IMG/VR virus record: IMGVR_UViG_3300027785_001786
DNA length: 64,000 bases
From: an uncultured virus (IMG/VR IMGVR_UViG_3300027785_001786)
Lineage: Duplodnaviria > Heunggongvirae > Uroviricota > Caudoviricetes
Direction: 5' to 3' (one strand)
Position numbers and translations under genes: made by a program. Position 1 is the stretch's first letter. Every line of letters starts with the position of its first letter. The notes below the pieces were generated by a model. The model ran no database searches, was not told the origin of the DNA, and saw nothing but the letters and a program-made list of their open reading frames with translations. Below are positions 1 to 64,000 of this stretch, piece by piece.

Positions 1-470
1 TCACCTACACCGTTATACTGACTTACATTATGCTTAATCAATTGTGCAAAGTCGCCGTCTGTGCTGATAATAACGTGCTTTGCATCTGGATGTGCTTGTG
101 TCCAGCCAGCAATTAAATCGTCTGCTTCTAAACGTGGGTGCTGTAATACTGTACAGTTAGTTTTTTCTGTAACAAACTTTTTAAACTCATCAAATGCTTC
201 CCAGAACAATTTATCTTCATCTTGTTCTCGTTGTGTCATTGCCGCACGAGTTTCTTGTCTGTTAGCTTTGTAAGGCGTATAAAAATCTTTGCGCCACGAT
301 CTGCCCTCGAGACAGAACACCACATGAGTACCGCCAAAGTCATGCCATGCTTTTTTGATACTGTTAAGTGTAATGTGAAAGGCCATGCCTAACTTAATGT
401 CAGCACTGCCTTGAACTACGTGTCTAGCACGAAAGAATGTGTTAGCTGTATCGACTATAATATAAGTCAT
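1..470 (-). CDS. rnh: T4 RNase H-like 5'-3' exonuclease/flap endonuclease, truncated by the window edge
   Basis: Translated by hand (not in the ORF track): MTYIIVDTANTFFRARH...SWRKDFYTPYKANR...LEADDLIAGW...IISTDGDFAQL, which carries the FEN/5'-3' exonuclease motifs YKANR, EADD and STDGD. The ATG overlaps the upstream TGA. Confidence 0.9.
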   Translation of the reverse strand, partial: MTYIIVDTANTFFRARHVVQGSADIKLGMAFHITLNSIKKAWHDFGGTHVVFCLEGRSWRKDFYTPYKANRQETRAAMTQREQDEDKLFWEAFDEFKKFVTEKTNCTVLQHPRLEADDLIAGWTQAHPDAKHVIISTDGDFAQLIKHNVSQYNGVG

Positions 471-1042
471 GTATAATATTCCATATCTGCCGCAAATACA
501 AACCGGAATTCTTTTGAGTCAGTAATTCCGGGCCTATGCCATAGTTTACTTGGATATACGATCCAAGTCAAGTCTTTTGGTTTTAAGTAAAAGTCAGCAT
601 CACGATTTGGCCAATTCATACTAAATTCAGTGCCTGTTAGTTCTGGATTTGATGTTTGGGGTATGTGTACGTACCAAAGGCCACTTACTGTATTGGTAGT
701 ATTATTGTTGTCACTAACATGGTGATTGTGCCAAAGTATTTCTCTATCGTCAACAGTTTCGGAGTTAGTCATAAACACCCAACTCATTAAGTTTTTAATT
801 TTTACTTCTTTTCCTAAAAACATAAAGCAAGAGTATATAAAACTCTGGCGCATTTTAAGCATAACAGGATCTTGTCTAAAGAATAAATTTTCTTTAGTTT
901 GATACTTTGGGCTATTAGTAAAATAGTTTCCTGCTGAAATAATTTCTTCAGCAATGGTTATTAACTGACGGTTGTCCTCTTGATTAATCAGAGAGCTAAA
1001 ATCATAACGATCAATATATTCGTTTGATTCTAAAATGTTCAT
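467..1042 (-). CDS. putative 2OG-Fe(II) oxygenase-like protein
   Basis: WHNHH ... SGLWYVHIP ... GTEF ... YPSKLWHRP ... RFVFA pattern, typical of double-stranded beta-helix oxygenases. Confidence 0.6.
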   Translation of the reverse strand: MNILESNEYIDRYDFSSLINQEDNRQLITIAEEIISAGNYFTNSPKYQTKENLFFRQDPVMLKMRQSFIYSCFMFLGKEVKIKNLMSWVFMTNSETVDDREILWHNHHVSDNNNTTNTVSGLWYVHIPQTSNPELTGTEFSMNWPNRDADFYLKPKDLTWIVYPSKLWHRPGITDSKEFRFVFAADMEYYT

Positions 1043-1491
1043 TCTACTTGTGCCTTGTTATCTGCTAGTCTAGTAACGTTGATAAATCCTGCCGACCGAT
1101 TTGCGTCCATGCCTTCATCGGATAACATGTTTCGAACAATATCTCTAAACCAACGATCTACAATTTCTTCTTCTGGGTCTCCGTCAAATCCGTAGCCGTT
1201 CTTTTTTAATTCAGTAATAAAGTATTCATTCCAGTCAAGTTCAAAAAATCCGTTGCGTGGATTATCCTTATTAACCTTAGTATCCATTACGTTAACCCAT
1301 GCTTCTTTTCTAATAGTAGCACGTTCTTTTGGAGTCCGTTTAACTTCATCTAAGGCATCTTGCGCCGCTACTGCTTCTTTGATTTTTTGTGCGGCAAGTT
1401 TTTCAGCAACCGCTACTTCAGCAGTGGCTAATACTTTAGCATCTTCTAAAGCCTGTAATCCTGTAATCTTTTTAAATAATTTTTTAAACAT
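1039..1491 (-). CDS. hypothetical phage protein
   Basis: ORF coupled on both sides. Likely start MFKKLF at 1491 overlaps the queE stop (TAATG). Confidence 0.75.
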   Translation of the reverse strand: MFKKLFKKITGLQALEDAKVLATAEVAVAEKLAAQKIKEAVAAQDALDEVKRTPKERATIRKEAWVNVMDTKVNKDNPRNGFFELDWNEYFITELKKNGYGFDGDPEEEIVDRWFRDIVRNMLSDEGMDANRSAGFINVTRLADNKAQVE

Positions 1492-2345
1492 TAAGTTCCC
1501 CACTCATTTTTAAATAACGGTACTTGTAATCTGTCACTGTAACGTAGTCCGTTTTTCATAGCCAATATTGCTACATTTTTATTATTCATTGCGTAGACAC
1601 TTTCTACTCCGCCTACTGGCATTAGATAAACGTGTCCTTTAAATCCTGCTTGACGATATGCCTCAATAGCATGTTCCGCATCAGCAAAGTCTTGTTCAGT
1701 GGCAATGACAAACTTCAAATATGCTGTGCCAACTTCTTCATATTCACAAACTACTTCTGGTAGAATTGCTTCTTCCCACACTTCGCCGCTACATGGAAGT
1801 TTAGCACTTACACTAAATGTAAGTTCTCTGCCTACTACACTATTCCACTTTTTCAAGAAGCCTTTAAACTCTGGTGTAAGTTTCTGAGTACCATTTGTTT
1901 CAAATGTGATCTCTTTCAAATCACGCATCTTAGTATTGTTAATCAAATCTGGATAAGCACGTTGCCAACCCAGCAAAGGCTCGCCACCTGTGATAACCAA
2001 GTGTTCATCTTTCCAATGATCCTGCGGAAGAATTTCACAAATACGATCTGCGATTGCTTCGCTTGTCAGCATAGGCGACAACTCTTTAAAGTCTGGATGC
2101 CAACTGGCATAGCTGTCACAGCCTGTGCTGACTAACGGCAAGTCTTCATATTTTGTAAACGGCGTAATCATTTTATGTGTGGCCGCAATGTCAGTGGCTT
2201 CGTGGCTCATTTCACCACGTGGCATACCAAAGCCAGCACACTTAAAGTTACAGCCAAATGTTCGTAAGAAAACGGATGGGACACCCATGTAACGTCCTTC
2301 ACCTTGGATACTGTAAAACAGTTCCGCTATTTTAATTTTGCTCAT
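1491..2345 (-). CDS. queE: 7-carboxy-7-deazaguanine synthase (radical SAM)
   Basis: ELFYSIQGEG, VFLRTFGCNFKC...GCDS, VITGGEPLL, FETNGT, YLMP and RLQVPLF motifs. Confidence 0.93.
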   Translation of the reverse strand: MSKIKIAELFYSIQGEGRYMGVPSVFLRTFGCNFKCAGFGMPRGEMSHEATDIAATHKMITPFTKYEDLPLVSTGCDSYASWHPDFKELSPMLTSEAIADRICEILPQDHWKDEHLVITGGEPLLGWQRAYPDLINNTKMRDLKEITFETNGTQKLTPEFKGFLKKWNSVVGRELTFSVSAKLPCSGEVWEEAILPEVVCEYEEVGTAYLKFVIATEQDFADAEHAIEAYRQAGFKGHVYLMPVGGVESVYAMNNKNVAILAMKNGLRYSDRLQVPLFKNEWGT

Positions 2346-2731
2346 ACACAATCCTGTTCATTTGCCATTTTCTTTATTGTAGCACGTTCTTCTTTGTTTT
2401 GTCTAGCATTACGAAAAACAGTAACATCTTCAATGGCACTTTTCAAAGTTTCAGCATAATTAAGAGCTTGTTGTTTGGTCAAACATACTGTTGATTCGGT
2501 ATCGATATAACCTTTGGTCAACAATGTCCAAATGTGATACCAACGTGTTTTTGACCAGTAATTTGTTTTGCCTGTAGTATAAATGGTTACAGTAATATCG
2601 CCATCATCTGCTTCTACCCACATGTTATGATTGTGATTTTCATCACCGCAGTTACAAGCAATTCGATAGACTCTGCTGTCTCCCCAATCGTTTGTTTTCA
2701 TTATGCCTTCTGCCGGAGTTTGTGATTTCAT
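2342..2731 (-). CDS. hypothetical protein
   Basis: ATGA-coupled ORF with a CxC..H motif. Confidence 0.7.
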   Translation of the reverse strand: MKSQTPAEGIMKTNDWGDSRVYRIACNCGDENHNHNMWVEADDGDITVTIYTTGKTNYWSKTRWYHIWTLLTKGYIDTESTVCLTKQQALNYAETLKSAIEDVTVFRNARQNKEERATIKKMANEQDCV

Positions 2732-2946
2732 TCTACATCTTCCTCAAACCATTCATTGACCATTTGTTCTGCTTCTGTTTGCGTAAGAGCAGGCACAAAA
2801 ATTCTAGCAGATTGTCCAACTGTATGCTGAATATCAAATTTTACTACCCCGGTTGGTATATGATCGAATTCACGCTCTACTACAAATTCTTGCAAGTTCT
2901 TTGCACGATAGATCAATTGATCCGTTAAGTCTTTGGCTGTTGTCAT
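2728..2946 (-). CDS. hypothetical protein
   Basis: ATGA-coupled ORF downstream of folE. Confidence 0.7.
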   Translation of the reverse strand: MTTAKDLTDQLIYRAKNLQEFVVEREFDHIPTGVVKFDIQHTVGQSARIFVPALTQTEAEQMVNEWFEEDVE

Positions 2947-3686
2947 CTTGGGGCAAACTCCTGTTGTAGTTTAATATTATCAAAAAATTCTTTCTTTGTA
3001 TGAGGATCGTCTTTGAAGGTACCTTTGAGTACTGTAGTCTGTGTTAGACTAGAGTGTGCCATAATACCACGATTCTCGCAACATCCATGAACTGCTTGAA
3101 TGTAAACTGCTACGTTTTCGGATTCAGTTGCCTTACCAATCTCGCGGGCTATGTCGTTGCAGAGTTCTTCTTGTAGAGTACCACGCCTAGCACACCATTG
3201 AGCAATGCGAGTATACTTAGATAAACCAATGAGCTTTGCGGCAGCGATGATTCCAATATAGGCGACCCCACTAACTGGTTGATGATGATGAGAGCACATA
3301 CTGCGAAGTTCACTGCGTACAACCAACATGCCTTCGTAACGGTCTGCTGAATCATTTGGAAATGCTGTTGCGTCTGGTGCTGTTTCATATCTTCCTGCCA
3401 TTACTTCGTTAAAATACATTTTAGCTAATCGGTAAGCTGTACCTTTTGAGTTTGGATCGTTTTCACGATCAATCAGCAATCTATCCAATACCGTTTCAAA
3501 TGCCTCTGTTGCTTCTTGAATTAGTTTTGCTTTGTCGGCCTCGTTGACGTAATCACTAATGTTATCACCTGCCCAAAAGCGTTTGCCTTCACGTTTCATT
3601 TTGAAGCGAAGATGATCGCCTAGATATGCTTCTTGATAGCCGCCATCACCTGCCATAGCGTCTAATCCTGTTTCTTTATTTGTCAA
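2943..3686 (-). CDS. folE: GTP cyclohydrolase I
   Basis: SMCSHHHQP, IGLSKYTRI, LQEEL, HGCCENRG motifs. TTG start with a GGAG SD. Confidence 0.95.
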   Translation of the reverse strand: MTNKETGLDAMAGDGGYQEAYLGDHLRFKMKREGKRFWAGDNISDYVNEADKAKLIQEATEAFETVLDRLLIDRENDPNSKGTAYRLAKMYFNEVMAGRYETAPDATAFPNDSADRYEGMLVVRSELRSMCSHHHQPVSGVAYIGIIAAAKLIGLSKYTRIAQWCARRGTLQEELCNDIAREIGKATESENVAVYIQAVHGCCENRGIMAHSSLTQTTVLKGTFKDDPHTKKEFFDNIKLQQEFAPR

Positions 3687-3728
3687 TTAAATTCTCCGAT
3701 GTTAAGGCAGTGGATTGCCATATGTATT

Positions 3729-3757
3729 ATTATACATTATTATTTAGGTTTTTGCAA
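3729..3757 (-). promoter_or_regulatory. sigma70-type promoter for folE with an embedded CTAAATA late-type element
   Basis: Minus strand TTGCAA-N17-TATAAT; the spacer contains CCTAAATA. Confidence 0.7.
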
Positions 3758-3955
3758 ATTATTTGTTGCTCGAAGTTGTCTACATGCTTCGCGCATTTCG
3801 TTGGTAAAGTCCGGACTTATTTCCGAAAGTCCGCAATTGATCCAAACTCCGTCTGATTTTTTAGGTAGTGTTAAAAATATCAGTGGTATAACTACTAAAA
3901 ACACAATAGCACCTACTGCTATTCCTATATTCGCTCGGAAAGAAGAATTTTGCAT
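3740..3955 (-). CDS. small membrane protein
   Basis: N-terminal hydrophobic helix and two Cys. Confidence 0.6.
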   Translation of the reverse strand: MQNSSFRANIGIAVGAIVFLVVIPLIFLTLPKKSDGVWINCGLSEISPDFTNEMREACRQLRATNNLQKPK

Positions 3956-4131
3956 AACTCTGCATCCTTTATATTTTTAAAAGTAAAACTCATGTAATCG
4001 TGTTCCGGCCGGCTCTCATATCTATCACCCGGTAATCCAAAAACTTCTAATACCATAGCACAGGTTTCATTCCACCAGAAACCATTTTGGTTATCCCATA
4101 CTACTGTAATAGTATTATTGTTTTTGTTCAT
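3925..4131 (-). CDS. hypothetical protein
   Basis: In-operon ORF (WNETCAMVLEVFGLPGDRY). Confidence 0.65.
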   Translation of the reverse strand: MNKNNNTITVVWDNQNGFWWNETCAMVLEVFGLPGDRYESRPEHDYMSFTFKNIKDAELCKILLSERI

Positions 4132-4285
4132 GCTGTAACATTTTTAGTTCGTCCTCTAAGTATACCTTATATTCAGAAAGTATTTCTAGCTTACGACTAC
4201 TTTCTCCAGTATTACGTAGAGCTTCTAAGTCAACTATAACTTTAGCAATCTTTTCTTTAAGATCAATAATAGTTAACGAGTTCAT
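4115..4285 (-). CDS. small coiled-coil protein (56 aa)
   Basis: Translated by hand: MNSLTIIDLKEKIAKVIVDLEAL...HEQKQ. Fills the gap and is ATGA-coupled. Confidence 0.6.
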   Translation of the reverse strand: MNSLTIIDLKEKIAKVIVDLEALRNTGESSRKLEILSEYKVYLEDELKMLQHEQKQ

Positions 4286-4479
4286 TTCTTAACGCCAAAG
4301 CGCAATCCAGTTAAACTACCAAAGATTAAAAAGTAAGCGGCCCAAGTTTCCCATGTATATGGAATTGCTAACACTGGGAATAATGTATTAAGTGACCAAA
4401 TACCAAGTAATGGTCCAAATACGATTACTAACGCTACCAAAGTAAGTCCAACAATAAGTTTAATTAATGATGACATCAT
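4282..4479 (-). CDS. small membrane protein
   Basis: Two hydrophobic segments; coupled to the PRTase stop. Confidence 0.65.
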   Translation of the reverse strand: MMSSLIKLIVGLTLVALVIVFGPLLGIWSLNTLFPVLAIPYTWETWAAYFLIFGSLTGLRFGVKK

Positions 4480-4994
4480 TTCCAAAAATCCTCCCAAGGA
4501 TAAACTAACCAACAATCTTCTTCTGCTTTGTTAACTTCCCATACGGAATAGTCAACATCTTCTTTGCTACTAAGATTGTTAGTAAGTGTAGCAAAGCGTA
4601 CATTTTGTCCCCATACATGCTCCCAACGAGCATCGTTAGGCAAACAACCCGACTGCCAGTCTTGTTTAATCCAAGCAATAGTTGAACCTTGATCATTAAT
4701 GTCGTCAACGATAAGAATATTTTTACAACATGGATCACCAATTTCTGCCGCATTAAATCCAAACGCATCCTCTGCCATCCAGCAATTACTTTCGCTTTCA
4801 CCACCATCGCGTAATTGGACTTTAAGTGTTTCCATAGGAATGCCAGTGTATTGACTTAGTAAGTTTGCCGGAATTAATCCACCACGTGTAATTCCAACAA
4901 TGTAATCTGGTTTCCAATCGCCAATATTAATTTGTCTTGCAAGTTCTAACACTGCTCCTTGGATATCTTTCCATGTGTAATAAATTTTTTTCAT
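4476..4994 (-). CDS. type I purine phosphoribosyltransferase (Gpt/Hpt-like)
   Basis: IVGITRGGLIPA and the PRPP-binding loop ILIVDDINDQGST; C-terminal WLVYPWE. Confidence 0.88.
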   Translation of the reverse strand: MKKIYYTWKDIQGAVLELARQINIGDWKPDYIVGITRGGLIPANLLSQYTGIPMETLKVQLRDGGESESNCWMAEDAFGFNAAEIGDPCCKNILIVDDINDQGSTIAWIKQDWQSGCLPNDARWEHVWGQNVRFATLTNNLSSKEDVDYSVWEVNKAEEDCWLVYPWEDFWK

Positions 4995-5218
4995 TGTAAT
5001 ACTTGATCGTCATTAAACGATTTAACCTTATGTCTAGAATCACTAATAGTATCAATCATATTATTGTAGTCTTCATCATTCATAGCAGTTTTATAAATGC
5101 TAAGAGCTTGGGCCAACATAATACCGGCTACTGTCATGGCATCGTGATTAGTTAATTGATCATCTGTAAATTGAAGGTATTTGTTATATAGCTTTAACAT
5201 ATCATCATCTGAGATCAT
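4991..5218 (-). CDS. hypothetical protein, paralog of 38519-38743
   Basis: VAGIMLAQALSIYK..DYNNMIDTISDSR aligns with the second copy. Confidence 0.75.
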   Translation of the reverse strand: MISDDDMLKLYNKYLQFTDDQLTNHDAMTVAGIMLAQALSIYKTAMNDEDYNNMIDTISDSRHKVKSFNDDQVLQ

Positions 5219-5445
5219 AAAGTTAATCCGTGTGCTAGTGTTTGTAATTCTTCTTTAGTCATAAAGAAATTGTATGTTTGACTATCGGTAATCTTACCGT
5301 CTTCTAAACTTTCTTGAATAATATCAAGGCTGAACAATCCTTTAGGGCTAATAACTTCGTGTTTTGTCATGCGTACACGAAAACCTTCGTGCTCTTTAAT
5401 AGTCATTTCTTTGCGGGTGTGCGCAACTGATTCATGTAGTTCCAT
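5215..5445 (-). CDS. hypothetical protein
   Basis: Start MELHES preceded by AGGAG. Confidence 0.7.
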   Translation of the reverse strand: MELHESVAHTRKEMTIKEHEGFRVRMTKHEVISPKGLFSLDIIQESLEDGKITDSQTYNFFMTKEELQTLAHGLTL

Positions 5446-5860
5446 TGTCTTCTCCTTTAATTGATTCAAATGTTCTGTACTTTGCCAAAGCATGAATATA
5501 TTCATCATACAACTTCTTTAGCTTTGGGTGTTTAGCTTCTAGTTTAACATCTCTTTCGGGTATAGTCAATACTCGTTCAATTGTTTTTAACCGTTCTTCT
5601 AAGTCAACACCGTTAATAACCATACGACCTTTAACTTCTAACTCTGGAGGATTTTGATTAACCTTCATAACATTGTCGGTTGAGTTAGTCCAACTTGTAC
5701 CGTTCGAGCCGCCACTAAATACAAACTGACCGCTAGTAGTATTGGTTGTGTAAATCTGACCAACTGGTAATACTCCGCCAACAGTTGCTCCGGGAAGACC
5801 AGCCCCGTACAACCCATGCTTATTAATGCCAACTACAGCTTGTGGAGGAGTCCTAGCCAT
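5432..5860 (-). CDS. hypothetical protein
   Basis: In-operon ORF; C-terminal LEERLKTIE..L.IP.RD..LE..HPKLKKLY. Confidence 0.7.
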   Translation of the reverse strand: MARTPPQAVVGINKHGLYGAGLPGATVGGVLPVGQIYTTNTTSGQFVFSGGSNGTSWTNSTDNVMKVNQNPPELEVKGRMVINGVDLEERLKTIERVLTIPERDVKLEAKHPKLKKLYDEYIHALAKYRTFESIKGEDNGTT

Positions 5861-6335
5861 TTTGTTTGTGTTCGTCAAGGTACTTGTCATTATGTATCCA
5901 TTCATTATCGACAAGAAATCCCCATTCTTGTCGTTGTGGACCCGGCATAAACAAAGTCCAAGCAGTTACTCCAGGAACCAATTCGATACGATGATAGCTG
6001 TTAGAACTACAAATGCGCCAGTGACCAGGACCGCGCCAATGCTTTGTCTCTCCAACCATTTTGCCATTTTCAAAATTAGGGGTATATTCATAGTAACCGC
6101 CTTTGAGTATTAGTGTGGCATATGGCCACGGATGATCATGTACATCACCAGGATCGCCTTTGTGAAACTTGTGTAAGAACACATTAAATGGAAAATTCTT
6201 ACGTTCTTTCAAAAACAAATAATAACGAGTTAATAACGGCTCGTTACATTGCCGATCCATAATAACTCGCTTACGGTCATGACGCTCTAACCAGTTAAGG
6301 CTTAAGTCTTTTATCTTTTGGAGTATCATAATCAT
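5853..6335 (-). CDS. cupin-fold metal-binding protein
   Basis: LHKF..GD..DVHDHPW..ATLILKGGYYE...HRIEL..AWTLF. Confidence 0.7.
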   Translation of the reverse strand: MIMILQKIKDLSLNWLERHDRKRVIMDRQCNEPLLTRYYLFLKERKNFPFNVFLHKFHKGDPGDVHDHPWPYATLILKGGYYEYTPNFENGKMVGETKHWRGPGHWRICSSNSYHRIELVPGVTAWTLFMPGPQRQEWGFLVDNEWIHNDKYLDEHKQNG

Positions 6336-6702
6336 CTTTTACAAGTTTATAGACAGTTTTAAATTTTTCGTATGCTATTTTCAATCCAGGGTATTCTTCG
6401 CACATTTTTTCAATACGGTTAAAATCAGGAAGACAGTCAACCCACTCTTCTGGAAAATTTATTTTAAATGCCGAACTATCTATACTAGTTATCGAACCAA
6501 GTTGTGCAGTAGTCAAGCCTGAAATCTGTGTAGTAGTCAACGTTGACATACCACTATAATGACTAGGATAGGATACTGTGCAAGGACTATATCCACTTAT
6601 CGTAATAGTATCAGACGAACTATAAGAAAGATTACTCACATCAATAGTGTAAGTATCATTTAATGTTATTGATGAGTCCGGTTGCTGAGAAGAACTGCTC
6701 AT
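6295..6702 (-). CDS. hypothetical protein, Ser/Thr-rich N-terminus
   Basis: Overlaps both neighbours; C-terminal MCEEYPGLKIAYEKFKTVY. Confidence 0.65.
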   Translation of the reverse strand: MSSSSQQPDSSITLNDTYTIDVSNLSYSSSDTITISGYSPCTVSYPSHYSGMSTLTTTQISGLTTAQLGSITSIDSSAFKINFPEEWVDCLPDFNRIEKMCEEYPGLKIAYEKFKTVYKLVKDDYDTPKDKRLKP

Positions 6703-7753
6703 GTAAGGCCTCCGTTTGTTTACGAACTTGCGGTAAAAACTGTTCGTAATGATTCATATACTGAATGATCTTATTACACACAGCCGGCCTTGCAAAATCG
6801 TATGCTTCATAACTATCAGTCCATACACCTGGATACTTAAATGTATCAAATGCCATTTCACTGTAGCTTAATCTATCTGGTACCATTGGGATTGCATCTA
6901 CTACACATCCTTCATACCAGCTAATACCTAATGTTTCTTGTAAGTTAGCACTAAACACTAGTTTAGCTTCACCTAATAATGTATGGTATTCGTGCTTAGT
7001 AAGTTGTTTATCTTGGCAAACAACAAACTCATACTGCGGTAAATGTTGAGCTAGGTCTCTAAAGATTTCAACTTGTTTTTCCGGAGCAATACGATGCGGG
7101 AATAAAATGAGGTCACGTTTTTTTAGACCTTTATATGGTGCAAGTGTATCTTGGAAATACTCCATAGGCCATCCTGTACGCACAATCTTTGGTTCTTCAC
7201 CGTTTAATATTTCTTCCAAGTGTTCGCTATACCAAGGATTCTCTGTAGGATAATCATTTAGTAAATTTGTATAGAACATTTTGATGTGAAAGTCTGTGGC
7301 AAAGTAGTTGTGATCAAATGCGTGGAAGAAACTCTTCTCTGCATTACGAACCCAAGGCTTGTTACCAACAAGACGACCTAAGAAGTCTTGAGGATCGTAT
7401 GAACCAGCATGCCAAAGGCCATGTGTGGTTACTGGAATCTGCAACAGCTCACTCATATACTTTAAGTTTATAATGCCCGGATGCCAAGCGTCAGTAAAAA
7501 TAAAGTGGTCGCCGGGATGAACGGATCCGCTACAAAATAAACGGCCCATTTGCTCAACCTGCCGAGACTTGTATATATTGGTGCCACCAAAATTAAGAAA
7601 AGCACCAGGAGTAGTGGCTGTAGGAATATCCTCAGGGCCAGAGATAATTTGAACATTGTGTCCTGCCTTTTTAAGTAAAGCAGGTACATGAGTCTTCCAC
7701 TGACCCGTGTACCTAGTCTCAACTGATTCCAAGTCAACTAAGAAGATTGTCAT
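6656..7753 (-). CDS. glycosyltransferase (GT-B, GT4-like)
   Basis: LFPHRIAPEKQ and SANLQETLGISWYEG (EX7E motif), PDRLSYSEM. Confidence 0.8.
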   Translation of the reverse strand: MTIFLVDLESVETRYTGQWKTHVPALLKKAGHNVQIISGPEDIPTATTPGAFLNFGGTNIYKSRQVEQMGRLFCSGSVHPGDHFIFTDAWHPGIINLKYMSELLQIPVTTHGLWHAGSYDPQDFLGRLVGNKPWVRNAEKSFFHAFDHNYFATDFHIKMFYTNLLNDYPTENPWYSEHLEEILNGEEPKIVRTGWPMEYFQDTLAPYKGLKKRDLILFPHRIAPEKQVEIFRDLAQHLPQYEFVVCQDKQLTKHEYHTLLGEAKLVFSANLQETLGISWYEGCVVDAIPMVPDRLSYSEMAFDTFKYPGVWTDSYEAYDFARPAVCNKIIQYMNHYEQFLPQVRKQTEALHEQFFSATGLINNIK

Positions 7754-8023
7754 TTAGTTGTTAAAACGTGGCTTGTTGAACGTATTTTGTGGACGAGGGT
7801 TTTTGCCCAAGTACGGTTTACGTTCGCCAGTCCATGCCTTCTTAGGACGACGGCTGTTTTCAAAAGAGCGCCACACATGGCTTTCTCTATTATACAAGTC
7901 TGCTTCGTTGTACGCAAGCAACTCGATTCTACAAAAATCCAACAATGCTTCAAGATCACCGAAGATCTTAACAATGTCAGGGCGGGTTTCGAAATAATTA
8001 ATTTCTTTGTAGTTTTTAGCCAT
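7754..8023 (-). CDS. hypothetical protein with a basic C-terminus
   Basis: SD-preceded ORF abutting the glycosyltransferase gene. Confidence 0.7.
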   Translation of the reverse strand: MAKNYKEINYFETRPDIVKIFGDLEALLDFCRIELLAYNEADLYNRESHVWRSFENSRRPKKAWTGERKPYLGKNPRPQNTFNKPRFNN

Positions 8024-8035
8024 AAAGCCTTCTTA

Positions 8036-8431
8036 TTAGTATTTGATAAAAGAACCATTTTCTCCGTCTTCGGAGACTTCAATCCAGACCTCACGGCCTG
8101 GATACTTATTGGAAATCATGCCATAAAGTTCGTCTGACATCATTTCGCAACTCTTATGATCTAGCGACAAAATATTTTGTGTGCTAGAATACAGTTGTTC
8201 AAGCCATCGCTTGAATTGAATGAATTCCACATCTCTGTCATTGTGGGTGACACTAAGCCATACCCTGAAATGAAAAATATGGCGATGAGGATTAGCCAAA
8301 AACGATACATCATATTGATCTCCTGTTGCTAGGTTAGGATCTGTGGCCGCGGCCGGGTAACAATGAATACCTTCTTTACGAAAGGTAACCCAGATCATTT
8401 TGTTAGGGCGGATGTCTTGTTTAATAATCAT
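8036..8431 (-). CDS. QueD-like T-fold protein, probable CDG decarboxylase (DpdL-like)
   Basis: LANPHRHIF fits the LxxxHRHxF motif I recall for DpdL. Also RDVEFIQFK, SCEMMS and EVSEDGENG T-fold motifs. Confidence 0.72.
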   Translation of the reverse strand: MIIKQDIRPNKMIWVTFRKEGIHCYPAAATDPNLATGDQYDVSFLANPHRHIFHFRVWLSVTHNDRDVEFIQFKRWLEQLYSSTQNILSLDHKSCEMMSDELYGMISNKYPGREVWIEVSEDGENGSFIKY

Positions 8432-8943
8432 GTTGTTTCAAATAGTAAGTTAAAATATGAATCTGCTCTATACATTTTTTTAGAAACTGTATTAGAACAA
8501 ACACCCCAAGTTTTAATAATTTTATCTCTTAAAAAGGAATATGAATTTGCTTCCGAAGGAATATTAAGCGGGCATTCTCCGCTATTACATGCAGAATATG
8601 GATAATCCAACTCTACTTTCTTAACATGCAATTTATAATTCTCAATTATCTTAGATAACTCTAGTAGTATAGCATCTTCTGGCATTTTAAAAAGTTCAGT
8701 TTGCCCACTTATTTTATTAATATGTGTACCGGAATACACATAAAAATCACGTTTAAAAGTCTCTTCAAGGAAGTTTATGTGTACTGGATCTCCTAAAAAA
8801 ACATGATTGAGATAAAACTTTTCAGAACAATTTTTTTGTCGACTGCGTACTGCCGAATACGGAGTCATTGCCTTACCAAGTTTTTTCCAATCAGGATTTC
8901 CTGATAGATCATTGTGCAAATACAGTATGAAACTTTTACTCAT
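8428..8943 (-). CDS. T5orf172/GIY-YIG-like protein, possible nuclease
   Basis: FILYL..KKLGKA...RSRQ...LEETFKR...QTELFK pattern; visibly more AT-rich than its neighbours. Confidence 0.5.
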   Translation of the reverse strand: MSKSFILYLHNDLSGNPDWKKLGKAMTPYSAVRSRQKNCSEKFYLNHVFLGDPVHINFLEETFKRDFYVYSGTHINKISGQTELFKMPEDAILLELSKIIENYKLHVKKVELDYPYSACNSGECPLNIPSEANSYSFLRDKIIKTWGVCSNTVSKKMYRADSYFNLLFETT

Positions 8944-9455
8944 AATGTTGTATCTTGAGTGTACTGATCCCAATGAGTATACTTGTCTTTACTCATCAAG
9001 CTCTGTAAGTGATGTGTCCACACGCCTGGATTTGTAGCACCCCAAGTTCGGTCGTCCAGTTTAAGTGTGGCATTGTAATTGAGTTGATTAATGTAAGGTA
9101 ATTTGACACTAATCATAGGGACAAAGCGAGGATATTCGTTATATGCGGATTCCAATACACCTTCGATGTGTTCAACACCAAAGTCTAGTGATACCCAGTA
9201 GTCTGCTTTTAGACAGCCCATAATAACGTCATCCCACGCTTTATATTCTTCGTGGCTGATTGCCGTTGGATTAAAACTTTGGCTTGTACCAAAGTAGATA
9301 TGTTTTACATCAGCGTCTTTTGCTTTTGTAAGAATTTCTTCAATAGGTGGTGTACCTACAACAAACAATGTGAACATACCATGACAAATAGTATGCTCGA
9401 CCTCATAACCTGTAAAGTAAACGACGCCTTGTCGTTGTTCAGTGTTTAGTCCCAT
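8940..9455 (-). CDS. hypothetical protein within the modification operon
   Basis: GYEVEHT..TLFVVG, HIYFG..QSF, KLDDRTW.ATNPGVW. Confidence 0.75.
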   Translation of the reverse strand: MGLNTEQRQGVVYFTGYEVEHTICHGMFTLFVVGTPPIEEILTKAKDADVKHIYFGTSQSFNPTAISHEEYKAWDDVIMGCLKADYWVSLDFGVEHIEGVLESAYNEYPRFVPMISVKLPYINQLNYNATLKLDDRTWGATNPGVWTHHLQSLMSKDKYTHWDQYTQDTTL

Positions 9456-10345
9456 TTGATATAACCTCTGCTGTAATCGCTTGGACGATCCCTACCATCC
9501 GCAAACGCTTGTTGCCATTCAGTGTTACGATTATAACACCGAGTCCAAAAACTATCAACCTCGAGATAACCGTTTTCAATCATCCATACTGCATCTTTCA
9601 TACATTGGAAAAAGCCATCAGTACGTGGGCTTGGCCGAACTGTAGTACAGGCTTTCCAAAGTTGTGCCTGTGCTTCTTCTCTGCTTACTGCTTTACCAAT
9701 ACCGTCGATAATAAGAGCATTGTTATTTAGGTTAATATCTATACCTAAAGAATATTTTCCACCCAAGTCAATAACTACGTCATAACTTTCGCTGGTACCA
9801 ACCAATAGTTTATCACTCCACAGTTCAATATTGCTAGAACCTAGTACGTCAATTTGTTTTATCTTAGTACCAGTACTATAGGTATTCAATCTGTGAAAAG
9901 CCACCCAAGCAAGGAAACCACTGCCCAAAATCAATACTTTACCCTGCGACCGTTGTTTGATTTCGTGCCACGCTTGCTCTACCACATTGATACCACATGC
10001 TACCGGTTCGATAATATAACGTGGATCAGCTTCTGGTACTACTACAAACTCTTTATCACGAACATTATAATAATCCGCATACGCAGGTTCACCACGTGTG
10101 GCAACATAGTCGCCTTCTTTAACACCGGTAACTAATGAACCAACTCGTGTAACTTGTCCTAATCCTTCATGCCCTTGCATACTGAGTGGCAATGGTCCAA
10201 AGTCGCCCATCATCATATCAATGTCACTGCGACATACACCAGTCATTACAGCTCTTACTTCAATTTGATCTGAAGCGGGTGCTGGTTTGTCGTACTCTAC
10301 TTCTTCAAAGTAGCCTTGCCCTGTTGTTTGTAAACAGCGTGTCAT
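9446..10345 (-). CDS. zinc-dependent (MDR family) alcohol/polyol dehydrogenase
   Basis: GVCRSD, GHEGLG, GDYV, EPVAC and the Rossmann VLILGSGFLA. Confidence 0.88.
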   Translation of the reverse strand: MTRCLQTTGQGYFEEVEYDKPAPASDQIEVRAVMTGVCRSDIDMMMGDFGPLPLSMQGHEGLGQVTRVGSLVTGVKEGDYVATRGEPAYADYYNVRDKEFVVVPEADPRYIIEPVACGINVVEQAWHEIKQRSQGKVLILGSGFLAWVAFHRLNTYSTGTKIKQIDVLGSSNIELWSDKLLVGTSESYDVVIDLGGKYSLGIDINLNNNALIIDGIGKAVSREEAQAQLWKACTTVRPSPRTDGFFQCMKDAVWMIENGYLEVDSFWTRCYNRNTEWQQAFADGRDRPSDYSRGYIKWD

Positions 10346-11226
10346 AGTTTTTCTATTCTCTCATGGATCCAAGTATCAACGGCATATTGCTGTAACCAGA
10401 AATCGGAATTGTCCATATTAGCAACAGCATCCACGATCATATTATGGTATGCCTCTTCCGGGCACCATCCCAATTCAAATCGTTCTATCTTATTATCTGG
10501 CATGACAAACACAATGGAACTGTCTTCTTCGTCCTGACTACGCCAATTGGCCGCTAACCGCCATTTGTTACCAAAGTTAATCACGCACATGTCATCAACG
10601 TTGTATGTACCAGTGGGATTGACAGTGCCGTACTCAGTGCTTTCGATATCCGTTAATTCCCAACATTGCATGGCAGTTTGCCCAGATACCGTTTCATGTT
10701 TCCAATCAGAATTCATAGCCACATACAAACTCAACAAGTGTGGCATTAGGTCTCTACTAACTCCGCCAAACGCCAACTTCTTAGTTGTAAACCAACTACC
10801 GGGACTGGGAATACAATTCTTTCTAATCCAACGTATTTTTACAGTCTTAGCTTGGCTGGCTAGAGTTTTTAATTCTTCTATGTTACTACGCCACATATTG
10901 TTTTTAACCATTATGAAACGTGTTTGTTTAAATTCAGTTACAAGTTTAGTCCAAGTATCGCTAGTGGCAACTCCTGGTTTTTCAATAAACACAATTTTAC
11001 TATGTGGAGCAACTCTGGCCGCAATTTCAAAGTGTGTAAAATTAGGAGTACAGATATGAGCAGTATCAAATAAGCCGTGTACTAGTAATGCTTTATCAAC
11101 AGAATCAAAGTCTGCTTTTTTACTAATATCTTGGTCAACAGTAACAACAGTGTGTCCAAGTTTTGTCAGTACATCTTTGTACAAGTTACCAATACCCATG
11201 CCAATTACTAGACTACGCTTGCTCAT
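10342..11226 (-). CDS. Gfo/Idh/MocA family oxidoreductase
   Basis: VIGMGIG, ICTPNFTH, VFIEKP, GGVSRDLMPHLLS. Confidence 0.88.
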   Translation of the reverse strand: MSKRSLVIGMGIGNLYKDVLTKLGHTVVTVDQDISKKADFDSVDKALLVHGLFDTAHICTPNFTHFEIAARVAPHSKIVFIEKPGVATSDTWTKLVTEFKQTRFIMVKNNMWRSNIEELKTLASQAKTVKIRWIRKNCIPSPGSWFTTKKLAFGGVSRDLMPHLLSLYVAMNSDWKHETVSGQTAMQCWELTDIESTEYGTVNPTGTYNVDDMCVINFGNKWRLAANWRSQDEEDSSIVFVMPDNKIERFELGWCPEEAYHNMIVDAVANMDNSDFWLQQYAVDTWIHERIEKL

Positions 11227-11458
11227 TTTTCTTTTCCTCGTAGGATTTAAACAAACGGGTTACAGCTTCCATCTGTTCTTGGAATATGTCTGGAGCACCT
11301 TCAGCCGCACGTTTCATATCCCAGTCGCTGGGATAATGACGTAAACAACTTCTTGCTTGATCTTTAATTGCTTTTGGAACTCGAGGAGTAGTTAAGATCT
11401 GTAATAAAAATCGTTGAGTCTGTACTACTGCTCGATATCGTTCGTCAGGTAATGTCAT
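11213..11458 (-). CDS. BPSL0761-like small protein
   Basis: MTLPDERYRAV...PRVPKAI...LRHYP pattern. Confidence 0.65.
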   Translation of the reverse strand: MTLPDERYRAVVQTQRFLLQILTTPRVPKAIKDQARSCLRHYPSDWDMKRAAEGAPDIFQEQMEAVTRLFKSYEEKKNEQA

Positions 11459-13142
11459 GATGTAATTGTGCTTCCAAGTCATCTAATTTATCAGTGTCAA
11501 AATCTACTTCTTCTTCTAATTGTACACTATCTTCCTCTACTTCGTCAAAGAGAGTGGAAAACATAGTACTAGCGTTAACTGTTTTCTTACCAATGGCACC
11601 ACGTGTGCCGGGAATAGCCATCCAAAATTTACTATATGCTTCGATAATCCCTTCAGCAATAGCTCTGTCGTCTGTACTAAAGATAGCATCGACAACATCT
11701 TTAAAGTATGTACGATTGAATCTTTCATCTACCAGCATACTTGGGCATAGTCCAGCATCATATTGGCGATTAGCTTCTTGTACGCTGTTCAAATGTAACC
11801 AAACATTATGACCCATCATAATTGCGTAAGTAAAACTATCCCAGCTGGTCTTTCCTATCTTACCAATTTTGTTAACGTCATTTGGACCGTAGATACAAAT
11901 GTCTTTAACCTCTACCCCGTCCATCATTGGACTTGTAGTAAAACTGATAAAGTGTTTATCCTGAACAACTACATCTTGGAAGAGTCGTGTATCTTGGCTG
12001 TACTTTTTGTCATCAAGAGACGGCAACATTCGGTAGAGCCATTTTTCTCTGTCTTTGATTTCTGTTTGGACATAGATTTGACCGTTTGCTGTGGCAAGGA
12101 ACGGTGAGGCGCAGTCAAAAGAGATGGTAAAGTTTTCATTATGATATTTCCTTATAGCTCGTTGTATGTCAGTTAATAACAATGCCCACTCTAACTTAGA
12201 GGTGCCTAGGAAGTGCATCCAGTCTTGATGACCCTTTTCAAGGAGTCCATCGAACTTCAATGCCACTAATCTTCTTAAAACTAAATCCACATCACACATG
12301 TTTTGGCCACCCATGGCCCAACCATTGAACGGACGTTCATATTTTGTTGGATCGGAAAAGTCTTTCATTTGCTGATACCAATCTTCTGCCTGTGCGTGAT
12401 TCTCGCCCTGTAATACATTTAAAAACTTACAAGCACCTGTACGATGTTTAATAAAGTACTCGTTATTGTATTTGGTTGCACTAACAGCTTGGTCGTAACT
12501 GGCAACTCCACTATTCTTAGCACCAACCGGACTGCGACCGACCCATGCTGGAATGTCAAGCACCATGCCATAGTCCATGAGAGCATCCATCCAAGTTAAT
12601 ACTTGTTCACGTTTCTTTTGTGCCGCATCCAGTTTGGCTTGATACACTTTAACATGATCAACTTTAGTATACTTGGGATTGCCATTTTTATCTGTTTTAG
12701 GATGACCAGTTGGATGCATTTGTGGCACTAGTTCAATGCCTTTTGCAACTGCTTCGGCCATACGTTGTGCAACTACTGGCCCAGTTGGATCATTCCATTC
12801 GCCTTCCCACACACCTTTACCAATCTGAAAACCTCCAGAGTCGCCTAGCACCCAACTGGTGCTACGGTCTCTATTACGAAACATATCTTCACTCGGGTCT
12901 GGTTTAGTCAAGTCCAAGTTAGCATGTCCAGCTGAATACAAACAATGGTCAAAGTAAAATGCCGCATTGGGATTCAAATAGTTCATAGCTTCAACGCCCA
13001 TAGGGCCAAAGCTCGCAGGAATACGAGCAGGATCCACATAGTTGCTGTAACGCTGTTTACCTATGTACGTGCTGTAAAAACCACTTGTTGCTGGCAAGAA
13101 GTATGCGTAATCGCTCTGATGTGCTGTTAGGTTCTTATTCAA
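11445..13142 (-). CDS. dpdA: TGT-fold guanine transglycosylase, probable DNA 7-deazaguanine insertase (DpdA family)
   Basis: LGDSGGFQ, MVLDIP, NVLQG, GWAMGG, HFLG, SFDCASP motifs. No CxCxxC zinc site. Clustered with folE and queE. Confidence 0.8.
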   Translation of the reverse strand: MNKNLTAHQSDYAYFLPATSGFYSTYIGKQRYSNYVDPARIPASFGPMGVEAMNYLNPNAAFYFDHCLYSAGHANLDLTKPDPSEDMFRNRDRSTSWVLGDSGGFQIGKGVWEGEWNDPTGPVVAQRMAEAVAKGIELVPQMHPTGHPKTDKNGNPKYTKVDHVKVYQAKLDAAQKKREQVLTWMDALMDYGMVLDIPAWVGRSPVGAKNSGVASYDQAVSATKYNNEYFIKHRTGACKFLNVLQGENHAQAEDWYQQMKDFSDPTKYERPFNGWAMGGQNMCDVDLVLRRLVALKFDGLLEKGHQDWMHFLGTSKLEWALLLTDIQRAIRKYHNENFTISFDCASPFLATANGQIYVQTEIKDREKWLYRMLPSLDDKKYSQDTRLFQDVVVQDKHFISFTTSPMMDGVEVKDICIYGPNDVNKIGKIGKTSWDSFTYAIMMGHNVWLHLNSVQEANRQYDAGLCPSMLVDERFNRTYFKDVVDAIFSTDDRAIAEGIIEAYSKFWMAIPGTRGAIGKKTVNASTMFSTLFDEVEEDSVQLEEEVDFDTDKLDDLEAQLHHDIT

Positions 13143-13338
13143 TTTTGCCCCACTTTATTTTTAACCAAATTCTTTCATGAATATAATAGTCTACACTTAA
13201 AAGAACATGCAATGCTGTGGCAAATCCTGTAGCACTAGTAATATCTCCTGTGAACAAATATGTCCAGACGATAGTGAACAACCATGCCGTTAACCGGTAT
13301 GTAAGCATTCTCACCACTGTTCTTTTTTTAGTTTCCAT
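13135..13338 (-). CDS. DUF2061-like small membrane protein
   Basis: METKKRTVVRMLTYR...YYIHERIWLKIKWG. Confidence 0.7.
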   Translation of the reverse strand: METKKRTVVRMLTYRLTAWLFTIVWTYLFTGDITSATGFATALHVLLSVDYYIHERIWLKIKWGKIE

Positions 13339-13339
13339 T

Positions 13340-13504
13340 CTATTTCCGTGATCGTACTTCATGCACGATCTGACCTATCTCATTTTTTGAACGAACTCGT
13401 TCTCTATCTAAATACTCTACACGAGTAGAAAGACGAATAACTTGTTCCTTCAAGAACTGTATCTGTCTTTCCAATTCGAGTATTTTTGGATCTACTTGGC
13501 TCAT
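13340..13504 (-). CDS. small coiled-coil protein (54 aa)
   Basis: Translated by hand: MSQVDPKILELERQIQFLKEQVIRL...RSRK. ATGA-coupled to the clamp gene. Confidence 0.6.
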   Translation of the reverse strand: MSQVDPKILELERQIQFLKEQVIRLSTRVEYLDRERVRSKNEIGQIVHEVRSRK

Positions 13505-14232
13505 TTAGCTTGTGCTGGCAAAATGTAATTGTATTCAGCCAATCCACTGTTTACTGTAATTTGCAATGCACCTGCATCACTGATACGCATTGTGCAGTCG
13601 CCGCTCAAGTTCAAAATGCTTTGTACTTGACTAACTGGCCATGCCCAAGTTTGTTTTAGTTTACCAGTAACTCCTGCTTGGAATACAAAATTACCAGAGT
13701 GTGTTGTTGCATCACCGAAACTAAAAATCAAGTTGTCATCCTTAGTTGTTACTTGGAATGTTGTTTCTTCAGTGTGCGCGGCCGCTTGATATTTCAACTT
13801 TTGAATACTAGCCACAGTGGGTTCGAATTCAATATTCCAACTTGCGCCTTTGAACTTGACAGTTTTCATTTGTTCATTGATAATTTCAGCATTCATAAAA
13901 CGATAGTCGTTTTTAAAGTCGCCAAATGCATTTTCAAAATGCAGGCCTGTTGGGATATCTTCGCCGTTGCGTTGTTGTGTAACCACTTCAATGCTTGCGC
14001 CTTCTTTGTATTCGGGACACTTCAAATGCAAATCCAACTTGTTCAAGTTAGGCATACCAAACGTGCCTTCAAAATTACTGACGGGCGCATTTGTTTTGGC
14101 CTGCAAAATAACGCTACGGTCTTCTGCCATGCCTTCGATAACTGTTTCTTGGTCTGTGCTAGAAATTTTAACTAGCGGTAAAAATCCTAGACTATGCGTG
14201 TGTGCTACTAAGTCCTGTAAAATATCTTTCAT
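13501..14232 (-). CDS. probable sliding clamp (gp45-like)
   Basis: 243 aa, beta-rich two-domain pattern ending YNYILPAQ. Near the polymerase, and a clamp loader is present in the window. Confidence 0.65.
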   Translation of the reverse strand: MKDILQDLVAHTHSLGFLPLVKISSTDQETVIEGMAEDRSVILQAKTNAPVSNFEGTFGMPNLNKLDLHLKCPEYKEGASIEVVTQQRNGEDIPTGLHFENAFGDFKNDYRFMNAEIINEQMKTVKFKGASWNIEFEPTVASIQKLKYQAAAHTEETTFQVTTKDDNLIFSFGDATTHSGNFVFQAGVTGKLKQTWAWPVSQVQSILNLSGDCTMRISDAGALQITVNSGLAEYNYILPAQAK

Positions 14233-14250
14233 ATGAATCTCCTTATGTGT

Positions 14251-14279
14251 ATTATATTTAGGTTTTTGTTTAAAGTCAA
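14251..14279 (-). promoter_or_regulatory. sigma70-type promoter for the clamp-dpdA operon with overlapping CTAAATA
   Basis: TTGACT-N17-TATAAT followed by an AAGGAG SD. Confidence 0.8.
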
Positions 14280-15049
14280 GAGTTTTTTCTTACTTTATTG
14301 TTGTATTGGATAGATGATTCTACCAATGTTGCTGGCATTCCAATTGTGTTAGACCACTTTAAAAATGCTTCAGTATCTTTGGGAAAACATGCACCTCCCC
14401 ATCCTCGCTGTCCATCTGGCCCTGGAACCAGTGTATGTCCTGCTCCAATGCGTGTATCCTGACCTACAATATGTCTTACAATATCGTAGTCCATTTTGTT
14501 GTTATCACAAATATCAGCTATTTGATTAAAGTAACTGGCCTTGAGAGCAAGAAAACAATTCACAGTATATTTGATCATGCATGCCTCTTCTTCACTGCAT
14601 TGAAAAATCATTTTGCAATTAGGCAATGTAGTGGTGAATAATTCGTGCCAAAATCCTTCTGGATCTTCTCCGCCCACAATAATGTATTTTTGATTAACAA
14701 AATCCGCCTCAGCACTGTTGGCCCGCAAAAATTCTGGACTGTAAACAATGCTGTGATTTTCGTAAACTTCTTTAAAGCCCTGCACGTTAGGAGGAGTCAA
14801 TGTGCTTTTAATCATAACAGGCATGAAAAATGGAACATGATCTAACACATTGGCAATGTTGTTCGCATCACAAATTCCATTTTCAGTAGTTGGAGTAGAT
14901 ACACAAACAATAATGCCATCTGCATCTATATGGTCAGTGATTCGATTACTGTTATATTTTGGATCGATAATGACCAGTTCGTGTTTGGTTTGCAACGCAC
15001 TGGCCACTGCCTTTCCAACAAATCCGTATCCTGCAATTATTATTTTCAT
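14276..15049 (-). CDS. ugd: UDP-glucose/GDP-mannose dehydrogenase family protein, lacking the C-terminal domain
   Basis: IAGYGFVG, VCVSTP, IKST, SPEFLR, GWGGACFPKD. Confidence 0.88.
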   Translation of the reverse strand: MKIIIAGYGFVGKAVASALQTKHELVIIDPKYNSNRITDHIDADGIIVCVSTPTTENGICDANNIANVLDHVPFFMPVMIKSTLTPPNVQGFKEVYENHSIVYSPEFLRANSAEADFVNQKYIIVGGEDPEGFWHELFTTTLPNCKMIFQCSEEEACMIKYTVNCFLALKASYFNQIADICDNNKMDYDIVRHIVGQDTRIGAGHTLVPGPDGQRGWGGACFPKDTEAFLKWSNTIGMPATLVESSIQYNNKVRKNS

Positions 15050-15050
15050 A

Positions 15051-17720
15051 TTAGAACTCAAATAAACTATTAAAGGTATTCTTTTCTTCAGTGCTACGAA
15101 CGTCCCATTTCAATACGCCAATTAGGTTATCTAATTTGTTATCGATAATAGTTTGTTCCATTTCAGCGTGATCAAACGGCAAGTCTTTAAACCATTGTGG
15201 CAAACGTAATTCATCCACGGGATATGCCACTGATGTAAACCCCATGGGATTTTGTTTTAGTTTGCAAACAATAACTTTTTGACCGTCTGTGATGTTCATG
15301 CTGTATTTGTCACCGAACATACGTTTTAATGTATTCCAGTTAATGCTAGCACGAACATGTCCCGGCATGTTAGCTTTACCCGCATTGGCTTCTTTAGCTT
15401 GATATTCAGTAACTTTGTTGGCACGTTTGGGACTGCCTTTCTCCCAACCCGGCCTACTTTTAAATCTCAATCTAAATTCACTGATGTGTGCTAATACATC
15501 TTTTTCGGTGGTTCCTGTCAAGACCTTTTCAAGTACATCACTTAAAAAGTTCTGAATAAATTCCGGCGTATCACTACGCTTCAGATCCAAGCCCATGGCC
15601 TTGATCTTGCCAGGTTTACCATCTACGTCTGCCCGTTTGCCTTCCTTGTCATAGTACAGCACGGCATAACGCTTTTTAGTAATAAACAAACTCTTACTAC
15701 CAACGATTTCACGACCTGCTTTGATAACTTCACCGCGTGTTTTTGGCACGTGAAACGTATCCAACATAAACTGCGGAAAAGTTGTGTTAACTTCTTCGCT
15801 AATATTATCATATAGTTGAATTACATTTTCTTTGGTCCATTCGATGTTGCCAGAATCGATATCTTTCTTTAGTGTAGTGTATGCTGAAAAATAACAACTG
15901 TCAGTATCACCATAGATAATTGCTTTACCTCGGTAATCATAATCACCAGCAACAATTTCATTTACTTTGGCCGCCATGTGTTTAACAATTTGCCGACCAG
16001 TCAATGTAGTTGACTGTCCAATACGCTTGTCAAAGAATCTACAACCGGGATTCAAAATAGCACCATACAAACTGTTCAAGTTAATCTTCTTAACCAACTG
16101 TCGTTTGTCCCAGTACTCTTCTTCAATTTTGTTGCCAGTCTTAATACAGTCTTTGAGTTTGGCCTGCATCTCTTTACGTTCAGCATACCAACGCTTTAAC
16201 AAGCCAGGAATAACGCCTTCCTTTTCATAAGTAAAGATAGTGCCGTTGGCACTGAGTACCCAGGGCTGGTGACTATCAAAGATCAACTTGTATACTTCAG
16301 CCGCACTAATAACATCAGTTTGACCATTCTCCCAATCAATAGTAATGTCAGTACCAATCTCTTGATTCATTACTGCGGTATATTCCAGTGATCCAAATAC
16401 ACCTTCCCACGATGCCGCAAAGCTAGAACCTTTTGCCATCTTGTTATCAATGTACTCTTGAGTCATTGTTTGACGCAATTGTCCAATAATAGTCTCCGGA
16501 CCCATGTTCAGCGCACGAATAGCACTGGGATAAAGACTGTTGATGTCCAGCGAACCAATCCAGTCATGTATGCCTTCTTTGGGATAAGCAACATACGCAC
16601 CTGCGGCCGCTGTGTTTTCTTCACGGTCGTCCATCTTAGTACGATTAGGCACTTGCATGTTACGTCTGTGTGCTTCGTTAATAATGGCCTGTTCAGTCAC
16701 TGCAACAGCACCCATTGTGGTTTGTAACAGCACAGTATTTTCATGTGCCAGTGTGTTGGCAAGGTCAAGGAATTTCAGCTTCTTGTCTAAGCGATCAAGA
16801 AGCGCACAGTCTTGTCTGTTGTATTCAATGAACTTTTTAAAATCATGATTGTAAAGTTGATCCAGTGTGCCTTCGTATTGTGTTTTACGTTCGCCCAGCT
16901 CGTATTCTGCAATAGCATCCAATCGATAACTGTGACGTTCTTCATATGTGTACTTGCGATACAGTTCAAGACTGTCCAAATGCACACGCCCAACTAAATC
17001 ATATGTAACTGAATCGCGACCAAACTTTTCATATTCACGACGTTTGGGATATTGATCAAACAAACAAAAACGTCTTGTGTCATCTTTGCTCAGTGCTTTG
17101 GTAACACGGTTAACTGTGTACGGAATATCATAACCTTCACTGTTCCAACCAGTTAAAATATCCGCTTCTTTGATCAGGTCTAAAAACACATCCAACATTT
17201 CCGCTTCTGTTTTAAACAACATGGTATTTGGAAACTCTTCGACCATTGCTTTGGCTTCTTCCATAGTAAGTGTCTTTGGAGGAACTGCCAAGCACACCAT
17301 AGTATCCAACCATTGTAAGTGAACAGCGATAGCAGTGATAGGCATGAACGCATCATCTGGTGTGCTGTAGCCACGTTCTGGATCAAAGTCTACTTCGATG
17401 TCGAAAAACGCTACGTTTAGTTTGGGAGGGTCTGCATTTAGATAGTTTTCGCTCAGTGTTACAAAGATTGGATTGATATCACTTTCAAATAATTGCTTAC
17501 CTGAATTGATTGCTTGTTCTTTGCGTAATTCTTTTGTGCTCTTAACTACAACTTTGCTTAGAGCGTCACCGTAAATTGAAAGATACTTTCCACGGGCGTC
17601 TTTATAGTAAAATGTGTGGCGTACAGGAATGTCTCTAAATTCCCTTTCACCTTTTTTGTTGCGTTCGACAACTTTAATAACATCGTTATTACGGTCAAAC
17701 CATGCGTCTACATAGCTCAT
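15051..17720 (-). CDS. family B DNA polymerase (gp43-like)
   Basis: Exonuclease motifs FDIE, GWNSEGYD, YNRQD; polymerase motifs DINSLYPS, KINLNSLYG, YGDTDS, KKRYA. Confidence 0.97.
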   Translation of the reverse strand: MSYVDAWFDRNNDVIKVVERNKKGEREFRDIPVRHTFYYKDARGKYLSIYGDALSKVVVKSTKELRKEQAINSGKQLFESDINPIFVTLSENYLNADPPKLNVAFFDIEVDFDPERGYSTPDDAFMPITAIAVHLQWLDTMVCLAVPPKTLTMEEAKAMVEEFPNTMLFKTEAEMLDVFLDLIKEADILTGWNSEGYDIPYTVNRVTKALSKDDTRRFCLFDQYPKRREYEKFGRDSVTYDLVGRVHLDSLELYRKYTYEERHSYRLDAIAEYELGERKTQYEGTLDQLYNHDFKKFIEYNRQDCALLDRLDKKLKFLDLANTLAHENTVLLQTTMGAVAVTEQAIINEAHRRNMQVPNRTKMDDREENTAAAGAYVAYPKEGIHDWIGSLDINSLYPSAIRALNMGPETIIGQLRQTMTQEYIDNKMAKGSSFAASWEGVFGSLEYTAVMNQEIGTDITIDWENGQTDVISAAEVYKLIFDSHQPWVLSANGTIFTYEKEGVIPGLLKRWYAERKEMQAKLKDCIKTGNKIEEEYWDKRQLVKKINLNSLYGAILNPGCRFFDKRIGQSTTLTGRQIVKHMAAKVNEIVAGDYDYRGKAIIYGDTDSCYFSAYTTLKKDIDSGNIEWTKENVIQLYDNISEEVNTTFPQFMLDTFHVPKTRGEVIKAGREIVGSKSLFITKKRYAVLYYDKEGKRADVDGKPGKIKAMGLDLKRSDTPEFIQNFLSDVLEKVLTGTTEKDVLAHISEFRLRFKSRPGWEKGSPKRANKVTEYQAKEANAGKANMPGHVRASINWNTLKRMFGDKYSMNITDGQKVIVCKLKQNPMGFTSVAYPVDELRLPQWFKDLPFDHAEMEQTIIDNKLDNLIGVLKWDVRSTEEKNTFNSLFEF

Positions 17721-17732
17721 TTATTCTCCATA

Positions 17733-17777
17733 TGCAATTTACGGCTTGCAAATACCTACTTGCGGTTTATGGCCCGC
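17733..17777 (-). promoter_or_regulatory. tandem RNA hairpins, candidate translational operator of the polymerase
   Basis: GCGG-GCCAUAAA-CCGC and UGCAA-GCCGUAAA-UUGCA directly 5' of the GGAG SD. Confidence 0.6.
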
Positions 17778-17798
17778 CGACCTTTCGTACAATATTTA

Positions 17799-18056
17799 TT
17801 AGATACGTTTTGTAATATCTAAAATAGCTTCAATTTCTGCCCAATCTTCGTTATGCGCAGTCCAGTCGCCCTTGTGTGCAATTTTGATAGCACGATTGAT
17901 AACGCTGGGTTTTACATTGAGTTCTTCTGCCACTGCCTTAACTGTTTCTTTCAAGCCTTCTGATAAATCTTCAATTTCGCGAAGCACTGTAGAACCTTCA
18001 CTAATCAATCTTTCTAGTTTTGCCTTTTCTTCTGCACCGTATGAACGTCCTGACAT
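17799..18056 (-). CDS. small dsDNA-binding protein (T4 DsbA/GapR-like)
   Basis: Helical 85-aa protein: LREIEDLSEGLKETVKAVAEELNVKPSVINRAIKIAHK. Confidence 0.55.
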   Translation of the reverse strand: MSGRSYGAEEKAKLERLISEGSTVLREIEDLSEGLKETVKAVAEELNVKPSVINRAIKIAHKGDWTAHNEDWAEIEAILDITKRI

Positions 18057-18080
18057 GTAAGTCTCCTTAACTATAGCCTA

Positions 18081-18109
18081 ATTATATACTAATTATCTGT
18101 GTAATGCAA
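18081..18109 (-). promoter_or_regulatory. sigma70-type promoter
   Basis: TTGCAT-N17-TATAAT followed by AAGGAG. Confidence 0.7.
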
Positions 18110-18122
18110 CCTTTAGAGGTGG

Positions 18123-18150
18123 AAATGGCAGAAATTAATCTGCCATTTTT
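18123..18150. terminator. intrinsic terminator hairpin
   Basis: AAATGGCAGA-aattaa-TCTGCCATTT, just past the stop of the 899-aa ORF. Confidence 0.75.
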
Positions 18151-18155
18151 ATTAA

Positions 18156-20855
18156 TTAATACTTGGCGTTTAACCAGCCGTCACCAGTGGGTTTACGCTT
18201 GGTAGTATCTGCGGCTTTGGCCGCGTCACCGGATCCCATACCAGTTGGTGTGTAGTTGGCTTGTTTGAATAATTCGTCTACCTGAGTTTTTAATTCATTA
18301 GTGATATCATCAACTGGATACATGTTAACCAATTCTGTAATTAGTTTTTGTAATTTAGCACCATTGGCTTGAATCTTGCTTGTTTTTTCAGCGGTGGCTT
18401 TCTTTTCAGCGGCTTCTTTTTCTTTTGCTTCAGCTTCTCTTTTTAGTCTAGCTTCAGTTTCTTCTGGTTTTTCAACTCGTTGACCATCGCTGTTACCGTT
18501 ACCTTCAGGACCGTTGGTGGTATCTTGATTTACAAAGTAAGCACCGGCCACAAGCCCGGCCATAACCAACCACCATTTATAATTCCAACCAAATTTAGCA
18601 ACTGCTCCAATTGCACCTAGTGCGACCACAGTCTTTGGAAATTTTCCAGCCATTCTTGCCATTAAAGGAGTTTTAACTTCAGCGGCCGCTAACTTAGTTA
18701 GTAGCTTGTTTTTTGTAACTTGTGTAAACGTACCATTAGCTTCTGCTCTAAACCAATTGCCGGCTTTGTCTTTAACATATTTTACACCTTGTATTTCAGC
18801 AGATGCAACTTGTTTACCAGCATTGAATGTTACTGCTCCTGGCCCAGGTGCTGGAGCAGGTGCTGGTGCTGGTGCTGGAGCAGGTGCTGGAGCAGGTGCT
18901 GGTGCTGGTGCTGGAGGTGCGGGTTTACCTAACAATTTCCAATCTTTTTCCGCTTGTTTTGTTAATGTTACTACATCTGTCTGTTGGCCAGTGGTTGTAT
19001 TTTTCCAGACCTTGCCTTCTGTTCCTGGAATCATCTTCCAATTACCGGGATCTACAAATCTAGGCCCAAGTCGAGTACTGGCTGCGGCAATAACAACTTC
19101 GTCTGCTTGTTTTCCAATTATTTTTTCCAATGCAAACAATGCCTTACCTTCAGCAGTAGCGATACCAAATCTTGCCCCAAATCGACCTAACGCACCTAAA
19201 GGAAGACCAGCTTCATCTAGCTGTGATAATTTGTCACGCAAGTAAGACATGCGTTCTGTATCAGTCATGCTTGAATAGATTATGGATTCATTAGCGACAG
19301 GAGCCTGAGAAGTAATACCCAGTATCTTTGCCACATACTCGCCGGCTTGATTAAGATCTCTCGGCATTTTGGTTTTTAATTCTTCTAAGTTCTTAACACC
19401 AACTTTGGCAAAGAATTCCTTCATAGCGGCCTGTTGTTCAGCACCACCCTCTGCAACTTCAGCTGGATCAGTTTTTGAACTCATAGTTGCTGATGTTTTG
19501 GTAATAGCTGTGCCTTGTTGTGCAACAGCATTTGCATCACCAGGAGTCAATACGCCAGTTGGTTCTGCACCAGCCGCTTTTTGTACTTTTTTAACTGCAT
19601 CTGCATCAGCAGGTTTTTGTTTGGACATCGCATCGCCAACGTATTTTGCATTGTGCGGAGTACGTATGTATGCATCGCTTCCTGCTTGTACTGCCATTGC
19701 CCCGCCAACTTTCAATGCGCCAGCAACTAGTCCGCCACCTCCGGGAATAATAGCAATAGATCCAGCGGCTTGTCCGCCGTAGTACCAAACAGGACTACGT
19801 TTCTTTGCGGCTTCGCTGGCTTGCAATTGTTTTAATAATTCATCACCGTATTTTGTACCTTTGTATGTGGATATCATTTTGGCAATAGCATTGTCGCCCC
19901 AACCAAATGTCAATCCTGCCAACACACCTCTGCCCAATGCTTCAACATCTTCTGTAATGATGTATTCAACAGGGTTTCCATTGGCATCATAGTAAATGTG
20001 TACTGCACTGATAGTGTCGTTTTCAGTTTCAATAAGATATACTTGTTCTTTTAAATATTGTTTTGATTCATTAACTGGGGTAGCTACTGGGTTTAGTATG
20101 GCTTTCAATTCAGTTATAGCTGACTGTATAGCTGTGACTAACACAGTTCTATATTTTTTGTATTCTTGATATTTGGTAAGTAACTCTTGTACTTCTTTGT
20201 CGTCGGCGTATTTTGCATCCTTAGCAAGTATGTCAATTATTCCGTATAATTTTTTAGCTTGGTCAACGGTGATACTTTCTTTCAAAGGAGTAAATGTATA
20301 ACCAAAGCCTTCTGTTAATGCCTGAGCAAGTTTGCCCTGTGGAGCAGACTCATCATATCGAACAGCTTTGCTTTTTAATGCTTGAGTAATAATGTCTTCT
20401 GCATCATCGATTAGGTCATACTTGGTACGATTTACGTTGCTGGCTTTGAATGCTTCACCCTCGTCCTTGCCCATCAATCCAAAAAATGCACTGGTCTTTG
20501 CAATGTCAGGAACTAGTCCGTCTTTTTCCATCTGTTCAACTTCAGCTTTGTACGGACCAAACCAAGCATAATCGCCCTTGGCATCTACCCACTTACCGTT
20601 GACTGGATCAAATAATCCTGGATAGTCGTTTCTTATTGCCAATTGCCCAAGCTGTTTTCTACGTACTCCGGCATCTTGTATGTTTGCTATGGCTTCTAGT
20701 TCTTTTCTGCGAACTCGCTCCATTAAAGCAATATATGATTCTTTTAATAATTGTAAATCAGCAGTTAACACTTCATCGATCATGGTGGCACTTTCCAACA
20801 ACACTTGTCGTTGGTCAATAGTATCTAATTTATTTAAAAGTGCTTTCAAATCCAT
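18156..20855 (-). CDS. large probable virion internal/ejection protein with hydrophobic segments and a Pro-Ala linker
   Basis: 899 aa; many [LIV]xE sites, Gly/Ala-rich hydrophobic helices, (PA)n tract, TM-like segment near the C-terminus. Confidence 0.6.
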   Translation of the reverse strand: MDLKALLNKLDTIDQRQVLLESATMIDEVLTADLQLLKESYIALMERVRRKELEAIANIQDAGVRRKQLGQLAIRNDYPGLFDPVNGKWVDAKGDYAWFGPYKAEVEQMEKDGLVPDIAKTSAFFGLMGKDEGEAFKASNVNRTKYDLIDDAEDIITQALKSKAVRYDESAPQGKLAQALTEGFGYTFTPLKESITVDQAKKLYGIIDILAKDAKYADDKEVQELLTKYQEYKKYRTVLVTAIQSAITELKAILNPVATPVNESKQYLKEQVYLIETENDTISAVHIYYDANGNPVEYIITEDVEALGRGVLAGLTFGWGDNAIAKMISTYKGTKYGDELLKQLQASEAAKKRSPVWYYGGQAAGSIAIIPGGGGLVAGALKVGGAMAVQAGSDAYIRTPHNAKYVGDAMSKQKPADADAVKKVQKAAGAEPTGVLTPGDANAVAQQGTAITKTSATMSSKTDPAEVAEGGAEQQAAMKEFFAKVGVKNLEELKTKMPRDLNQAGEYVAKILGITSQAPVANESIIYSSMTDTERMSYLRDKLSQLDEAGLPLGALGRFGARFGIATAEGKALFALEKIIGKQADEVVIAAASTRLGPRFVDPGNWKMIPGTEGKVWKNTTTGQQTDVVTLTKQAEKDWKLLGKPAPPAPAPAPAPAPAPAPAPAPAPAPGPGAVTFNAGKQVASAEIQGVKYVKDKAGNWFRAEANGTFTQVTKNKLLTKLAAAEVKTPLMARMAGKFPKTVVALGAIGAVAKFGWNYKWWLVMAGLVAGAYFVNQDTTNGPEGNGNSDGQRVEKPEETEARLKREAEAKEKEAAEKKATAEKTSKIQANGAKLQKLITELVNMYPVDDITNELKTQVDELFKQANYTPTGMGSGDAAKAADTTKRKPTGDGWLNAKY
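18847..18920. repeat. hexamer tandem repeat encoding (Pro-Ala)n
   Basis: ggtgct/ggagca units repeated in frame. Confidence 0.9.
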
Positions 20856-20856
20856 T

Positions 20857-21303
20857 TTAAATTCCTGTGTTCTTCAAAGTGCTACGTAGCATCCATGCAT
20901 GTTTGCCATGTGCAGTTTGACGATCTGCAATAAAGTTACTTAGTCCGTGTTCGTGTTCGCGTTCTGCGAGATCGAATGCTACTTTTAAAAAAGCAATAAT
21001 TTTTTCACTGTCTGCCAACAATTCAGACAGCATGGCTTCTGGTGCTGGTACTGAGTTGCTTTCTTGGATGGCACTGTATTTTAAAAATGCGCTGTTACTG
21101 CCAAGTGCATAGGATCCCAAATAGCGAATGTTTTCAGCAAACGGATCTTGTGCGGTATACACTTCTGTGTATATGTTGTTTAATAAATCGTGATATTGGG
21201 GAAAGTTTGAACCTTCTATGTTCCAGTGAAATGATGAAGCTTTGACATAATAAACATGCTCGCTGGCAAATGCCACTTTTACTGCTTTGATTAATTCTTC
21301 CAT
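20857..21303 (-). CDS. dps: Dps/ferritin-like DNA protection protein
   Basis: FHWNIEG.NF...H, D.FAENIR.LG, HGKHAWML. Confidence 0.9.
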   Translation of the reverse strand: MEELIKAVKVAFASEHVYYVKASSFHWNIEGSNFPQYHDLLNNIYTEVYTAQDPFAENIRYLGSYALGSNSAFLKYSAIQESNSVPAPEAMLSELLADSEKIIAFLKVAFDLAEREHEHGLSNFIADRQTAHGKHAWMLRSTLKNTGI

Positions 21304-22190
21304 TACTTGGCGCCTTCACTTACTGGAGCACCGGTAGCGTGTACTCCAATTTTCTTATCTGGATATTTACGTTCCATGGCATTTGAAACACGATTAGCTT
21401 CTTGACGTGAACCAAACACTTTCCATTGTTTGCCGTTAATACTTACAGCATAGTTATTTGTTTCGTGAGCTAGTTCTTGCTCTAGCCCGCGATGATCGTG
21501 TTCACGACTAAAACCTGTTTGACTAGAATCATAATCTCGTTGATACGCATCTCTGCGATTACGCATTTCCGCCACACCTTGCTCGCCATTTTCTTCACTT
21601 TTCATGTAGTCCCAAACTGTGACTAACATACTTTTAGCAACTGCGATTTTTTCTTGGCACCATTCTGGCAAATTGTCTCCAGCATTGATAATATCATCGA
21701 TACCGTCAACAGCACGTTCCAGTGTGTTTAAATTGTTATCTGCCATACCAGCTTCGTCATCATATTCTGGATTGAATGATTCTTTGATACGCTTACCGTC
21801 TTTGTTGTATTTGCCAGATGCTTTCTTAGCAATGGCAATGGCCGCTTGTTGTGCGCCTTCTTTTGCAAGTACACGTTCAGCAATACGGCGTGCCTGTTCG
21901 CTAATAATTTCTTTCTTGGCTGTGTCTTGTTCAGCTATTTGTTGTTCAGCTTCTGTATAGTATTGATACAACATACTGGACATTGCTGTTTTCTTAACTT
22001 CTTTAATAGTTCTTGGTTGCGCAACAGCGGGAGTTGAATAATGTTGCATGGCCATTTGTACTGGCAATGCTACCTTATGTGTATTAGCACCTTCTGTCAC
22101 AACTGACAAAAATTTCTTCATGTCGTTGGAATTTCCTACAGGCTTTGTAGAACCGCTATCAATTGCCTGTAAAATTTTCTTCATGTCCAT
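21303..22190 (-). CDS. probable internal head protein (modular)
   Basis: Modules follow VTE, IKE and VAE sites; LPEWCQEKI module. Confidence 0.6.
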   Translation of the reverse strand: MDMKKILQAIDSGSTKPVGNSNDMKKFLSVVTEGANTHKVALPVQMAMQHYSTPAVAQPRTIKEVKKTAMSSMLYQYYTEAEQQIAEQDTAKKEIISEQARRIAERVLAKEGAQQAAIAIAKKASGKYNKDGKRIKESFNPEYDDEAGMADNNLNTLERAVDGIDDIINAGDNLPEWCQEKIAVAKSMLVTVWDYMKSEENGEQGVAEMRNRRDAYQRDYDSSQTGFSREHDHRGLEQELAHETNNYAVSINGKQWKVFGSRQEANRVSNAMERKYPDKKIGVHATGAPVSEGAK

Positions 22191-22194
22191 GGTA

Positions 22195-23340
22195 TTATCC
22201 GTTTAGACGTTGTGTTAACGCTTTTAAACGATCTAGCTCTGTAGACTCTTTCAATGGAATTTCTTTGTTGCCTACTTTAATCTTTTCACCTTTCTGGATG
22301 CCATCTTTTTTAGCATTGACTACCGCCAGGCCAAATGCACTACCTTCCGTGTCCATCTTATCTTTCTTTTTGCCTTTGCCTTCTAATACATCTTTAGCAC
22401 GGGCAATGGCTTCTTTGACTTTGCTAGATGCTTTCTTCTTTGCTAAATCATCTTTACCTTTACCGTCTGCCGCAAATGCTGGCACACTCTTGCCACCAAC
22501 TTTCTTCATTGGCATAGCACCTTCGTCGTACTTGTTGTATTTGGCTTTGATTGGCTCTAGACTTTTGCCTTCCTTACCAGCTTTAGCCAATGCGGCCATA
22601 CCTTCTTTGCCGTACTTTTCATGACCCTTGGCCGCACGACTCATTGTCTTCTTGGCTTCGTACATGCCACCGCCACATTCTTTCAGACCATGCACTGGAC
22701 ATTTTTTACCCTTAGCAGAATGATTGCACTTTTCATCTTTGGCTTCGTCTACTTTATCACGATTGTCAAATTTCTCGCTGTTTTTCATTCCCCATGTCTT
22801 AGCACTCTTAGGACTTTGCTTTTGCGCTGGAGCTTTTTCTTTTTTCTGTGCCGCTGTTTCTGCTTTAGCATGACTTCCGCTACCTTTGCCTGATTTAGCA
22901 TCGGTATCCATATCATCGCCACCGTCGGAGTATTTGCGCTCGTCTGTATGCTTTACACTCTTACGCTTGCCGTCATCATCAAATGTGGCTGTAGCTGTTC
23001 CGTGCTGAGTTTTTGTACTTTTGGTGGTATCCTCGTCCATCTTTTCAGACTTTTCTTTGGCCGCTTTTTTCTTAAGCTCTTTGACTTTTTCTTTGGCTTC
23101 TGCAAGTTTGCTGGTTAACACAGCACGTTTGCTTTCGCTTAGATCAGTACTTTCAGCAATCATTCGGCTGTAGTCTTGAAACTGTTTTTCATAGTTCAAG
23201 TACTGATATACCGTGGAAATATCTTCTGCGGCACTGATAATTTTGTTCTTGACCCAGCTTTCTAATAGCTGTTCGTCTTGAATTAATTTGAATAGTTTTG
23301 CACTTTGTTGCGCTGTTTTATATAGATCTTGTTTGGCCAT
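22195..23340 (-). CDS. Lys-rich probable internal head protein
   Basis: LESWVKNKI module, CNH..CPVH..EC module, many [LIV]xE sites; TAAATA upstream. Confidence 0.6.
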   Translation of the reverse strand: MAKQDLYKTAQQSAKLFKLIQDEQLLESWVKNKIISAAEDISTVYQYLNYEKQFQDYSRMIAESTDLSESKRAVLTSKLAEAKEKVKELKKKAAKEKSEKMDEDTTKSTKTQHGTATATFDDDGKRKSVKHTDERKYSDGGDDMDTDAKSGKGSGSHAKAETAAQKKEKAPAQKQSPKSAKTWGMKNSEKFDNRDKVDEAKDEKCNHSAKGKKCPVHGLKECGGGMYEAKKTMSRAAKGHEKYGKEGMAALAKAGKEGKSLEPIKAKYNKYDEGAMPMKKVGGKSVPAFAADGKGKDDLAKKKASSKVKEAIARAKDVLEGKGKKKDKMDTEGSAFGLAVVNAKKDGIQKGEKIKVGNKEIPLKESTELDRLKALTQRLNG

Positions 23341-23366
23341 GTTAGGACTCCGTTAACTTGTAATAT

Positions 23367-23627
23367 TTATCTTTTGATGGCTGAGCCGCCGCCGAAGATG
23401 TTGCCCTTCATGTCAAGAGCGTTTGTAGCTGTACCGTCTTTTTTCTTTTTCTGAACAATTTTGGGAGGTTTAGGAGCCTTTGTACCGGACTTTCCTGGAC
23501 TTCCTGTATAACTCTTTTTACCGAGATTCTTACCAATAGCAAGATGTGGGCTTACCACAGTACCAATATTAGCCGCACTTGTGGCGCCGGCTGTGGCGGT
23601 TTCTGATATGATTTCTCTTAATCTCAT
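23367..23627 (-). CDS. small basic protein with a capsid-targeting-like N-terminus
   Basis: Starts MRLREIISE. Confidence 0.65.
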   Translation of the reverse strand: MRLREIISETATAGATSAANIGTVVSPHLAIGKNLGKKSYTGSPGKSGTKAPKPPKIVQKKKKDGTATNALDMKGNIFGGGSAIKR

Positions 23628-23971
23628 ATGCCGTACTGATTCTTTTTAACACTAGCCACTGGGCTAACAGTACTGGTACTGCGTAATTCTTCGCTGGGTC
23701 CTTTTGGTACAATTACTGTGCCTTTCTGACCAAGTGTTTTTTCAGCAGTTTTAACTTTGTCTTCCTCAACACTGTTGGTAATCCAAACAGTTGGACTTGC
23801 TCTTGCAGGGCCTTCAGCATCCGCATTTCCGCCACCAGCAATAGCAATACCCAAGCGATACATGTCATAATATGTGTCCATATCATCATATCGTTTAGCA
23901 TAAGGCCCAGCCAGACGTTCAGATTTACCAAGCGTGTTTGTTTTTTCTGTAATGAATTCAGTTGCTCTCAT
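23624..23971 (-). CDS. small protein with a capsid-targeting-like N-terminus
   Basis: Likely start MRATEFITE. Confidence 0.65.
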   Translation of the reverse strand: MRATEFITEKTNTLGKSERLAGPYAKRYDDMDTYYDMYRLGIAIAGGGNADAEGPARASPTVWITNSVEEDKVKTAEKTLGQKGTVIVPKGPSEELRSTSTVSPVASVKKNQYGI

Positions 23972-24266
23972 TGTCGTTTCCCACTGGTTGTTCACCTGTC
24001 ATATAAGGCAAACTAAACCATAATTTAAACCATTCTGGAGTTCCGGGTTGGATATTGTTTTTACGCATCAGTTCTCCTTTGCTACTGCCAGTTACACTGA
24101 TATTGCTACCTTGGCCAGCACGATATTCGTGCAGTCTAGCTTCTCCACCTAAACCACCCATGCCCGATAAGATCTTTAATTCCTGTATAGGATCGTTGGG
24201 TGCAAGATAGCAATCGTCAGGACTATCTTGATTTAGATCTTGTGAAGTTATTCTATACTGTTTCAT
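23958..24266 (-). CDS. hypothetical protein
   Basis: NIQPGTPEWFKLWFSLPYMTGE; coupled ORF. Confidence 0.65.
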   Translation of the reverse strand: MKQYRITSQDLNQDSPDDCYLAPNDPIQELKILSGMGGLGGEARLHEYRAGQGSNISVTGSSKGELMRKNNIQPGTPEWFKLWFSLPYMTGEQPVGNDNESN

Positions 24267-26119
24267 TATTTATTGAATCTCTGTTGCCAGATTTCCTCAA
24301 GCACGTAACCTATGCTTGCACGACCTTCGTTGGGCACACAGTTGTTCACACGAATGCCGCCTTTGATCTTGGTACCTTCCTTGTGTTTGCCCTTCCAGCA
24401 TTTTGGGTCCAACCGTTGTTTTACTTCTGCTATATCTTGCTGACTCGGGTCAGTAAACTGCTTTTTCCCTTGGCTATCAGTTTTCCAAAATTTTGGATTT
24501 AATGGATTATATTGTTTCAGTGCGTTGTTCTGACTATCCTGTGCTGTGGCTAATTTTCGCTGTTTTTGTGCAACTTGTTCGCCGCCTTTTTGTGTTTTTA
24601 TCCACTCAAGTGCTTCTGGTTGAGTAGTAGACTCTCTTAAAAATGCGTCAACTTTTTTTGTTGCCTGTGACAGATCTGGCGTGTTCTCGTTGTCAACATA
24701 GACAAAGTGCTTAGGTCCAAAATAGGCTGAGTACTTTTCAAGATTTTTTTGAACCTGTGAGTACGTATCTTTAGCTAGAGTGGCATCCACTTGACGACCC
24801 ACTCCCCATTGTTGCTGTTGCTTGTCTGCTCTTGACTGTTGACGGGCTATGCTAGTGGCTTCACTGACATTTACAAATATCATCATGAATTCATAACCCA
24901 GCGGCTGTAGTTTTTCAATTACACCTATCGCTGTATCGGGGTTTCTGCCGGATCCGTCAACAATAATACCTAGCCTGCCATCGATAAAATTTCCTTGTTG
25001 AGTTTGACTAAGTTGCCAACTTTTTTCAAGTTGATCCGGCGCCAAGTGTCCAGTTGGTACTTCACCTTTTTTAATAAACATTTCGTTGAAATTATCTAGG
25101 TTTACACTACGCAAACCGGTATGTGTTAACAGCGGTCTAGCAATTGTGCTTTTGCCTGCACCCATTGGGCCAAATAATAATATACATTTGAAAATGTGAG
25201 GATCATTAACACCTTCGTCTATTTTGCCTTTTACCACACTTTGCTGTCCGTGCTTTTTGAGATCGTTGTCAAACTGTTTATTGGTAGCTTTATTAATGCC
25301 TTTGAAACGCTTGTCGCCGCGAGCATAGTCACCTTCTGCATCTGCTTTTTTGGCATCAGCTCCAGCGGCTTTTTTATACTTGCCTAATAATTCAGTAGAT
25401 AATTCTTTTAAATTGCTTTCTGCTAATTCTTGCGCAGGCCCTTTTGTTTTGTTTTGTTTCATAGCGGCTTTCTCTGCTTTTTGTTGTTCTTTTTCAGCTT
25501 TTTGCTTTTCTCTTTCAGCCTTTTGCTTTTCTTTATCCATTTCAGCTTGCATATAAGGCATCATGTAATGTCTTACTAAATTGAAATAAGGATGACCTGC
25601 TACTTCTGTATTAACAGATACTCCTGAATATGTTTCAAAGTCTTGTGGATTATTATCTTTGATTGCTTGTCTAACCTTGCTTGCTTCGCTTTTTCTTTCT
25701 GCTTCAGACCAAACGATATCGTTAAATTTATAAAATCCATGAGGTCCTTCTAGCCCGTTTTGTTTTTGTAACGCAGGCACAAATATTTTTGCATCATTTG
25801 CATCTGTAACGATGTGCAATGTAACAGCACCGTGTTGCTTGTAAACCATTGATGCTAGAGTAAACCAACTTTGTTCCGCCACTAAATGATCCTCTAACTC
25901 GGGCATGAACGTTTTCATAGCTTCCATTTTAATGTCAAATGGAAGAGGATCTTTAGGACCTTGTGTACTTTGATTTGTACCCACGTACCATATAGGAAAA
26001 CCAGCCGCAATGTCCCACGCGGCTTTGTGGCCAAAGTGCGGAGGATTAAATCTTCCAAATATAATGGCCGCTTGATCTTGTTCAGATTCTGTTAAGTGAT
26101 ATGTTTTCAATTTTTCCAC
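24266..26119 (-). CDS. multidomain protein: HIGH-type nucleotidyltransferase plus P-loop kinase
   Basis: FGRFNPPHFGH and KDPLPF in the N-terminal part; GPMGAGKST, IIVDGSG and R...R in the C-terminal part. Confidence 0.75.
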   Translation of the reverse strand: MEKLKTYHLTESEQDQAAIIFGRFNPPHFGHKAAWDIAAGFPIWYVGTNQSTQGPKDPLPFDIKMEAMKTFMPELEDHLVAEQSWFTLASMVYKQHGAVTLHIVTDANDAKIFVPALQKQNGLEGPHGFYKFNDIVWSEAERKSEASKVRQAIKDNNPQDFETYSGVSVNTEVAGHPYFNLVRHYMMPYMQAEMDKEKQKAEREKQKAEKEQQKAEKAAMKQNKTKGPAQELAESNLKELSTELLGKYKKAAGADAKKADAEGDYARGDKRFKGINKATNKQFDNDLKKHGQQSVVKGKIDEGVNDPHIFKCILLFGPMGAGKSTIARPLLTHTGLRSVNLDNFNEMFIKKGEVPTGHLAPDQLEKSWQLSQTQQGNFIDGRLGIIVDGSGRNPDTAIGVIEKLQPLGYEFMMIFVNVSEATSIARQQSRADKQQQQWGVGRQVDATLAKDTYSQVQKNLEKYSAYFGPKHFVYVDNENTPDLSQATKKVDAFLRESTTQPEALEWIKTQKGGEQVAQKQRKLATAQDSQNNALKQYNPLNPKFWKTDSQGKKQFTDPSQQDIAEVKQRLDPKCWKGKHKEGTKIKGGIRVNNCVPNEGRASIGYVLEEIWQQRFNK

Positions 26120-27327
26120 CCTGGTGCAACGATTTTCATATTACCGTGTTTGTGACCATCTTGTGCGTAACGAACATACCCTTCGCTATTAGTTGCCCAC
26201 ACATCAGCAGTATGGGTGTTGTTTGCAATTTCGTATATTTCGTGTTTGATATCACGAATAACTTTCATAGCATGGAATACTTCGTCCAAAGCACCAGTCT
26301 GTTGTTCCAGTTGATATATCACCTGTTGCTTAGGCAAAGATACACGTGGCTTACCGTTGGCTTGTGCTTCAGCCATCCAATCAAAAAATACTTTTGCATT
26401 TATTGAATCAAATGTTCCGCCTGCATTTTTTTGATTTAGGAACGGATAAAAAATACCATTCTTATCTGTATGTGAAACGCTTCCAACAAATGTATCAATT
26501 TTATTACTATTCTTTTCTAACCAGCTTTGTGTTTCACCTAGTTCTGCATTTGCACTAGTAAGACTGCTGGATTTTGATTTGTCAATATTAGGAGCAGTAT
26601 CGTTGTAAATAGGGTTTAACACAATCAATTTAGGTGTGTCGTTAAACTCACTAAAATCATCTTTGGGTTTTTGTTCAGCATCTGGTGCACCAAATGTATC
26701 AAATGTGCCATGCGCGGCTATCATAAGGTTTGCACCTGCTATACGTTTACCCAGTTCGCTGTCTTTACTAACATGATATTCAGTTGCACTATGCGGGTTA
26801 GGATGCATATTGTATGTACCACTTTTGTCCATCTTGGGTTTAGTAGCAGGCATAAAGATTGCATCAGCATATACAAACCCCACAAAGTCTTTAGGAGTAG
26901 CCGCATCAAACGTAGGATACAAATTTGCAAATTCTTCTGCAAAGCGTTGACGTTCGGGAGTTATTTCTTGCCCTTTTGCACCTTCACCGCTTTTGTTAAG
27001 AATAAAATTCTTAACAGCTTCGGGACTAGTAAAGTCGTCCATTGTTGTACCAGTGTTACGTCCGCCCTTGCCCCAACCGTTGTGTCCTGCCAATATTAAC
27101 GGACCGCCAGAAACTTCTCTGCCCCAATAAATTTGAGGATTGCCGTCCCATTTAAATCTTAATTGGTGAGGTTCGGCACTGATTTCGTCAAAATGTTGTA
27201 ATGCTTCTAGTATACCGCTCACACCGTAGAAGATTACAAAATGTTCTGGGTGGTTAAATGCTCTCCCAAGCATAGGCGGGATTTTAGGCTTTGCATCTTC
27301 GCGGATGAATAATTCTCTAAGTAACAC
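26107..27327 (-). CDS. DUF6267-like protein with ligase-type nucleotidyltransferase motifs
   Basis: HPEH, KWDGNPQIYWG, EGYV, MKIV; N-terminus MLLRELFIRE. Confidence 0.6.
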   Translation of the reverse strand: MLLRELFIREDAKPKIPPMLGRAFNHPEHFVIFYGVSGILEALQHFDEISAEPHQLRFKWDGNPQIYWGREVSGGPLILAGHNGWGKGGRNTGTTMDDFTSPEAVKNFILNKSGEGAKGQEITPERQRFAEEFANLYPTFDAATPKDFVGFVYADAIFMPATKPKMDKSGTYNMHPNPHSATEYHVSKDSELGKRIAGANLMIAAHGTFDTFGAPDAEQKPKDDFSEFNDTPKLIVLNPIYNDTAPNIDKSKSSSLTSANAELGETQSWLEKNSNKIDTFVGSVSHTDKNGIFYPFLNQKNAGGTFDSINAKVFFDWMAEAQANGKPRVSLPKQQVIYQLEQQTGALDEVFHAMKVIRDIKHEIYEIANNTHTADVWATNSEGYVRYAQDGHKHGNMKIVAPGWKN

Positions 27328-27690
27328 TTATTTTCTCTTGTAATGACCGTCTTTGATCTTTTCACACTCATCTTCGTGTATATGCTTACATACTTCGTCT
27401 AACAGTTCCTGATCTATATCGTCTGGAAGTTCGCGTATTTGAAATTCGTTACAGTATGAGTTATATGCTTGTTCCACAGCATTTTTAAATAATGCAGGAT
27501 TGGTCTGCTTACCTGATTCTAGCATATCACTGCAATCCATAATTGCTGGGTAGGTATGGCGGCGATATGCACTATCGTTGTGAGTCATATAGAATAACAA
27601 GTCATCCTTAAGATCGAAATCTAATCCGTGTTTGTTACCATTTTTCTCTAATTCTAAATCGATGCTTTCGCAGAGTTCATTTATACGCAT
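27328..27690 (-). CDS. hypothetical protein with a capsid-targeting-like N-terminus
   Basis: Starts MRINELCES; first gene after a GATAAATA element. Confidence 0.65.
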   Translation of the reverse strand: MRINELCESIDLELEKNGNKHGLDFDLKDDLLFYMTHNDSAYRRHTYPAIMDCSDMLESGKQTNPALFKNAVEQAYNSYCNEFQIRELPDDIDQELLDEVCKHIHEDECEKIKDGHYKRK

Positions 27691-27707
27691 ATATTGGCCC
27701 GTTTATC

Positions 27708-27742
27708 AAAAAAATACCCTAACTGGTGCAGTTAGAGTATTT
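27708..27742 (-). terminator. intrinsic terminator ending the dnaJ-def-clpA operon
   Basis: AATAC-T-CTAACTG-cac-CAGTTAG-G-GTATT followed by a T run on the minus strand. Confidence 0.65.
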
Positions 27743-27764
27743 ATCGTAATACACAAAATGACTT

Positions 27765-28403
27765 TTATACTTCAGGCTGGTGTATAATACGCTGTACTTT
27801 GCTTATAGTACCGCCTAAATGCATCTTAGTCATGAGTAAGTTGTTGTCGCCTGTGACATAGAAGTGCGTACCACCCCAACTTCTGCCACGGTTTAAATCT
27901 CGTGTACAGCTCTTAGTCAGCTTGATTTTAGCATTATTTTCAGCCCATTCGACAAAACTGCTGTATTCCTGCTTGGTCGCACCCATGGTAATACGATATT
28001 CAAAGTTCATCTTATTCATGATGATAGTATCGCTAGTTAACACACCATTCGCAGACGGCTTACTAATAAACTTAATAGTATCGGTATATTTCTTTTCAAA
28101 TAACTTAACTGACTTGATATCGTTAGTGTAAATGTTAATAATGGGTTGTTCCACACGCAAATCATAATCTGTAATCTTTTTAAAATCACTGCATAATGAT
28201 CTCACATATTCTAAATCTTCTGTGGATTTGATTCGACTGGCCCAATAGGAAAAATGTTCAGGGTACTTGACATCAATTTTTGCCAACTCCATAATGGCAT
28301 TGTCAATATCGCCTCCCCTGAACAAGGTAGCACTGGAACATATCAGTGCAATTTTGTACTGGTATTTTCCTAAAAATAAACTACGGGTCTCTTTATACTT
28401 CAT
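27765..28403 (-). CDS. hypothetical protein
   Basis: ORF overlapping the clpA stop. Confidence 0.7.
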   Translation of the reverse strand: MKYKETRSLFLGKYQYKIALICSSATLFRGGDIDNAIMELAKIDVKYPEHFSYWASRIKSTEDLEYVRSLCSDFKKITDYDLRVEQPIINIYTNDIKSVKLFEKKYTDTIKFISKPSANGVLTSDTIIMNKMNFEYRITMGATKQEYSSFVEWAENNAKIKLTKSCTRDLNRGRSWGGTHFYVTGDNNLLMTKMHLGGTISKVQRIIHQPEV

Positions 28404-30678
28404 TCTGTGTTATAGTAACTGTTTCAGCATCGCTTACTACTAATGGTAGTTTTGGAGTTTTAACTTTAGCAGTAAGCAAGATTTTACCTTCCTCAACACT
28501 GATATGTAGCCAGCCGCCGTTTTTAAGTTCTCCAAACAACATCATCTTAGCAAGGTCACGTTTGATTTCCTTATCAATAGTACGTTGCAGTGGACGAGCA
28601 CCCATCTTGCTGTCAAAGCCTTTTTCAATTAGCCAATCAACTGCTTCGTTATTGATTTTAATACGGATACCCTTTTCTTTGACTTGATCACGCATCTCGT
28701 CAATGAACTTGTTAACGATCTTGACCATAACTGGCTTGCCAAGTTTCTTGAATGCAATAATACCGTCTAAACGATTACGGAACTCTGGTGTTAAGAACTT
28801 CTTCAAGTCTACATCGCTGTAGTCTTTTTCCTGTGCGCCAAAACCAATGGCATTCTTTTCAGCACTTTGAGCACCAGCGTTTGTTGTCAAAATAAGAATA
28901 AGTTGACGACAGTCTGCTTGCTTACCATTTGATCCAGTAATAAAACCATTATCCATTATTTGTAGCAATACTGTGGCTACATCCGGATGTGACTTTTCAA
29001 TTTCATCAAACAACAATACAGCATTGGGACTTTCTTGAATCTGCGTAATCAACAATCCTGAATTTTCTTCAAAGCCAACATAACCTGGAGGGCTACCAAT
29101 TAGCTTGCTGATACTGTGTTTTTCCTGATACTCACTCATGTCAAAACGCAACAACTTAGTGCCTAGGTGTTTAGCCAGACTCTTGGCTGTTTCAGTTTTA
29201 CCTGTGCCAGTCGGGCCCATGAACACAAATGATCCAACAGGTTTGTTTTCTGATTTAAGTCCTGCCTGTGCAACTATAATCTTATCAACAATTTCTTGTA
29301 GTGCAGTGTCTTGTCCGTACACTTCTTTTGCAAGATGTCCTTGTAAATTAACAAGTCCTTCGCTTTCTTGTTCAGCCACAACTTCTTCCGGAATTTGAAC
29401 CATCTTGGCAAGTTCAAAACGTATGCCTTCGGAATTGACCACCCGTTCGCTGTCCGGCATTTTTAAATTAAAACGTGAGCAAGCTACATCAATCAAGTCA
29501 ATGGCTTTGTCCGGCAATTTTTTGTCTGCTTGATATTTCACACTCAGCTTGATTGCTTCTTGTAAAGCGTCATCTTTAATTTTAACTTTGTGATGCTCTT
29601 CGTAATATTTCTTAATACCTTTGAGAATTTGCATTGTGACTTCCACAGTGGGCTCGTCCACAGTGATGCGTTGAAATCTGCGCATCAACGCACGATCCTT
29701 TTCAAAGTGCTTGCGATATTCTTCCCATGTAGTTGAAGCAATAACTTTAATAGTGCCTTTGCTCAGTGCTGGCTTCATCATGTTGCTCAAATCGTTAGCA
29801 CTGTTGCTTGCTGACCCGGCACCACTGATCATGTGCGCTTCGTCAATAAACAAAATTGTCTTGCCTTTTTTAGCTAAACCCTTGAGTACTAATTTAAAAC
29901 GTTCTTCAAAGTCTCCGCGATATTTACTACCGGCTAACATTGCACTGATATCCAAATTGAACACTTGATATTCTTTTAAGAAGTCTGGAACTGCACCCTT
30001 GACAATGTTAAAAGCAAGCCCTTCTGCAATAGCAGTCTTACCCACACCAGGATCGCCCACAAGGATCACGTTGTTTTTACTGCGTCGACCCATGCTCAAC
30101 GCAATGTTTTCTAATTCGTCCACGCGGCCAATTACTGGATCAATCTTACCTTTCTTGACCAGTTCGTTAAGATTAGTTGTAAAGGCTTTAAGGGCTTTAT
30201 TGCCTTGTACATCACTTTGATCCATCTCTTCTTCTTCGCCGCCTTCTAAGTTGTTGTTAATATAGTCAGCAAATTTGTCTTTGTCAATTTCTGCTTGTTG
30301 AATGTAAAAGTGTGCCCACGAGCGTTTTTCGCTCATCATGGCAAGGAATACGTCTGTACTTTCGATGCGTTGACGTCCGTTGAATAACACTTGTGTAAAT
30401 GCTTTGTTAAGTACACGTTCAACTACTTGTGTTTTCTTGGGCTTGGCAACTGGGCCAGCCGCAGTAATTTCATCGCATTTATTTTTTAAGTAATGCTCGA
30501 GATTCTTTTTAATATATTCCGGATCACTTCCGTATCCTTGAATAGCATTTGAAAATCCTTCTTCACACAGCATAGCAAACAAAAGATGTTCGATTGTTAA
30601 ATATTCGTGATTAAGATTCTTAGCTGTGTCAATAGCCTTTTCAAATACTGCTTGTAGATTGTCGCTTGGTTCAACCAT
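28393..30678 (-). CDS. clpA: ATP-dependent Clp protease ATP-binding subunit ClpA
   Basis: Clp N domain (HEYLTIEHLL), two AAA+ modules (GDPGVGKT, GPTGTGKT), IGF loop, GARPL; no ClpB middle domain. Confidence 0.93.
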   Translation of the reverse strand: MVEPSDNLQAVFEKAIDTAKNLNHEYLTIEHLLFAMLCEEGFSNAIQGYGSDPEYIKKNLEHYLKNKCDEITAAGPVAKPKKTQVVERVLNKAFTQVLFNGRQRIESTDVFLAMMSEKRSWAHFYIQQAEIDKDKFADYINNNLEGGEEEEMDQSDVQGNKALKAFTTNLNELVKKGKIDPVIGRVDELENIALSMGRRSKNNVILVGDPGVGKTAIAEGLAFNIVKGAVPDFLKEYQVFNLDISAMLAGSKYRGDFEERFKLVLKGLAKKGKTILFIDEAHMISGAGSASNSANDLSNMMKPALSKGTIKVIASTTWEEYRKHFEKDRALMRRFQRITVDEPTVEVTMQILKGIKKYYEEHHKVKIKDDALQEAIKLSVKYQADKKLPDKAIDLIDVACSRFNLKMPDSERVVNSEGIRFELAKMVQIPEEVVAEQESEGLVNLQGHLAKEVYGQDTALQEIVDKIIVAQAGLKSENKPVGSFVFMGPTGTGKTETAKSLAKHLGTKLLRFDMSEYQEKHSISKLIGSPPGYVGFEENSGLLITQIQESPNAVLLFDEIEKSHPDVATVLLQIMDNGFITGSNGKQADCRQLILILTTNAGAQSAEKNAIGFGAQEKDYSDVDLKKFLTPEFRNRLDGIIAFKKLGKPVMVKIVNKFIDEMRDQVKEKGIRIKINNEAVDWLIEKGFDSKMGARPLQRTIDKEIKRDLAKMMLFGELKNGGWLHISVEEGKILLTAKVKTPKLPLVVSDAETVTITQNEV

Positions 30679-31159
30679 TTAGTTTCCTTTGTTTTTTCCG
30701 TGCCATTTGTAATTTAAGATTGCTTACATATTCAGTAAACGTAACACCATTTAAATGGTCTAATTCATGCTGGAAGCATCTAGCATCCAGGCCTTCAAGT
30801 TCTATTATACATGGTTTACCAGCATTGTCAAGATAGCTGGCAGTAATTTTATTGTGTCGTGCAACTTTAAGCCAGAGATTTGGAAAGCTCAAACAACCTT
30901 CCGCACCTTCTGCCTTATCGTTATCGCCAAACATGATCCACGGATTAAAACATCCAAATTCACGACCGTCTGTAGTGCGCATAACAAATATTCTGCGTAA
31001 CAAGCCAATTTGATTGCCTGCTAGACCAATAGCATTATTAGCTCGCATTAGTTCTAACATTTCACGTTCTACCACAGCCGCATTGACATGGTTTTCAAAA
31101 TCCCAGTTCTCTGCTGGTTGTTTAAGAATTGGATCATCCTCTTTGTGCAATTTCAACAT
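30671..31159 (-). CDS. def: peptide deformylase
   Basis: IGLAGNQIG, EGCLS, QHELDHLNG. Confidence 0.95.
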   Translation of the reverse strand: MLKLHKEDDPILKQPAENWDFENHVNAAVVEREMLELMRANNAIGLAGNQIGLLRRIFVMRTTDGREFGCFNPWIMFGDNDKAEGAEGCLSFPNLWLKVARHNKITASYLDNAGKPCIIELEGLDARCFQHELDHLNGVTFTEYVSNLKLQMARKKQRKLNG

Positions 31160-31979
31160 CTAGTTGCCTCAATCTTTCTATTAATACAGGATCTGTAACT
31201 GGTTTAGATCTAATTTTAACCACCGCTACAAATCTTCCTTTGGTACGGCGTTGTACATTATTAAATCCTTGGCCGGTACTGGCAAACTCAACGCCAGTAT
31301 CAACTCCTGGACGAATATCGATATCGATATGTTGGCCGCTGATAGTTCTAACGCTTTTTCTGCAACCAATCAGTGACTCAATAGGAGTAAGTTCAACAAC
31401 TGTATACAAGTCATCGTTGCGACGTTCAAAATTAGGATCGCTCATCACAATAATAGTTACATTGAGATCTCCGCGCTGTATACCCTGTACACTGTCGTCA
31501 CCCAACCCGTTGTATCTAATAGTTTCGCCATGGCTTATACCAGCAGGAACATTGATTACTACGGTCTGTGTTCGACCACTGGGCAATTGAAACTGCGCTT
31601 CCAACTGTTTGCCAAGATAACTGTCAAGTAATGTAATTTGACATTGTATGTTCAAATCTCTATTTCTTCGAACTTGTTGTCTGTGCATTTGCCCAAATAT
31701 ATCTCCAAACGGACTAGCACCCCCAAATATATCTCCAAAAGGATTATTTCCGGTATGGAAATGAAATTGCTGACCTTGTGGGGCTCGCCGTTGTTGGTCG
31801 TACTCAGCCCGTTTCTGTGGGTCGCTTAATGTGTCGTTTGCAACACTAATATTTTTGAACATTGCTTGGTCACCACCTTTGTCGGGATGATGTTTATTGG
31901 CCAAGCTTCGGTATGCTCGCTTAATTTCTTCTGGACTAGCACCTTCGCTAATCCCTAGGGTTTGGTAATAATCAGTCAT
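31134..31979 (-). CDS. dnaJ: DnaJ/CbpA-like co-chaperone without a zinc finger
   Basis: DYYQTLG, HPDKGG J-domain, G/F region and C-terminal domain. Confidence 0.9.
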   Translation of the reverse strand: MTDYYQTLGISEGASPEEIKRAYRSLANKHHPDKGGDQAMFKNISVANDTLSDPQKRAEYDQQRRAPQGQQFHFHTGNNPFGDIFGGASPFGDIFGQMHRQQVRRNRDLNIQCQITLLDSYLGKQLEAQFQLPSGRTQTVVINVPAGISHGETIRYNGLGDDSVQGIQRGDLNVTIIVMSDPNFERRNDDLYTVVELTPIESLIGCRKSVRTISGQHIDIDIRPGVDTGVEFASTGQGFNNVQRRTKGRFVAVVKIRSKPVTDPVLIERLRQLDVEIAQRG

Positions 31980-32012
31980 AGTCGTAATAACAGGTCTCGG
32001 TTAATAATAGTA

Positions 32013-32041
32013 ATTATACTATCTTAAAGGAGACCTGTCAA
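32013..32041 (-). promoter_or_regulatory. consensus sigma70 promoter for dnaJ-def-clpA
   Basis: Exact TTGACA-N17-TATAAT. Confidence 0.85.
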
Positions 32042-32049
32042 GTTTTTGA

Positions 32050-32265
32050 TTACTTCTTCTTGGCAGGTTCTGGAACTTTTTCGCCTTCTACTTTCTTGTG
32101 TACTTTGATTTTTTTACAATCTTGAGCTTGCTTTCCAGTCTTTTTATCATTTACTGGCTTGCCTGCTTTGTCCACTTTTGGTGTGCAAACTTCTTTCATT
32201 TCGCCGCCGGCGTATGCTGTGCCAACTAATGCCAAACTTGCTACTAATGCTAAAATTAATTTCAT
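32050..32265 (-). CDS. small secreted basic protein
   Basis: Signal peptide ending AYA, two Cys, Lys-rich. Confidence 0.7.
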   Translation of the reverse strand: MKLILALVASLALVGTAYAGGEMKEVCTPKVDKAGKPVNDKKTGKQAQDCKKIKVHKKVEGEKVPEPAKKK

Positions 32266-32266
32266 A

Positions 32267-32389
32267 TTATACTCCTTTTTTAGCTAACATGGCTTGAATT
32301 TTTTCTTGAATAATCTTTGCCCAAAATGGCTGTGGAAAATTCCAACCTACAAATGCTCCTACTGCTACCCATAATAATGTATCTAACAT
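32267..32389 (-). CDS. 40-aa membrane peptide
   Basis: Translated by hand: MLDTLLWVAVGAFVGWNFPQPFWAK..., with an AGGAG SD. Confidence 0.65.
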   Translation of the reverse strand: MLDTLLWVAVGAFVGWNFPQPFWAKIIQEKIQAMLAKKGV

Positions 32390-32401
32390 ATCTTGCTCCT
32401 A

Positions 32402-32881
32402 TTAAATTGCTGGCTGATCAGCATCCGGTACAATCTTCTTACCGCTTGCTGTTGTTACTGGGGTTGTGCCCCAACTTGGTGCTGGCGCAAAACTTGTACT
32501 TGTTGGAGCAACAAACGGTGTGTTACCAAAACTAGGAGCAGGCGCTACTGGTGCAGGACTAAATGTTGGCGCAGGTGTTGGAGTTTGTGCTCCGCCATTG
32601 TTTGCTCCTGCCATTTTTTCTTGTGTACGACCAAATGCCGCAATACCTAATACTGCGCCCATTGCAATGTGGAATAAGCCAGCACCTTGCAATGTTAATG
32701 GATTCCATTGGCTTGTGACTTGCCCGCCGTTTAACGACTGTAACAAACTCCATAACACTGGGAATATAACCATGTCCATAGTACAGACCAGCATATACAT
32801 CCAACCCATCATTGGACGCCATTTAGAATTCATCCAATCTTCTTTTTTTGATTCGCTCGCGCTTTTAACTTCTTCTGACAT
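32402..32881 (-). CDS. holin (GTA 3TM-like family)
   Basis: KWRPMMGWMY...VLGIAAFGRTQEK; located in the lysis cluster. Confidence 0.7.
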   Translation of the reverse strand: MSEEVKSASESKKEDWMNSKWRPMMGWMYMLVCTMDMVIFPVLWSLLQSLNGGQVTSQWNPLTLQGAGLFHIAMGAVLGIAAFGRTQEKMAGANNGGAQTPTPAPTFSPAPVAPAPSFGNTPFVAPTSTSFAPAPSWGTTPVTTASGKKIVPDADQPAI

Positions 32882-32909
32882 AGTTCGCTCCTTTGTCTTT
32901 ATAATATAT

Positions 32910-33158
32910 TTAGTACATACTTGCTACATTAACTAGTGCCTCTAAAGCCGCATTGACTGCTATTTTTATTTGTAAATCGTGTGCTGATTCGTTGATATTC
33001 TTTTCGTGGGCTAAATCCTGTAACATTTCCATAAATTCGCCCTTGCTAATTTCTCTAGCTTCTAAGGATTTTTTTAATTCGTTAGCTCTTACTGCTAAAT
33101 CTTGTAAACTTGGGTCGCCGGTGTTAAACAAGGCTTCTAATTGTTGTTCCACGCTCAT
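32910..33158 (-). CDS. hypothetical protein
   Basis: Coupled ORF in the lysis operon. Confidence 0.65.
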   Translation of the reverse strand: MSVEQQLEALFNTGDPSLQDLAVRANELKKSLEAREISKGEFMEMLQDLAHEKNINESAHDLQIKIAVNAALEALVNVASMY

Positions 33159-33556
33159 CTTGGTTTCTTCCCTATAACGTTTTGGATAGTAACAGCATTA
33201 CGCTCAATACTGCTAAATTTTGTAGTACAGTACATCATGCTGACTGGTTCAGTGCCCTTGTAACGATCACTCAGCCCTTTAACAATTTCTGCTAGCTCTG
33301 CGCTCATTTTAGTGGCTTCTTCGTTGCGTGGAATACTTTGAGTGTAATTTTTTAACTCCACAGTGGTACGCCATATGCTATCTACTTCTTCAACTACTTC
33401 GGGTTTACCACACTTGGCCGCACCTAAATTTGCTTGGGTACGCACACGATTAATCAGCATGTATTCGTTGTTGTCAAATCTGGCCATTAAATATGCATCA
33501 ATTAATGCACAACCCGATAAGCCCCATACTGCTAAAATTATTAATAATTTTTTCAT
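33155..33556 (-). CDS. lipoprotein
   Basis: Lipobox LSGC after a signal peptide. Confidence 0.75.
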   Translation of the reverse strand: MKKLLIILAVWGLSGCALIDAYLMARFDNNEYMLINRVRTQANLGAAKCGKPEVVEEVDSIWRTTVELKNYTQSIPRNEEATKMSAELAEIVKGLSDRYKGTEPVSMMYCTTKFSSIERNAVTIQNVIGKKPR

Positions 33557-33840
33557 TTGATGCTCTCAAATATTTTCTTTTGGCTATTGTACCACTGCGT
33601 CCATGCATCTATTTTAATTTTACATTCTTGGTACTGTCCGTAGTTTTCACTAACGCTACTAACAACTTCACTTAGTTTAGTAGTGCCTTCGGGAATAGTT
33701 TTTAAGTCTGGGCAAGCTGTTTTTAACTCTTCAGGAACTTGTGGAAAATTCATAGTAACTGGAACGCTAGTAGCACACCCTGTTATCAAAAATGCCAGTA
33801 TGATAAAAATTACAAGAAAGAATAATTTAATCAAGTTCAT
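33553..33840 (-). CDS. probable outer-membrane spanin (Rz1-like)
   Basis: Lipobox ITGC, PQVPEELKTACPDL; follows the i-spanin. Confidence 0.75.
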   Translation of the reverse strand: MNLIKLFFLVIFIILAFLITGCATSVPVTMNFPQVPEELKTACPDLKTIPEGTTKLSEVVSSVSENYGQYQECKIKIDAWTQWYNSQKKIFESIK

Positions 33841-34289
33841 TTCTTACCTCCCGCGGCTTGATTTAAAATACTAATGGCTTCTGCATCAACTTTGCACTCT
33901 GCATCCATTTTAGCGGCTTCTTTAACTATGCGTTCTTGTACAACAACTTGTATTTCTTTAACAGTTTTTATTTTGTCTCTGTACTGTGTTTGTATAACAG
34001 TATTAATTTCTTTGGATTTAGCTTCAGCCGCAACTACTTTTGCTTCTGCTTCTGCTACTTTGGCACGCCATGCTAGTTCAGTGTCGTACCCACCACGCAA
34101 CCATACACCCAGCACAAGAACAACAATGCCGATAGGTTTTAATATTCCAGCATATCTTCCGTATACTGGAATCCATTTGCCCAACCACCCGGCTACAACA
34201 CCAGTCAATCCCACAGCAATGATGCCCCAGTAGACCCAGTTCAATATTGCATCTGGTATGATGCTAAACATCCACTGAAATTGTTCCAT
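33837..34289 (-). CDS. probable inner-membrane spanin (Rz-like)
   Basis: N-terminal TM helices, coiled coil and a C-terminal Cys; directly after the endolysin. Confidence 0.72.
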   Translation of the reverse strand: MEQFQWMFSIIPDAILNWVYWGIIAVGLTGVVAGWLGKWIPVYGRYAGILKPIGIVVLVLGVWLRGGYDTELAWRAKVAEAEAKVVAAEAKSKEINTVIQTQYRDKIKTVKEIQVVVQERIVKEAAKMDAECKVDAEAISILNQAAGGKK

Positions 34290-34292
34290 GGG

Positions 34293-34922
34293 TTAACCCT
34301 CTAATACATGCAGTGCGTGGTCATAATGTTTAATGCGATCTTCAAGACCAATAGTGCCACCGTTAATACGTTTGGTCATTGTTAGTATGTCACCTGAGTC
34401 TGCCCACTGATTTAAATTATTTGCTTCCCAGAACCAAGCCGCTGATTGTACACAACCTTCAAATGTTGTCAAATGTTCGCTGGCTTCTTCCACACTAATT
34501 TCTAAACTTTGGGCGTAACGTGTGTAGTTGTCTTTACCAGTTAACTGAATAAGACCTTTACCTGCATATTTCCAACCATCACCTGACTCTTCTGGACCGT
34601 TGCCCATGCGATTACCATATGCTCGATTGGCTATGCGTTCTGGTTGTTTTTCATAAGACTTGGCCACTGCCAAGTCTGGAAAATATCTCGGCCATACTTT
34701 GCAAAGACTTTCTGCTTTGTAATTTAAGTTTTCTTTGATTGCACGATAGTTACCGCTTTCGTGTGCGGTTTGAGCCAAGAATGCCGCAACACGTGGTACA
34801 GTGTCAATATCATAATCGGGAAGTATTTGACATAGAGATTCGTACCAATCATCAAGGTAAGGGTTGTTACCAATGATAGCTTTGAATTTATCTTTTGTAA
34901 AATTAAATTTAAAATCCGCCAT
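34293..34922 (-). CDS. glycoside hydrolase family 19 endolysin
   Basis: AAFLAQTAHES, ENLNY, GDGWKYAGKGLIQLTGKDNY, TKRINGG. Confidence 0.92.
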   Translation of the reverse strand: MADFKFNFTKDKFKAIIGNNPYLDDWYESLCQILPDYDIDTVPRVAAFLAQTAHESGNYRAIKENLNYKAESLCKVWPRYFPDLAVAKSYEKQPERIANRAYGNRMGNGPEESGDGWKYAGKGLIQLTGKDNYTRYAQSLEISVEEASEHLTTFEGCVQSAAWFWEANNLNQWADSGDILTMTKRINGGTIGLEDRIKHYDHALHVLEG

Positions 34923-35652
34923 TTGCTTTCTCCAGTATTAAGGCATAACCGTCTTTTTCTAATATAAACTTTGAACCTATTTTGTTTATATTATAGTTGC
35001 CAATGTATTTTGTTAGATAGATAGTTTCAGCCATGCCGTTACCTTCTAATATGATTGGGCCTTTTGTTTGTTCATGCATTTCTTGCTTGGATCCAAAATC
35101 AACAATTTTTAATGTAATGGGATCTTTGTGAATACGTTTTAATCTAATAGTTTCGCTGAGTAATTGTACATTGTCTACATAGCTACTACTAAAAAAATTA
35201 CTAAAATTATTTAATCCTTCTGTTTGGATAGACACATCATATGCATCACCATCCATTGGAATTTTAGCAGTTAATTTTTCTAATGTGGCATCTTGGCTTT
35301 TAAATTCTTTATGATATCGAAATTTAAAATCTTCTATGTCTGTCAATTTACTAATACCATCTAGCATTTCTATAATTTGCTCTGGTACATGCCTACTGCG
35401 TTCCAACTCAACAAACACTCGAAAATTTCCATCATCAAGTTCGCCTTTGGTTGCTTCGGAATCCAATACAAATTCATAACCCATCTCAATAAAATTTTCT
35501 AAATCTTTTGCAGGATCATGAGAAAAAACTGTAAATGTCAATACAACAGTATCTCTATCGTCTCCAACCTTACTTCTGTAATTATCAATTTCGAAAATAT
35601 TGTCTACGAGATTTCTAAGATCTTTTGCTTTGAGTGATTCGTTAATATTCAT
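34909..35652 (-). CDS. hypothetical phage protein
   Basis: Likely start MNINES; late-type operon. Confidence 0.7.
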   Translation of the reverse strand: MNINESLKAKDLRNLVDNIFEIDNYRSKVGDDRDTVVLTFTVFSHDPAKDLENFIEMGYEFVLDSEATKGELDDGNFRVFVELERSRHVPEQIIEMLDGISKLTDIEDFKFRYHKEFKSQDATLEKLTAKIPMDGDAYDVSIQTEGLNNFSNFFSSSYVDNVQLLSETIRLKRIHKDPITLKIVDFGSKQEMHEQTKGPIILEGNGMAETIYLTKYIGNYNINKIGSKFILEKDGYALILEKANGGF

Positions 35653-35653
35653 A

Positions 35654-36247
35654 TTATGCCGCCATCGGTGCGCCACCCGGCGGTGGTGTGATTGGTGCTC
35701 CGCCTAGAGGCATACCACCTGGCATTGGAGGGCTAATTGGAGCGGTATTTAATTGACTGGCCGCATTGGTATCCAGTGGAGTTGGCGGTTGAGTTTTCAA
35801 TCCATCATCGCCTAGTTCTTCGCGCATTCTGTTCATGTAACCTTTGTAAATATCAACTACCAGTTTCTTTGGCATGGTAACTTCCACGACCCAAATAGGT
35901 TTACGATCCATGAATCCTTTTTTGGTACCTGGACGAATGTCACCAGGATTTTTAATAGGACGAGCTTCCATCAAGTGTGTTTTCTGATAGCTGATTTTAC
36001 AGCCAATTTCTTGTAATCGTTTAGCGGCCATGGGATCTGGCATCTTATCACGTGGCCACATAAAGCTAGCAGTGATCCAATGACGCTCCACTTTGGGACC
36101 AAATGCCAATTCACCATCACTCCAGTTTTTATATACGTACATATCCATTTCGTCCAGTACTCGCTCAAAGTCTTTAAGCGCGGCCAAACTACTATTATTT
36201 TCGTATAGTTCTTGTATGTTTGTAATAATGTCTATAATATCATGCAT
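35654..36247 (-). CDS. hypothetical phage protein with a Pro-rich tail
   Basis: DFERVLDEMDMYVYKNW..GEL..GP; GCTAAATA upstream. Confidence 0.75.
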   Translation of the reverse strand: MHDIIDIITNIQELYENNSSLAALKDFERVLDEMDMYVYKNWSDGELAFGPKVERHWITASFMWPRDKMPDPMAAKRLQEIGCKISYQKTHLMEARPIKNPGDIRPGTKKGFMDRKPIWVVEVTMPKKLVVDIYKGYMNRMREELGDDGLKTQPPTPLDTNAASQLNTAPISPPMPGGMPLGGAPITPPPGGAPMAA

Positions 36248-36408
36248 GATTTGTCCCTAGAAGCTTCTACACTTATTTAGCTGGTTCGAAATCATAACGT
36301 ATCAGTTTATTATTCTGTGTATTCTGTAAATACTATGTAGGACGAACGGTAGTTATCGGGCGGTCACTACAGTCGTTCTACATTCCCCAATGTAGGAGAC
36401 ATTAAACA

Positions 36409-37125
36409 ATGAGTAAACAAAGAGTGAAAAAACGTTTTCAATCAGAAGTTAACGTGTTAGATTTTCAACCATATCTTCCGCAGAAAAAGCAGAGAGTAAG
36501 TCTGTATGCGAGAAGTCCCAACCAGCAAACATACCTCCAAAAGTTACAAGATGAAACCAAAAGTATTGTCTTGGCTATTGGCCCAGCAGGCACGGGTAAA
36601 ACTATGCTAGCCGTGCAAAATGGTATCAAGCAGTTTCAAGAAGGTTTAGTTGATAAAATCATTGTTACAAGACCCGCCGTTAGTGTGGACGAAGATTTAG
36701 GATTTTTACCAGGAACGCTTAATGAAAAAATGGCACCTTGGACAAGACCTATATTTGACGTCCTAGGAGAGTATTATCAAACCAAAGACATCGCTAAGAT
36801 GTTAGAAGAAGGAGTGATAGAAATAAGTCCACTGGCATACATGCGTGGACGCACATTCAAGAATGCCTATATTATTGCAGATGAAATGCAAAATGCGACA
36901 ACTAATCAAATGAAAATGCTACTGACCCGATTGGGAGAAGGGTCTAAGATGGTAGTGACAGGAGATTTGGCGCAAGCAGATCGTGTCAATGATAATGGTT
37001 TAGTGAACTTTTGCGGCCTGTTGACCAGCAAAACACTAAAACATATTGACATCGTGCAATTTGATCACAAAGATATTGAACGTCACAATGCAGTCAAGGA
37101 GGTGTTATCGCTGTACGGTGATTAA
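36409..37125 (+). CDS. phoH: PhoH-like ATPase
   Basis: GPAGTGKT, TRPAV, GFLPG, YMRGRTF, DEMQN, TGDLAQ. Confidence 0.95.
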   Translation: MSKQRVKKRFQSEVNVLDFQPYLPQKKQRVSLYARSPNQQTYLQKLQDETKSIVLAIGPAGTGKTMLAVQNGIKQFQEGLVDKIIVTRPAVSVDEDLGFLPGTLNEKMAPWTRPIFDVLGEYYQTKDIAKMLEEGVIEISPLAYMRGRTFKNAYIIADEMQNATTNQMKMLLTRLGEGSKMVVTGDLAQADRVNDNGLVNFCGLLTSKTLKHIDIVQFDHKDIERHNAVKEVLSLYGD

Positions 37126-37134
37126 ATCAACGTC

Positions 37135-37166
37135 AAAAGGATAGGGGCGTTGTTGCCCCTATTTTT
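37135..37166. terminator. bidirectional terminator between convergent genes
   Basis: ATAGGGGC-gttgtt-GCCCCTAT flanked by A and T runs. Confidence 0.8.
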
Positions 37167-37611
37167 ATATCTGCGTTACTTGAATACCCGACTTTTTAAG
37201 AAACGTGACACCACTAGTATCCCTATAAGAGTTCCTATATAGAACACTGCCAATGCCACTTTGGTATATAAGTTTGGCACAGTCCAAACATGGAGCATGG
37301 GTAATAAACATAGTAGCACCCATACCAGATTCGTTAGACTTAGCAAGTTTAGCAATGGCATTAGTTTCAGCATGAAGTACCTCTGGTTTAGTTTTTAATC
37401 TAATTTCAACAACATTTTCATCAACGTCTAGCACATGTCCAACTTCATCTTCGCAGTTGTTGTCCCAACCTGCCGGCATACCGTTGTAGCCGATAGATAT
37501 TATTCTATCATCCTTAACCACAATAGCACCTACATGAAGTCTACGTGCCGAGCTTAATTCAGCAAAGCGTTCGGCCACATCCATATAGGCATCTATGAAC
37601 TTGTCTTTCAT
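37165..37611 (-). CDS. dCMP deaminase
   Basis: VGAIVV, IGYNG, HAETNA, PCLDC. Confidence 0.92.
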   Translation of the reverse strand: MKDKFIDAYMDVAERFAELSSARRLHVGAIVVKDDRIISIGYNGMPAGWDNNCEDEVGHVLDVDENVVEIRLKTKPEVLHAETNAIAKLAKSNESGMGATMFITHAPCLDCAKLIYQSGIGSVLYRNSYRDTSGVTFLKKSGIQVTQI

Positions 37612-38522
37612 ATATTAGTAAGTCTAACAAGAACCGATGCAAGATTAATTTCAGGATCCATCACAAGTGTATGGTCAACCATGCCTTGTTTGATAATGTG
37701 AATAGCCTTGAACTGACTTGCTTCTTCACCGAATATTTCAATGTTATCGTACAGCCATCGATAAATTTCACCCATGTCTTCTGGTCTAGCTTTGCTACAC
37801 AACATCTTACGTGCTTCGCTAATCTTACCTGCTTTGAACAATGCAACCATTTCAAACCTGTAATCCAAACTGCCTGCATCTTCTTTGTGCGGAGCGTGTA
37901 ACGCACCCTCGCTGGTATTTTGCTGTAGCATATTAATGCATTTACGCAAATCTGGATAGGTCGCACTGACATATAAATCTAGGGTTTCTAGATCAAACTC
38001 GATGTTTTCTTCTACTAGAATTGTTGCCGAACGAGCTGTAAATTCTGTTTGATCCAACTTGGTAAAGTGAAACTGCTGACAACGACTGTGCAATGCTGGC
38101 ACAACCATGTTGGGATTATTACAAGTAAGAATAAAACGGGCAAAGCTACTGTACTCTTCAACAATGCCTTTTAAGCTATCCTGTGCTTGCGGACTCAACC
38201 GATCTGCTTCGTCCAGCAATACTACCTTAAATGGGCCCCAGGCAATGCTACTGATAAACGGAACAATCTTGTTACGAATAAAATCAATACCAGTTTCGCG
38301 ACTTGCATTGACTTCTAGCACATCAGCTTCTTCAATGCCTATTTCATTAACCAGCATCTTGGCCATTGTTGTTTTGCCAATACCAGGCGGCCCGCTCAGT
38401 AGCAAGTGGGGAATTGATTTGTCTTTGATCCAACTTTCCACCTGACGTTTCTGTCCACCATCACGCCAGACATATCCGTCAATAGTGCTGGGACGATATT
38501 TTTCCACCCATAATTCAATCAT
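37608..38522 (-). CDS. clamp loader ATPase subunit (gp44/RFC-like)
   Basis: WVEKYRP, GPPGIGKTT, VNAS, LDEAD, SRC, DLRK. Confidence 0.92.
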   Translation of the reverse strand: MIELWVEKYRPSTIDGYVWRDGGQKRQVESWIKDKSIPHLLLSGPPGIGKTTMAKMLVNEIGIEEADVLEVNASRETGIDFIRNKIVPFISSIAWGPFKVVLLDEADRLSPQAQDSLKGIVEEYSSFARFILTCNNPNMVVPALHSRCQQFHFTKLDQTEFTARSATILVEENIEFDLETLDLYVSATYPDLRKCINMLQQNTSEGALHAPHKEDAGSLDYRFEMVALFKAGKISEARKMLCSKARPEDMGEIYRWLYDNIEIFGEEASQFKAIHIIKQGMVDHTLVMDPEINLASVLVRLTNI

Positions 38523-38743
38523 TGTATCACTGGCCTTTCAAATGTTTTAACTCTGTCTCTACTTGCTGAAATATTGTCAACAATCTGATTATATTCTTTT
38601 TCACTTAATGAACTTTTGTAAATGGTAAGAGATTGTGCCATCATAATTCCCGCAACTTCCATAGCACCATACTCACCACACAGTGTATCCACAAATGCTA
38701 AATTTTTAGAATATAATTCTTGTAATTGATCATCAGCAATCAT
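38519..38743 (-). CDS. hypothetical protein, paralog of 4991-5218
   Basis: VAGIMMAQSLTIYK..EYNQIVDNISASR. Confidence 0.75.
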   Translation of the reverse strand: MIADDQLQELYSKNLAFVDTLCGEYGAMEVAGIMMAQSLTIYKSSLSEKEYNQIVDNISASRDRVKTFERPVIQ

Positions 38744-38967
38744 ACTAATTCCTCTGCAATTCCTAGTAACTCTGCAACAATTAACAATGCCCCGGCAACT
38801 ACAAAATCACCAAAACATAATGCTAAACCTGCTAAAATGCGAAATCCACTTTTAATCATACTAACGCTAGTATGTGTAAAAATTTTGTTAGTTACTGTAG
38901 TTTTTCCTGCGTCTAAAACACTTTTTGCCTTTTTAATATCTTCTACTGCTTCGCCATGTGTACTCAT
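38740..38967 (-). CDS. small membrane protein
   Basis: KSGFRI...AELLGIAEELV; GGAG SD. Confidence 0.7.
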   Translation of the reverse strand: MSTHGEAVEDIKKAKSVLDAGKTTVTNKIFTHTSVSMIKSGFRILAGLALCFGDFVVAGALLIVAELLGIAEELV

Positions 38968-38987
38968 AATGTTCTCCAATAATGTTT

Positions 38988-39026
38988 ATTGTACAGGTGA
39001 AAACAGGGCTAGTCAATAGCCCTGTT
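38988..39026 (-). promoter_or_regulatory. terminator hairpin overlapping a sigma70 promoter
   Basis: AACAGGGCTA-TTGAC-TAGCCCTGTT hairpin; TTGACT-N17-TACAAT. Confidence 0.75.
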
Positions 39027-39042
39027 GCTCGAAATAATAAAA

Positions 39043-39444
39043 TTAATTTTCGAAAGATTTATTCACAAACGTGGATGGATCAACAGTGGCATGAGTAACT
39101 GACTCGTGTACACCGTGAATAATTTCGCTTGGTTTATCATCGGCAACCGCCAAAATAGCTTTGATATCAGCACGACGAATAATAGTTTGAGTACCATCTT
39201 CATGCTCGATGGTAATACCGCGAGACCAACGGCCATGTTCAAGTAAAATCCATTCACCTACTTTTACATCTTTTTGTTCAGCGCCAACGGCCCAAACTTT
39301 GCCCCAACGATTCTTAACGCCCTCGCTTTTGCCATCGTCACTGAGAATAACAATTCCACCTTTGGATTTTTGCTCTCCGAAATCCATATCTGAAATAAGG
39401 ACATTGTCACGTACAGGTATAAGTTTTCCTTTTACTACACTCAT
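39043..39444 (-). CDS. groES: GroES-like co-chaperonin
   Basis: LIPVRDNVLI, SKGGIVI, GKVWAVG, VKVGEWIL, ILAV. Confidence 0.85.
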   Translation of the reverse strand: MSVVKGKLIPVRDNVLISDMDFGEQKSKGGIVILSDDGKSEGVKNRWGKVWAVGAEQKDVKVGEWILLEHGRWSRGITIEHEDGTQTIIRRADIKAILAVADDKPSEIIHGVHESVTHATVDPSTFVNKSFEN

Positions 39445-39662
39445 ACGCCGCCTGTGGTATCATTTGCTTGTTGTTTCTCTGCTAGCAATTCTTCTCTAGT
39501 TTGAACAATTTTGCCACCGGGGCCTAATTTGTCACCTCGAGCATTAACACGCATATTGCCCACAGCAATAGTCATTTCGTTTTGGTTAATTAGTTTACCC
39601 ATATCAATTTCTTTACCTTGCATTGTACGATAAACTTTTTTTGGTTGTTCTTTCATTGCCAT
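39441..39662 (-). CDS. hypothetical protein
   Basis: RTMQGKEIDM...AVGNMRVNARGDKLGPGG; AGGAG SD. Confidence 0.75.
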   Translation of the reverse strand: MAMKEQPKKVYRTMQGKEIDMGKLINQNEMTIAVGNMRVNARGDKLGPGGKIVQTREELLAEKQQANDTTGGV

Positions 39663-39688
39663 ATTAATCTCCTGGATTATGATATTAC

Positions 39689-40198
39689 TTATCTCAAGAA
39701 TTCCTGCCAGTCTAAATTATATTTTATACTGTCAATTCTATGTACGCCTATTAAAAATAGCACGTAACTAGCCACACTACTGCCCCGACCAACACCCCAA
39801 ACGGTATTATTAGCTTGGCAAGTGTCTACAAAGTATTTTAACCACCGTAATAAATCTATCATATTGCGTTCTTTAAACGCGGCCAGTTCCTCAGTTACTC
39901 TAGAGTGTTGAGGATCCCACGGTGGTGTTTGTTTCCATATCCATGCTTCGATGTCCAGTGTTTTGTATTCATTGGGCATAAACCAATTGCTTTGGCAAGC
40001 TGAATCATAATCACTTACCTCAAAGTGAGTTTCGTAAGGTTCAAGAAATTTGAAACCAAGTTCAGTTTCTAATTGTTTGATAGACTCTGTTCGTTCAACA
40101 AGCATGGTGTCGTTGACATTGAATTGATGGCTTTGATACAAGGCATCAAATAGGTCTTGTTCTGAAAATATAGGATTGGAATACTTGTCTAGGCGCAT
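39689..40198 (-). CDS. stand-alone fragment of DNA polymerase III alpha (DnaE palm N-terminal part)
   Basis: RVTEEL...WGVGRGSSVASYVLFLIGVHRIDSIKYNLDWQEFL; stops before the PDxDxD motif. Confidence 0.8.
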   Translation of the reverse strand: MRLDKYSNPIFSEQDLFDALYQSHQFNVNDTMLVERTESIKQLETELGFKFLEPYETHFEVSDYDSACQSNWFMPNEYKTLDIEAWIWKQTPPWDPQHSRVTEELAAFKERNMIDLLRWLKYFVDTCQANNTVWGVGRGSSVASYVLFLIGVHRIDSIKYNLDWQEFLR

Positions 40199-40205
40199 AG
40201 CCTAT

Positions 40206-40234
40206 AGTTTAACTGAGTTTAATTAAACTGTCAA
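40206..40234 (-). promoter_or_regulatory. sigma70-type promoter giving a near-leaderless transcript
   Basis: TTGACA-N17-TAAACT, 7 nt before the ATG at 40198. Confidence 0.6.
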
Positions 40235-40433
40235 GGTTTTTATCTTTCATTTGTTCTTCGATTATTCGGCGATTTCGATCACTGAGTTCGATACGTAACT
40301 CGTCTAAGATATTGGCAATTTGTCTTTGAATATCTGGATTGCGTGTCATAAAATACTTTTTGGTAAGATCATTTATCTTATTGTGTATTTCTTGATCCTT
40401 CAATCCAGACAGTTCATTAACTAATGGATGCAT
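40209..40433 (-). CDS. small coiled-coil protein
   Basis: Coupled to the upstream structural gene. Confidence 0.7.
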   Translation of the reverse strand: MHPLVNELSGLKDQEIHNKINDLTKKYFMTRNPDIQRQIANILDELRIELSDRNRRIIEEQMKDKNLDSLIKLS

Positions 40434-41731
40434 TAGTTATATTCGCCAATATATCGCATGTACACGTTTGCGCCAGCATCACGTGTCCAGGCTTCGATAA
40501 CTTTTGGGTTATCACCGGTCAATGCGGTAATTGCAGTTGTCACCGATGTATTCGATCCACCACCAGTTGGATTAAATGAAACACTTGGAGGACTGGTGTA
40601 ACCGTCACCGTAGTTAGTAACAACTATTCCGCCAACTCCGAATCCCATTATCACTCGGGCGCCAAAACCAATACCAACAATTGGACTAGTAGAATAAGAT
40701 GTTGTGCCCAATGGCAATGGCAGGGTTCCGCCTGAGCTGACAATCAGGCCACCGATCGGGCCTGTCAATGTACCGTCACTGTAAGTAACTGTTACACCGG
40801 TAGCAGTTGCCTGTGCTGTTGCACTCATAGTAATTGTGCCGCCTGACTCACTGAATGAGTTTACTGTAGTCCCAACTGGAATACCTGCACCAGTAAGAGC
40901 TACACCAGCCGCAATGTTTCTAAAATCCGTTACGTTTGTCAAGTTGGCCTGCCCGTTAGTGGTATTAGCAAGTAATGTTAGATTCAATGCGCTGACTTGT
41001 AAAATAATTCCAGAATTTGCATTGATGATAATTTGATCGTTTAGTTTATAACTGTTACCAGAGTAACCGCCAACAATTGTGGCACTTACGCAAGTATAAG
41101 TAGCTGTTCCGGTTGCTTGTGTACCGTTTGTTTGCAAACCACCACCGCTGAATACCACAGTTGCCGCACTGGTATAACCTGAACCGGGACTGCCAACCAC
41201 TGCGGTAGCTAAACTTTCTCCACCAACTGTGATGCCTCTGGTGCTTGAACTATTTGGTAATGTTGGGAACGCCGTGTCATAACGTAGTGTACCTGCATTT
41301 TCTGTTGAAAAACTGGGAATACGAACAGCAGTTTGGTCGCTATAAAGCATCATACGCACAGCCGCATATTTGCCAGTGGTTGGCCAATTTTTAAATGTAA
41401 GTGTAGCGTTGGTAGCAAGTGTTACACTTTGCAATGGGCCATTGGTTAAACTAATATCAGTGTTGGTAACAATGGTACCTAAATCCAATGCCACGCCATA
41501 AAATGTTTTAATAACAGCATTTGATAACGTGTTCTGTCCAAAATCGTTAGCGGAATTTTTGAATGCCGCATTGTTTTGTAACGCAGTAATTTCTGTACTG
41601 GCTTGTCCTAAGCCAGTCTTAATTGTACCAAAGTTATCTCTAAAACCTTGGCTGTTGTTGTCCTGCCCTGCAACAGGGTATGTGGCATCTACTGAGCCAA
41701 AGTTGATTAAACTTGCGGTTGGGTTTGACAT
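40433..41731 (-). CDS. tail/baseplate structural protein
   Basis: YPVAGQDNNSQGFRDNF N-terminus, GSGYT repeats, Gly/Thr-rich. Confidence 0.65.
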   Translation of the reverse strand: MSNPTASLINFGSVDATYPVAGQDNNSQGFRDNFGTIKTGLGQASTEITALQNNAAFKNSANDFGQNTLSNAVIKTFYGVALDLGTIVTNTDISLTNGPLQSVTLATNATLTFKNWPTTGKYAAVRMMLYSDQTAVRIPSFSTENAGTLRYDTAFPTLPNSSSTRGITVGGESLATAVVGSPGSGYTSAATVVFSGGGLQTNGTQATGTATYTCVSATIVGGYSGNSYKLNDQIIINANSGIILQVSALNLTLLANTTNGQANLTNVTDFRNIAAGVALTGAGIPVGTTVNSFSESGGTITMSATAQATATGVTVTYSDGTLTGPIGGLIVSSGGTLPLPLGTTSYSTSPIVGIGFGARVIMGFGVGGIVVTNYGDGYTSPPSVSFNPTGGGSNTSVTTAITALTGDNPKVIEAWTRDAGANVYMRYIGEYN

Positions 41732-41769
41732 ACTTTCATCCTATATATTTACTGTGTATTTATCGTTCG

Positions 41770-44283
41770 TTACACTATGCTACTGTGATTTTTAAACACT
41801 AGATATTTATCGTTAGAATATCCAGTGACTGAATCTATGATATAGCGATCTGCGGTATAATCCAGCAATTTGAAGTCAAAACCGCTATATTTGATATTAA
41901 TAATAATATCATCTGCTTTTCCTGGCAAACAATAGCACAGGGGCACAGCAAGTTTAAACCCCAACTGCAACTTTTCACCAGGCTGTATACTGCGCATCCA
42001 TAAGGGCAAGTAGTTTCTTTCAGTAGTTCCAGTGTCTGCCAAATTATTTCGCCAGTTGGATATGCTGTTAATATAGTGTTTTTTTGGCGCAGTATCTGAA
42101 ATATTGTATGCTGTGCTGTCTATAGTTATGTTATTGATTGGACGATCCAGCCAACTTTCTGCTAATTCCATAGCTGTTATTCCAGCAGGATCCACTGGAC
42201 TTGCCCAAATCTCGTTGCTTATATCTCCAGTCAATTTATACTGATCTCGTGCATTGTTAGTAATTGTTTGGCCAGGAGCGATACCATTAATTTCTAAAGG
42301 ATCTATCATTTCAATATAAACAATTTCGTATGTTATTGCGCTGTCTTTAATAGCAACTGCTTTTTTAATGGATCCAAATTGAAAACGTTTACGTTTGTTA
42401 TTCAGTCCCATTGCACCCAAAAATTTAGCGGCCTCGCTAGTTTCTATTCCAGAATAGATTAACATTCCTAAATCTCTTTTGACTCCAAAATTTGAATCTC
42501 CCGGACGGAAAATACTTGTGCTGGTGAATATATCAGTGTCTGTGATAAACTGCTTAAACACAGTTCTTTGCGGAATACTTAATAAAGGCTGAGTTCGAAT
42601 ATTACTGTATAATTTTTGATTTGGTGTAGTAACTTTAATAAAAAATTCTTTTGTACTGTCTGCAAATCCATACTGATCTTTAACCAACACAGTAAACTTA
42701 TATGATCTGTCAAAAGTAGTTGTGCCGCTGTCTATGCTAAACAAACTATTTTGTGAATCAAACAATATTAATCCACGTACACCAATGATATCATATTGAT
42801 GGCCCTTGTCAATTGTTGTAAACCTGTTGTCCAAGGTTAATGCGTCGTTGTCTATAGAAATTTCTCTACTGATGTTTGCAACACCAAATTGATTAACTTT
42901 GCCAGTGATTTCGCCATCGCTGGATAATATCAAACCTGGAGGTAAACTTCCAGAACTAATGGTATAAATTAAATTTGAATTTAAACTTGAACTGGCTGAT
43001 ACTGAAAGATCCGATACAAAATTAGCAGATATTTCTCCAAGATTGTACGGACTGTTCCAAGTGATATTATTATCAATCTCTCCAATCACACGTATTGTAA
43101 ATGTTCTACTTGTTACTGCGGGCTGTACATCTTCTCCGGTACGGGATGCAGTAACAGTAAACGTATAAGATTTAGCAATGGATGTTTGGAATGGAATACG
43201 TCCTGCAATATACACAGTGGAGTCAACGGGGTTGAATGTTAAACCCGGAGGCAAATTGTTTACATTGTTTATTGTAAAGACGATAGGAAAACTATCAACA
43301 ATTTCTAAACATTCAAGAGCAAACATAACGTAATTATCTGCTCTACAAACGCCAAGATTGCTGTTAGTTAACCAAATGGGTTCTTGTAAGAATGTGACGT
43401 CTGCGGTAAACAGTTCTGAATCGTCTGTAATTTGTGTATAGTCAGCATGAAAGCTGTCTTCACCTATTACAAAAATTGCAAATTTTCGTTTGACAATAAC
43501 ACTGCCAGTCGAAACGCTTACTAAAAATTCATAAGTTTGATTTAAATTTCTAGGAGTTCTTGTGGGAGTGCTGTAATCAAAATCAGTTGTGTCAAAAATA
43601 TAGCTGTCATATCCGCTGGTACTTCTTAAACCAAAGTCAAAATATGATGTGTCATAAAAGCTGTTATCATAAGTGCCGTCTCCAGATGTTCTAACATCCA
43701 CATTGGCCACAGTTTCGACCAAGCCAGTAAGTTTGCCATTGGGCAATAGTGTTACGCCCGGCGGCAACTTTCCGTCTCCTGAAGATATAAAATAAGTTAA
43801 GGCTTCTCCATCTGGATCAAATGCACTCAATTGATAATCAATTACTGATTTTCCTACAGCGAATTTTTGACCGTATCGCCCAACTGGCAACAAGCCTGCT
43901 GGAGTAACTATAGTGGGAAGTTGTCCGCCATTGACTATTATATTAAATGTTCTGTCGGAAATATCAGTACCCAACTGCGCACGTACACAAAATATAAATG
44001 TAGTAGTTCTAGCAACATTATAAGGATTGCCTGCAATAAACGCCCCGTTGACTTTTAAACCTTCTGGTAATTTTCCTGAAATCAGTCTAAAGGTAATACC
44101 AGTTAAATTTCCTGTAGTTGGCAGAGGTATATTTACAACCACACGTTCTTGGAATGTTCCTGTGTCAAATGTAGTGGTTCGGCCGTCGAAGGATGTTCTT
44201 GCAGTGTCTAACGCAAGATTTCCAGTAAGTCCTGAAATACCAGGTAACGTGTATCCAGAGGGTTTTGTCCAAACATTAAGCAT
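41770..44283 (-). CDS. baseplate wedge-like protein with Ig-like (LPPGL) repeats
   Basis: Four LP[PE]G[LV] putative Ig modules; C-terminal YLPLWMRSIQ...PLCYC.PG...DRYII. Confidence 0.65.
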   Translation of the reverse strand: MLNVWTKPSGYTLPGISGLTGNLALDTARTSFDGRTTTFDTGTFQERVVVNIPLPTTGNLTGITFRLISGKLPEGLKVNGAFIAGNPYNVARTTTFIFCVRAQLGTDISDRTFNIIVNGGQLPTIVTPAGLLPVGRYGQKFAVGKSVIDYQLSAFDPDGEALTYFISSGDGKLPPGVTLLPNGKLTGLVETVANVDVRTSGDGTYDNSFYDTSYFDFGLRSTSGYDSYIFDTTDFDYSTPTRTPRNLNQTYEFLVSVSTGSVIVKRKFAIFVIGEDSFHADYTQITDDSELFTADVTFLQEPIWLTNSNLGVCRADNYVMFALECLEIVDSFPIVFTINNVNNLPPGLTFNPVDSTVYIAGRIPFQTSIAKSYTFTVTASRTGEDVQPAVTSRTFTIRVIGEIDNNITWNSPYNLGEISANFVSDLSVSASSSLNSNLIYTISSGSLPPGLILSSDGEITGKVNQFGVANISREISIDNDALTLDNRFTTIDKGHQYDIIGVRGLILFDSQNSLFSIDSGTTTFDRSYKFTVLVKDQYGFADSTKEFFIKVTTPNQKLYSNIRTQPLLSIPQRTVFKQFITDTDIFTSTSIFRPGDSNFGVKRDLGMLIYSGIETSEAAKFLGAMGLNNKRKRFQFGSIKKAVAIKDSAITYEIVYIEMIDPLEINGIAPGQTITNNARDQYKLTGDISNEIWASPVDPAGITAMELAESWLDRPINNITIDSTAYNISDTAPKKHYINSISNWRNNLADTGTTERNYLPLWMRSIQPGEKLQLGFKLAVPLCYCLPGKADDIIINIKYSGFDFKLLDYTADRYIIDSVTGYSNDKYLVFKNHSSIV

Positions 44284-44308
44284 TTTTTAATTCCGGCGAC
44301 TTAGACAA

Positions 44309-45097
44309 TTAAATTATGCCAAAGTCTAAATTATTATTAACCAACGGTCCTAGGCCTGGTGATGTGTAACCCATGTCCAGATCTATGGTGTTGTAATTTC
44401 CAATGATAACTCCCATGTCAATATTAAAACTGTTTGTTTGAACCATCATGCTAAAAATAGCGTCCATGACATCAACACGAATACCATAAACTGTGGTTTG
44501 TACATCGCCAGTTCCTACGGTATCAATTAATCTATAGCCATTGATATTTAAATCGCCGCCCAACACAGGTGCTGGGTCATTGACAACACCGGCTGAACTT
44601 TTTAAGTCAATTGTGTTTGTGCCTGGAATAATATTAATACTGTTATCGCTACTGGTTATACTTTTAAATTCTGCGGTGGTGTCGTTTTTATTTTTAAAAA
44701 CTCCAATGGTAGAACTAATGACTGTGCCGTCAGCAGTGCCATATACTCCGGGATCTGTGGGATAGCGTAATGTAATTTGTGTCTGCGAACTGGCAGTACA
44801 AATCCAGTGCCCATTATACAAGGGATTAGTATTGCCAGTTAGATAGAAATACTGATTGGTGACAGGTACCACACTTTGCTGGCTGATAATCAGTGTTACC
44901 AAATATGGACCAGTACCAGTTTTAGTTAAAAAACGGTTAACAACAATGGTGTTTACACCCAAGTTTGATGCTTGAGAAATTGGAATGTCAGTTCCAAGCA
45001 AACTGAAGTTTTCGTTAACTTTTTTAAATGCACCACGCAAGTCATCACCTGACCCATCGTTTGCATAGCTTCCTACATTAATTGTTTGAATTGGCAT
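44309..45097 (-). CDS. baseplate/tail fibre-associated protein
   Basis: INVGSYANDGSGDDLRGAFKKVNENF N-terminus; PVLGGDLNING. Confidence 0.7.
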   Translation of the reverse strand: MPIQTINVGSYANDGSGDDLRGAFKKVNENFSLLGTDIPISQASNLGVNTIVVNRFLTKTGTGPYLVTLIISQQSVVPVTNQYFYLTGNTNPLYNGHWICTASSQTQITLRYPTDPGVYGTADGTVISSTIGVFKNKNDTTAEFKSITSSDNSINIIPGTNTIDLKSSAGVVNDPAPVLGGDLNINGYRLIDTVGTGDVQTTVYGIRVDVMDAIFSMMVQTNSFNIDMGVIIGNYNTIDLDMGYTSPGLGPLVNNNLDFGII

Positions 45098-45129
45098 GTT
45101 TGCGCTCTCTTTAGTATATTTACCGTATT

Positions 45130-45378
45130 TTAATAACTGCCGGTCAACGCCGCACGTTTCCAAGTGTCAGTTGCTGTGCAGATATAGATATAGTTAGCAT
45201 CCCAAGTGATTTGCCCAGCAGTACCGGTAGCAGTGGCCGTTTTGGTTCCGTTAGGAACAGTGCCTAATGCTGTATACAATTCGGTAAAGTTTGCATTTAC
45301 TTTTGTAAAAGCCGTGCGCAACGGGTCACCGTTCTTGGCATTGGCCGCAGTGCCAGTGTTAATTACTTGTTTAGCCAT
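45130..45378 (-). CDS. minimal fibre-attachment-domain protein
   Basis: INTGTAANAKNGDPLRTAFTKVNANFTELY plus WDANYIYIC. Confidence 0.7.
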   Translation of the reverse strand: MAKQVINTGTAANAKNGDPLRTAFTKVNANFTELYTALGTVPNGTKTATATGTAGQITWDANYIYICTATDTWKRAALTGSY

Positions 45379-48300
45379 TATACTCTCCCTACAGCAACTT
45401 GGATAATTCCAGCTTCGCCGTTGTCTTTGTCTTCCAGTGCTTTACCAATAATGCTACCTAGTTTTGGATCTGTAGCTCGCACAGCATAACCCGGTGTACT
45501 GGATGTTGTCAGCATGTCGCCTTTCTTCACACGACCCACTACCTTACATGGCACACGACCTGCCAATGCTAAACAAACACGCATGCCAGTTTGTGCATCG
45601 TTCATCACGTATGCTGGATTGGTTGTTACAACACCTGCTGAACGTGTGTCGTTCATTTCACCAGTGGTAGTAACTTCTTTGTCTCCACCAAACACCAACA
45701 CAGTACCTGGTTCGTATTCCTGATCACCTTCATAATATTCTGCCAAGTCAGCATAGGTAGCTTGTAGTTTACTTGCACCACTTAAAGTGTAAGTACCCTG
45801 CATTGTACAACCAGTAGCATCTGCGCCTGTTGATATAGTGGCCACTTTCAAAGTAACCAAACTTGCATCAAGCAAACTACTGGCCGCAAATTGCCACTGT
45901 CCGGTAATTGTACCTGCTGTGCCCGATGCACCAGTTGTTAAAGTCTTACTTTGTAGTGTAGCACCTGTTTGACTAAAATCGCTTGTACCGTAGAATGTAT
46001 TGGTAGAACTTGAAGTTCCCACAGCAGTTAAGAATTTAAAGTTACCTGGTGTATAAAATTCCAACGTTGTACTAGCAACTTGTAAAATGTTGCCACTTGT
46101 AGGTAACGAACTTATTTTAATACCTTTAACATCAACAACACCGCCACTGTCTGTTTGTACCAACATGTTGTTAGCACCGGTAGCAGTGATACCAATAACT
46201 CCGTATGCTTTGACACCAGTTCTAATAACAGCACCAGTTGAAGTTGCCAGTGTACCAGTACCACCAACTGGTATTGTAGTGCTATTTCCAGTTGATGAAA
46301 TATCTTGATTACGTATACCATCACCGTTGGCCACCATGGCCTGTGTAGTGGTAACACTGACTGCCGCAGCCACGCCGCTGATATTGGCCAACACACTGTT
46401 ACCAGTAATCCATTGCAACTTAGTTGATGGAACACCAGTTGACGTACTGGTTGAAGTTTGTAATGTTACCCAGCCGTCAGTAACAGTAAATTGACTACTG
46501 TCGTATTGACTTACACCAGTTGCGGCTTGTAGTGCGTCTATATCAATAGCAGTACCGGTGCCGCCACCAATTGTAAATGCTTGGAAAATTGTACCAGCAG
46601 TTCCAGCAGTAGCACCTGCCCATAAAGCAGTTCCTGGTGCAGTCCAGTTTGTAGTTCCCACTGTAGCAATTCTGTAACGTTTTCCTACAACAAAACTTCC
46701 TGCGGTAACTGTTACCAATGTCGGAACAGCACTAATTGTAGCAGTGGCCAAGTTCATTCCCAACTTGCTTTGTGCAATGGCCGCTGTTGCGCTGACCTTG
46801 CCGTCATTCACAGCACCGTTGCGGGTAAATGCTAATCTACCGCTTGGTGTTGTGTTATAAACCGCACTCATTGAAACTACACTGGCATTGATACTTCCGG
46901 TTACAACTTGGCTTCCAGTATATCCAGTACCACTAACGATCATTCCAGGAATAATGCCAGTTGAACTGTTTAATGTCAATAAGAAAACACTTCCGCCTGT
47001 ACATGTTGATACTTGTGGAATATTAATCAAGTATGTTCCAGCTCCGCCAGTGCCAGTAACTGAGGTAGTTGTTAATCCAGTATCAACAATATATGTTCCT
47101 GCTGTTACAGTACCACCAGTTAACATCATACCCTTTTGTACTGTGACTGTTGGACTTCCAGAAACAGTCAATATATTTCCACTAATGGTGGCACTAAATG
47201 TTCCAGTAGCCGCAGTACCACCACTAACATAGGTTGCATATACAACAGCACCTTGAATTGTACTAGTTAATGTGATGCCGTCCCAGTTTATGGTTAAATC
47301 ACCAGCTTTATCAAATGCCGCATTTGTCCATGCGCCTGACTGTAAGTTGTTATTAGCGTTGGTGAATCCCCAAACAGCAATTTGATTTTGTGCAACATTA
47401 AATTGCATACTTGATGCAGTATCTTTTAATTTAAAGAAACTGTCACGAGCATTAACAACGTTATCAACATACAGTTTGTTAGTGGCATCAGAATTTAAAA
47501 TTGGCAAGCCCATGCTACCAACTGTAAAGCCTCCCATTGACATATTGCCCTTCATTGGCAACTGCCCACTTAGGTTCATGTAACCAGAACCAATCAACGC
47601 TGTGGCAGGAGTTGTAGCACCTGAGTGTTGTACACCCAGCCTGTTGTCAATGTATCCACGTACCGCACTCTGCGTTGGCACAGTATCTGAAGCATCGTTG
47701 GTCATTGACGAGTCAGTTGAAAATTCACTAACTGTAACACCACGTTTAAATCCTAGTCCGTCCAAGTTGCTCAACGCAATTGAAGCTGAGAATGTAACTG
47801 TACCAGTACCTTGGTCAACTGTAAAGAATCTGCCCACACGGAAGATACCGTTTTGGTCAGTGGTTACATAGAACACACGACCAACTGTTTCTTCAAGCAC
47901 TTCGTTTGTTTGGTCTGCCTTCTGATACGGGTTACCAAAAATTTGATATGGATAGTTGGTAGTGTTATAACCGCCTGTACCAATGTCCAACAAGTCATGT
48001 GCTGAACAACGAGTAGTACTAATACGTGTTGTAATTTGTGCGGCAGTGCCAGAAAGGTAACCGGCACGTAACGGCTGTGCCACAGTGCTGTTCATCGGCC
48101 GACTAATACCAGTAATAATTGGTGTAAGTATCACAGGACTAGCAGTTTGTGACGGTGCTGTAAACGTTATGTTTCCGGTTGGAGTGCCACTTGGAGGAGC
48201 ACTAACAGTTAATGTAATTCCATCAGCATTGATATTTGTAACAAATTGACCTAAGAAGAAGCCGCTAGTTCCACCGCCTCGAACAATGTCACCTATAGCA

Positions 48301-51300
48301 ACACCTGTTGAGCTTGCAACTTTTAATGTTGTACCTACACTTCCTGATGGGTTATATGTACTAACCACTGTTGATTCTGGATCTACAGAATACGCCAGTG
48401 TTATACTAGTAAGTGAACTAGCAATGCATTGAACAAATTTGTTATAATCACTATTTCCATTTCCAGACACCTGATAGAATGTATCAACAATTGGAGCAAC
48501 ACTTTGAGTTGGAATTTCCAAAGTGGTGTACCATGGCCCGGCAACGCTACTTAATTCTGTAAATCCTAAAACTCCAAATGGCGTACTATCTGGAGATGCA
48601 CTCAACACTATTGTGGTAACTGGGGCCCCGCTAGTGCTTGCTGTTGCACTAACAACAGTTTGCCCGCTAGTGAATCCAGAACCAAATACTGACATGCCTG
48701 CTTTGATAAATTGTGTTCTATCACTGGTGTAGACTGTAATACTTGTACTTAAATTGTTGTATGTTAAAAATTGTCCTGTAGCAGTAGCAGTAGCAGTGGC
48801 ATTTAATACGACTGTGTTGGTTGTACAAGTTACTGTGACTGGACTACCACCGCCATTTGCTTGATTACTCATTACAATAGTGCTTGCACCAGTATTCAAC
48901 GAAATAATAACTGTACCAGCTACAATGCCAGTGCCACTAACTGGAGCACCTACCACTAGGTTAGTAAAACTGCCGACCGATGTTAGCGTAGCACTACCAT
49001 TAGTTGGTGTTGCAGTAAATGTTGTTGTACTGCTTGTACTTGCAACAGTGTTGTCTGAACGTGCAGTAACTGGAGCTTGTGTTAATGTAAATGTTGCGCC
49101 AGCAGTAGCAGTACCGATAGTTGTTGTTAAATCAAATACCGGTGTACTTGCAGTGGCTTTTGTAAATGAACTGGTAAGTTGAATACTGGTAGCACTGTTT
49201 ACTTTACCAATGTAATATGTTGTGCCAGTGGTATATCCACCAATACCGCCTGCACTGAATGTGCCAGTAACAGTGATAGCTTGTCCAACGGTATAAGTTC
49301 CGCTAGTTACTGTGGCAGTTCCTACCAAGTCTGCAATTGCAAACGAAGCAATAGTGGTTGTGGCCGCCACTGAAGTAATTCCAGTTACTGCGGCTCCGCC
49401 AAATGTTGCTGAAATAGTGATAGCATTGGTAGCAATGGTTTTGACATAGTACTGTGCTTGGTTAACAGCCGTGGCCAGTGTGAACGTCATGTCGTTGGTG
49501 CTGGTACTGCCACCCAACAGCGCACCATCAATTGTAATGGTATCGCCCACTACGTAACCAACACCCTGAGCAACTAATGTGATAGTGGTAAATCCGCTGT
49601 ATGCTGTGCCAGCACCAGTTTTGGTAATAGTAAATGTTGCGCCAGTGCCTTTGCCACTGCTGGACTTTGTCACCACCGCAGTATAAGTGGCCGCACTTGT
49701 AACACTGACACCTGATATAGGTGTATATGTGGTTGAACTGTTTAATCCGCCCCTAACAGGTATTCCACCAAATGTTGCTGTTGATGCTTGAAATGTGATT
49801 AAATTACCAACACTTAACAGTGTACCATTGTCTACTGTAATAGTGCTTGGGCTAGTTGTGCTGACCGCAGACACAGCGACCTGACTATTTAATCCTACTC
49901 CTGCAATGCTTGTTCCAGCACCTAAATTGGTTAAACTGTTTACACCGAGAATACTTGCACTACCACTTGTGATGTTACCTAGGAAACTACCTGTTGGAAC
50001 ATAAGTTGCGGCCACTTGCCCTCTACTTTGTATTCTTGTAATGGTAATTGGATTAGCATCTGTACTTGTGATACTGTATTTGATTGCACCCAGAGTAATA
50101 AACGGTATCGTTGATTTAGTAAATGTTAAAACTCCGCTTGGGGTACTTGTTGGGCCGGCAGTTAATACAACAGTATCGCTAATCCTTGCATAAGTAAGTC
50201 CGGATGGTGTTCCTGCACTACTTGTAATAAACACTGGAGTTTGCGCAATAGCATTTGCATATGAACTGGCTAATTGAATACTGGTAGCACTGTTTACTCT
50301 ACCGATGTAAAAAATAATGCCGGCAGTCATATTGCTGGTTGCGCCAGAACTGTATGTGGTACCTCCTACTGTCAGTGATCCAGTGCTACCAAATGTTCCA
50401 GTTATAGTGATAGCTTCACCGACCACATACGTTCCACTAGTTACGGTTACAGTTCCTACTGTATCAGCAATCACAAATGAAGCAATATTATTTGATGAAA
50501 TACTCAAAACAGATTGACCACTGGTAAATCCAACAGCACTGACTATCATGCCTGTTAAAATACCCGAAGTACTACCATATGTAAATGTAGCACCACTACC
50601 AGTACTCACAGCGGCCGCACTTAGAGCAATGCTGGAAGACCCTGTATTGATACTGATAATTGTAGTTCCAGCAGGAATACCAAATCCTGTGATTAATTCT
50701 CCAACCACAAGTCCAGTAAAGCTACTTACAAATGTAACAGTAGACGAGGCACTGGCAATTGTTCCAGTAAATGTTCCACCAATAACTAAAGTAGTTCCGC
50801 TAGATCCAGTTGGATTGTATCCTGTAATAACTGTAGTTGTTATAGGTGCAGTGTAACTGGTAATTCCGTGTACTTTACCACCAAATGCAAAAGCGTATGT
50901 GCCTTTATTAACTTGGTCAATATTTTGTTGCGGGCCAAATGCAGTTACCGCAATGCGTGTGTCGCCTGGTGTGGCCCCCATGGTTTTTGCACCGCCGTCA
51001 ACTGGGTCGGGCTTTGTGATATTTCCAGTGTCTGCTTGGAATAGATAGTAGGAAAATGATTGGTCAGTACTTAAAATAGCCTGGAAAGCTGGCAATATTT
51101 CGTTAGTGGCTTCTGTCAAGTTGTATGTTAAAACACGATAGATACTGCCCAAGTTATCAGTAAATTGAACAGCAGTACTTGGACGGGTTGGGTTTACGTT
51201 GTCAATTTCATAAAACTTGAAGTTTTGTAACATACGCAGTTGGACCAGCTGGCCGTCATACAATGGAGCGGCCAAACCAGTGCTAGATGTTCCACCCGAC

Positions 51301-54300
51301 CCGCTTGTGCTTAGTGTTAACAAGAGAACATTTTGTCCGCCAATTGTGGCACTTGTATATGCACTGGATGTTTGAATTGCGGTTACTGTACCAGCAGTGG
51401 GAGTTGTTCCTCCTACCACTGCGTATGTGATACTTGTGCCTGAAACGATACTGGTAATAACAATTGTTGTTGGAGTACCACCAAACAATGTACCAGTACC
51501 TGCTGTGGCACTCAGGGTATTACCAACACGCATACCAGTAGTTGAAGTTATTCCAGTAATGGTCGCAGTCCATGGAGCACCTGATGTGCCACTACCTGCA
51601 ATAGTTCCAACAGTGCCGGAACCAAACAACGGAGTTACGATGATATTAAAGTTTGAATACACACCAATAGCACTGCTTGATGTAGAGAATAAATTGTTGT
51701 ATACTGCACTACCACCAGTTACAGCATTTCCAGTATAGATAAATGTTGCAAGGGCAGTGTTCACGATTCCAGTTACATAAGCAGTTAAGTCGTTGCCCGC
51801 ATTACTGCTGAATGTTGATCCTGATGCTGTTGCACTGGCAACATTACTTAGAATAACAGTGTTGCCTCCTGTAGTTGCCAATGCTGTTGTTCCAAACGGA
51901 ATATTAGGGCCTGTGATAGTGGCACCGTTAAAGTAATAAGTTGTTGCTGATCCACCACTTGAACCTGGATCAACAGTGTAACGCAATGTTATACTGGTCA
52001 GTGTACTACCAACACATACAAATGTTCCATTGTAATCAGTATTGGAATTGCCAGCAATAGTGAATAATCCACCAACCAATGGTATGGTAGTTACTGCCGC
52101 AGTGGTAAATGTAACAAATACGTTTGGAGCAGTTCCTGTTTTTGCTAGATAGGTAGCTGATGTTGTTACTGGTGCTTGGATTGTTGTGTAATTTACAGTA
52201 CTAAACACTCCAGGGTCACTAGCATAACTTATTGTAATAGTGGTAAATGTACTCGAAGATACAGTATTGCTACCATTATAGCTGGTATTGGAATTGCCGC
52301 TGATTACATATCCGCTGGACGGTGTTGGAGCAGATAGCTGAGTTGGAATATTAAATGTTACTAAGTAAGGACCTGTTCCTGTTTTGCTTACATAACCTGT
52401 AACCAACAATGCTGGGCTTGTGCGTATTGCGGCCAATGTGCCAGCACTGGCAATAAAGTTAGTATTCAAAGCAGTGTTACCACTAAATGAACTTGAAACT
52501 CCTCCAAGACTTGCACCGCTAACAATTACTGTATCACTAAAATACAAAGTTCCGCTTGGAGTGGAGTCTGGAGATCCGTCCAATGTTAAAGTGATACCGT
52601 CTAGACTAATGCCTGTAACTTTTTGGTTGCGTGTGAATCCAGTTCCAGTTACAGTTTGTCCAATTTTAATATTTGCTGTGCTGTTAACAGTCATAGTAGT
52701 ACTTGCAGTGCTACCTGTGGCAAATGTTGCTGATGCATAAGCATAGTTAGAACCAACACTACCAGTTGGCACATAAACTGTTGTATGGCTAACTGAGTTA
52801 ACCTGATAACGTACGATACCTTTACCAGCTAACGAATGATCAATTTCTAATTCTGTGATTTGAGTTGGATAATAATCGTAAGAATAAACGTACACGCTGA
52901 TAGCCGCAGTATTCATGTTGCCGTAGAACGCATTACCGGTTGAACTTTGTGGTAATGTTGTTGGATTAAAGATACGTGCAGTTTGCATCAAGTTTTGTGC
53001 AAGTGAAACTGTGTCTGGTTTTTCAGTCACATCGTATCCGCTGGCACGTAACGCATACTGACCGTGTGCGCTTGAGCTACCAACAGAACGAATCTGCCCA
53101 CCATTCAAGGCCCAAAACGCTGTCCAACAGTAGTATGTGAATGTTGAAACTTGTTCAGTGAGACCGCCGTTGGTTGCAAGAATAGCATAGCCCAAGTCAT
53201 TAATCATGGCAAAGTCATTAGCCAACATGGATTTATTACCAGCCATTTCAATATTAATTTTTTGTCCAGCGCCCCCAAGCCATGGTGTTTGAGCACCAAG
53301 ATTTAATTGAACAGTTCCGCCAATAACATTTCCATTCACATCAAATGTTTGTGCATAATTGCTTACAGTATTAATCTGATAACGGCCGCCACGCACAAAG
53401 AATGCACTAGGAGTTTGGGGAGCACGTATGTCTAATCCACTATTAACACCGCCTGTTACAATTAATGTAAATCCGTCAACACTTGCGAATGTTATTTGTC
53501 CAAACAAACGTCCGGCAAATCCATCTACAAATTGTCCACCGGCAAAAACTTGTTTGTTTTGGCTTCGGCTAAAACTGGTAGCAACCTGTCCATACGGTGA
53601 TTTAGATTTGATTTGGCCTTCTGGATCCAGCACCATCATAAATCCGCCATGACCTTCACCGGTCATGTTGTTCATACGTACAGCATTACCGCATAAAAAT
53701 ACGTCAATGTCTCTATTGTTCTTTGGAGTACTGTTTATATCCGCCGGGTCAGTCAAATAATGACGTCCGTAGTTTTTAGTTTCATAGAGATGCCATGAAG
53801 TAGGTGCAAGAACACCAAACGATATAGAACTCACACTGGCCTGCGCCCCGCTGGTCGCTCCAATAATAGCACCGTTGGTGTTTGACATGATGCCCGAAGT
53901 AACTTTATAAGTTAACTGTGTTGCTGTTGCTGAAATAACAACGCCAGTAGCACTGGATGTTGTTCCGCTTTGTGCAATTGTTTCGCCTACTGCAAATGTA
54001 AAAGCATTTGTATAGTTAATTGTTGCTACCGCTGTTTGTGTAAACGGATACATCACTGTGGCATTCATGAAGTTACCAGATACACTGTCAACTACTGCAC
54101 GACCAGGCTTGCCGTTGCTGTCTAATACATCCGATTGGAATACATAGCCTAGATAACTGACACTGACCTGTGTGTTACTACTCAATGTAATAATAATTTT
54201 GCCAACAGTTCCGCTGATAGTCGCTGTAACTAATGGTCCGATAGTTGAAACAGTACTTGTGCCATATGTTCCTGGATCACTTGCATAACGCAATGTAATT

Positions 54301-57300
54301 TGTGTAGTAGAACTTGCAACACAAGTGAATGTTCCATTATAAGACAAGTTTGTATTGCCAGCAACCGTATATGTTAATAAGGTGCTGGGGGTAAATGTTT
54401 GCGTAGGTATATTAAACACAACATCGTATGCACCACTACCAACACTGGTCTTGCTTACAAAACTAATGAGGTTTGTAGATGGAACATAGTCAACACTGTT
54501 ATCAATAGGACCAATCTGCATACCGTCAATGACTGAATCGCGGTAGAAGAATAGTTTACGCCATGGACTTTGACTAACTCGATCCAATGGTCGAATAATT
54601 GTTCTACGGAATTCATCACCTTTGATTGAAACGTTGGCGGTTAATCGTATTGGGTAATCTTCGTTGTAAATACCAGCTTCAACAAATATAACAATTTGCA
54701 ATGCACCGACACTTTCAGCAAATTCTAATTCTTCATTATTTGCTTGGTCAAAGAATCCAGGTTGTAGTAACTGGCAAGTGATTGTGTCATTTGATGCACC
54801 AGTTAATGATCCAGGACTATAGCTTAATATATTTGCTGTGGCACCAGAAGAACCACCTCGTAAAATTTTTCCTGGCAAAATATTAAAATCACCAGGAGGG
54901 CATTGGTCAACATAGCCGTTGCCGCCGTTGGTAAATGTAATGGTATAGATACCTGTTCCAAAGTCTGGTGTAGGTGCAACACCTACACCATTAACTACAA
55001 TGCTTAACATAATAGCATAGTTGTTGGTAAATGTGGTAATAGCTGTAATGGTAAAAGTTAATGCGCCGCTTGGTGTACCATTAGCGGCCGCACTTAATGT
55101 AAGTTGATTTCCATTCACCGCAGTAACAACTTGTCCAGCAGTATATCCAGTGCCCGATACGGTCATACCAACTTTGACAGTTCCACTTATGCTGGTAACA
55201 TTCAATGTAGTGCTGGATGATGTTGAATATGTAGCAGATGCAGTGTATCCTCGATTTGCATCTTTACTACCGTCCACGGCCTGCGTTACCAACACTTGAT
55301 AACGACTTGCAACTGTTTGATTTAAAACTTGCAATCCTAAAGTTCTAGCATATTGAATACCATCGAGAGTTTCTGTCAACTGTGTTGTAATAGCTAGCCT
55401 AGCACTGGCACTTTTGTAATAACTCTTACCAGCATTGATACTTTGATATGTGCCACCACTTAACAGATCAATGCTCATGGCATCAACAATATATCCCACG
55501 TCTCTGCGACAAAGGGCTTCGTTATAGTTGAAGCCGCCTTTGTATTTTTCATTTAAGTAAGTTGTGGTTGACTGTGCAACTGTTAATGCATTGGCTAAAA
55601 TTGTAGAACGCACTGCAACATAACCTGTACTAGCATATGAACTATTGGTTAAATCTGGTGTTGCTGTAACCAAGTTGGGAGGATTAAGATCTATTACATT
55701 AATAATTCTATCCCACTTGGTATTCATAGCGGTAACAGCACCAGCTCCATCTGTATAAGTTCCGCTGGTTGTTTGAGCCAATTCAAATGTAGTGGTGGTT
55801 GCAATACTCCATGTACCAGGATCACTTGGGTAAGAAATTGTTGTACTGGTTGATGTACTGGCAGTTACTACGAATGTCCCGTTGTAACCAGTATTTGAGT
55901 TGCCGGCCACTGTAATTTTTTCACCAACTGGGATTGGTATAATTCGAGTAGGTGTAGATAGTCTAACTAGATAAGGGCCCGATCCGGCCTTGGATATAAA
56001 TGTCGCTGTCTTGGGTAAAATACTTTGATACAGCGCACTTGGTGGATTGTTACCGATGATAGAAGCAGATATTGTTTGCAGATAACTAAGACTGGCTACC
56101 TTGGCTGCTTTTTCAGTTGGATCAATAGCACTGGTATATACTGTTAGCGCATTTACTACTGCACTGGTCCAAAATTGATTGGCCGCAGTAGTTGAGCCAC
56201 TTAACCCGCCGTAAGTCAAATCATAGGCCACTGCTTCCACAAGCAATTGCACATCTTTCTGCCATTGTATTTGGCCGTCAGCATCAACATAATTTAGTGA
56301 TGCGTAATTTTGTTTGATCCAACCAGTAACTTCTGCTGATATAAATCCAACGTTGGCCAATAATAATTGAGATGCACTATTAAATGGAGACCCTAATGAA
56401 GAAGGCGCAACTAATGATACACTTGTTCTATTTGCCAAGCTGAACAACAGTGTATTAGTAATTGTATTGAACAACGCGGTAATCTGCGTGATAGCAGTTG
56501 CATTATTAATATATGGATATGTGTTGTTAACAAACGTTATGGTATTGGTAATTGCTGAAGTTTTTGCAGAATTAATATTTCCATAAACTGTTACCAGTGT
56601 TGCGGCACCTGCGGCATAATTTGGCGGCGTAACAGCAGGCGCATTGTTAGCTGATATCAACCCTGCCCATGTTGCTGTTGTTGTAACTTGTGTATTTGTT
56701 AATGTAATTGCCGAGCCGCCCGACGATGATGAAATTTTGAAACGTGTGGCATCTGTAATTTCAATTACATAGTAAGCTGTGCCGCCAGTAATGCCGCCAA
56801 AGTAAGGAGTAATAGTTGTTGCACCACCTCCATAAACACCAGGATCATTAGGATAGCTAAGGGTAACTGTTGTAGGTGTAGAACTGTTAACAGCAAAATT
56901 ACCGTTGTAACTGGTGTTGGCATTGCCGGCCATGGTAAATGATGTGTTAGCTAAAGGTTGCACAGTCCATGCTGGTACTGCAAACGTTACCAAGTATGGG
57001 CCTGAGCCTGACTTACTTTGGAAACCAGTAACAGTTATAGCAGATGCTAGGTCAAAAGTTAACAACATACCAGCAGTCATATTTGTTGTGCTAGCAGTTG
57101 TAATTCCACTAATGCTATTAGTAGCAGTAATTGTAAATGTAGTGCCTGAAATAAGTGCAACTAAATTTGAAATAGTTGGGCCTTGTGCCGCGCCGCCAGT
57201 GTATGTTTGATTCTGATACTGATTAACACTGTTTTGATAAACTTGTGCTGGTCCAACATTATTAATAATTGCTTGCGCCAGCGTATTGATATATGCAATG

Positions 57301-59201
57301 GCACCCTTGGTCGCCGCAAGTTCGCTACTAGCAATCTGTCTAACGGCATTTTCCCAATATCTTTGTCCTGCATAAACAGTTCTGCTGTTACCACCATACA
57401 ACTGATCATATGCAATGGCTTCCATAATGTAAGCAACATCTCGTTTACAAGTAGTTTGACTATATGCTAATTTTGGATAATTGGCCGCTATCCAAGCAAT
57501 AATTTCAGCCTGTGCAAATGCTATGTTGTTCAATAACAAAGTTCTTGCGCTTTGTTTTGCTATGCTTGAACTGCTGGTTGCAGTCATGATCAATGCTGGT
57601 TCAATACCGCCCTGAACCACCACAATCATGGCATTGATGCAACTGGTAATTCTATCCCGAGCAACCGTTACTGGGTTACCACCAATTTGTGCTAAATTAT
57701 TTAATTCTAGTTTTAACTGGCCGAGTGCTCCAACTATTTCTTCAACTGTTAATCCGGTAGCCGCATCTGGATAATATCTAGCAGAAACGATACTCTGATA
57801 GTTGGAATTCAACACCATGTCATAATTAACAGCATCGATCACAGAATTAAGATAGGTAGTAAGCGAAGCAGAGTTATAGGCAAAAGCCAACACTTCATCT
57901 CTGGCATAGTTAATAGCATCAACAGTCTGAATCAATTGATTACTAATAATTGCGGAATTTTGCTTTGCAAAGTAAGAAGTGGCAAATTGCAGACTATTGT
58001 AATTAGAACCAATCACAAGGTCAGTGCCAACTGCTGTTAAAATTGATGCTATGTCACTTTGATATCTAACTTGGTCGTAAGTGAATGTGTTTACATATTT
58101 GTTATTGATGTATGCAATAGTTTCTGCTTGAATGAATGCTTTGTTTGCAGTGAGCAATGCCGCGGCATCTTCATAACCAGCAACACCTGTATTTCCGCCA
58201 CTGCGTGTGACAGATTGTATTGTTGAGTTAAACTGATTGGGACTAATTGTAAAGCTGATCTTTTGACGATATGGCCCAGGTTCCAAGCTGGCCAGACTTT
58301 GTAGTGTTTCAGCTTGAAGTGCGGCCGCACCAATAGTTTTATAAGCATGTGCCCAGTTCCGGCCTTCGCGTCCGGGAGGAGTTTTTAATTGTGTGTCATC
58401 GCCGTCTGTGCGTACATACAAGTTGGTTGAGCTGACAAATACTTCATTATCAACATAAAATTTTGTAGCGGCCTGCTTGTCATCTGCACTGTTTGGAGTG
58501 CCAAAGCCAGCTACTGGAGCAGGATGATCGCTGAGAGTCAACTTGCCAATCATTGTGTCACCGCCACGATACACTGTATTTTTACGTGGCAATGCTTCGT
58601 TTGATAGATAGTTGCTAGTTAACGTTGAATCATAAGTTATGTCAGTTAAATCTGGAGTCAGCGGTTCATCACGTAAACGCAATGCTCCTACAACCACGTT
58701 GCCGTCGCCTTTGCCAACATAGTGAGTGTCAGCATAACCCTTGCTAATTGCCAATTTATCAATAGTTGTTGAAATACCAAGACTTGCATACGTGGCATTG
58801 AACGCATTGACCAATGCTGAGCTTGGATCAGGAATGTTACCAACTGCTAAATTATTAATGTTTAATGGTCCACCTAAACGAGGAGCAATGTCGTTTCTCA
58901 AATCGGATGTGGTACCAACCAAACGTAATTCGCCAGCACGGCTGTTATCAATACTAACACCTCCAGTGGCAGTTAGTGTTTTAGCAAGTATTGATGTGCC
59001 TGCACCGTTAGTAATAAACACCTGATCAGCAGTATAGCTATCCGGAGTATCCCCTAGAGCAGTGAATTTAATCGTGCCGCCCAGGCCAAAAATTGCATAT
59101 ACTTCTGTAAAGTTATCATTTACCTTGCGGAACGAGTCACGAATACTGTCGCCTGTGCCGTCATTACCTTGTATACCAATATCAATTTCTTGTTTTGCCA
59201 T
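45378..59201 (-). CDS. giant (4607 aa) tail fibre/receptor-binding protein with a C-terminal autoproteolytic chaperone-like domain
   Basis: N-terminal GNDGTGDSIRDSFRKVNDNF, many internal repeats, C-terminal ADLAEYY...GTVLVFGG...GRVPCKV...IIGKAL. Confidence 0.8.
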   Translation of the reverse strand: MAKQEIDIGIQGNDGTGDSIRDSFRKVNDNFTEVYAIFGLGGTIKFTALGDTPDSYTADQVFITNGAGTSILAKTLTATGGVSIDNSRAGELRLVGTTSDLRNDIAPRLGGPLNINNLAVGNIPDPSSALVNAFNATYASLGISTTIDKLAISKGYADTHYVGKGDGNVVVGALRLRDEPLTPDLTDITYDSTLTSNYLSNEALPRKNTVYRGGDTMIGKLTLSDHPAPVAGFGTPNSADDKQAATKFYVDNEVFVSSTNLYVRTDGDDTQLKTPPGREGRNWAHAYKTIGAAALQAETLQSLASLEPGPYRQKISFTISPNQFNSTIQSVTRSGGNTGVAGYEDAAALLTANKAFIQAETIAYINNKYVNTFTYDQVRYQSDIASILTAVGTDLVIGSNYNSLQFATSYFAKQNSAIISNQLIQTVDAINYARDEVLAFAYNSASLTTYLNSVIDAVNYDMVLNSNYQSIVSARYYPDAATGLTVEEIVGALGQLKLELNNLAQIGGNPVTVARDRITSCINAMIVVVQGGIEPALIMTATSSSSIAKQSARTLLLNNIAFAQAEIIAWIAANYPKLAYSQTTCKRDVAYIMEAIAYDQLYGGNSRTVYAGQRYWENAVRQIASSELAATKGAIAYINTLAQAIINNVGPAQVYQNSVNQYQNQTYTGGAAQGPTISNLVALISGTTFTITATNSISGITTASTTNMTAGMLLTFDLASAITVTGFQSKSGSGPYLVTFAVPAWTVQPLANTSFTMAGNANTSYNGNFAVNSSTPTTVTLSYPNDPGVYGGGATTITPYFGGITGGTAYYVIEITDATRFKISSSSGGSAITLTNTQVTTTATWAGLISANNAPAVTPPNYAAGAATLVTVYGNINSAKTSAITNTITFVNNTYPYINNATAITQITALFNTITNTLLFSLANRTSVSLVAPSSLGSPFNSASQLLLANVGFISAEVTGWIKQNYASLNYVDADGQIQWQKDVQLLVEAVAYDLTYGGLSGSTTAANQFWTSAVVNALTVYTSAIDPTEKAAKVASLSYLQTISASIIGNNPPSALYQSILPKTATFISKAGSGPYLVRLSTPTRIIPIPVGEKITVAGNSNTGYNGTFVVTASTSTSTTISYPSDPGTWSIATTTTFELAQTTSGTYTDGAGAVTAMNTKWDRIINVIDLNPPNLVTATPDLTNSSYASTGYVAVRSTILANALTVAQSTTTYLNEKYKGGFNYNEALCRRDVGYIVDAMSIDLLSGGTYQSINAGKSYYKSASARLAITTQLTETLDGIQYARTLGLQVLNQTVASRYQVLVTQAVDGSKDANRGYTASATYSTSSSTTLNVTSISGTVKVGMTVSGTGYTAGQVVTAVNGNQLTLSAAANGTPSGALTFTITAITTFTNNYAIMLSIVVNGVGVAPTPDFGTGIYTITFTNGGNGYVDQCPPGDFNILPGKILRGGSSGATANILSYSPGSLTGASNDTITCQLLQPGFFDQANNEELEFAESVGALQIVIFVEAGIYNEDYPIRLTANVSIKGDEFRRTIIRPLDRVSQSPWRKLFFYRDSVIDGMQIGPIDNSVDYVPSTNLISFVSKTSVGSGAYDVVFNIPTQTFTPSTLLTYTVAGNTNLSYNGTFTCVASSTTQITLRYASDPGTYGTSTVSTIGPLVTATISGTVGKIIITLSSNTQVSVSYLGYVFQSDVLDSNGKPGRAVVDSVSGNFMNATVMYPFTQTAVATINYTNAFTFAVGETIAQSGTTSSATGVVISATATQLTYKVTSGIMSNTNGAIIGATSGAQASVSSISFGVLAPTSWHLYETKNYGRHYLTDPADINSTPKNNRDIDVFLCGNAVRMNNMTGEGHGGFMMVLDPEGQIKSKSPYGQVATSFSRSQNKQVFAGGQFVDGFAGRLFGQITFASVDGFTLIVTGGVNSGLDIRAPQTPSAFFVRGGRYQINTVSNYAQTFDVNGNVIGGTVQLNLGAQTPWLGGAGQKINIEMAGNKSMLANDFAMINDLGYAILATNGGLTEQVSTFTYYCWTAFWALNGGQIRSVGSSSAHGQYALRASGYDVTEKPDTVSLAQNLMQTARIFNPTTLPQSSTGNAFYGNMNTAAISVYVYSYDYYPTQITELEIDHSLAGKGIVRYQVNSVSHTTVYVPTGSVGSNYAYASATFATGSTASTTMTVNSTANIKIGQTVTGTGFTRNQKVTGISLDGITLTLDGSPDSTPSGTLYFSDTVIVSGASLGGVSSSFSGNTALNTNFIASAGTLAAIRTSPALLVTGYVSKTGTGPYLVTFNIPTQLSAPTPSSGYVISGNSNTSYNGSNTVSSSTFTTITISYASDPGVFSTVNYTTIQAPVTTSATYLAKTGTAPNVFVTFTTAAVTTIPLVGGLFTIAGNSNTDYNGTFVCVGSTLTSITLRYTVDPGSSGGSATTYYFNGATITGPNIPFGTTALATTGGNTVILSNVASATASGSTFSSNAGNDLTAYVTGIVNTALATFIYTGNAVTGGSAVYNNLFSTSSSAIGVYSNFNIIVTPLFGSGTVGTIAGSGTSGAPWTATITGITSTTGMRVGNTLSATAGTGTLFGGTPTTIVITSIVSGTSITYAVVGGTTPTAGTVTAIQTSSAYTSATIGGQNVLLLTLSTSGSGGTSSTGLAAPLYDGQLVQLRMLQNFKFYEIDNVNPTRPSTAVQFTDNLGSIYRVLTYNLTEATNEILPAFQAILSTDQSFSYYLFQADTGNITKPDPVDGGAKTMGATPGDTRIAVTAFGPQQNIDQVNKGTYAFAFGGKVHGITSYTAPITTTVITGYNPTGSSGTTLVIGGTFTGTIASASSTVTFVSSFTGLVVGELITGFGIPAGTTIISINTGSSSIALSAAAVSTGSGATFTYGSTSGILTGMIVSAVGFTSGQSVLSISSNNIASFVIADTVGTVTVTSGTYVVGEAITITGTFGSTGSLTVGGTTYSSGATSNMTAGIIFYIGRVNSATSIQLASSYANAIAQTPVFITSSAGTPSGLTYARISDTVVLTAGPTSTPSGVLTFTKSTIPFITLGAIKYSITSTDANPITITRIQSRGQVAATYVPTGSFLGNITSGSASILGVNSLTNLGAGTSIAGVGLNSQVAVSAVSTTSPSTITVDNGTLLSVGNLITFQASTATFGGIPVRGGLNSSTTYTPISGVSVTSAATYTAVVTKSSSGKGTGATFTITKTGAGTAYSGFTTITLVAQGVGYVVGDTITIDGALLGGSTSTNDMTFTLATAVNQAQYYVKTIATNAITISATFGGAAVTGITSVAATTTIASFAIADLVGTATVTSGTYTVGQAITVTGTFSAGGIGGYTTGTTYYIGKVNSATSIQLTSSFTKATASTPVFDLTTTIGTATAGATFTLTQAPVTARSDNTVASTSSTTTFTATPTNGSATLTSVGSFTNLVVGAPVSGTGIVAGTVIISLNTGASTIVMSNQANGGGSPVTVTCTTNTVVLNATATATATGQFLTYNNLSTSITVYTSDRTQFIKAGMSVFGSGFTSGQTVVSATASTSGAPVTTIVLSASPDSTPFGVLGFTELSSVAGPWYTTLEIPTQSVAPIVDTFYQVSGNGNSDYNKFVQCIASSLTSITLAYSVDPESTVVSTYNPSGSVGTTLKVASSTGVAIGDIVRGGGTSGFFLGQFVTNINADGITLTVSAPPSGTPTGNITFTAPSQTASPVILTPIITGISRPMNSTVAQPLRAGYLSGTAAQITTRISTTRCSAHDLLDIGTGGYNTTNYPYQIFGNPYQKADQTNEVLEETVGRVFYVTTDQNGIFRVGRFFTVDQGTGTVTFSASIALSNLDGLGFKRGVTVSEFSTDSSMTNDASDTVPTQSAVRGYIDNRLGVQHSGATTPATALIGSGYMNLSGQLPMKGNMSMGGFTVGSMGLPILNSDATNKLYVDNVVNARDSFFKLKDTASSMQFNVAQNQIAVWGFTNANNNLQSGAWTNAAFDKAGDLTINWDGITLTSTIQGAVVYATYVSGGTAATGTFSATISGNILTVSGSPTVTVQKGMMLTGGTVTAGTYIVDTGLTTTSVTGTGGAGTYLINIPQVSTCTGGSVFLLTLNSSTGIIPGMIVSGTGYTGSQVVTGSINASVVSMSAVYNTTPSGRLAFTRNGAVNDGKVSATAAIAQSKLGMNLATATISAVPTLVTVTAGSFVVGKRYRIATVGTTNWTAPGTALWAGATAGTAGTIFQAFTIGGGTGTAIDIDALQAATGVSQYDSSQFTVTDGWVTLQTSTSTSTGVPSTKLQWITGNSVLANISGVAAAVSVTTTQAMVANGDGIRNQDISSTGNSTTIPVGGTGTLATSTGAVIRTGVKAYGVIGITATGANNMLVQTDSGGVVDVKGIKISSLPTSGNILQVASTTLEFYTPGNFKFLTAVGTSSSTNTFYGTSDFSQTGATLQSKTLTTGASGTAGTITGQWQFAASSLLDASLVTLKVATISTGADATGCTMQGTYTLSGASKLQATYADLAEYYEGDQEYEPGTVLVFGGDKEVTTTGEMNDTRSAGVVTTNPAYVMNDAQTGMRVCLALAGRVPCKVVGRVKKGDMLTTSSTPGYAVRATDPKLGSIIGKALEDKDNGEAGIIQVAVGRV

Positions 59202-59206
59202 TTTTA

Positions 59207-59530
59207 TTAAACTCCGAAGCTAGAACCGCAACCGCATGTTGATTTTGCGTTGGGATTTGTGATTGTGAAAGAACTGCCTGCAAGCTCTTCTTTATAGTCT
59301 ATTTCTGCACCCTGCAGATATTGCATACTCATTGCATCTACAAGTAACTTAAATTCATCTAGAGGAACTTCAAAATCATCCTCATTCATTACATCGTCAA
59401 AAGTAAAACCGTAGCTAAAGCCACTACAGCCTCCACCTTGTACAAAAGTGCGTAATGATAATTGGGGATTGTTTTCTTCAAGGAGTAGGTCCTTGATTTT
59501 TGTTTTTGCTGACTCGGATATAGTGATCAT
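59207..59530 (-). CDS. erpA: A-type Fe-S carrier protein (ErpA/IscA)
   Basis: [31 protein letters not shown]. Start taken as MITISES. Confidence 0.92.
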
Positions 59531-59588
59531 GATTGCCCTCGATATGATATTTATCAAACCAATTTTATAATCCGAATGTAAATAGTAT

Positions 59589-59876
59589 ATGTTCATACGC
59601 ACTGAGTTTAGAGAATCACATCATGTACGCACCAGCAATAGGGGCATTACTCATACCTACAAGCGTAAAAAAACTGTGGTTGTGCTACAATGTGATGCAT
59701 GTAGCGAAGTAATTTATCGAGATAAAGGAAGTATGGATCCCAAACGCATAAACAATAATTTTTACCATGTGTGTGCTGACTGTGACCCAAAAAAGTTTGC
59801 ACAACTCAAAGGTGTAGAAGCACGTAAGATTTGGGATATACCGGCTAGTAGCTTAAAAACTATAGGCCAATTATAG
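59589..59876 (+). CDS. hypothetical zinc-binding protein
   Basis: CDAC and CADC pairs; TGTAAATA immediately upstream. Confidence 0.7.
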
Positions 59877-59879
59877 CTA

Positions 59880-59887
59880 TATAAATA
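59880..59887 (+). promoter_or_regulatory. T4-type late promoter
   Basis: Exact TATAAATA before an AGGAG SD. Confidence 0.75.
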
Positions 59888-59905
59888 CTCAACAGGAGAT
59901 TAACC

Positions 59906-60166
59906 ATGTTACATTATATTAAAAGTTTGTTTGGAATTACACCTAAGGAAGCACCAGTTGCCGAAGTACCGTATAAAGTAGAAGCAAAATCATGGGAAGA
60001 TACATCAGATATTGCTCTTGCCCAACGTCCAATTCCAGTTGCTGACCAGGCTACTCAAGCAGTTGTTGAATCAATGGCTCCAGCTAAAAAGCCAGCGGCT
60101 AAGAAAACTACAGCTAAGAAAGCACCAGCGGCTAAAAAGCCACGTACTCCAAAAGCGGCAAAATAA
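59906..60166 (+). CDS. small protein with a histone H1-like Lys/Ala/Pro tail
   Basis: PAKKPAAKKTTAKKAPAAKK. Confidence 0.75.
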   Translation: MLHYIKSLFGITPKEAPVAEVPYKVEAKSWEDTSDIALAQRPIPVADQATQAVVESMAPAKKPAAKKTTAKKAPAAKKPRTPKAAK

Positions 60167-60192
60167 TATAAGGGTCTTGTGCCCTTATATTA
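60164..60192. terminator. hairpin between convergent genes
   Basis: TAATATAAGGG-tcttgtg-CCCTTATATTA. Confidence 0.65.
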
Positions 60193-60412
60193 ACTTGTCT
60201 AATTGCTCAGAGTATCGAGCCATATCCTCTTGAATCCTGGCCTTGCGCTGTTCATTCAAATTGGGATTTTCTTCCAGCTCTTCTCGGAGAGTTTCCAACC
60301 TGTGTATCAGTTGATCTCGAGATAGCTTTGGGCTTGATTTTGTAGCGCCATATTGCCGAGGCGCTTGTCGTTGTGTGGTGCGCTGACCTTTTTTACTAGT
60401 GTTATTTCCCAT
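60185..60412 (-). CDS. hypothetical protein
   Basis: Helical ORF after uvsE. Confidence 0.6.
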   Translation of the reverse strand: MGNNTSKKGQRTTQRQAPRQYGATKSSPKLSRDQLIHRLETLREELEENPNLNEQRKARIQEDMARYSEQLDKLI

Positions 60413-60430
60413 CTATTTGTTTCATAATTC

Positions 60431-61453
60431 CTATACTAATTTTAGTTCTACTGCCCTATTGTACACTTGCTCACTGCTCAAGTTTTTACCTTTGCTTTCA
60501 CACATGATGTCAAAGTTTTCCCAGAAGCCCAACGCCCAATCAGTCACTGGCTGATTCCAGTACCAATCACTGTGTGCCCGCATCTTTTGTTTCTTGTAGC
60601 CTTGTGCTAACAGTTCAGTATGATCTGGCAACACATTCACTGGGTGATCCACCAACACATCTTCTCTACTCACACTGTAATGGCATACTGGCCGTACACC
60701 ACGCCAAGAATCAATGATACGTTTGACTCTATCATCTGCAGGCTGAATGTACTCGCCGGTGCGAATCCAATGATGGTGAATGTCCAATACCAGCGCACAG
60801 TGATCCACCAGTTCAATACTGCTATCCACACCCCAGCAGTTCTCATCATTCTCAATAGTGATGCAGTTACGGGCTTCGGGGCTCAACTTCTTCAGCGTTT
60901 CTTTGATGCCTTCAGGACCACGCTTGCCTGAAATATGCACATTGATCTTCATGTCTTGGAATGTCTTACCAAAGCCCATCCATCTAGCCATGTCCGCATG
61001 ATATTCAAATTCTTCAATGCTACGTTCTACGATGCCGGGATTCTCACTGGCCAGCACACAGAACTGTCCTGGATGGAAACTAATACGCACATCATGTTTG
61101 CGAGCGGCTTCACCTACTGGAGCAAAGATACGTTCGCAATGCTGTTGTTGATCTGGATGTTGCCACCAAGTAATCCAATCTTTTTCAGTGTAGCCACTCA
61201 GCATTTCAGATCCAATACGCATCATTCTGCGCTCAGGTGGCAGAGTAGCAACTTTTTCAATCATTTTAACCGCGGCACTTGTGTTGTGATTCATCAAGTC
61301 ATATTGACGTTGTTCAGCTTCAAGCGGATGTTCACGCAACCATCGCATGGTGGTACTGCGACCATTCATTACTCTATTAGCGGCATTTACTTTCATGCCT
61401 CTCACTTCACTAGCATCGTCTAACCATTTGCAAGCATAGCCTATACGTTTCAT
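60431..61453 (-). CDS. uvsE: UV damage endonuclease
   Basis: RIGYAC, ISFHPGQF, ITIENDE, LVLDIHHH, HYS, AHSD, IMCESKGK. Confidence 0.92.
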   Translation of the reverse strand: MKRIGYACKWLDDASEVRGMKVNAANRVMNGRSTTMRWLREHPLEAEQRQYDLMNHNTSAAVKMIEKVATLPPERRMMRIGSEMLSGYTEKDWITWWQHPDQQQHCERIFAPVGEAARKHDVRISFHPGQFCVLASENPGIVERSIEEFEYHADMARWMGFGKTFQDMKINVHISGKRGPEGIKETLKKLSPEARNCITIENDENCWGVDSSIELVDHCALVLDIHHHWIRTGEYIQPADDRVKRIIDSWRGVRPVCHYSVSREDVLVDHPVNVLPDHTELLAQGYKKQKMRAHSDWYWNQPVTDWALGFWENFDIMCESKGKNLSSEQVYNRAVELKLV

Positions 61454-61461
61454 GTGTGCCT

Positions 61462-61710
61462 TTACCAGTGTCGTACGACACCTAAGATTATAAAAAAGTT
61501 TGTAAGTACATATATTAACACAATCGCAGTTCTAATGCAAGCAATTCGGTCCGCTTCCACGTCCGAACTGCCCGATTTTTCACCCAGAGCTTTTGCCCAC
61601 AGTCTCCAGTAATGCTTAACCTTCGTACGTAGCCGAATTAGCACCGTGTTCAAATACCTCAACTGATTTGATCCTGACTGTTGGATTGATTGGGTAATGC
61701 ATATCGCCAC
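61462..61710 (-). CDS. small membrane protein, start uncertain
   Basis: WRLWAKALGEK..EADRIACIRT followed by a hydrophobic helix. The listed start overlaps queD by about 95 nt. Confidence 0.5.
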   Translation of the reverse strand: MAICITQSIQQSGSNQLRYLNTVLIRLRTKVKHYWRLWAKALGEKSGSSDVEADRIACIRTAIVLIYVLTNFFIILGVVRHW

Positions 61711-62131
61711 TAGCTAAAAGCTCAGCCATTTTGTCATATGCCATTTTGGCAAACATTTCACAGCCTACACCTGGAACAATTCTTAGATCGCACAGTGCGC
61801 CGCGCTCGTGTGGCAGTTTGCTTAGATGATCTTTACTTTCAATATCCACCATCTCATTCATATGTTTGAAAAATTCCAGCATAGGATCGTCTTCAGCAAC
61901 CACTAGTGTGTGATCGAACATAGAATCGGCCCAGGCCTTAAATTCTTTTAAGCCACCAAAGTCCATGCACCAGTTTTTGTCATCTAGAGTATCACATTCA
62001 AATATTAATTTGATACCAATTGAATAACCATGTATTGTTGAGCAATGGCTGTGTGTGGCACGCCATTGTCTAAAACAGCAGGATAAGCCTCTGTCGTTAC
62101 CGTAAGTTTTTGTTGAGTAAAATTTTGCCAT
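61616..62131 (-). CDS. queD: 6-carboxytetrahydropterin synthase
   Basis: CSTIHGY, MDFG.LK, FDH, GCEMFA, VFEH..NSA. Confidence 0.9.
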   Translation of the reverse strand: MAKFYSTKTYGNDRGLSCCFRQWRATHSHCSTIHGYSIGIKLIFECDTLDDKNWCMDFGGLKEFKAWADSMFDHTLVVAEDDPMLEFFKHMNEMVDIESKDHLSKLPHERGALCDLRIVPGVGCEMFAKMAYDKMAELLASGDMHYPINPTVRIKSVEVFEHGANSATYEG

Positions 62132-62204
62132 TGTATTCTCCTTGAATAAGCAATGACACGCAGAGTTTATATTGCGGGATGAGCGTCTTAGTCCGCATGT
62201 AGTA

Positions 62205-62232
62205 ATTATACGCTTTTATGCGTAAAGGTCAA
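62205..62232 (-). promoter_or_regulatory. sigma70-type promoter for queD-uvsE
   Basis: TTGACC-N16-TATAAT. Confidence 0.7.
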
Positions 62233-62241
62233 TGGTATTGG

Positions 62242-63738
62242 TTAACCAATCATACCAAATTTAAACCACATGCCCGGAGCACCTGCAACGCAACAGATCC
62301 AACCAACATTACCGCCAATCTGTGGAACATCGCTCCAACAAATGTCGCCAACATTGTAATTACCTTGTTCAGGCGCACTCGCACCAGTAATGAATTTTCG
62401 GCCAGCGAACCCAATATTACCAGCCACTGCAAACTGTAGCTCTGGATCTGGATTATTTACGTTAACGCTTAGTGTACCAAACGCTCGAATTTGTCTACGG
62501 GTATTTTCTGAAGAACCAATTGTAATACTTCCGCTGTCAGCATAGATGATGTTTTGTTCACCCACTGTTAGATTGAAACTTAGGCTACTAGTAACGCCTC
62601 TATCATTAACTTTAACCAGTTGACTACCTTCACCAAAATTAATTTCTGTTGCTTGTATCTTTTGTGCAGTAGTATCGCTAAGAACCGACGCCCCATTTAC
62701 AGTTAATGACGTGAGATTACCCACGCTAGTCAAACTAGAATCTGTAACAGATACACCTAGTGTGGTTTCGTCCAATACTCTATTATTATTAATCATTAAA
62801 CTGCGATGCGCCGCAAGTTCAATATGTTCACTTGACCATAGTCTATCTGGATCAGGGCGTAGGATAAGTTGCTTAGGACTTCCAGAACCCACCCACTGCA
62901 AACCAATACCGAAAACTGTGCCGTCGGTTGCTAGAAATTTAACGCTGTCAGTACGTTCAATTTTAGTTTCAGTAACAATGTTTTCTGCATGTATTGTACC
63001 ATGTACAAAGAACTTAGCGCCACGACTTGTGACATTTCCAACATGTACATCACCGCCTGTTTTAACTGTAACACGGGCAATATTGTCTGTAGTAATAGCA
63101 ACATCGTGATTGCTGTAAGTACCGATGTTTACTGTGCCTGTACTTGGACTGCCAATAACAAATTCTGCACCGTTGTCAACAATACTAAATGAACCGTTAG
63201 GACTTTCAGTACCAAAACCAACTCGTCCAGTATCGCTATCTACATAAACAAACTGTCCAATCTCAACATTACCATTAACAATTAAGTTGTTTAATGGACC
63301 TAATTGACGCAAACTTGAACGGCTAACGCTACTACCTAACGTATTACCAGTCAGTACTTCGATATTATCTATCTTGTAAGCACGGCCACGCTCCAAATCC
63401 AAATGTAAGTTGGTGTATAGTCTGTTGCCTGGACGGTATACGAGTGTGCTTTCTGTATCGCCAACGTTCCAAGTAACACCTTGTCCGTTTAATGACTCTT
63501 CGGATTCAGCTCTAAAATTAGTAGTGTCTCCACTGCCGCCGCCAAGTCCCTTATTAATAATTTGGTTAGCTTCGATAACATCGGCAACAATTCTGCCTTT
63601 CACAATCAAATTATCTTGTACACTAGCGCCGCCCAAGATTTCAAGTGACCCAGTAAGGGAAGTAGGACCTTCTACATAACGTAGCAGGGCCTTGTTAATT
63701 ACAATTTTATCGTCTAGTATAGTGAATAGTTGGCTCAT
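62242..63738 (-). CDS. tail fibre-like structural protein
   Basis: SSL..[LV]G.L..L.V.G repeats, GRVGFGT..P, C-terminal GDICW..P..GG..GWIC...G.PG.W. Confidence 0.65.
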   Translation of the reverse strand: MSQLFTILDDKIVINKALLRYVEGPTSLTGSLEILGGASVQDNLIVKGRIVADVIEANQIINKGLGGGSGDTTNFRAESEESLNGQGVTWNVGDTESTLVYRPGNRLYTNLHLDLERGRAYKIDNIEVLTGNTLGSSVSRSSLRQLGPLNNLIVNGNVEIGQFVYVDSDTGRVGFGTESPNGSFSIVDNGAEFVIGSPSTGTVNIGTYSNHDVAITTDNIARVTVKTGGDVHVGNVTSRGAKFFVHGTIHAENIVTETKIERTDSVKFLATDGTVFGIGLQWVGSGSPKQLILRPDPDRLWSSEHIELAAHRSLMINNNRVLDETTLGVSVTDSSLTSVGNLTSLTVNGASVLSDTTAQKIQATEINFGEGSQLVKVNDRGVTSSLSFNLTVGEQNIIYADSGSITIGSSENTRRQIRAFGTLSVNVNNPDPELQFAVAGNIGFAGRKFITGASAPEQGNYNVGDICWSDVPQIGGNVGWICCVAGAPGMWFKFGMIG

Positions 63739-63756
63739 GTAGGCAGTCCTTTTGTA

Positions 63757-63764
63757 TATTTATA
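63757..63764 (-). promoter_or_regulatory. T4-type late promoter
   Basis: Exact TATAAATA upstream of a structural gene. Confidence 0.75.
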
Positions 63765-63791
63765 CCAAAAGACACAAACATAAAAGCCAAA

Positions 63792-63818
63792 AGAAAGCCC
63801 AGGAGTCCTGGGCTTTCT
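63792..63818 (-). terminator. intrinsic terminator
   Basis: AGAAAGCCCAGG-act-CCTGGGCTTTCT followed by TTT, just after a stop codon. Confidence 0.85.
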
Positions 63819-63820
63819 AA

Positions 63821-64000
63821 TTATGCTACTTTGAGTAGGATAGTATCTTCGTTAATGCGTCCGTTCATTCGAGTGTCTGTGGCGTTGATATCTTCCAAGA
63901 ACTTACGCAACTGTACCTTGCCAGCGGCTTTGAATTCCTTGAGCTTGTCCTCAGGCTTGCGAACAGTCTTTTGTACACTGGTATTCTCATTAAATCCAGT
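63821..64000 (-). CDS. 3' end of a hypothetical phage protein, truncated by the window
   Basis: Translated by hand: ...TSVQKTVRKPEDKLKEF...MNGRINEDTILLKVA*. Confidence 0.75.
   Translation of the reverse strand, partial: TGFNENTSVQKTVRKPEDKLKEFKAAGKVQLRKFLEDINATDTRMNGRINEDTILLKVA

Follow-up and report, generated by a model that had tools for sequence, protein, structure and literature searches.

A conserved pseudoknot in the leader of phage queD genes, a candidate riboswitch acting on queD translation

The window analysed here is a stretch of 64,000 nt from an uncultured virus of the Caudoviricetes (IMG/VR record IMGVR_UViG_3300027785_001786), and all positions are counted from its first base. 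On its minus strand lies a gene whose product matched Pfam PTPS with 58.4 bits and phrog_2389, annotated as 'QueD-like 6-pyruvoyl-tetrahydropterin synthase', with 123.2 bits. Against the NCBIfam QueD model TIGR03367 the product scored 35.1 bits, under the cut-off of 89.25. The gene is preceded by a sigma-70-like promoter, and from the spacing the transcript is predicted to start near 62198, about 1 nt ahead of helix P1. The leader reads, 5' to 3', (A)UGCGG-ACUAA-GACGC-UCAUC-CCGCA-AUAUAAAC-UCUGC-GUGUC-AUUGCUUAUUC-AAGGAG-AAUACA-AUG. The pseudoknot core covers 62155-62197 of the minus strand (~43 nt), the Shine-Dalgarno sequence (SD) is 12 nt 3' of P2, and no terminator follows the motif in the window. 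The positions of the features are collected in Table 1.

The first-pass annotation had described a preQ1-riboswitch-like pseudoknot in this leader, and its parts were found where it had placed them. These are the 5-bp P1, the C (C62178) immediately 5' of the 3' strand of P1, the A-rich tail AUAUAAAC, the loop GACGC that is complementary to GUGUC, and the SD downstream of the knot. It had also treated an A rather than a U after P1 as a departure from the preQ1 class. This difference is meaningless, because the position is variable in relatives (U in 46, A in 39 and C in 8 of 93).

Table 1. Positions of the queD leader elements and of the related genes in the window
Feature	Position	Strand	Remarks
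QueD-like gene, 171 aa	61616..62131	-	ATG 62129-62131; Pfam PTPS, phrog_2389
-35 box TTGACC, sigma-70-like promoter	62227..62232	-	11/12 matches, spacer 16
-10 box TATAAT	62205..62210	-	11/12 promoter matches
P1 5' strand UGCGG	62193..62197	-	P1 paired in 98.7% of cells (A2); 4/5 pairs changed on both sides
L1 ACUAA	62188..62192	-	second base C invariant (93/93), then a variable-length stretch, mostly gaps or U
P2 5' strand GACGC	62183..62187	-	junction-anchored canonical pairing, 93 sequences
L2 UCAUC	62178..62182	-	U62182, C62181, C62178 invariant (93/93)
P1 3' strand CCGCA	62173..62177	-	P1 covariation
L3, A-rich part AUAUAAAC	62165..62172	-	A at every second position, 93/93 (three positions)
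UCUGC between A-rich tail and P2	62160..62164	-	U, C, G, C 93/93; middle U 92/93
P2 3' strand GUGUC	62155..62159	-	common to knot and ribosome-site-masking hairpin
Masking hairpin	62126..62158	-	folding; start codon in stem, SD in loop
Shine-Dalgarno AAGGAG	62138..62143	-	read from sequence
FolE	2943-3686	-	profile match
QueE-like radical SAM enzyme	1491-2351	-	profile match
Xanthine/hypoxanthine-type (purine) phosphoribosyltransferase	4476-4994	-	profile match
2OG-Fe(II) oxygenase-like ORF	467-1042	-	weak match

The window belongs to a giant phage. Among the records analysed, the nearest is an 85.7-kb fragment (sister record G001) that is rated 23% complete, and a related complete record has 354,959 bp with terminal repeats. 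Far from queD, a cluster of deazapurine genes occupies 467-4994 of the minus strand. In five related records, FolE was matched in four, a QueE-like protein strongly in four, the transferase in four and QueC weakly in three, and Pfam TGT/DpdA in none of the five. We speculate that the transferase hints at a base that becomes a nucleotide rather than being swapped into finished DNA. Among the pathway genes of the window, the RNA was found at queD only; an extra copy ahead of folE was considered and rejected, the leader there being different.

Several other features of these genomes were recorded. An ORF of 4607 aa at 45378-59201 (minus strand) is rich in Thr/Ser/Gly repeats, and our guess is a giant fibre or surface protein. 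A gene for an IscA-like Fe-S assembly protein (59207-59602, Pfam Fe-S_biosyn) adjoins this ORF, and a UvdE UV endonuclease gene (60431-61453) lies near it. Pfam Radical_SAM matches were unusually many for a phage genome, with 14 in G002, 9 in G004 and 16 in G005. In the complete 355-kb relative, the QueE-like match (G003:C1:141922-142818) holds one in-frame TAA, for which a split gene, an error and a recoded stop are all conceivable explanations.

Folding of the window leader as a single sequence did not go beyond chance. Its nested minimum free energy (MFE) was -11.4 kcal/mol, compared with -10.65 kcal/mol for shuffles (z -0.32), and 79 of 200 shuffles folded as well, in a model that has no pseudoknots. 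P1 was not chosen by the nested MFE fold, and the P1 hairpin by itself had -6.1 kcal/mol. Because the window sequence alone gives no decision, the comparison with relatives decides.

A QueD protein scan of viral contigs gave 267 candidate stretches, 263 of which were confirmed, and the best 80 of the 263 were kept (77-100% identity). The motif was present in the same place in 79 of these best 80 queD loci. The single relative without it (L042, 80% identity) has an unrelated upstream sequence. The window and 55 distinct relatives were aligned with MAFFT (alignment A1), leaving out L001, whose 5' end is cut, and L002, which is identical to the window and is represented by the window row. P1 was paired in 98.6% of the cells of A1, and four of its five pairs had changed on both sides. 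The covariation score was 0.352, while shuffles gave 0.145 (0/500 reached the score) and partners slid against each other gave at most 0.139. A covariance model built from A1 (R1) scored 63.5 bits at the queD leader of the window, and elsewhere in the window it gave only matches of at most 9.5 bits (E > 1). Each of five large related phage records carried one strong R1 copy, the second-best match reaching at most 17.2 bits.

The viral contigs were also scanned independently of queD, with a pattern of 16 bases derived from the columns that do not vary, which was found in at least 120 stretches. R1 matched 79 of the 80 loci fetched from these (34.9-69.7 bits), and the remaining one, L100, was a chance pattern match. 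Aligning 100 matches to R1 gave alignment A2 with 93 distinct sequences, in which the pairing of P1 was kept (Table 1). Both-sided change occurred in all seven P2 pairs, in an alignment fitted to a model that already contains P2. The covariation score of A2 was 0.396, with shuffles at 0.140 (0/500 reached the score) and slid partners at no more than 0.120.

MAFFT and the model leave the variants with a 4-bp P2 out of register, so P2 was recounted with its pairs anchored before L2 and after UCUGC. Over the 93 sequences, pairs 1 to 5 were canonical in 92.5, 94.6, 92.5, 81.7 and 82.8%, respectively. The mean was 88.8%, compared with 58.0 +/- 2.6% when the 3' strands were shuffled (0/1000 reached it), and slid registers never kept more than one or two positions paired. 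All four Watson-Crick types occurred at P2 pair 1 (U:A in 41, C:G in 21, A:U in 14 and G:C in 9 of the 93 sequences). The G:U pairs fit the queD-sense strand only.

A FastTree phylogeny was built from 124 QueD proteins, and 41 of the 165 leaders were dropped because their ORF fell short of 140 aa or their locus name was a duplicate. On this tree, at least 19 pair-type changes were needed for P1 pair 1 and at least 31 for P1 pair 3, and P2 pairs 1 to 5 needed at least 47, 51, 34, 33 and 15, counts of independent change that recombination of whole short leader variants may inflate. Changes of this number are not a few inherited ones. A test of covariation in the queD leaders of related phages had been proposed as a check on the first-pass annotation. 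Both helices proved to covary over at least 93 distinct sequences, and the comparison confirms a conserved H-type pseudoknot in the queD leader.

Thirteen bases were invariant in all 93 distinct sequences: the top G:C of P1, the C of L1, the U, C and last C of L2, the three alternating A's of L3, and the U, C, G and C of UCUGC. Eleven of them are unpaired. P1 has 5 bp, P2 ranged from 4 to 7 bp across the leaders, the length of L1 varied by up to about 7 nt, and in 4 leaders L2 was a variant of 6 nt. The base before the invariant last C of L2 was U in 74, C in 13 and A in 6 of the 93 sequences. An alternative pairing between UCUGC and the 5' strand of P1 was ruled out by eye, since UCUGC is invariant while P1 varies.

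A mutual-information scan showed that L3 positions 4 and 6 track the middle pair of P1. When this pair was C:G, position 4 was a pyrimidine in 79 of 81 sequences and position 6 was A in 80 of 81. When it was A:U or U:A, position 4 was A in 42 of 42 and position 6 was U or C in 37 of 42. In 13 phylogenetically independent pairwise comparisons across supported branches, about 11.8 agreed in direction and 0 were opposed (median p about 0.0005 and 0.001); the L3 and P1 bases concerned lie at most 10 nt apart, and exchange of whole leader variants could mimic the link. Base triples of L3 with the P1 groove are described for preQ1-I in PMC11625349. The covariation of L3 with P1 is what L3-P1 groove base triples would give, by analogy with preQ1-I.

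The motif is closely linked to queD. A QueD homologue follows it in 77 of the 80 fetched pattern loci (of at least 120), with 29-94% identity to the window protein. In L103 the downstream ORF appears QueD-like by eye, and in L161 the motif is separated from a queD-like start by a 113-aa ORF, cupin-like by eye (327-665, minus strand). The RNA accompanies queD even among QueD lineages that have diverged widely. The next gene 3' of queD varied among 20 loci and was UvdE, a DAHP-synthase-family enzyme, an epimerase, PsiE, NT5C, a cupin, a DAO oxidoreductase, a radical SAM protein, or an ORF that had no Pfam match. In L040 a cupin ORF (2027-2368, Pfam Cupin_2) is directly 3' of queD, and the cupin ORF of L161 and L040 may be a pathway accessory gene.

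Outside these viral contigs the motif was nearly absent. One genome for each of 185,579 species was scanned with a strict pattern, which covers GCGG-type P1 only and therefore undercounts, and 8 matches were obtained. Five were chance matches inside coding sequence, and three were real; these lie on Bacteroidota-labelled contigs from metagenome-assembled genomes, and queD follows the motif in every case. These bin labels are a lead to the host, not proof. A blastn search of the leader against 50,697 phage records gave matches only inside coding sequence. Ten queD loci of cultured phages carried no motif (best 6.9 bits with filters off), and in most of these ten loci queD abuts the upstream gene. 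The pseudoknot is a real, strongly supported structured RNA specific to phage queD.

Directly upstream of the motif, TTGACN-N16-18-TATAAT was found in 49 distinct related leaders. Many other relatives have the motif straight after the upstream gene, with no adjoining promoter. In the window, the promoter spacer contains a dyad, TACGC-N6-GCGTA (62209-62224, minus strand), whose 3' arm enters the -10 box. Related leaders keep this dyad with changed letters (TGCACT/AGTGTA, TACACT/AGTGTA, TGCGCT/AGCGTA and TACAG/CTGTA), and 39 of the 49 distinct promoter-bearing leaders have one of at least 4 bp, as a raw, uncontrolled count. The dyad may act as an operator, or it may form a hairpin where the RNA of the upstream gene ends.

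The 3' strand of P2 also has a partner downstream. In the window, UGUCAUUG (62151-62158) pairs with CAAUGGCA (62126-62133), and an inner helix joins UAUUC (62144-62148) with GAAUA (62134-62138), with the SD in its loop. This masking hairpin has -10.8 kcal/mol, and -5.7 kcal/mol when GUGUC is withheld. The part downstream of UCUGC was folded alone (platform-only MFE) in 165 distinct leaders. The P2 3' strand paired with the AUG and positions +4 to +15 in 108 of the 165, with +4 to +15 only in 3, with the AUG only in 1 and with the SD in 47. This adds up to 159 of 165 leaders in which it masked the SD or the start region; in the other 6 it was unpaired, had fewer than two bases paired or paired elsewhere. 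In 8 leaders with a different second codon (GAUGACUU in place of GAUGGCA), both strands of P2 differ accordingly, with AAGUCAUC on the 3' side and AAGACUU on the 5' side. The P2 5' strand mimics the start region, and each of the rival helices closely resembles the other.

When the P2 3' strand was withheld, the mean platform energy of the 165 leaders rose from -8.8 to -4.2 kcal/mol, the openness of the SD from 0.46 to 0.72 and that of the AUG from 0.28 to 0.39. A gain of more than 0.2 in SD or AUG openness was seen in 140 of the 165 leaders and a loss of more than 0.2 in 45, in two-state folds that ignore pseudoknot energies and in which the same leader may count in both groups. Because the knot and the masking helix share the P2 3' strand, they are mutually exclusive, and formation of the knot, which withdraws this strand, should open the ribosome site. 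In the window's leader type, a residual hairpin (-5.7 kcal/mol) would still lie over some of the start region once P2 has formed, which counts against the switch reading proposed below.

The Rfam covariance-model search proposed in the first-pass annotation assigned the leader to no preQ1 class and to no other convincing family. At gathering level over the whole window no preQ1 family matched, and none did at E <= 10 in searches of 601 nt and of the 81-nt leader. The preQ1-I model RF00522, run alone on the 85.7-kb sister record, which holds the leader, had no match at E <= 10 (gathering score 39 bits), and 18 diverse relatives matched neither a preQ1 family nor freshwater-2. The freshwater-2 RNA motif (RF02980) was the only Rfam family that touched the region, with 15.6 bits over 62129-62225 (E 9.6, gathering score 49.9), and it was rejected; the remaining matches were unrelated noise. 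It matched mostly through the SD-ATG stretch and the promoter-spacer hairpin, and the hairpin aligned is the promoter-spacer dyad, not the pseudoknot.

The likeness to preQ1-I claimed in the first-pass annotation holds for the core, and membership of the family does not. As outlined in PMC11625349, preQ1-I is a small H-type pseudoknot of types I-III with a 5-bp P1, a conserved G:C and an A-rich L3, and either UC or AC stands before its P1 3' strand, with the C as the specificity base. The queD element likewise is an H-type pseudoknot with a 5-bp P1 and an invariant top G:C, an A-rich L3 that apparently docks on P1, and a gene of queuosine/7-deazaguanine synthesis downstream. Its invariant C62178 stands where preQ1-I, as described there, has the specificity C, and mostly follows a U. 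In contrast to preQ1-I, its P2 is longer and its L1 starts with N-C and is variable in length. L3 of preQ1-I runs directly into P2, whereas the queD element has the UCUGC insert in between. preQ1-I switches OFF, its P2 3' strand including bases of the SD in the translational type and competing with an antiterminator in the transcriptional type, whereas P2 of the queD element holds no SD and the wiring is opposite. Uncultured phages carry the queD element, and bacterial genomes almost never do.

The preQ1-II (RF01054) and preQ1-III (RF02680) classes are also pseudoknotted leaders of que-related genes, with larger architectures in which either the fold itself or a distal helix buries the SD (PMC11625349). 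Their models did not match the queD element in the Rfam searches. The adenine (add) riboswitch is a translational ON switch in which a strand of the aptamer is shared with the helix that masks the ribosome site, and the ligand-bound fold frees the site. The shared-strand ON logic is alike in the queD leader; the add riboswitch differs in being a three-way junction rather than a pseudoknot and in serving salvage or export genes rather than a biosynthetic gene. A search of CC-licensed PubMed Central and bioRxiv texts, with subscription journals beyond its scope, found no description of the motif. On our best reading, the leader would work like a small pseudoknot riboswitch outside the catalogued families, a new candidate with a preQ1-I-like core that is wired ON.

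The structure is conserved and linked exclusively to queD, and one of its strands has two rival pairings. The leader has the general features of a riboswitch, namely a conserved aptamer-like part, an overlapping expression platform and a consistent gene link. We believe, with somewhat better than even confidence, that the pseudoknot is a candidate ON riboswitch acting on queD translation; we infer the binding of a ligand, its identity and the direction in vivo. In the proposed mechanism, a compact H-type pseudoknot heads the queD mRNA and would control queD translation in cis. The P2 3' strand would choose between the P2 5' strand in the knot and the start-codon region or the SD in the masking hairpin, and formation of the knot would remove the masking strand and leave the ribosome site open. 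A small molecule that stabilises the knot would make this a riboswitch wired ON. That a ligand may tip the balance is suggested by the invariant loops and by rival helices that are nearly equal in strength.

The ligand probably has a guanine-like face, because the invariant C before the 3' strand of P1 sits as in preQ1-I. The substrate of QueD is 7,8-dihydroneopterin triphosphate, and this or a similar pterin is a candidate, as is a 7-deazapurine such as preQ0 or CDG. The ligands suggested in the first-pass annotation, a deazaguanine intermediate, guanine or a pterin, would likewise be possible. The fuller reading is a new riboswitch class confined to phages (uncultured and mostly giant), in which a preQ1-I-like core and UCUGC bind such a guanine-faced metabolite of the pathway and turn queD translation ON. 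We regard this fuller reading as possible, at a little under an even chance. Two points count against a ligand-operated ON switch: such a switch is unusual ahead of a biosynthetic gene, and a P2 of up to 7 bp might fold unaided.

A translational element that works without a ligand is a rival reading. Here the knot would form unaided during transcription, or through temperature, Mg2+, a phage or host protein, or QueD itself, and would set the fraction of mRNA that escapes the masking hairpin. P2 is G+C-rich enough to form unaided, 85 of 165 leaders having a contiguous helix of at least 5 bp; the hairpin of P1 alone has -6.1 kcal/mol, and the aptamer-like part is transcribed ahead of the rival partner. 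The 11 invariant unpaired bases and the L3 positions that track a P1 pair, however, surpass what a simple unmasking helix needs and resemble the pockets of small pseudoknot riboswitches. Near-mimic rival helices are typical of switches poised for outside input, and the motif is bound to one metabolic gene, not to phage genes generally. We consider a ligand-independent element unlikely, yet deserving of real weight.

An ordinary member of preQ1-I that binds preQ1 (or preQ0) and turns queD OFF, like the bacterial preQ1 riboswitches, is considerably less plausible, in our judgement quite improbable. The fold type, the 5-bp P1 with its invariant top G:C, the [U/A/C]C before the P1 3' strand, the A-rich L3 and the que gene downstream would all suit it. 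Against it stand the failure, at E <= 10, of RF00522 to match the sister record and of any preQ1 model to match the leader or the 18 relatives, the invariant UCUGC and the long L1, which have no preQ1-I counterpart, and a P2 that includes no part of the SD or of a terminator and whose 3' strand is the anti-ribosome-site strand. A chance pair of hairpins, or a DNA-level promoter or terminator feature that has no function as RNA, would fit a single-sequence fold no better than shuffles and a motif that adjoins a promoter. It is opposed by the compensatory change in both helices, by the strand-specific G:U pairs, by the many relatives in which the motif comes right after the upstream gene, and by a constant position relative to the SD and ATG. 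The wide spread of QueD identity also speaks against an artefact of near-identical contigs. We give chance or a DNA element hardly any credence.

QueD catalyses the committed step from a GTP-derived pterin to the 7-deazaguanines. The candidate element is abundant in viral metagenomes, phage-specific and only ~43 nt long, and it stands at this committed step. PMC6884629 and bioRxiv 10.1101/2023.04.13.536721 describe 7-deazaguanines in phage DNA as a shield against host restriction enzymes. PMC9004378 calls riboswitches rare in phages and lists only glutamine and psbA examples. If a metabolite is bound, the element would extend the best-studied minimal riboswitch fold by a further ligand or a new wiring, phages would time DNA hypermodification through metabolite sensing, and a very small natural ON switch would be at hand for engineering. 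If the reading as a new class is true, it would be the first riboswitch known to gate a phage pathway of DNA-base modification and the first natural ON switch on a preQ1-I-like fold.

A minor feature was noticed by eye in leaders of the SD-masking type. In L011, L014, L020, L086 and similar leaders, the hairpin loop is TGCTATAAT or TGCTAAAAT. Judged from its letters, this loop resembles an extended -10 promoter box within the leader. Such an internal box, if active, would yield a transcript that lacks the pseudoknot.
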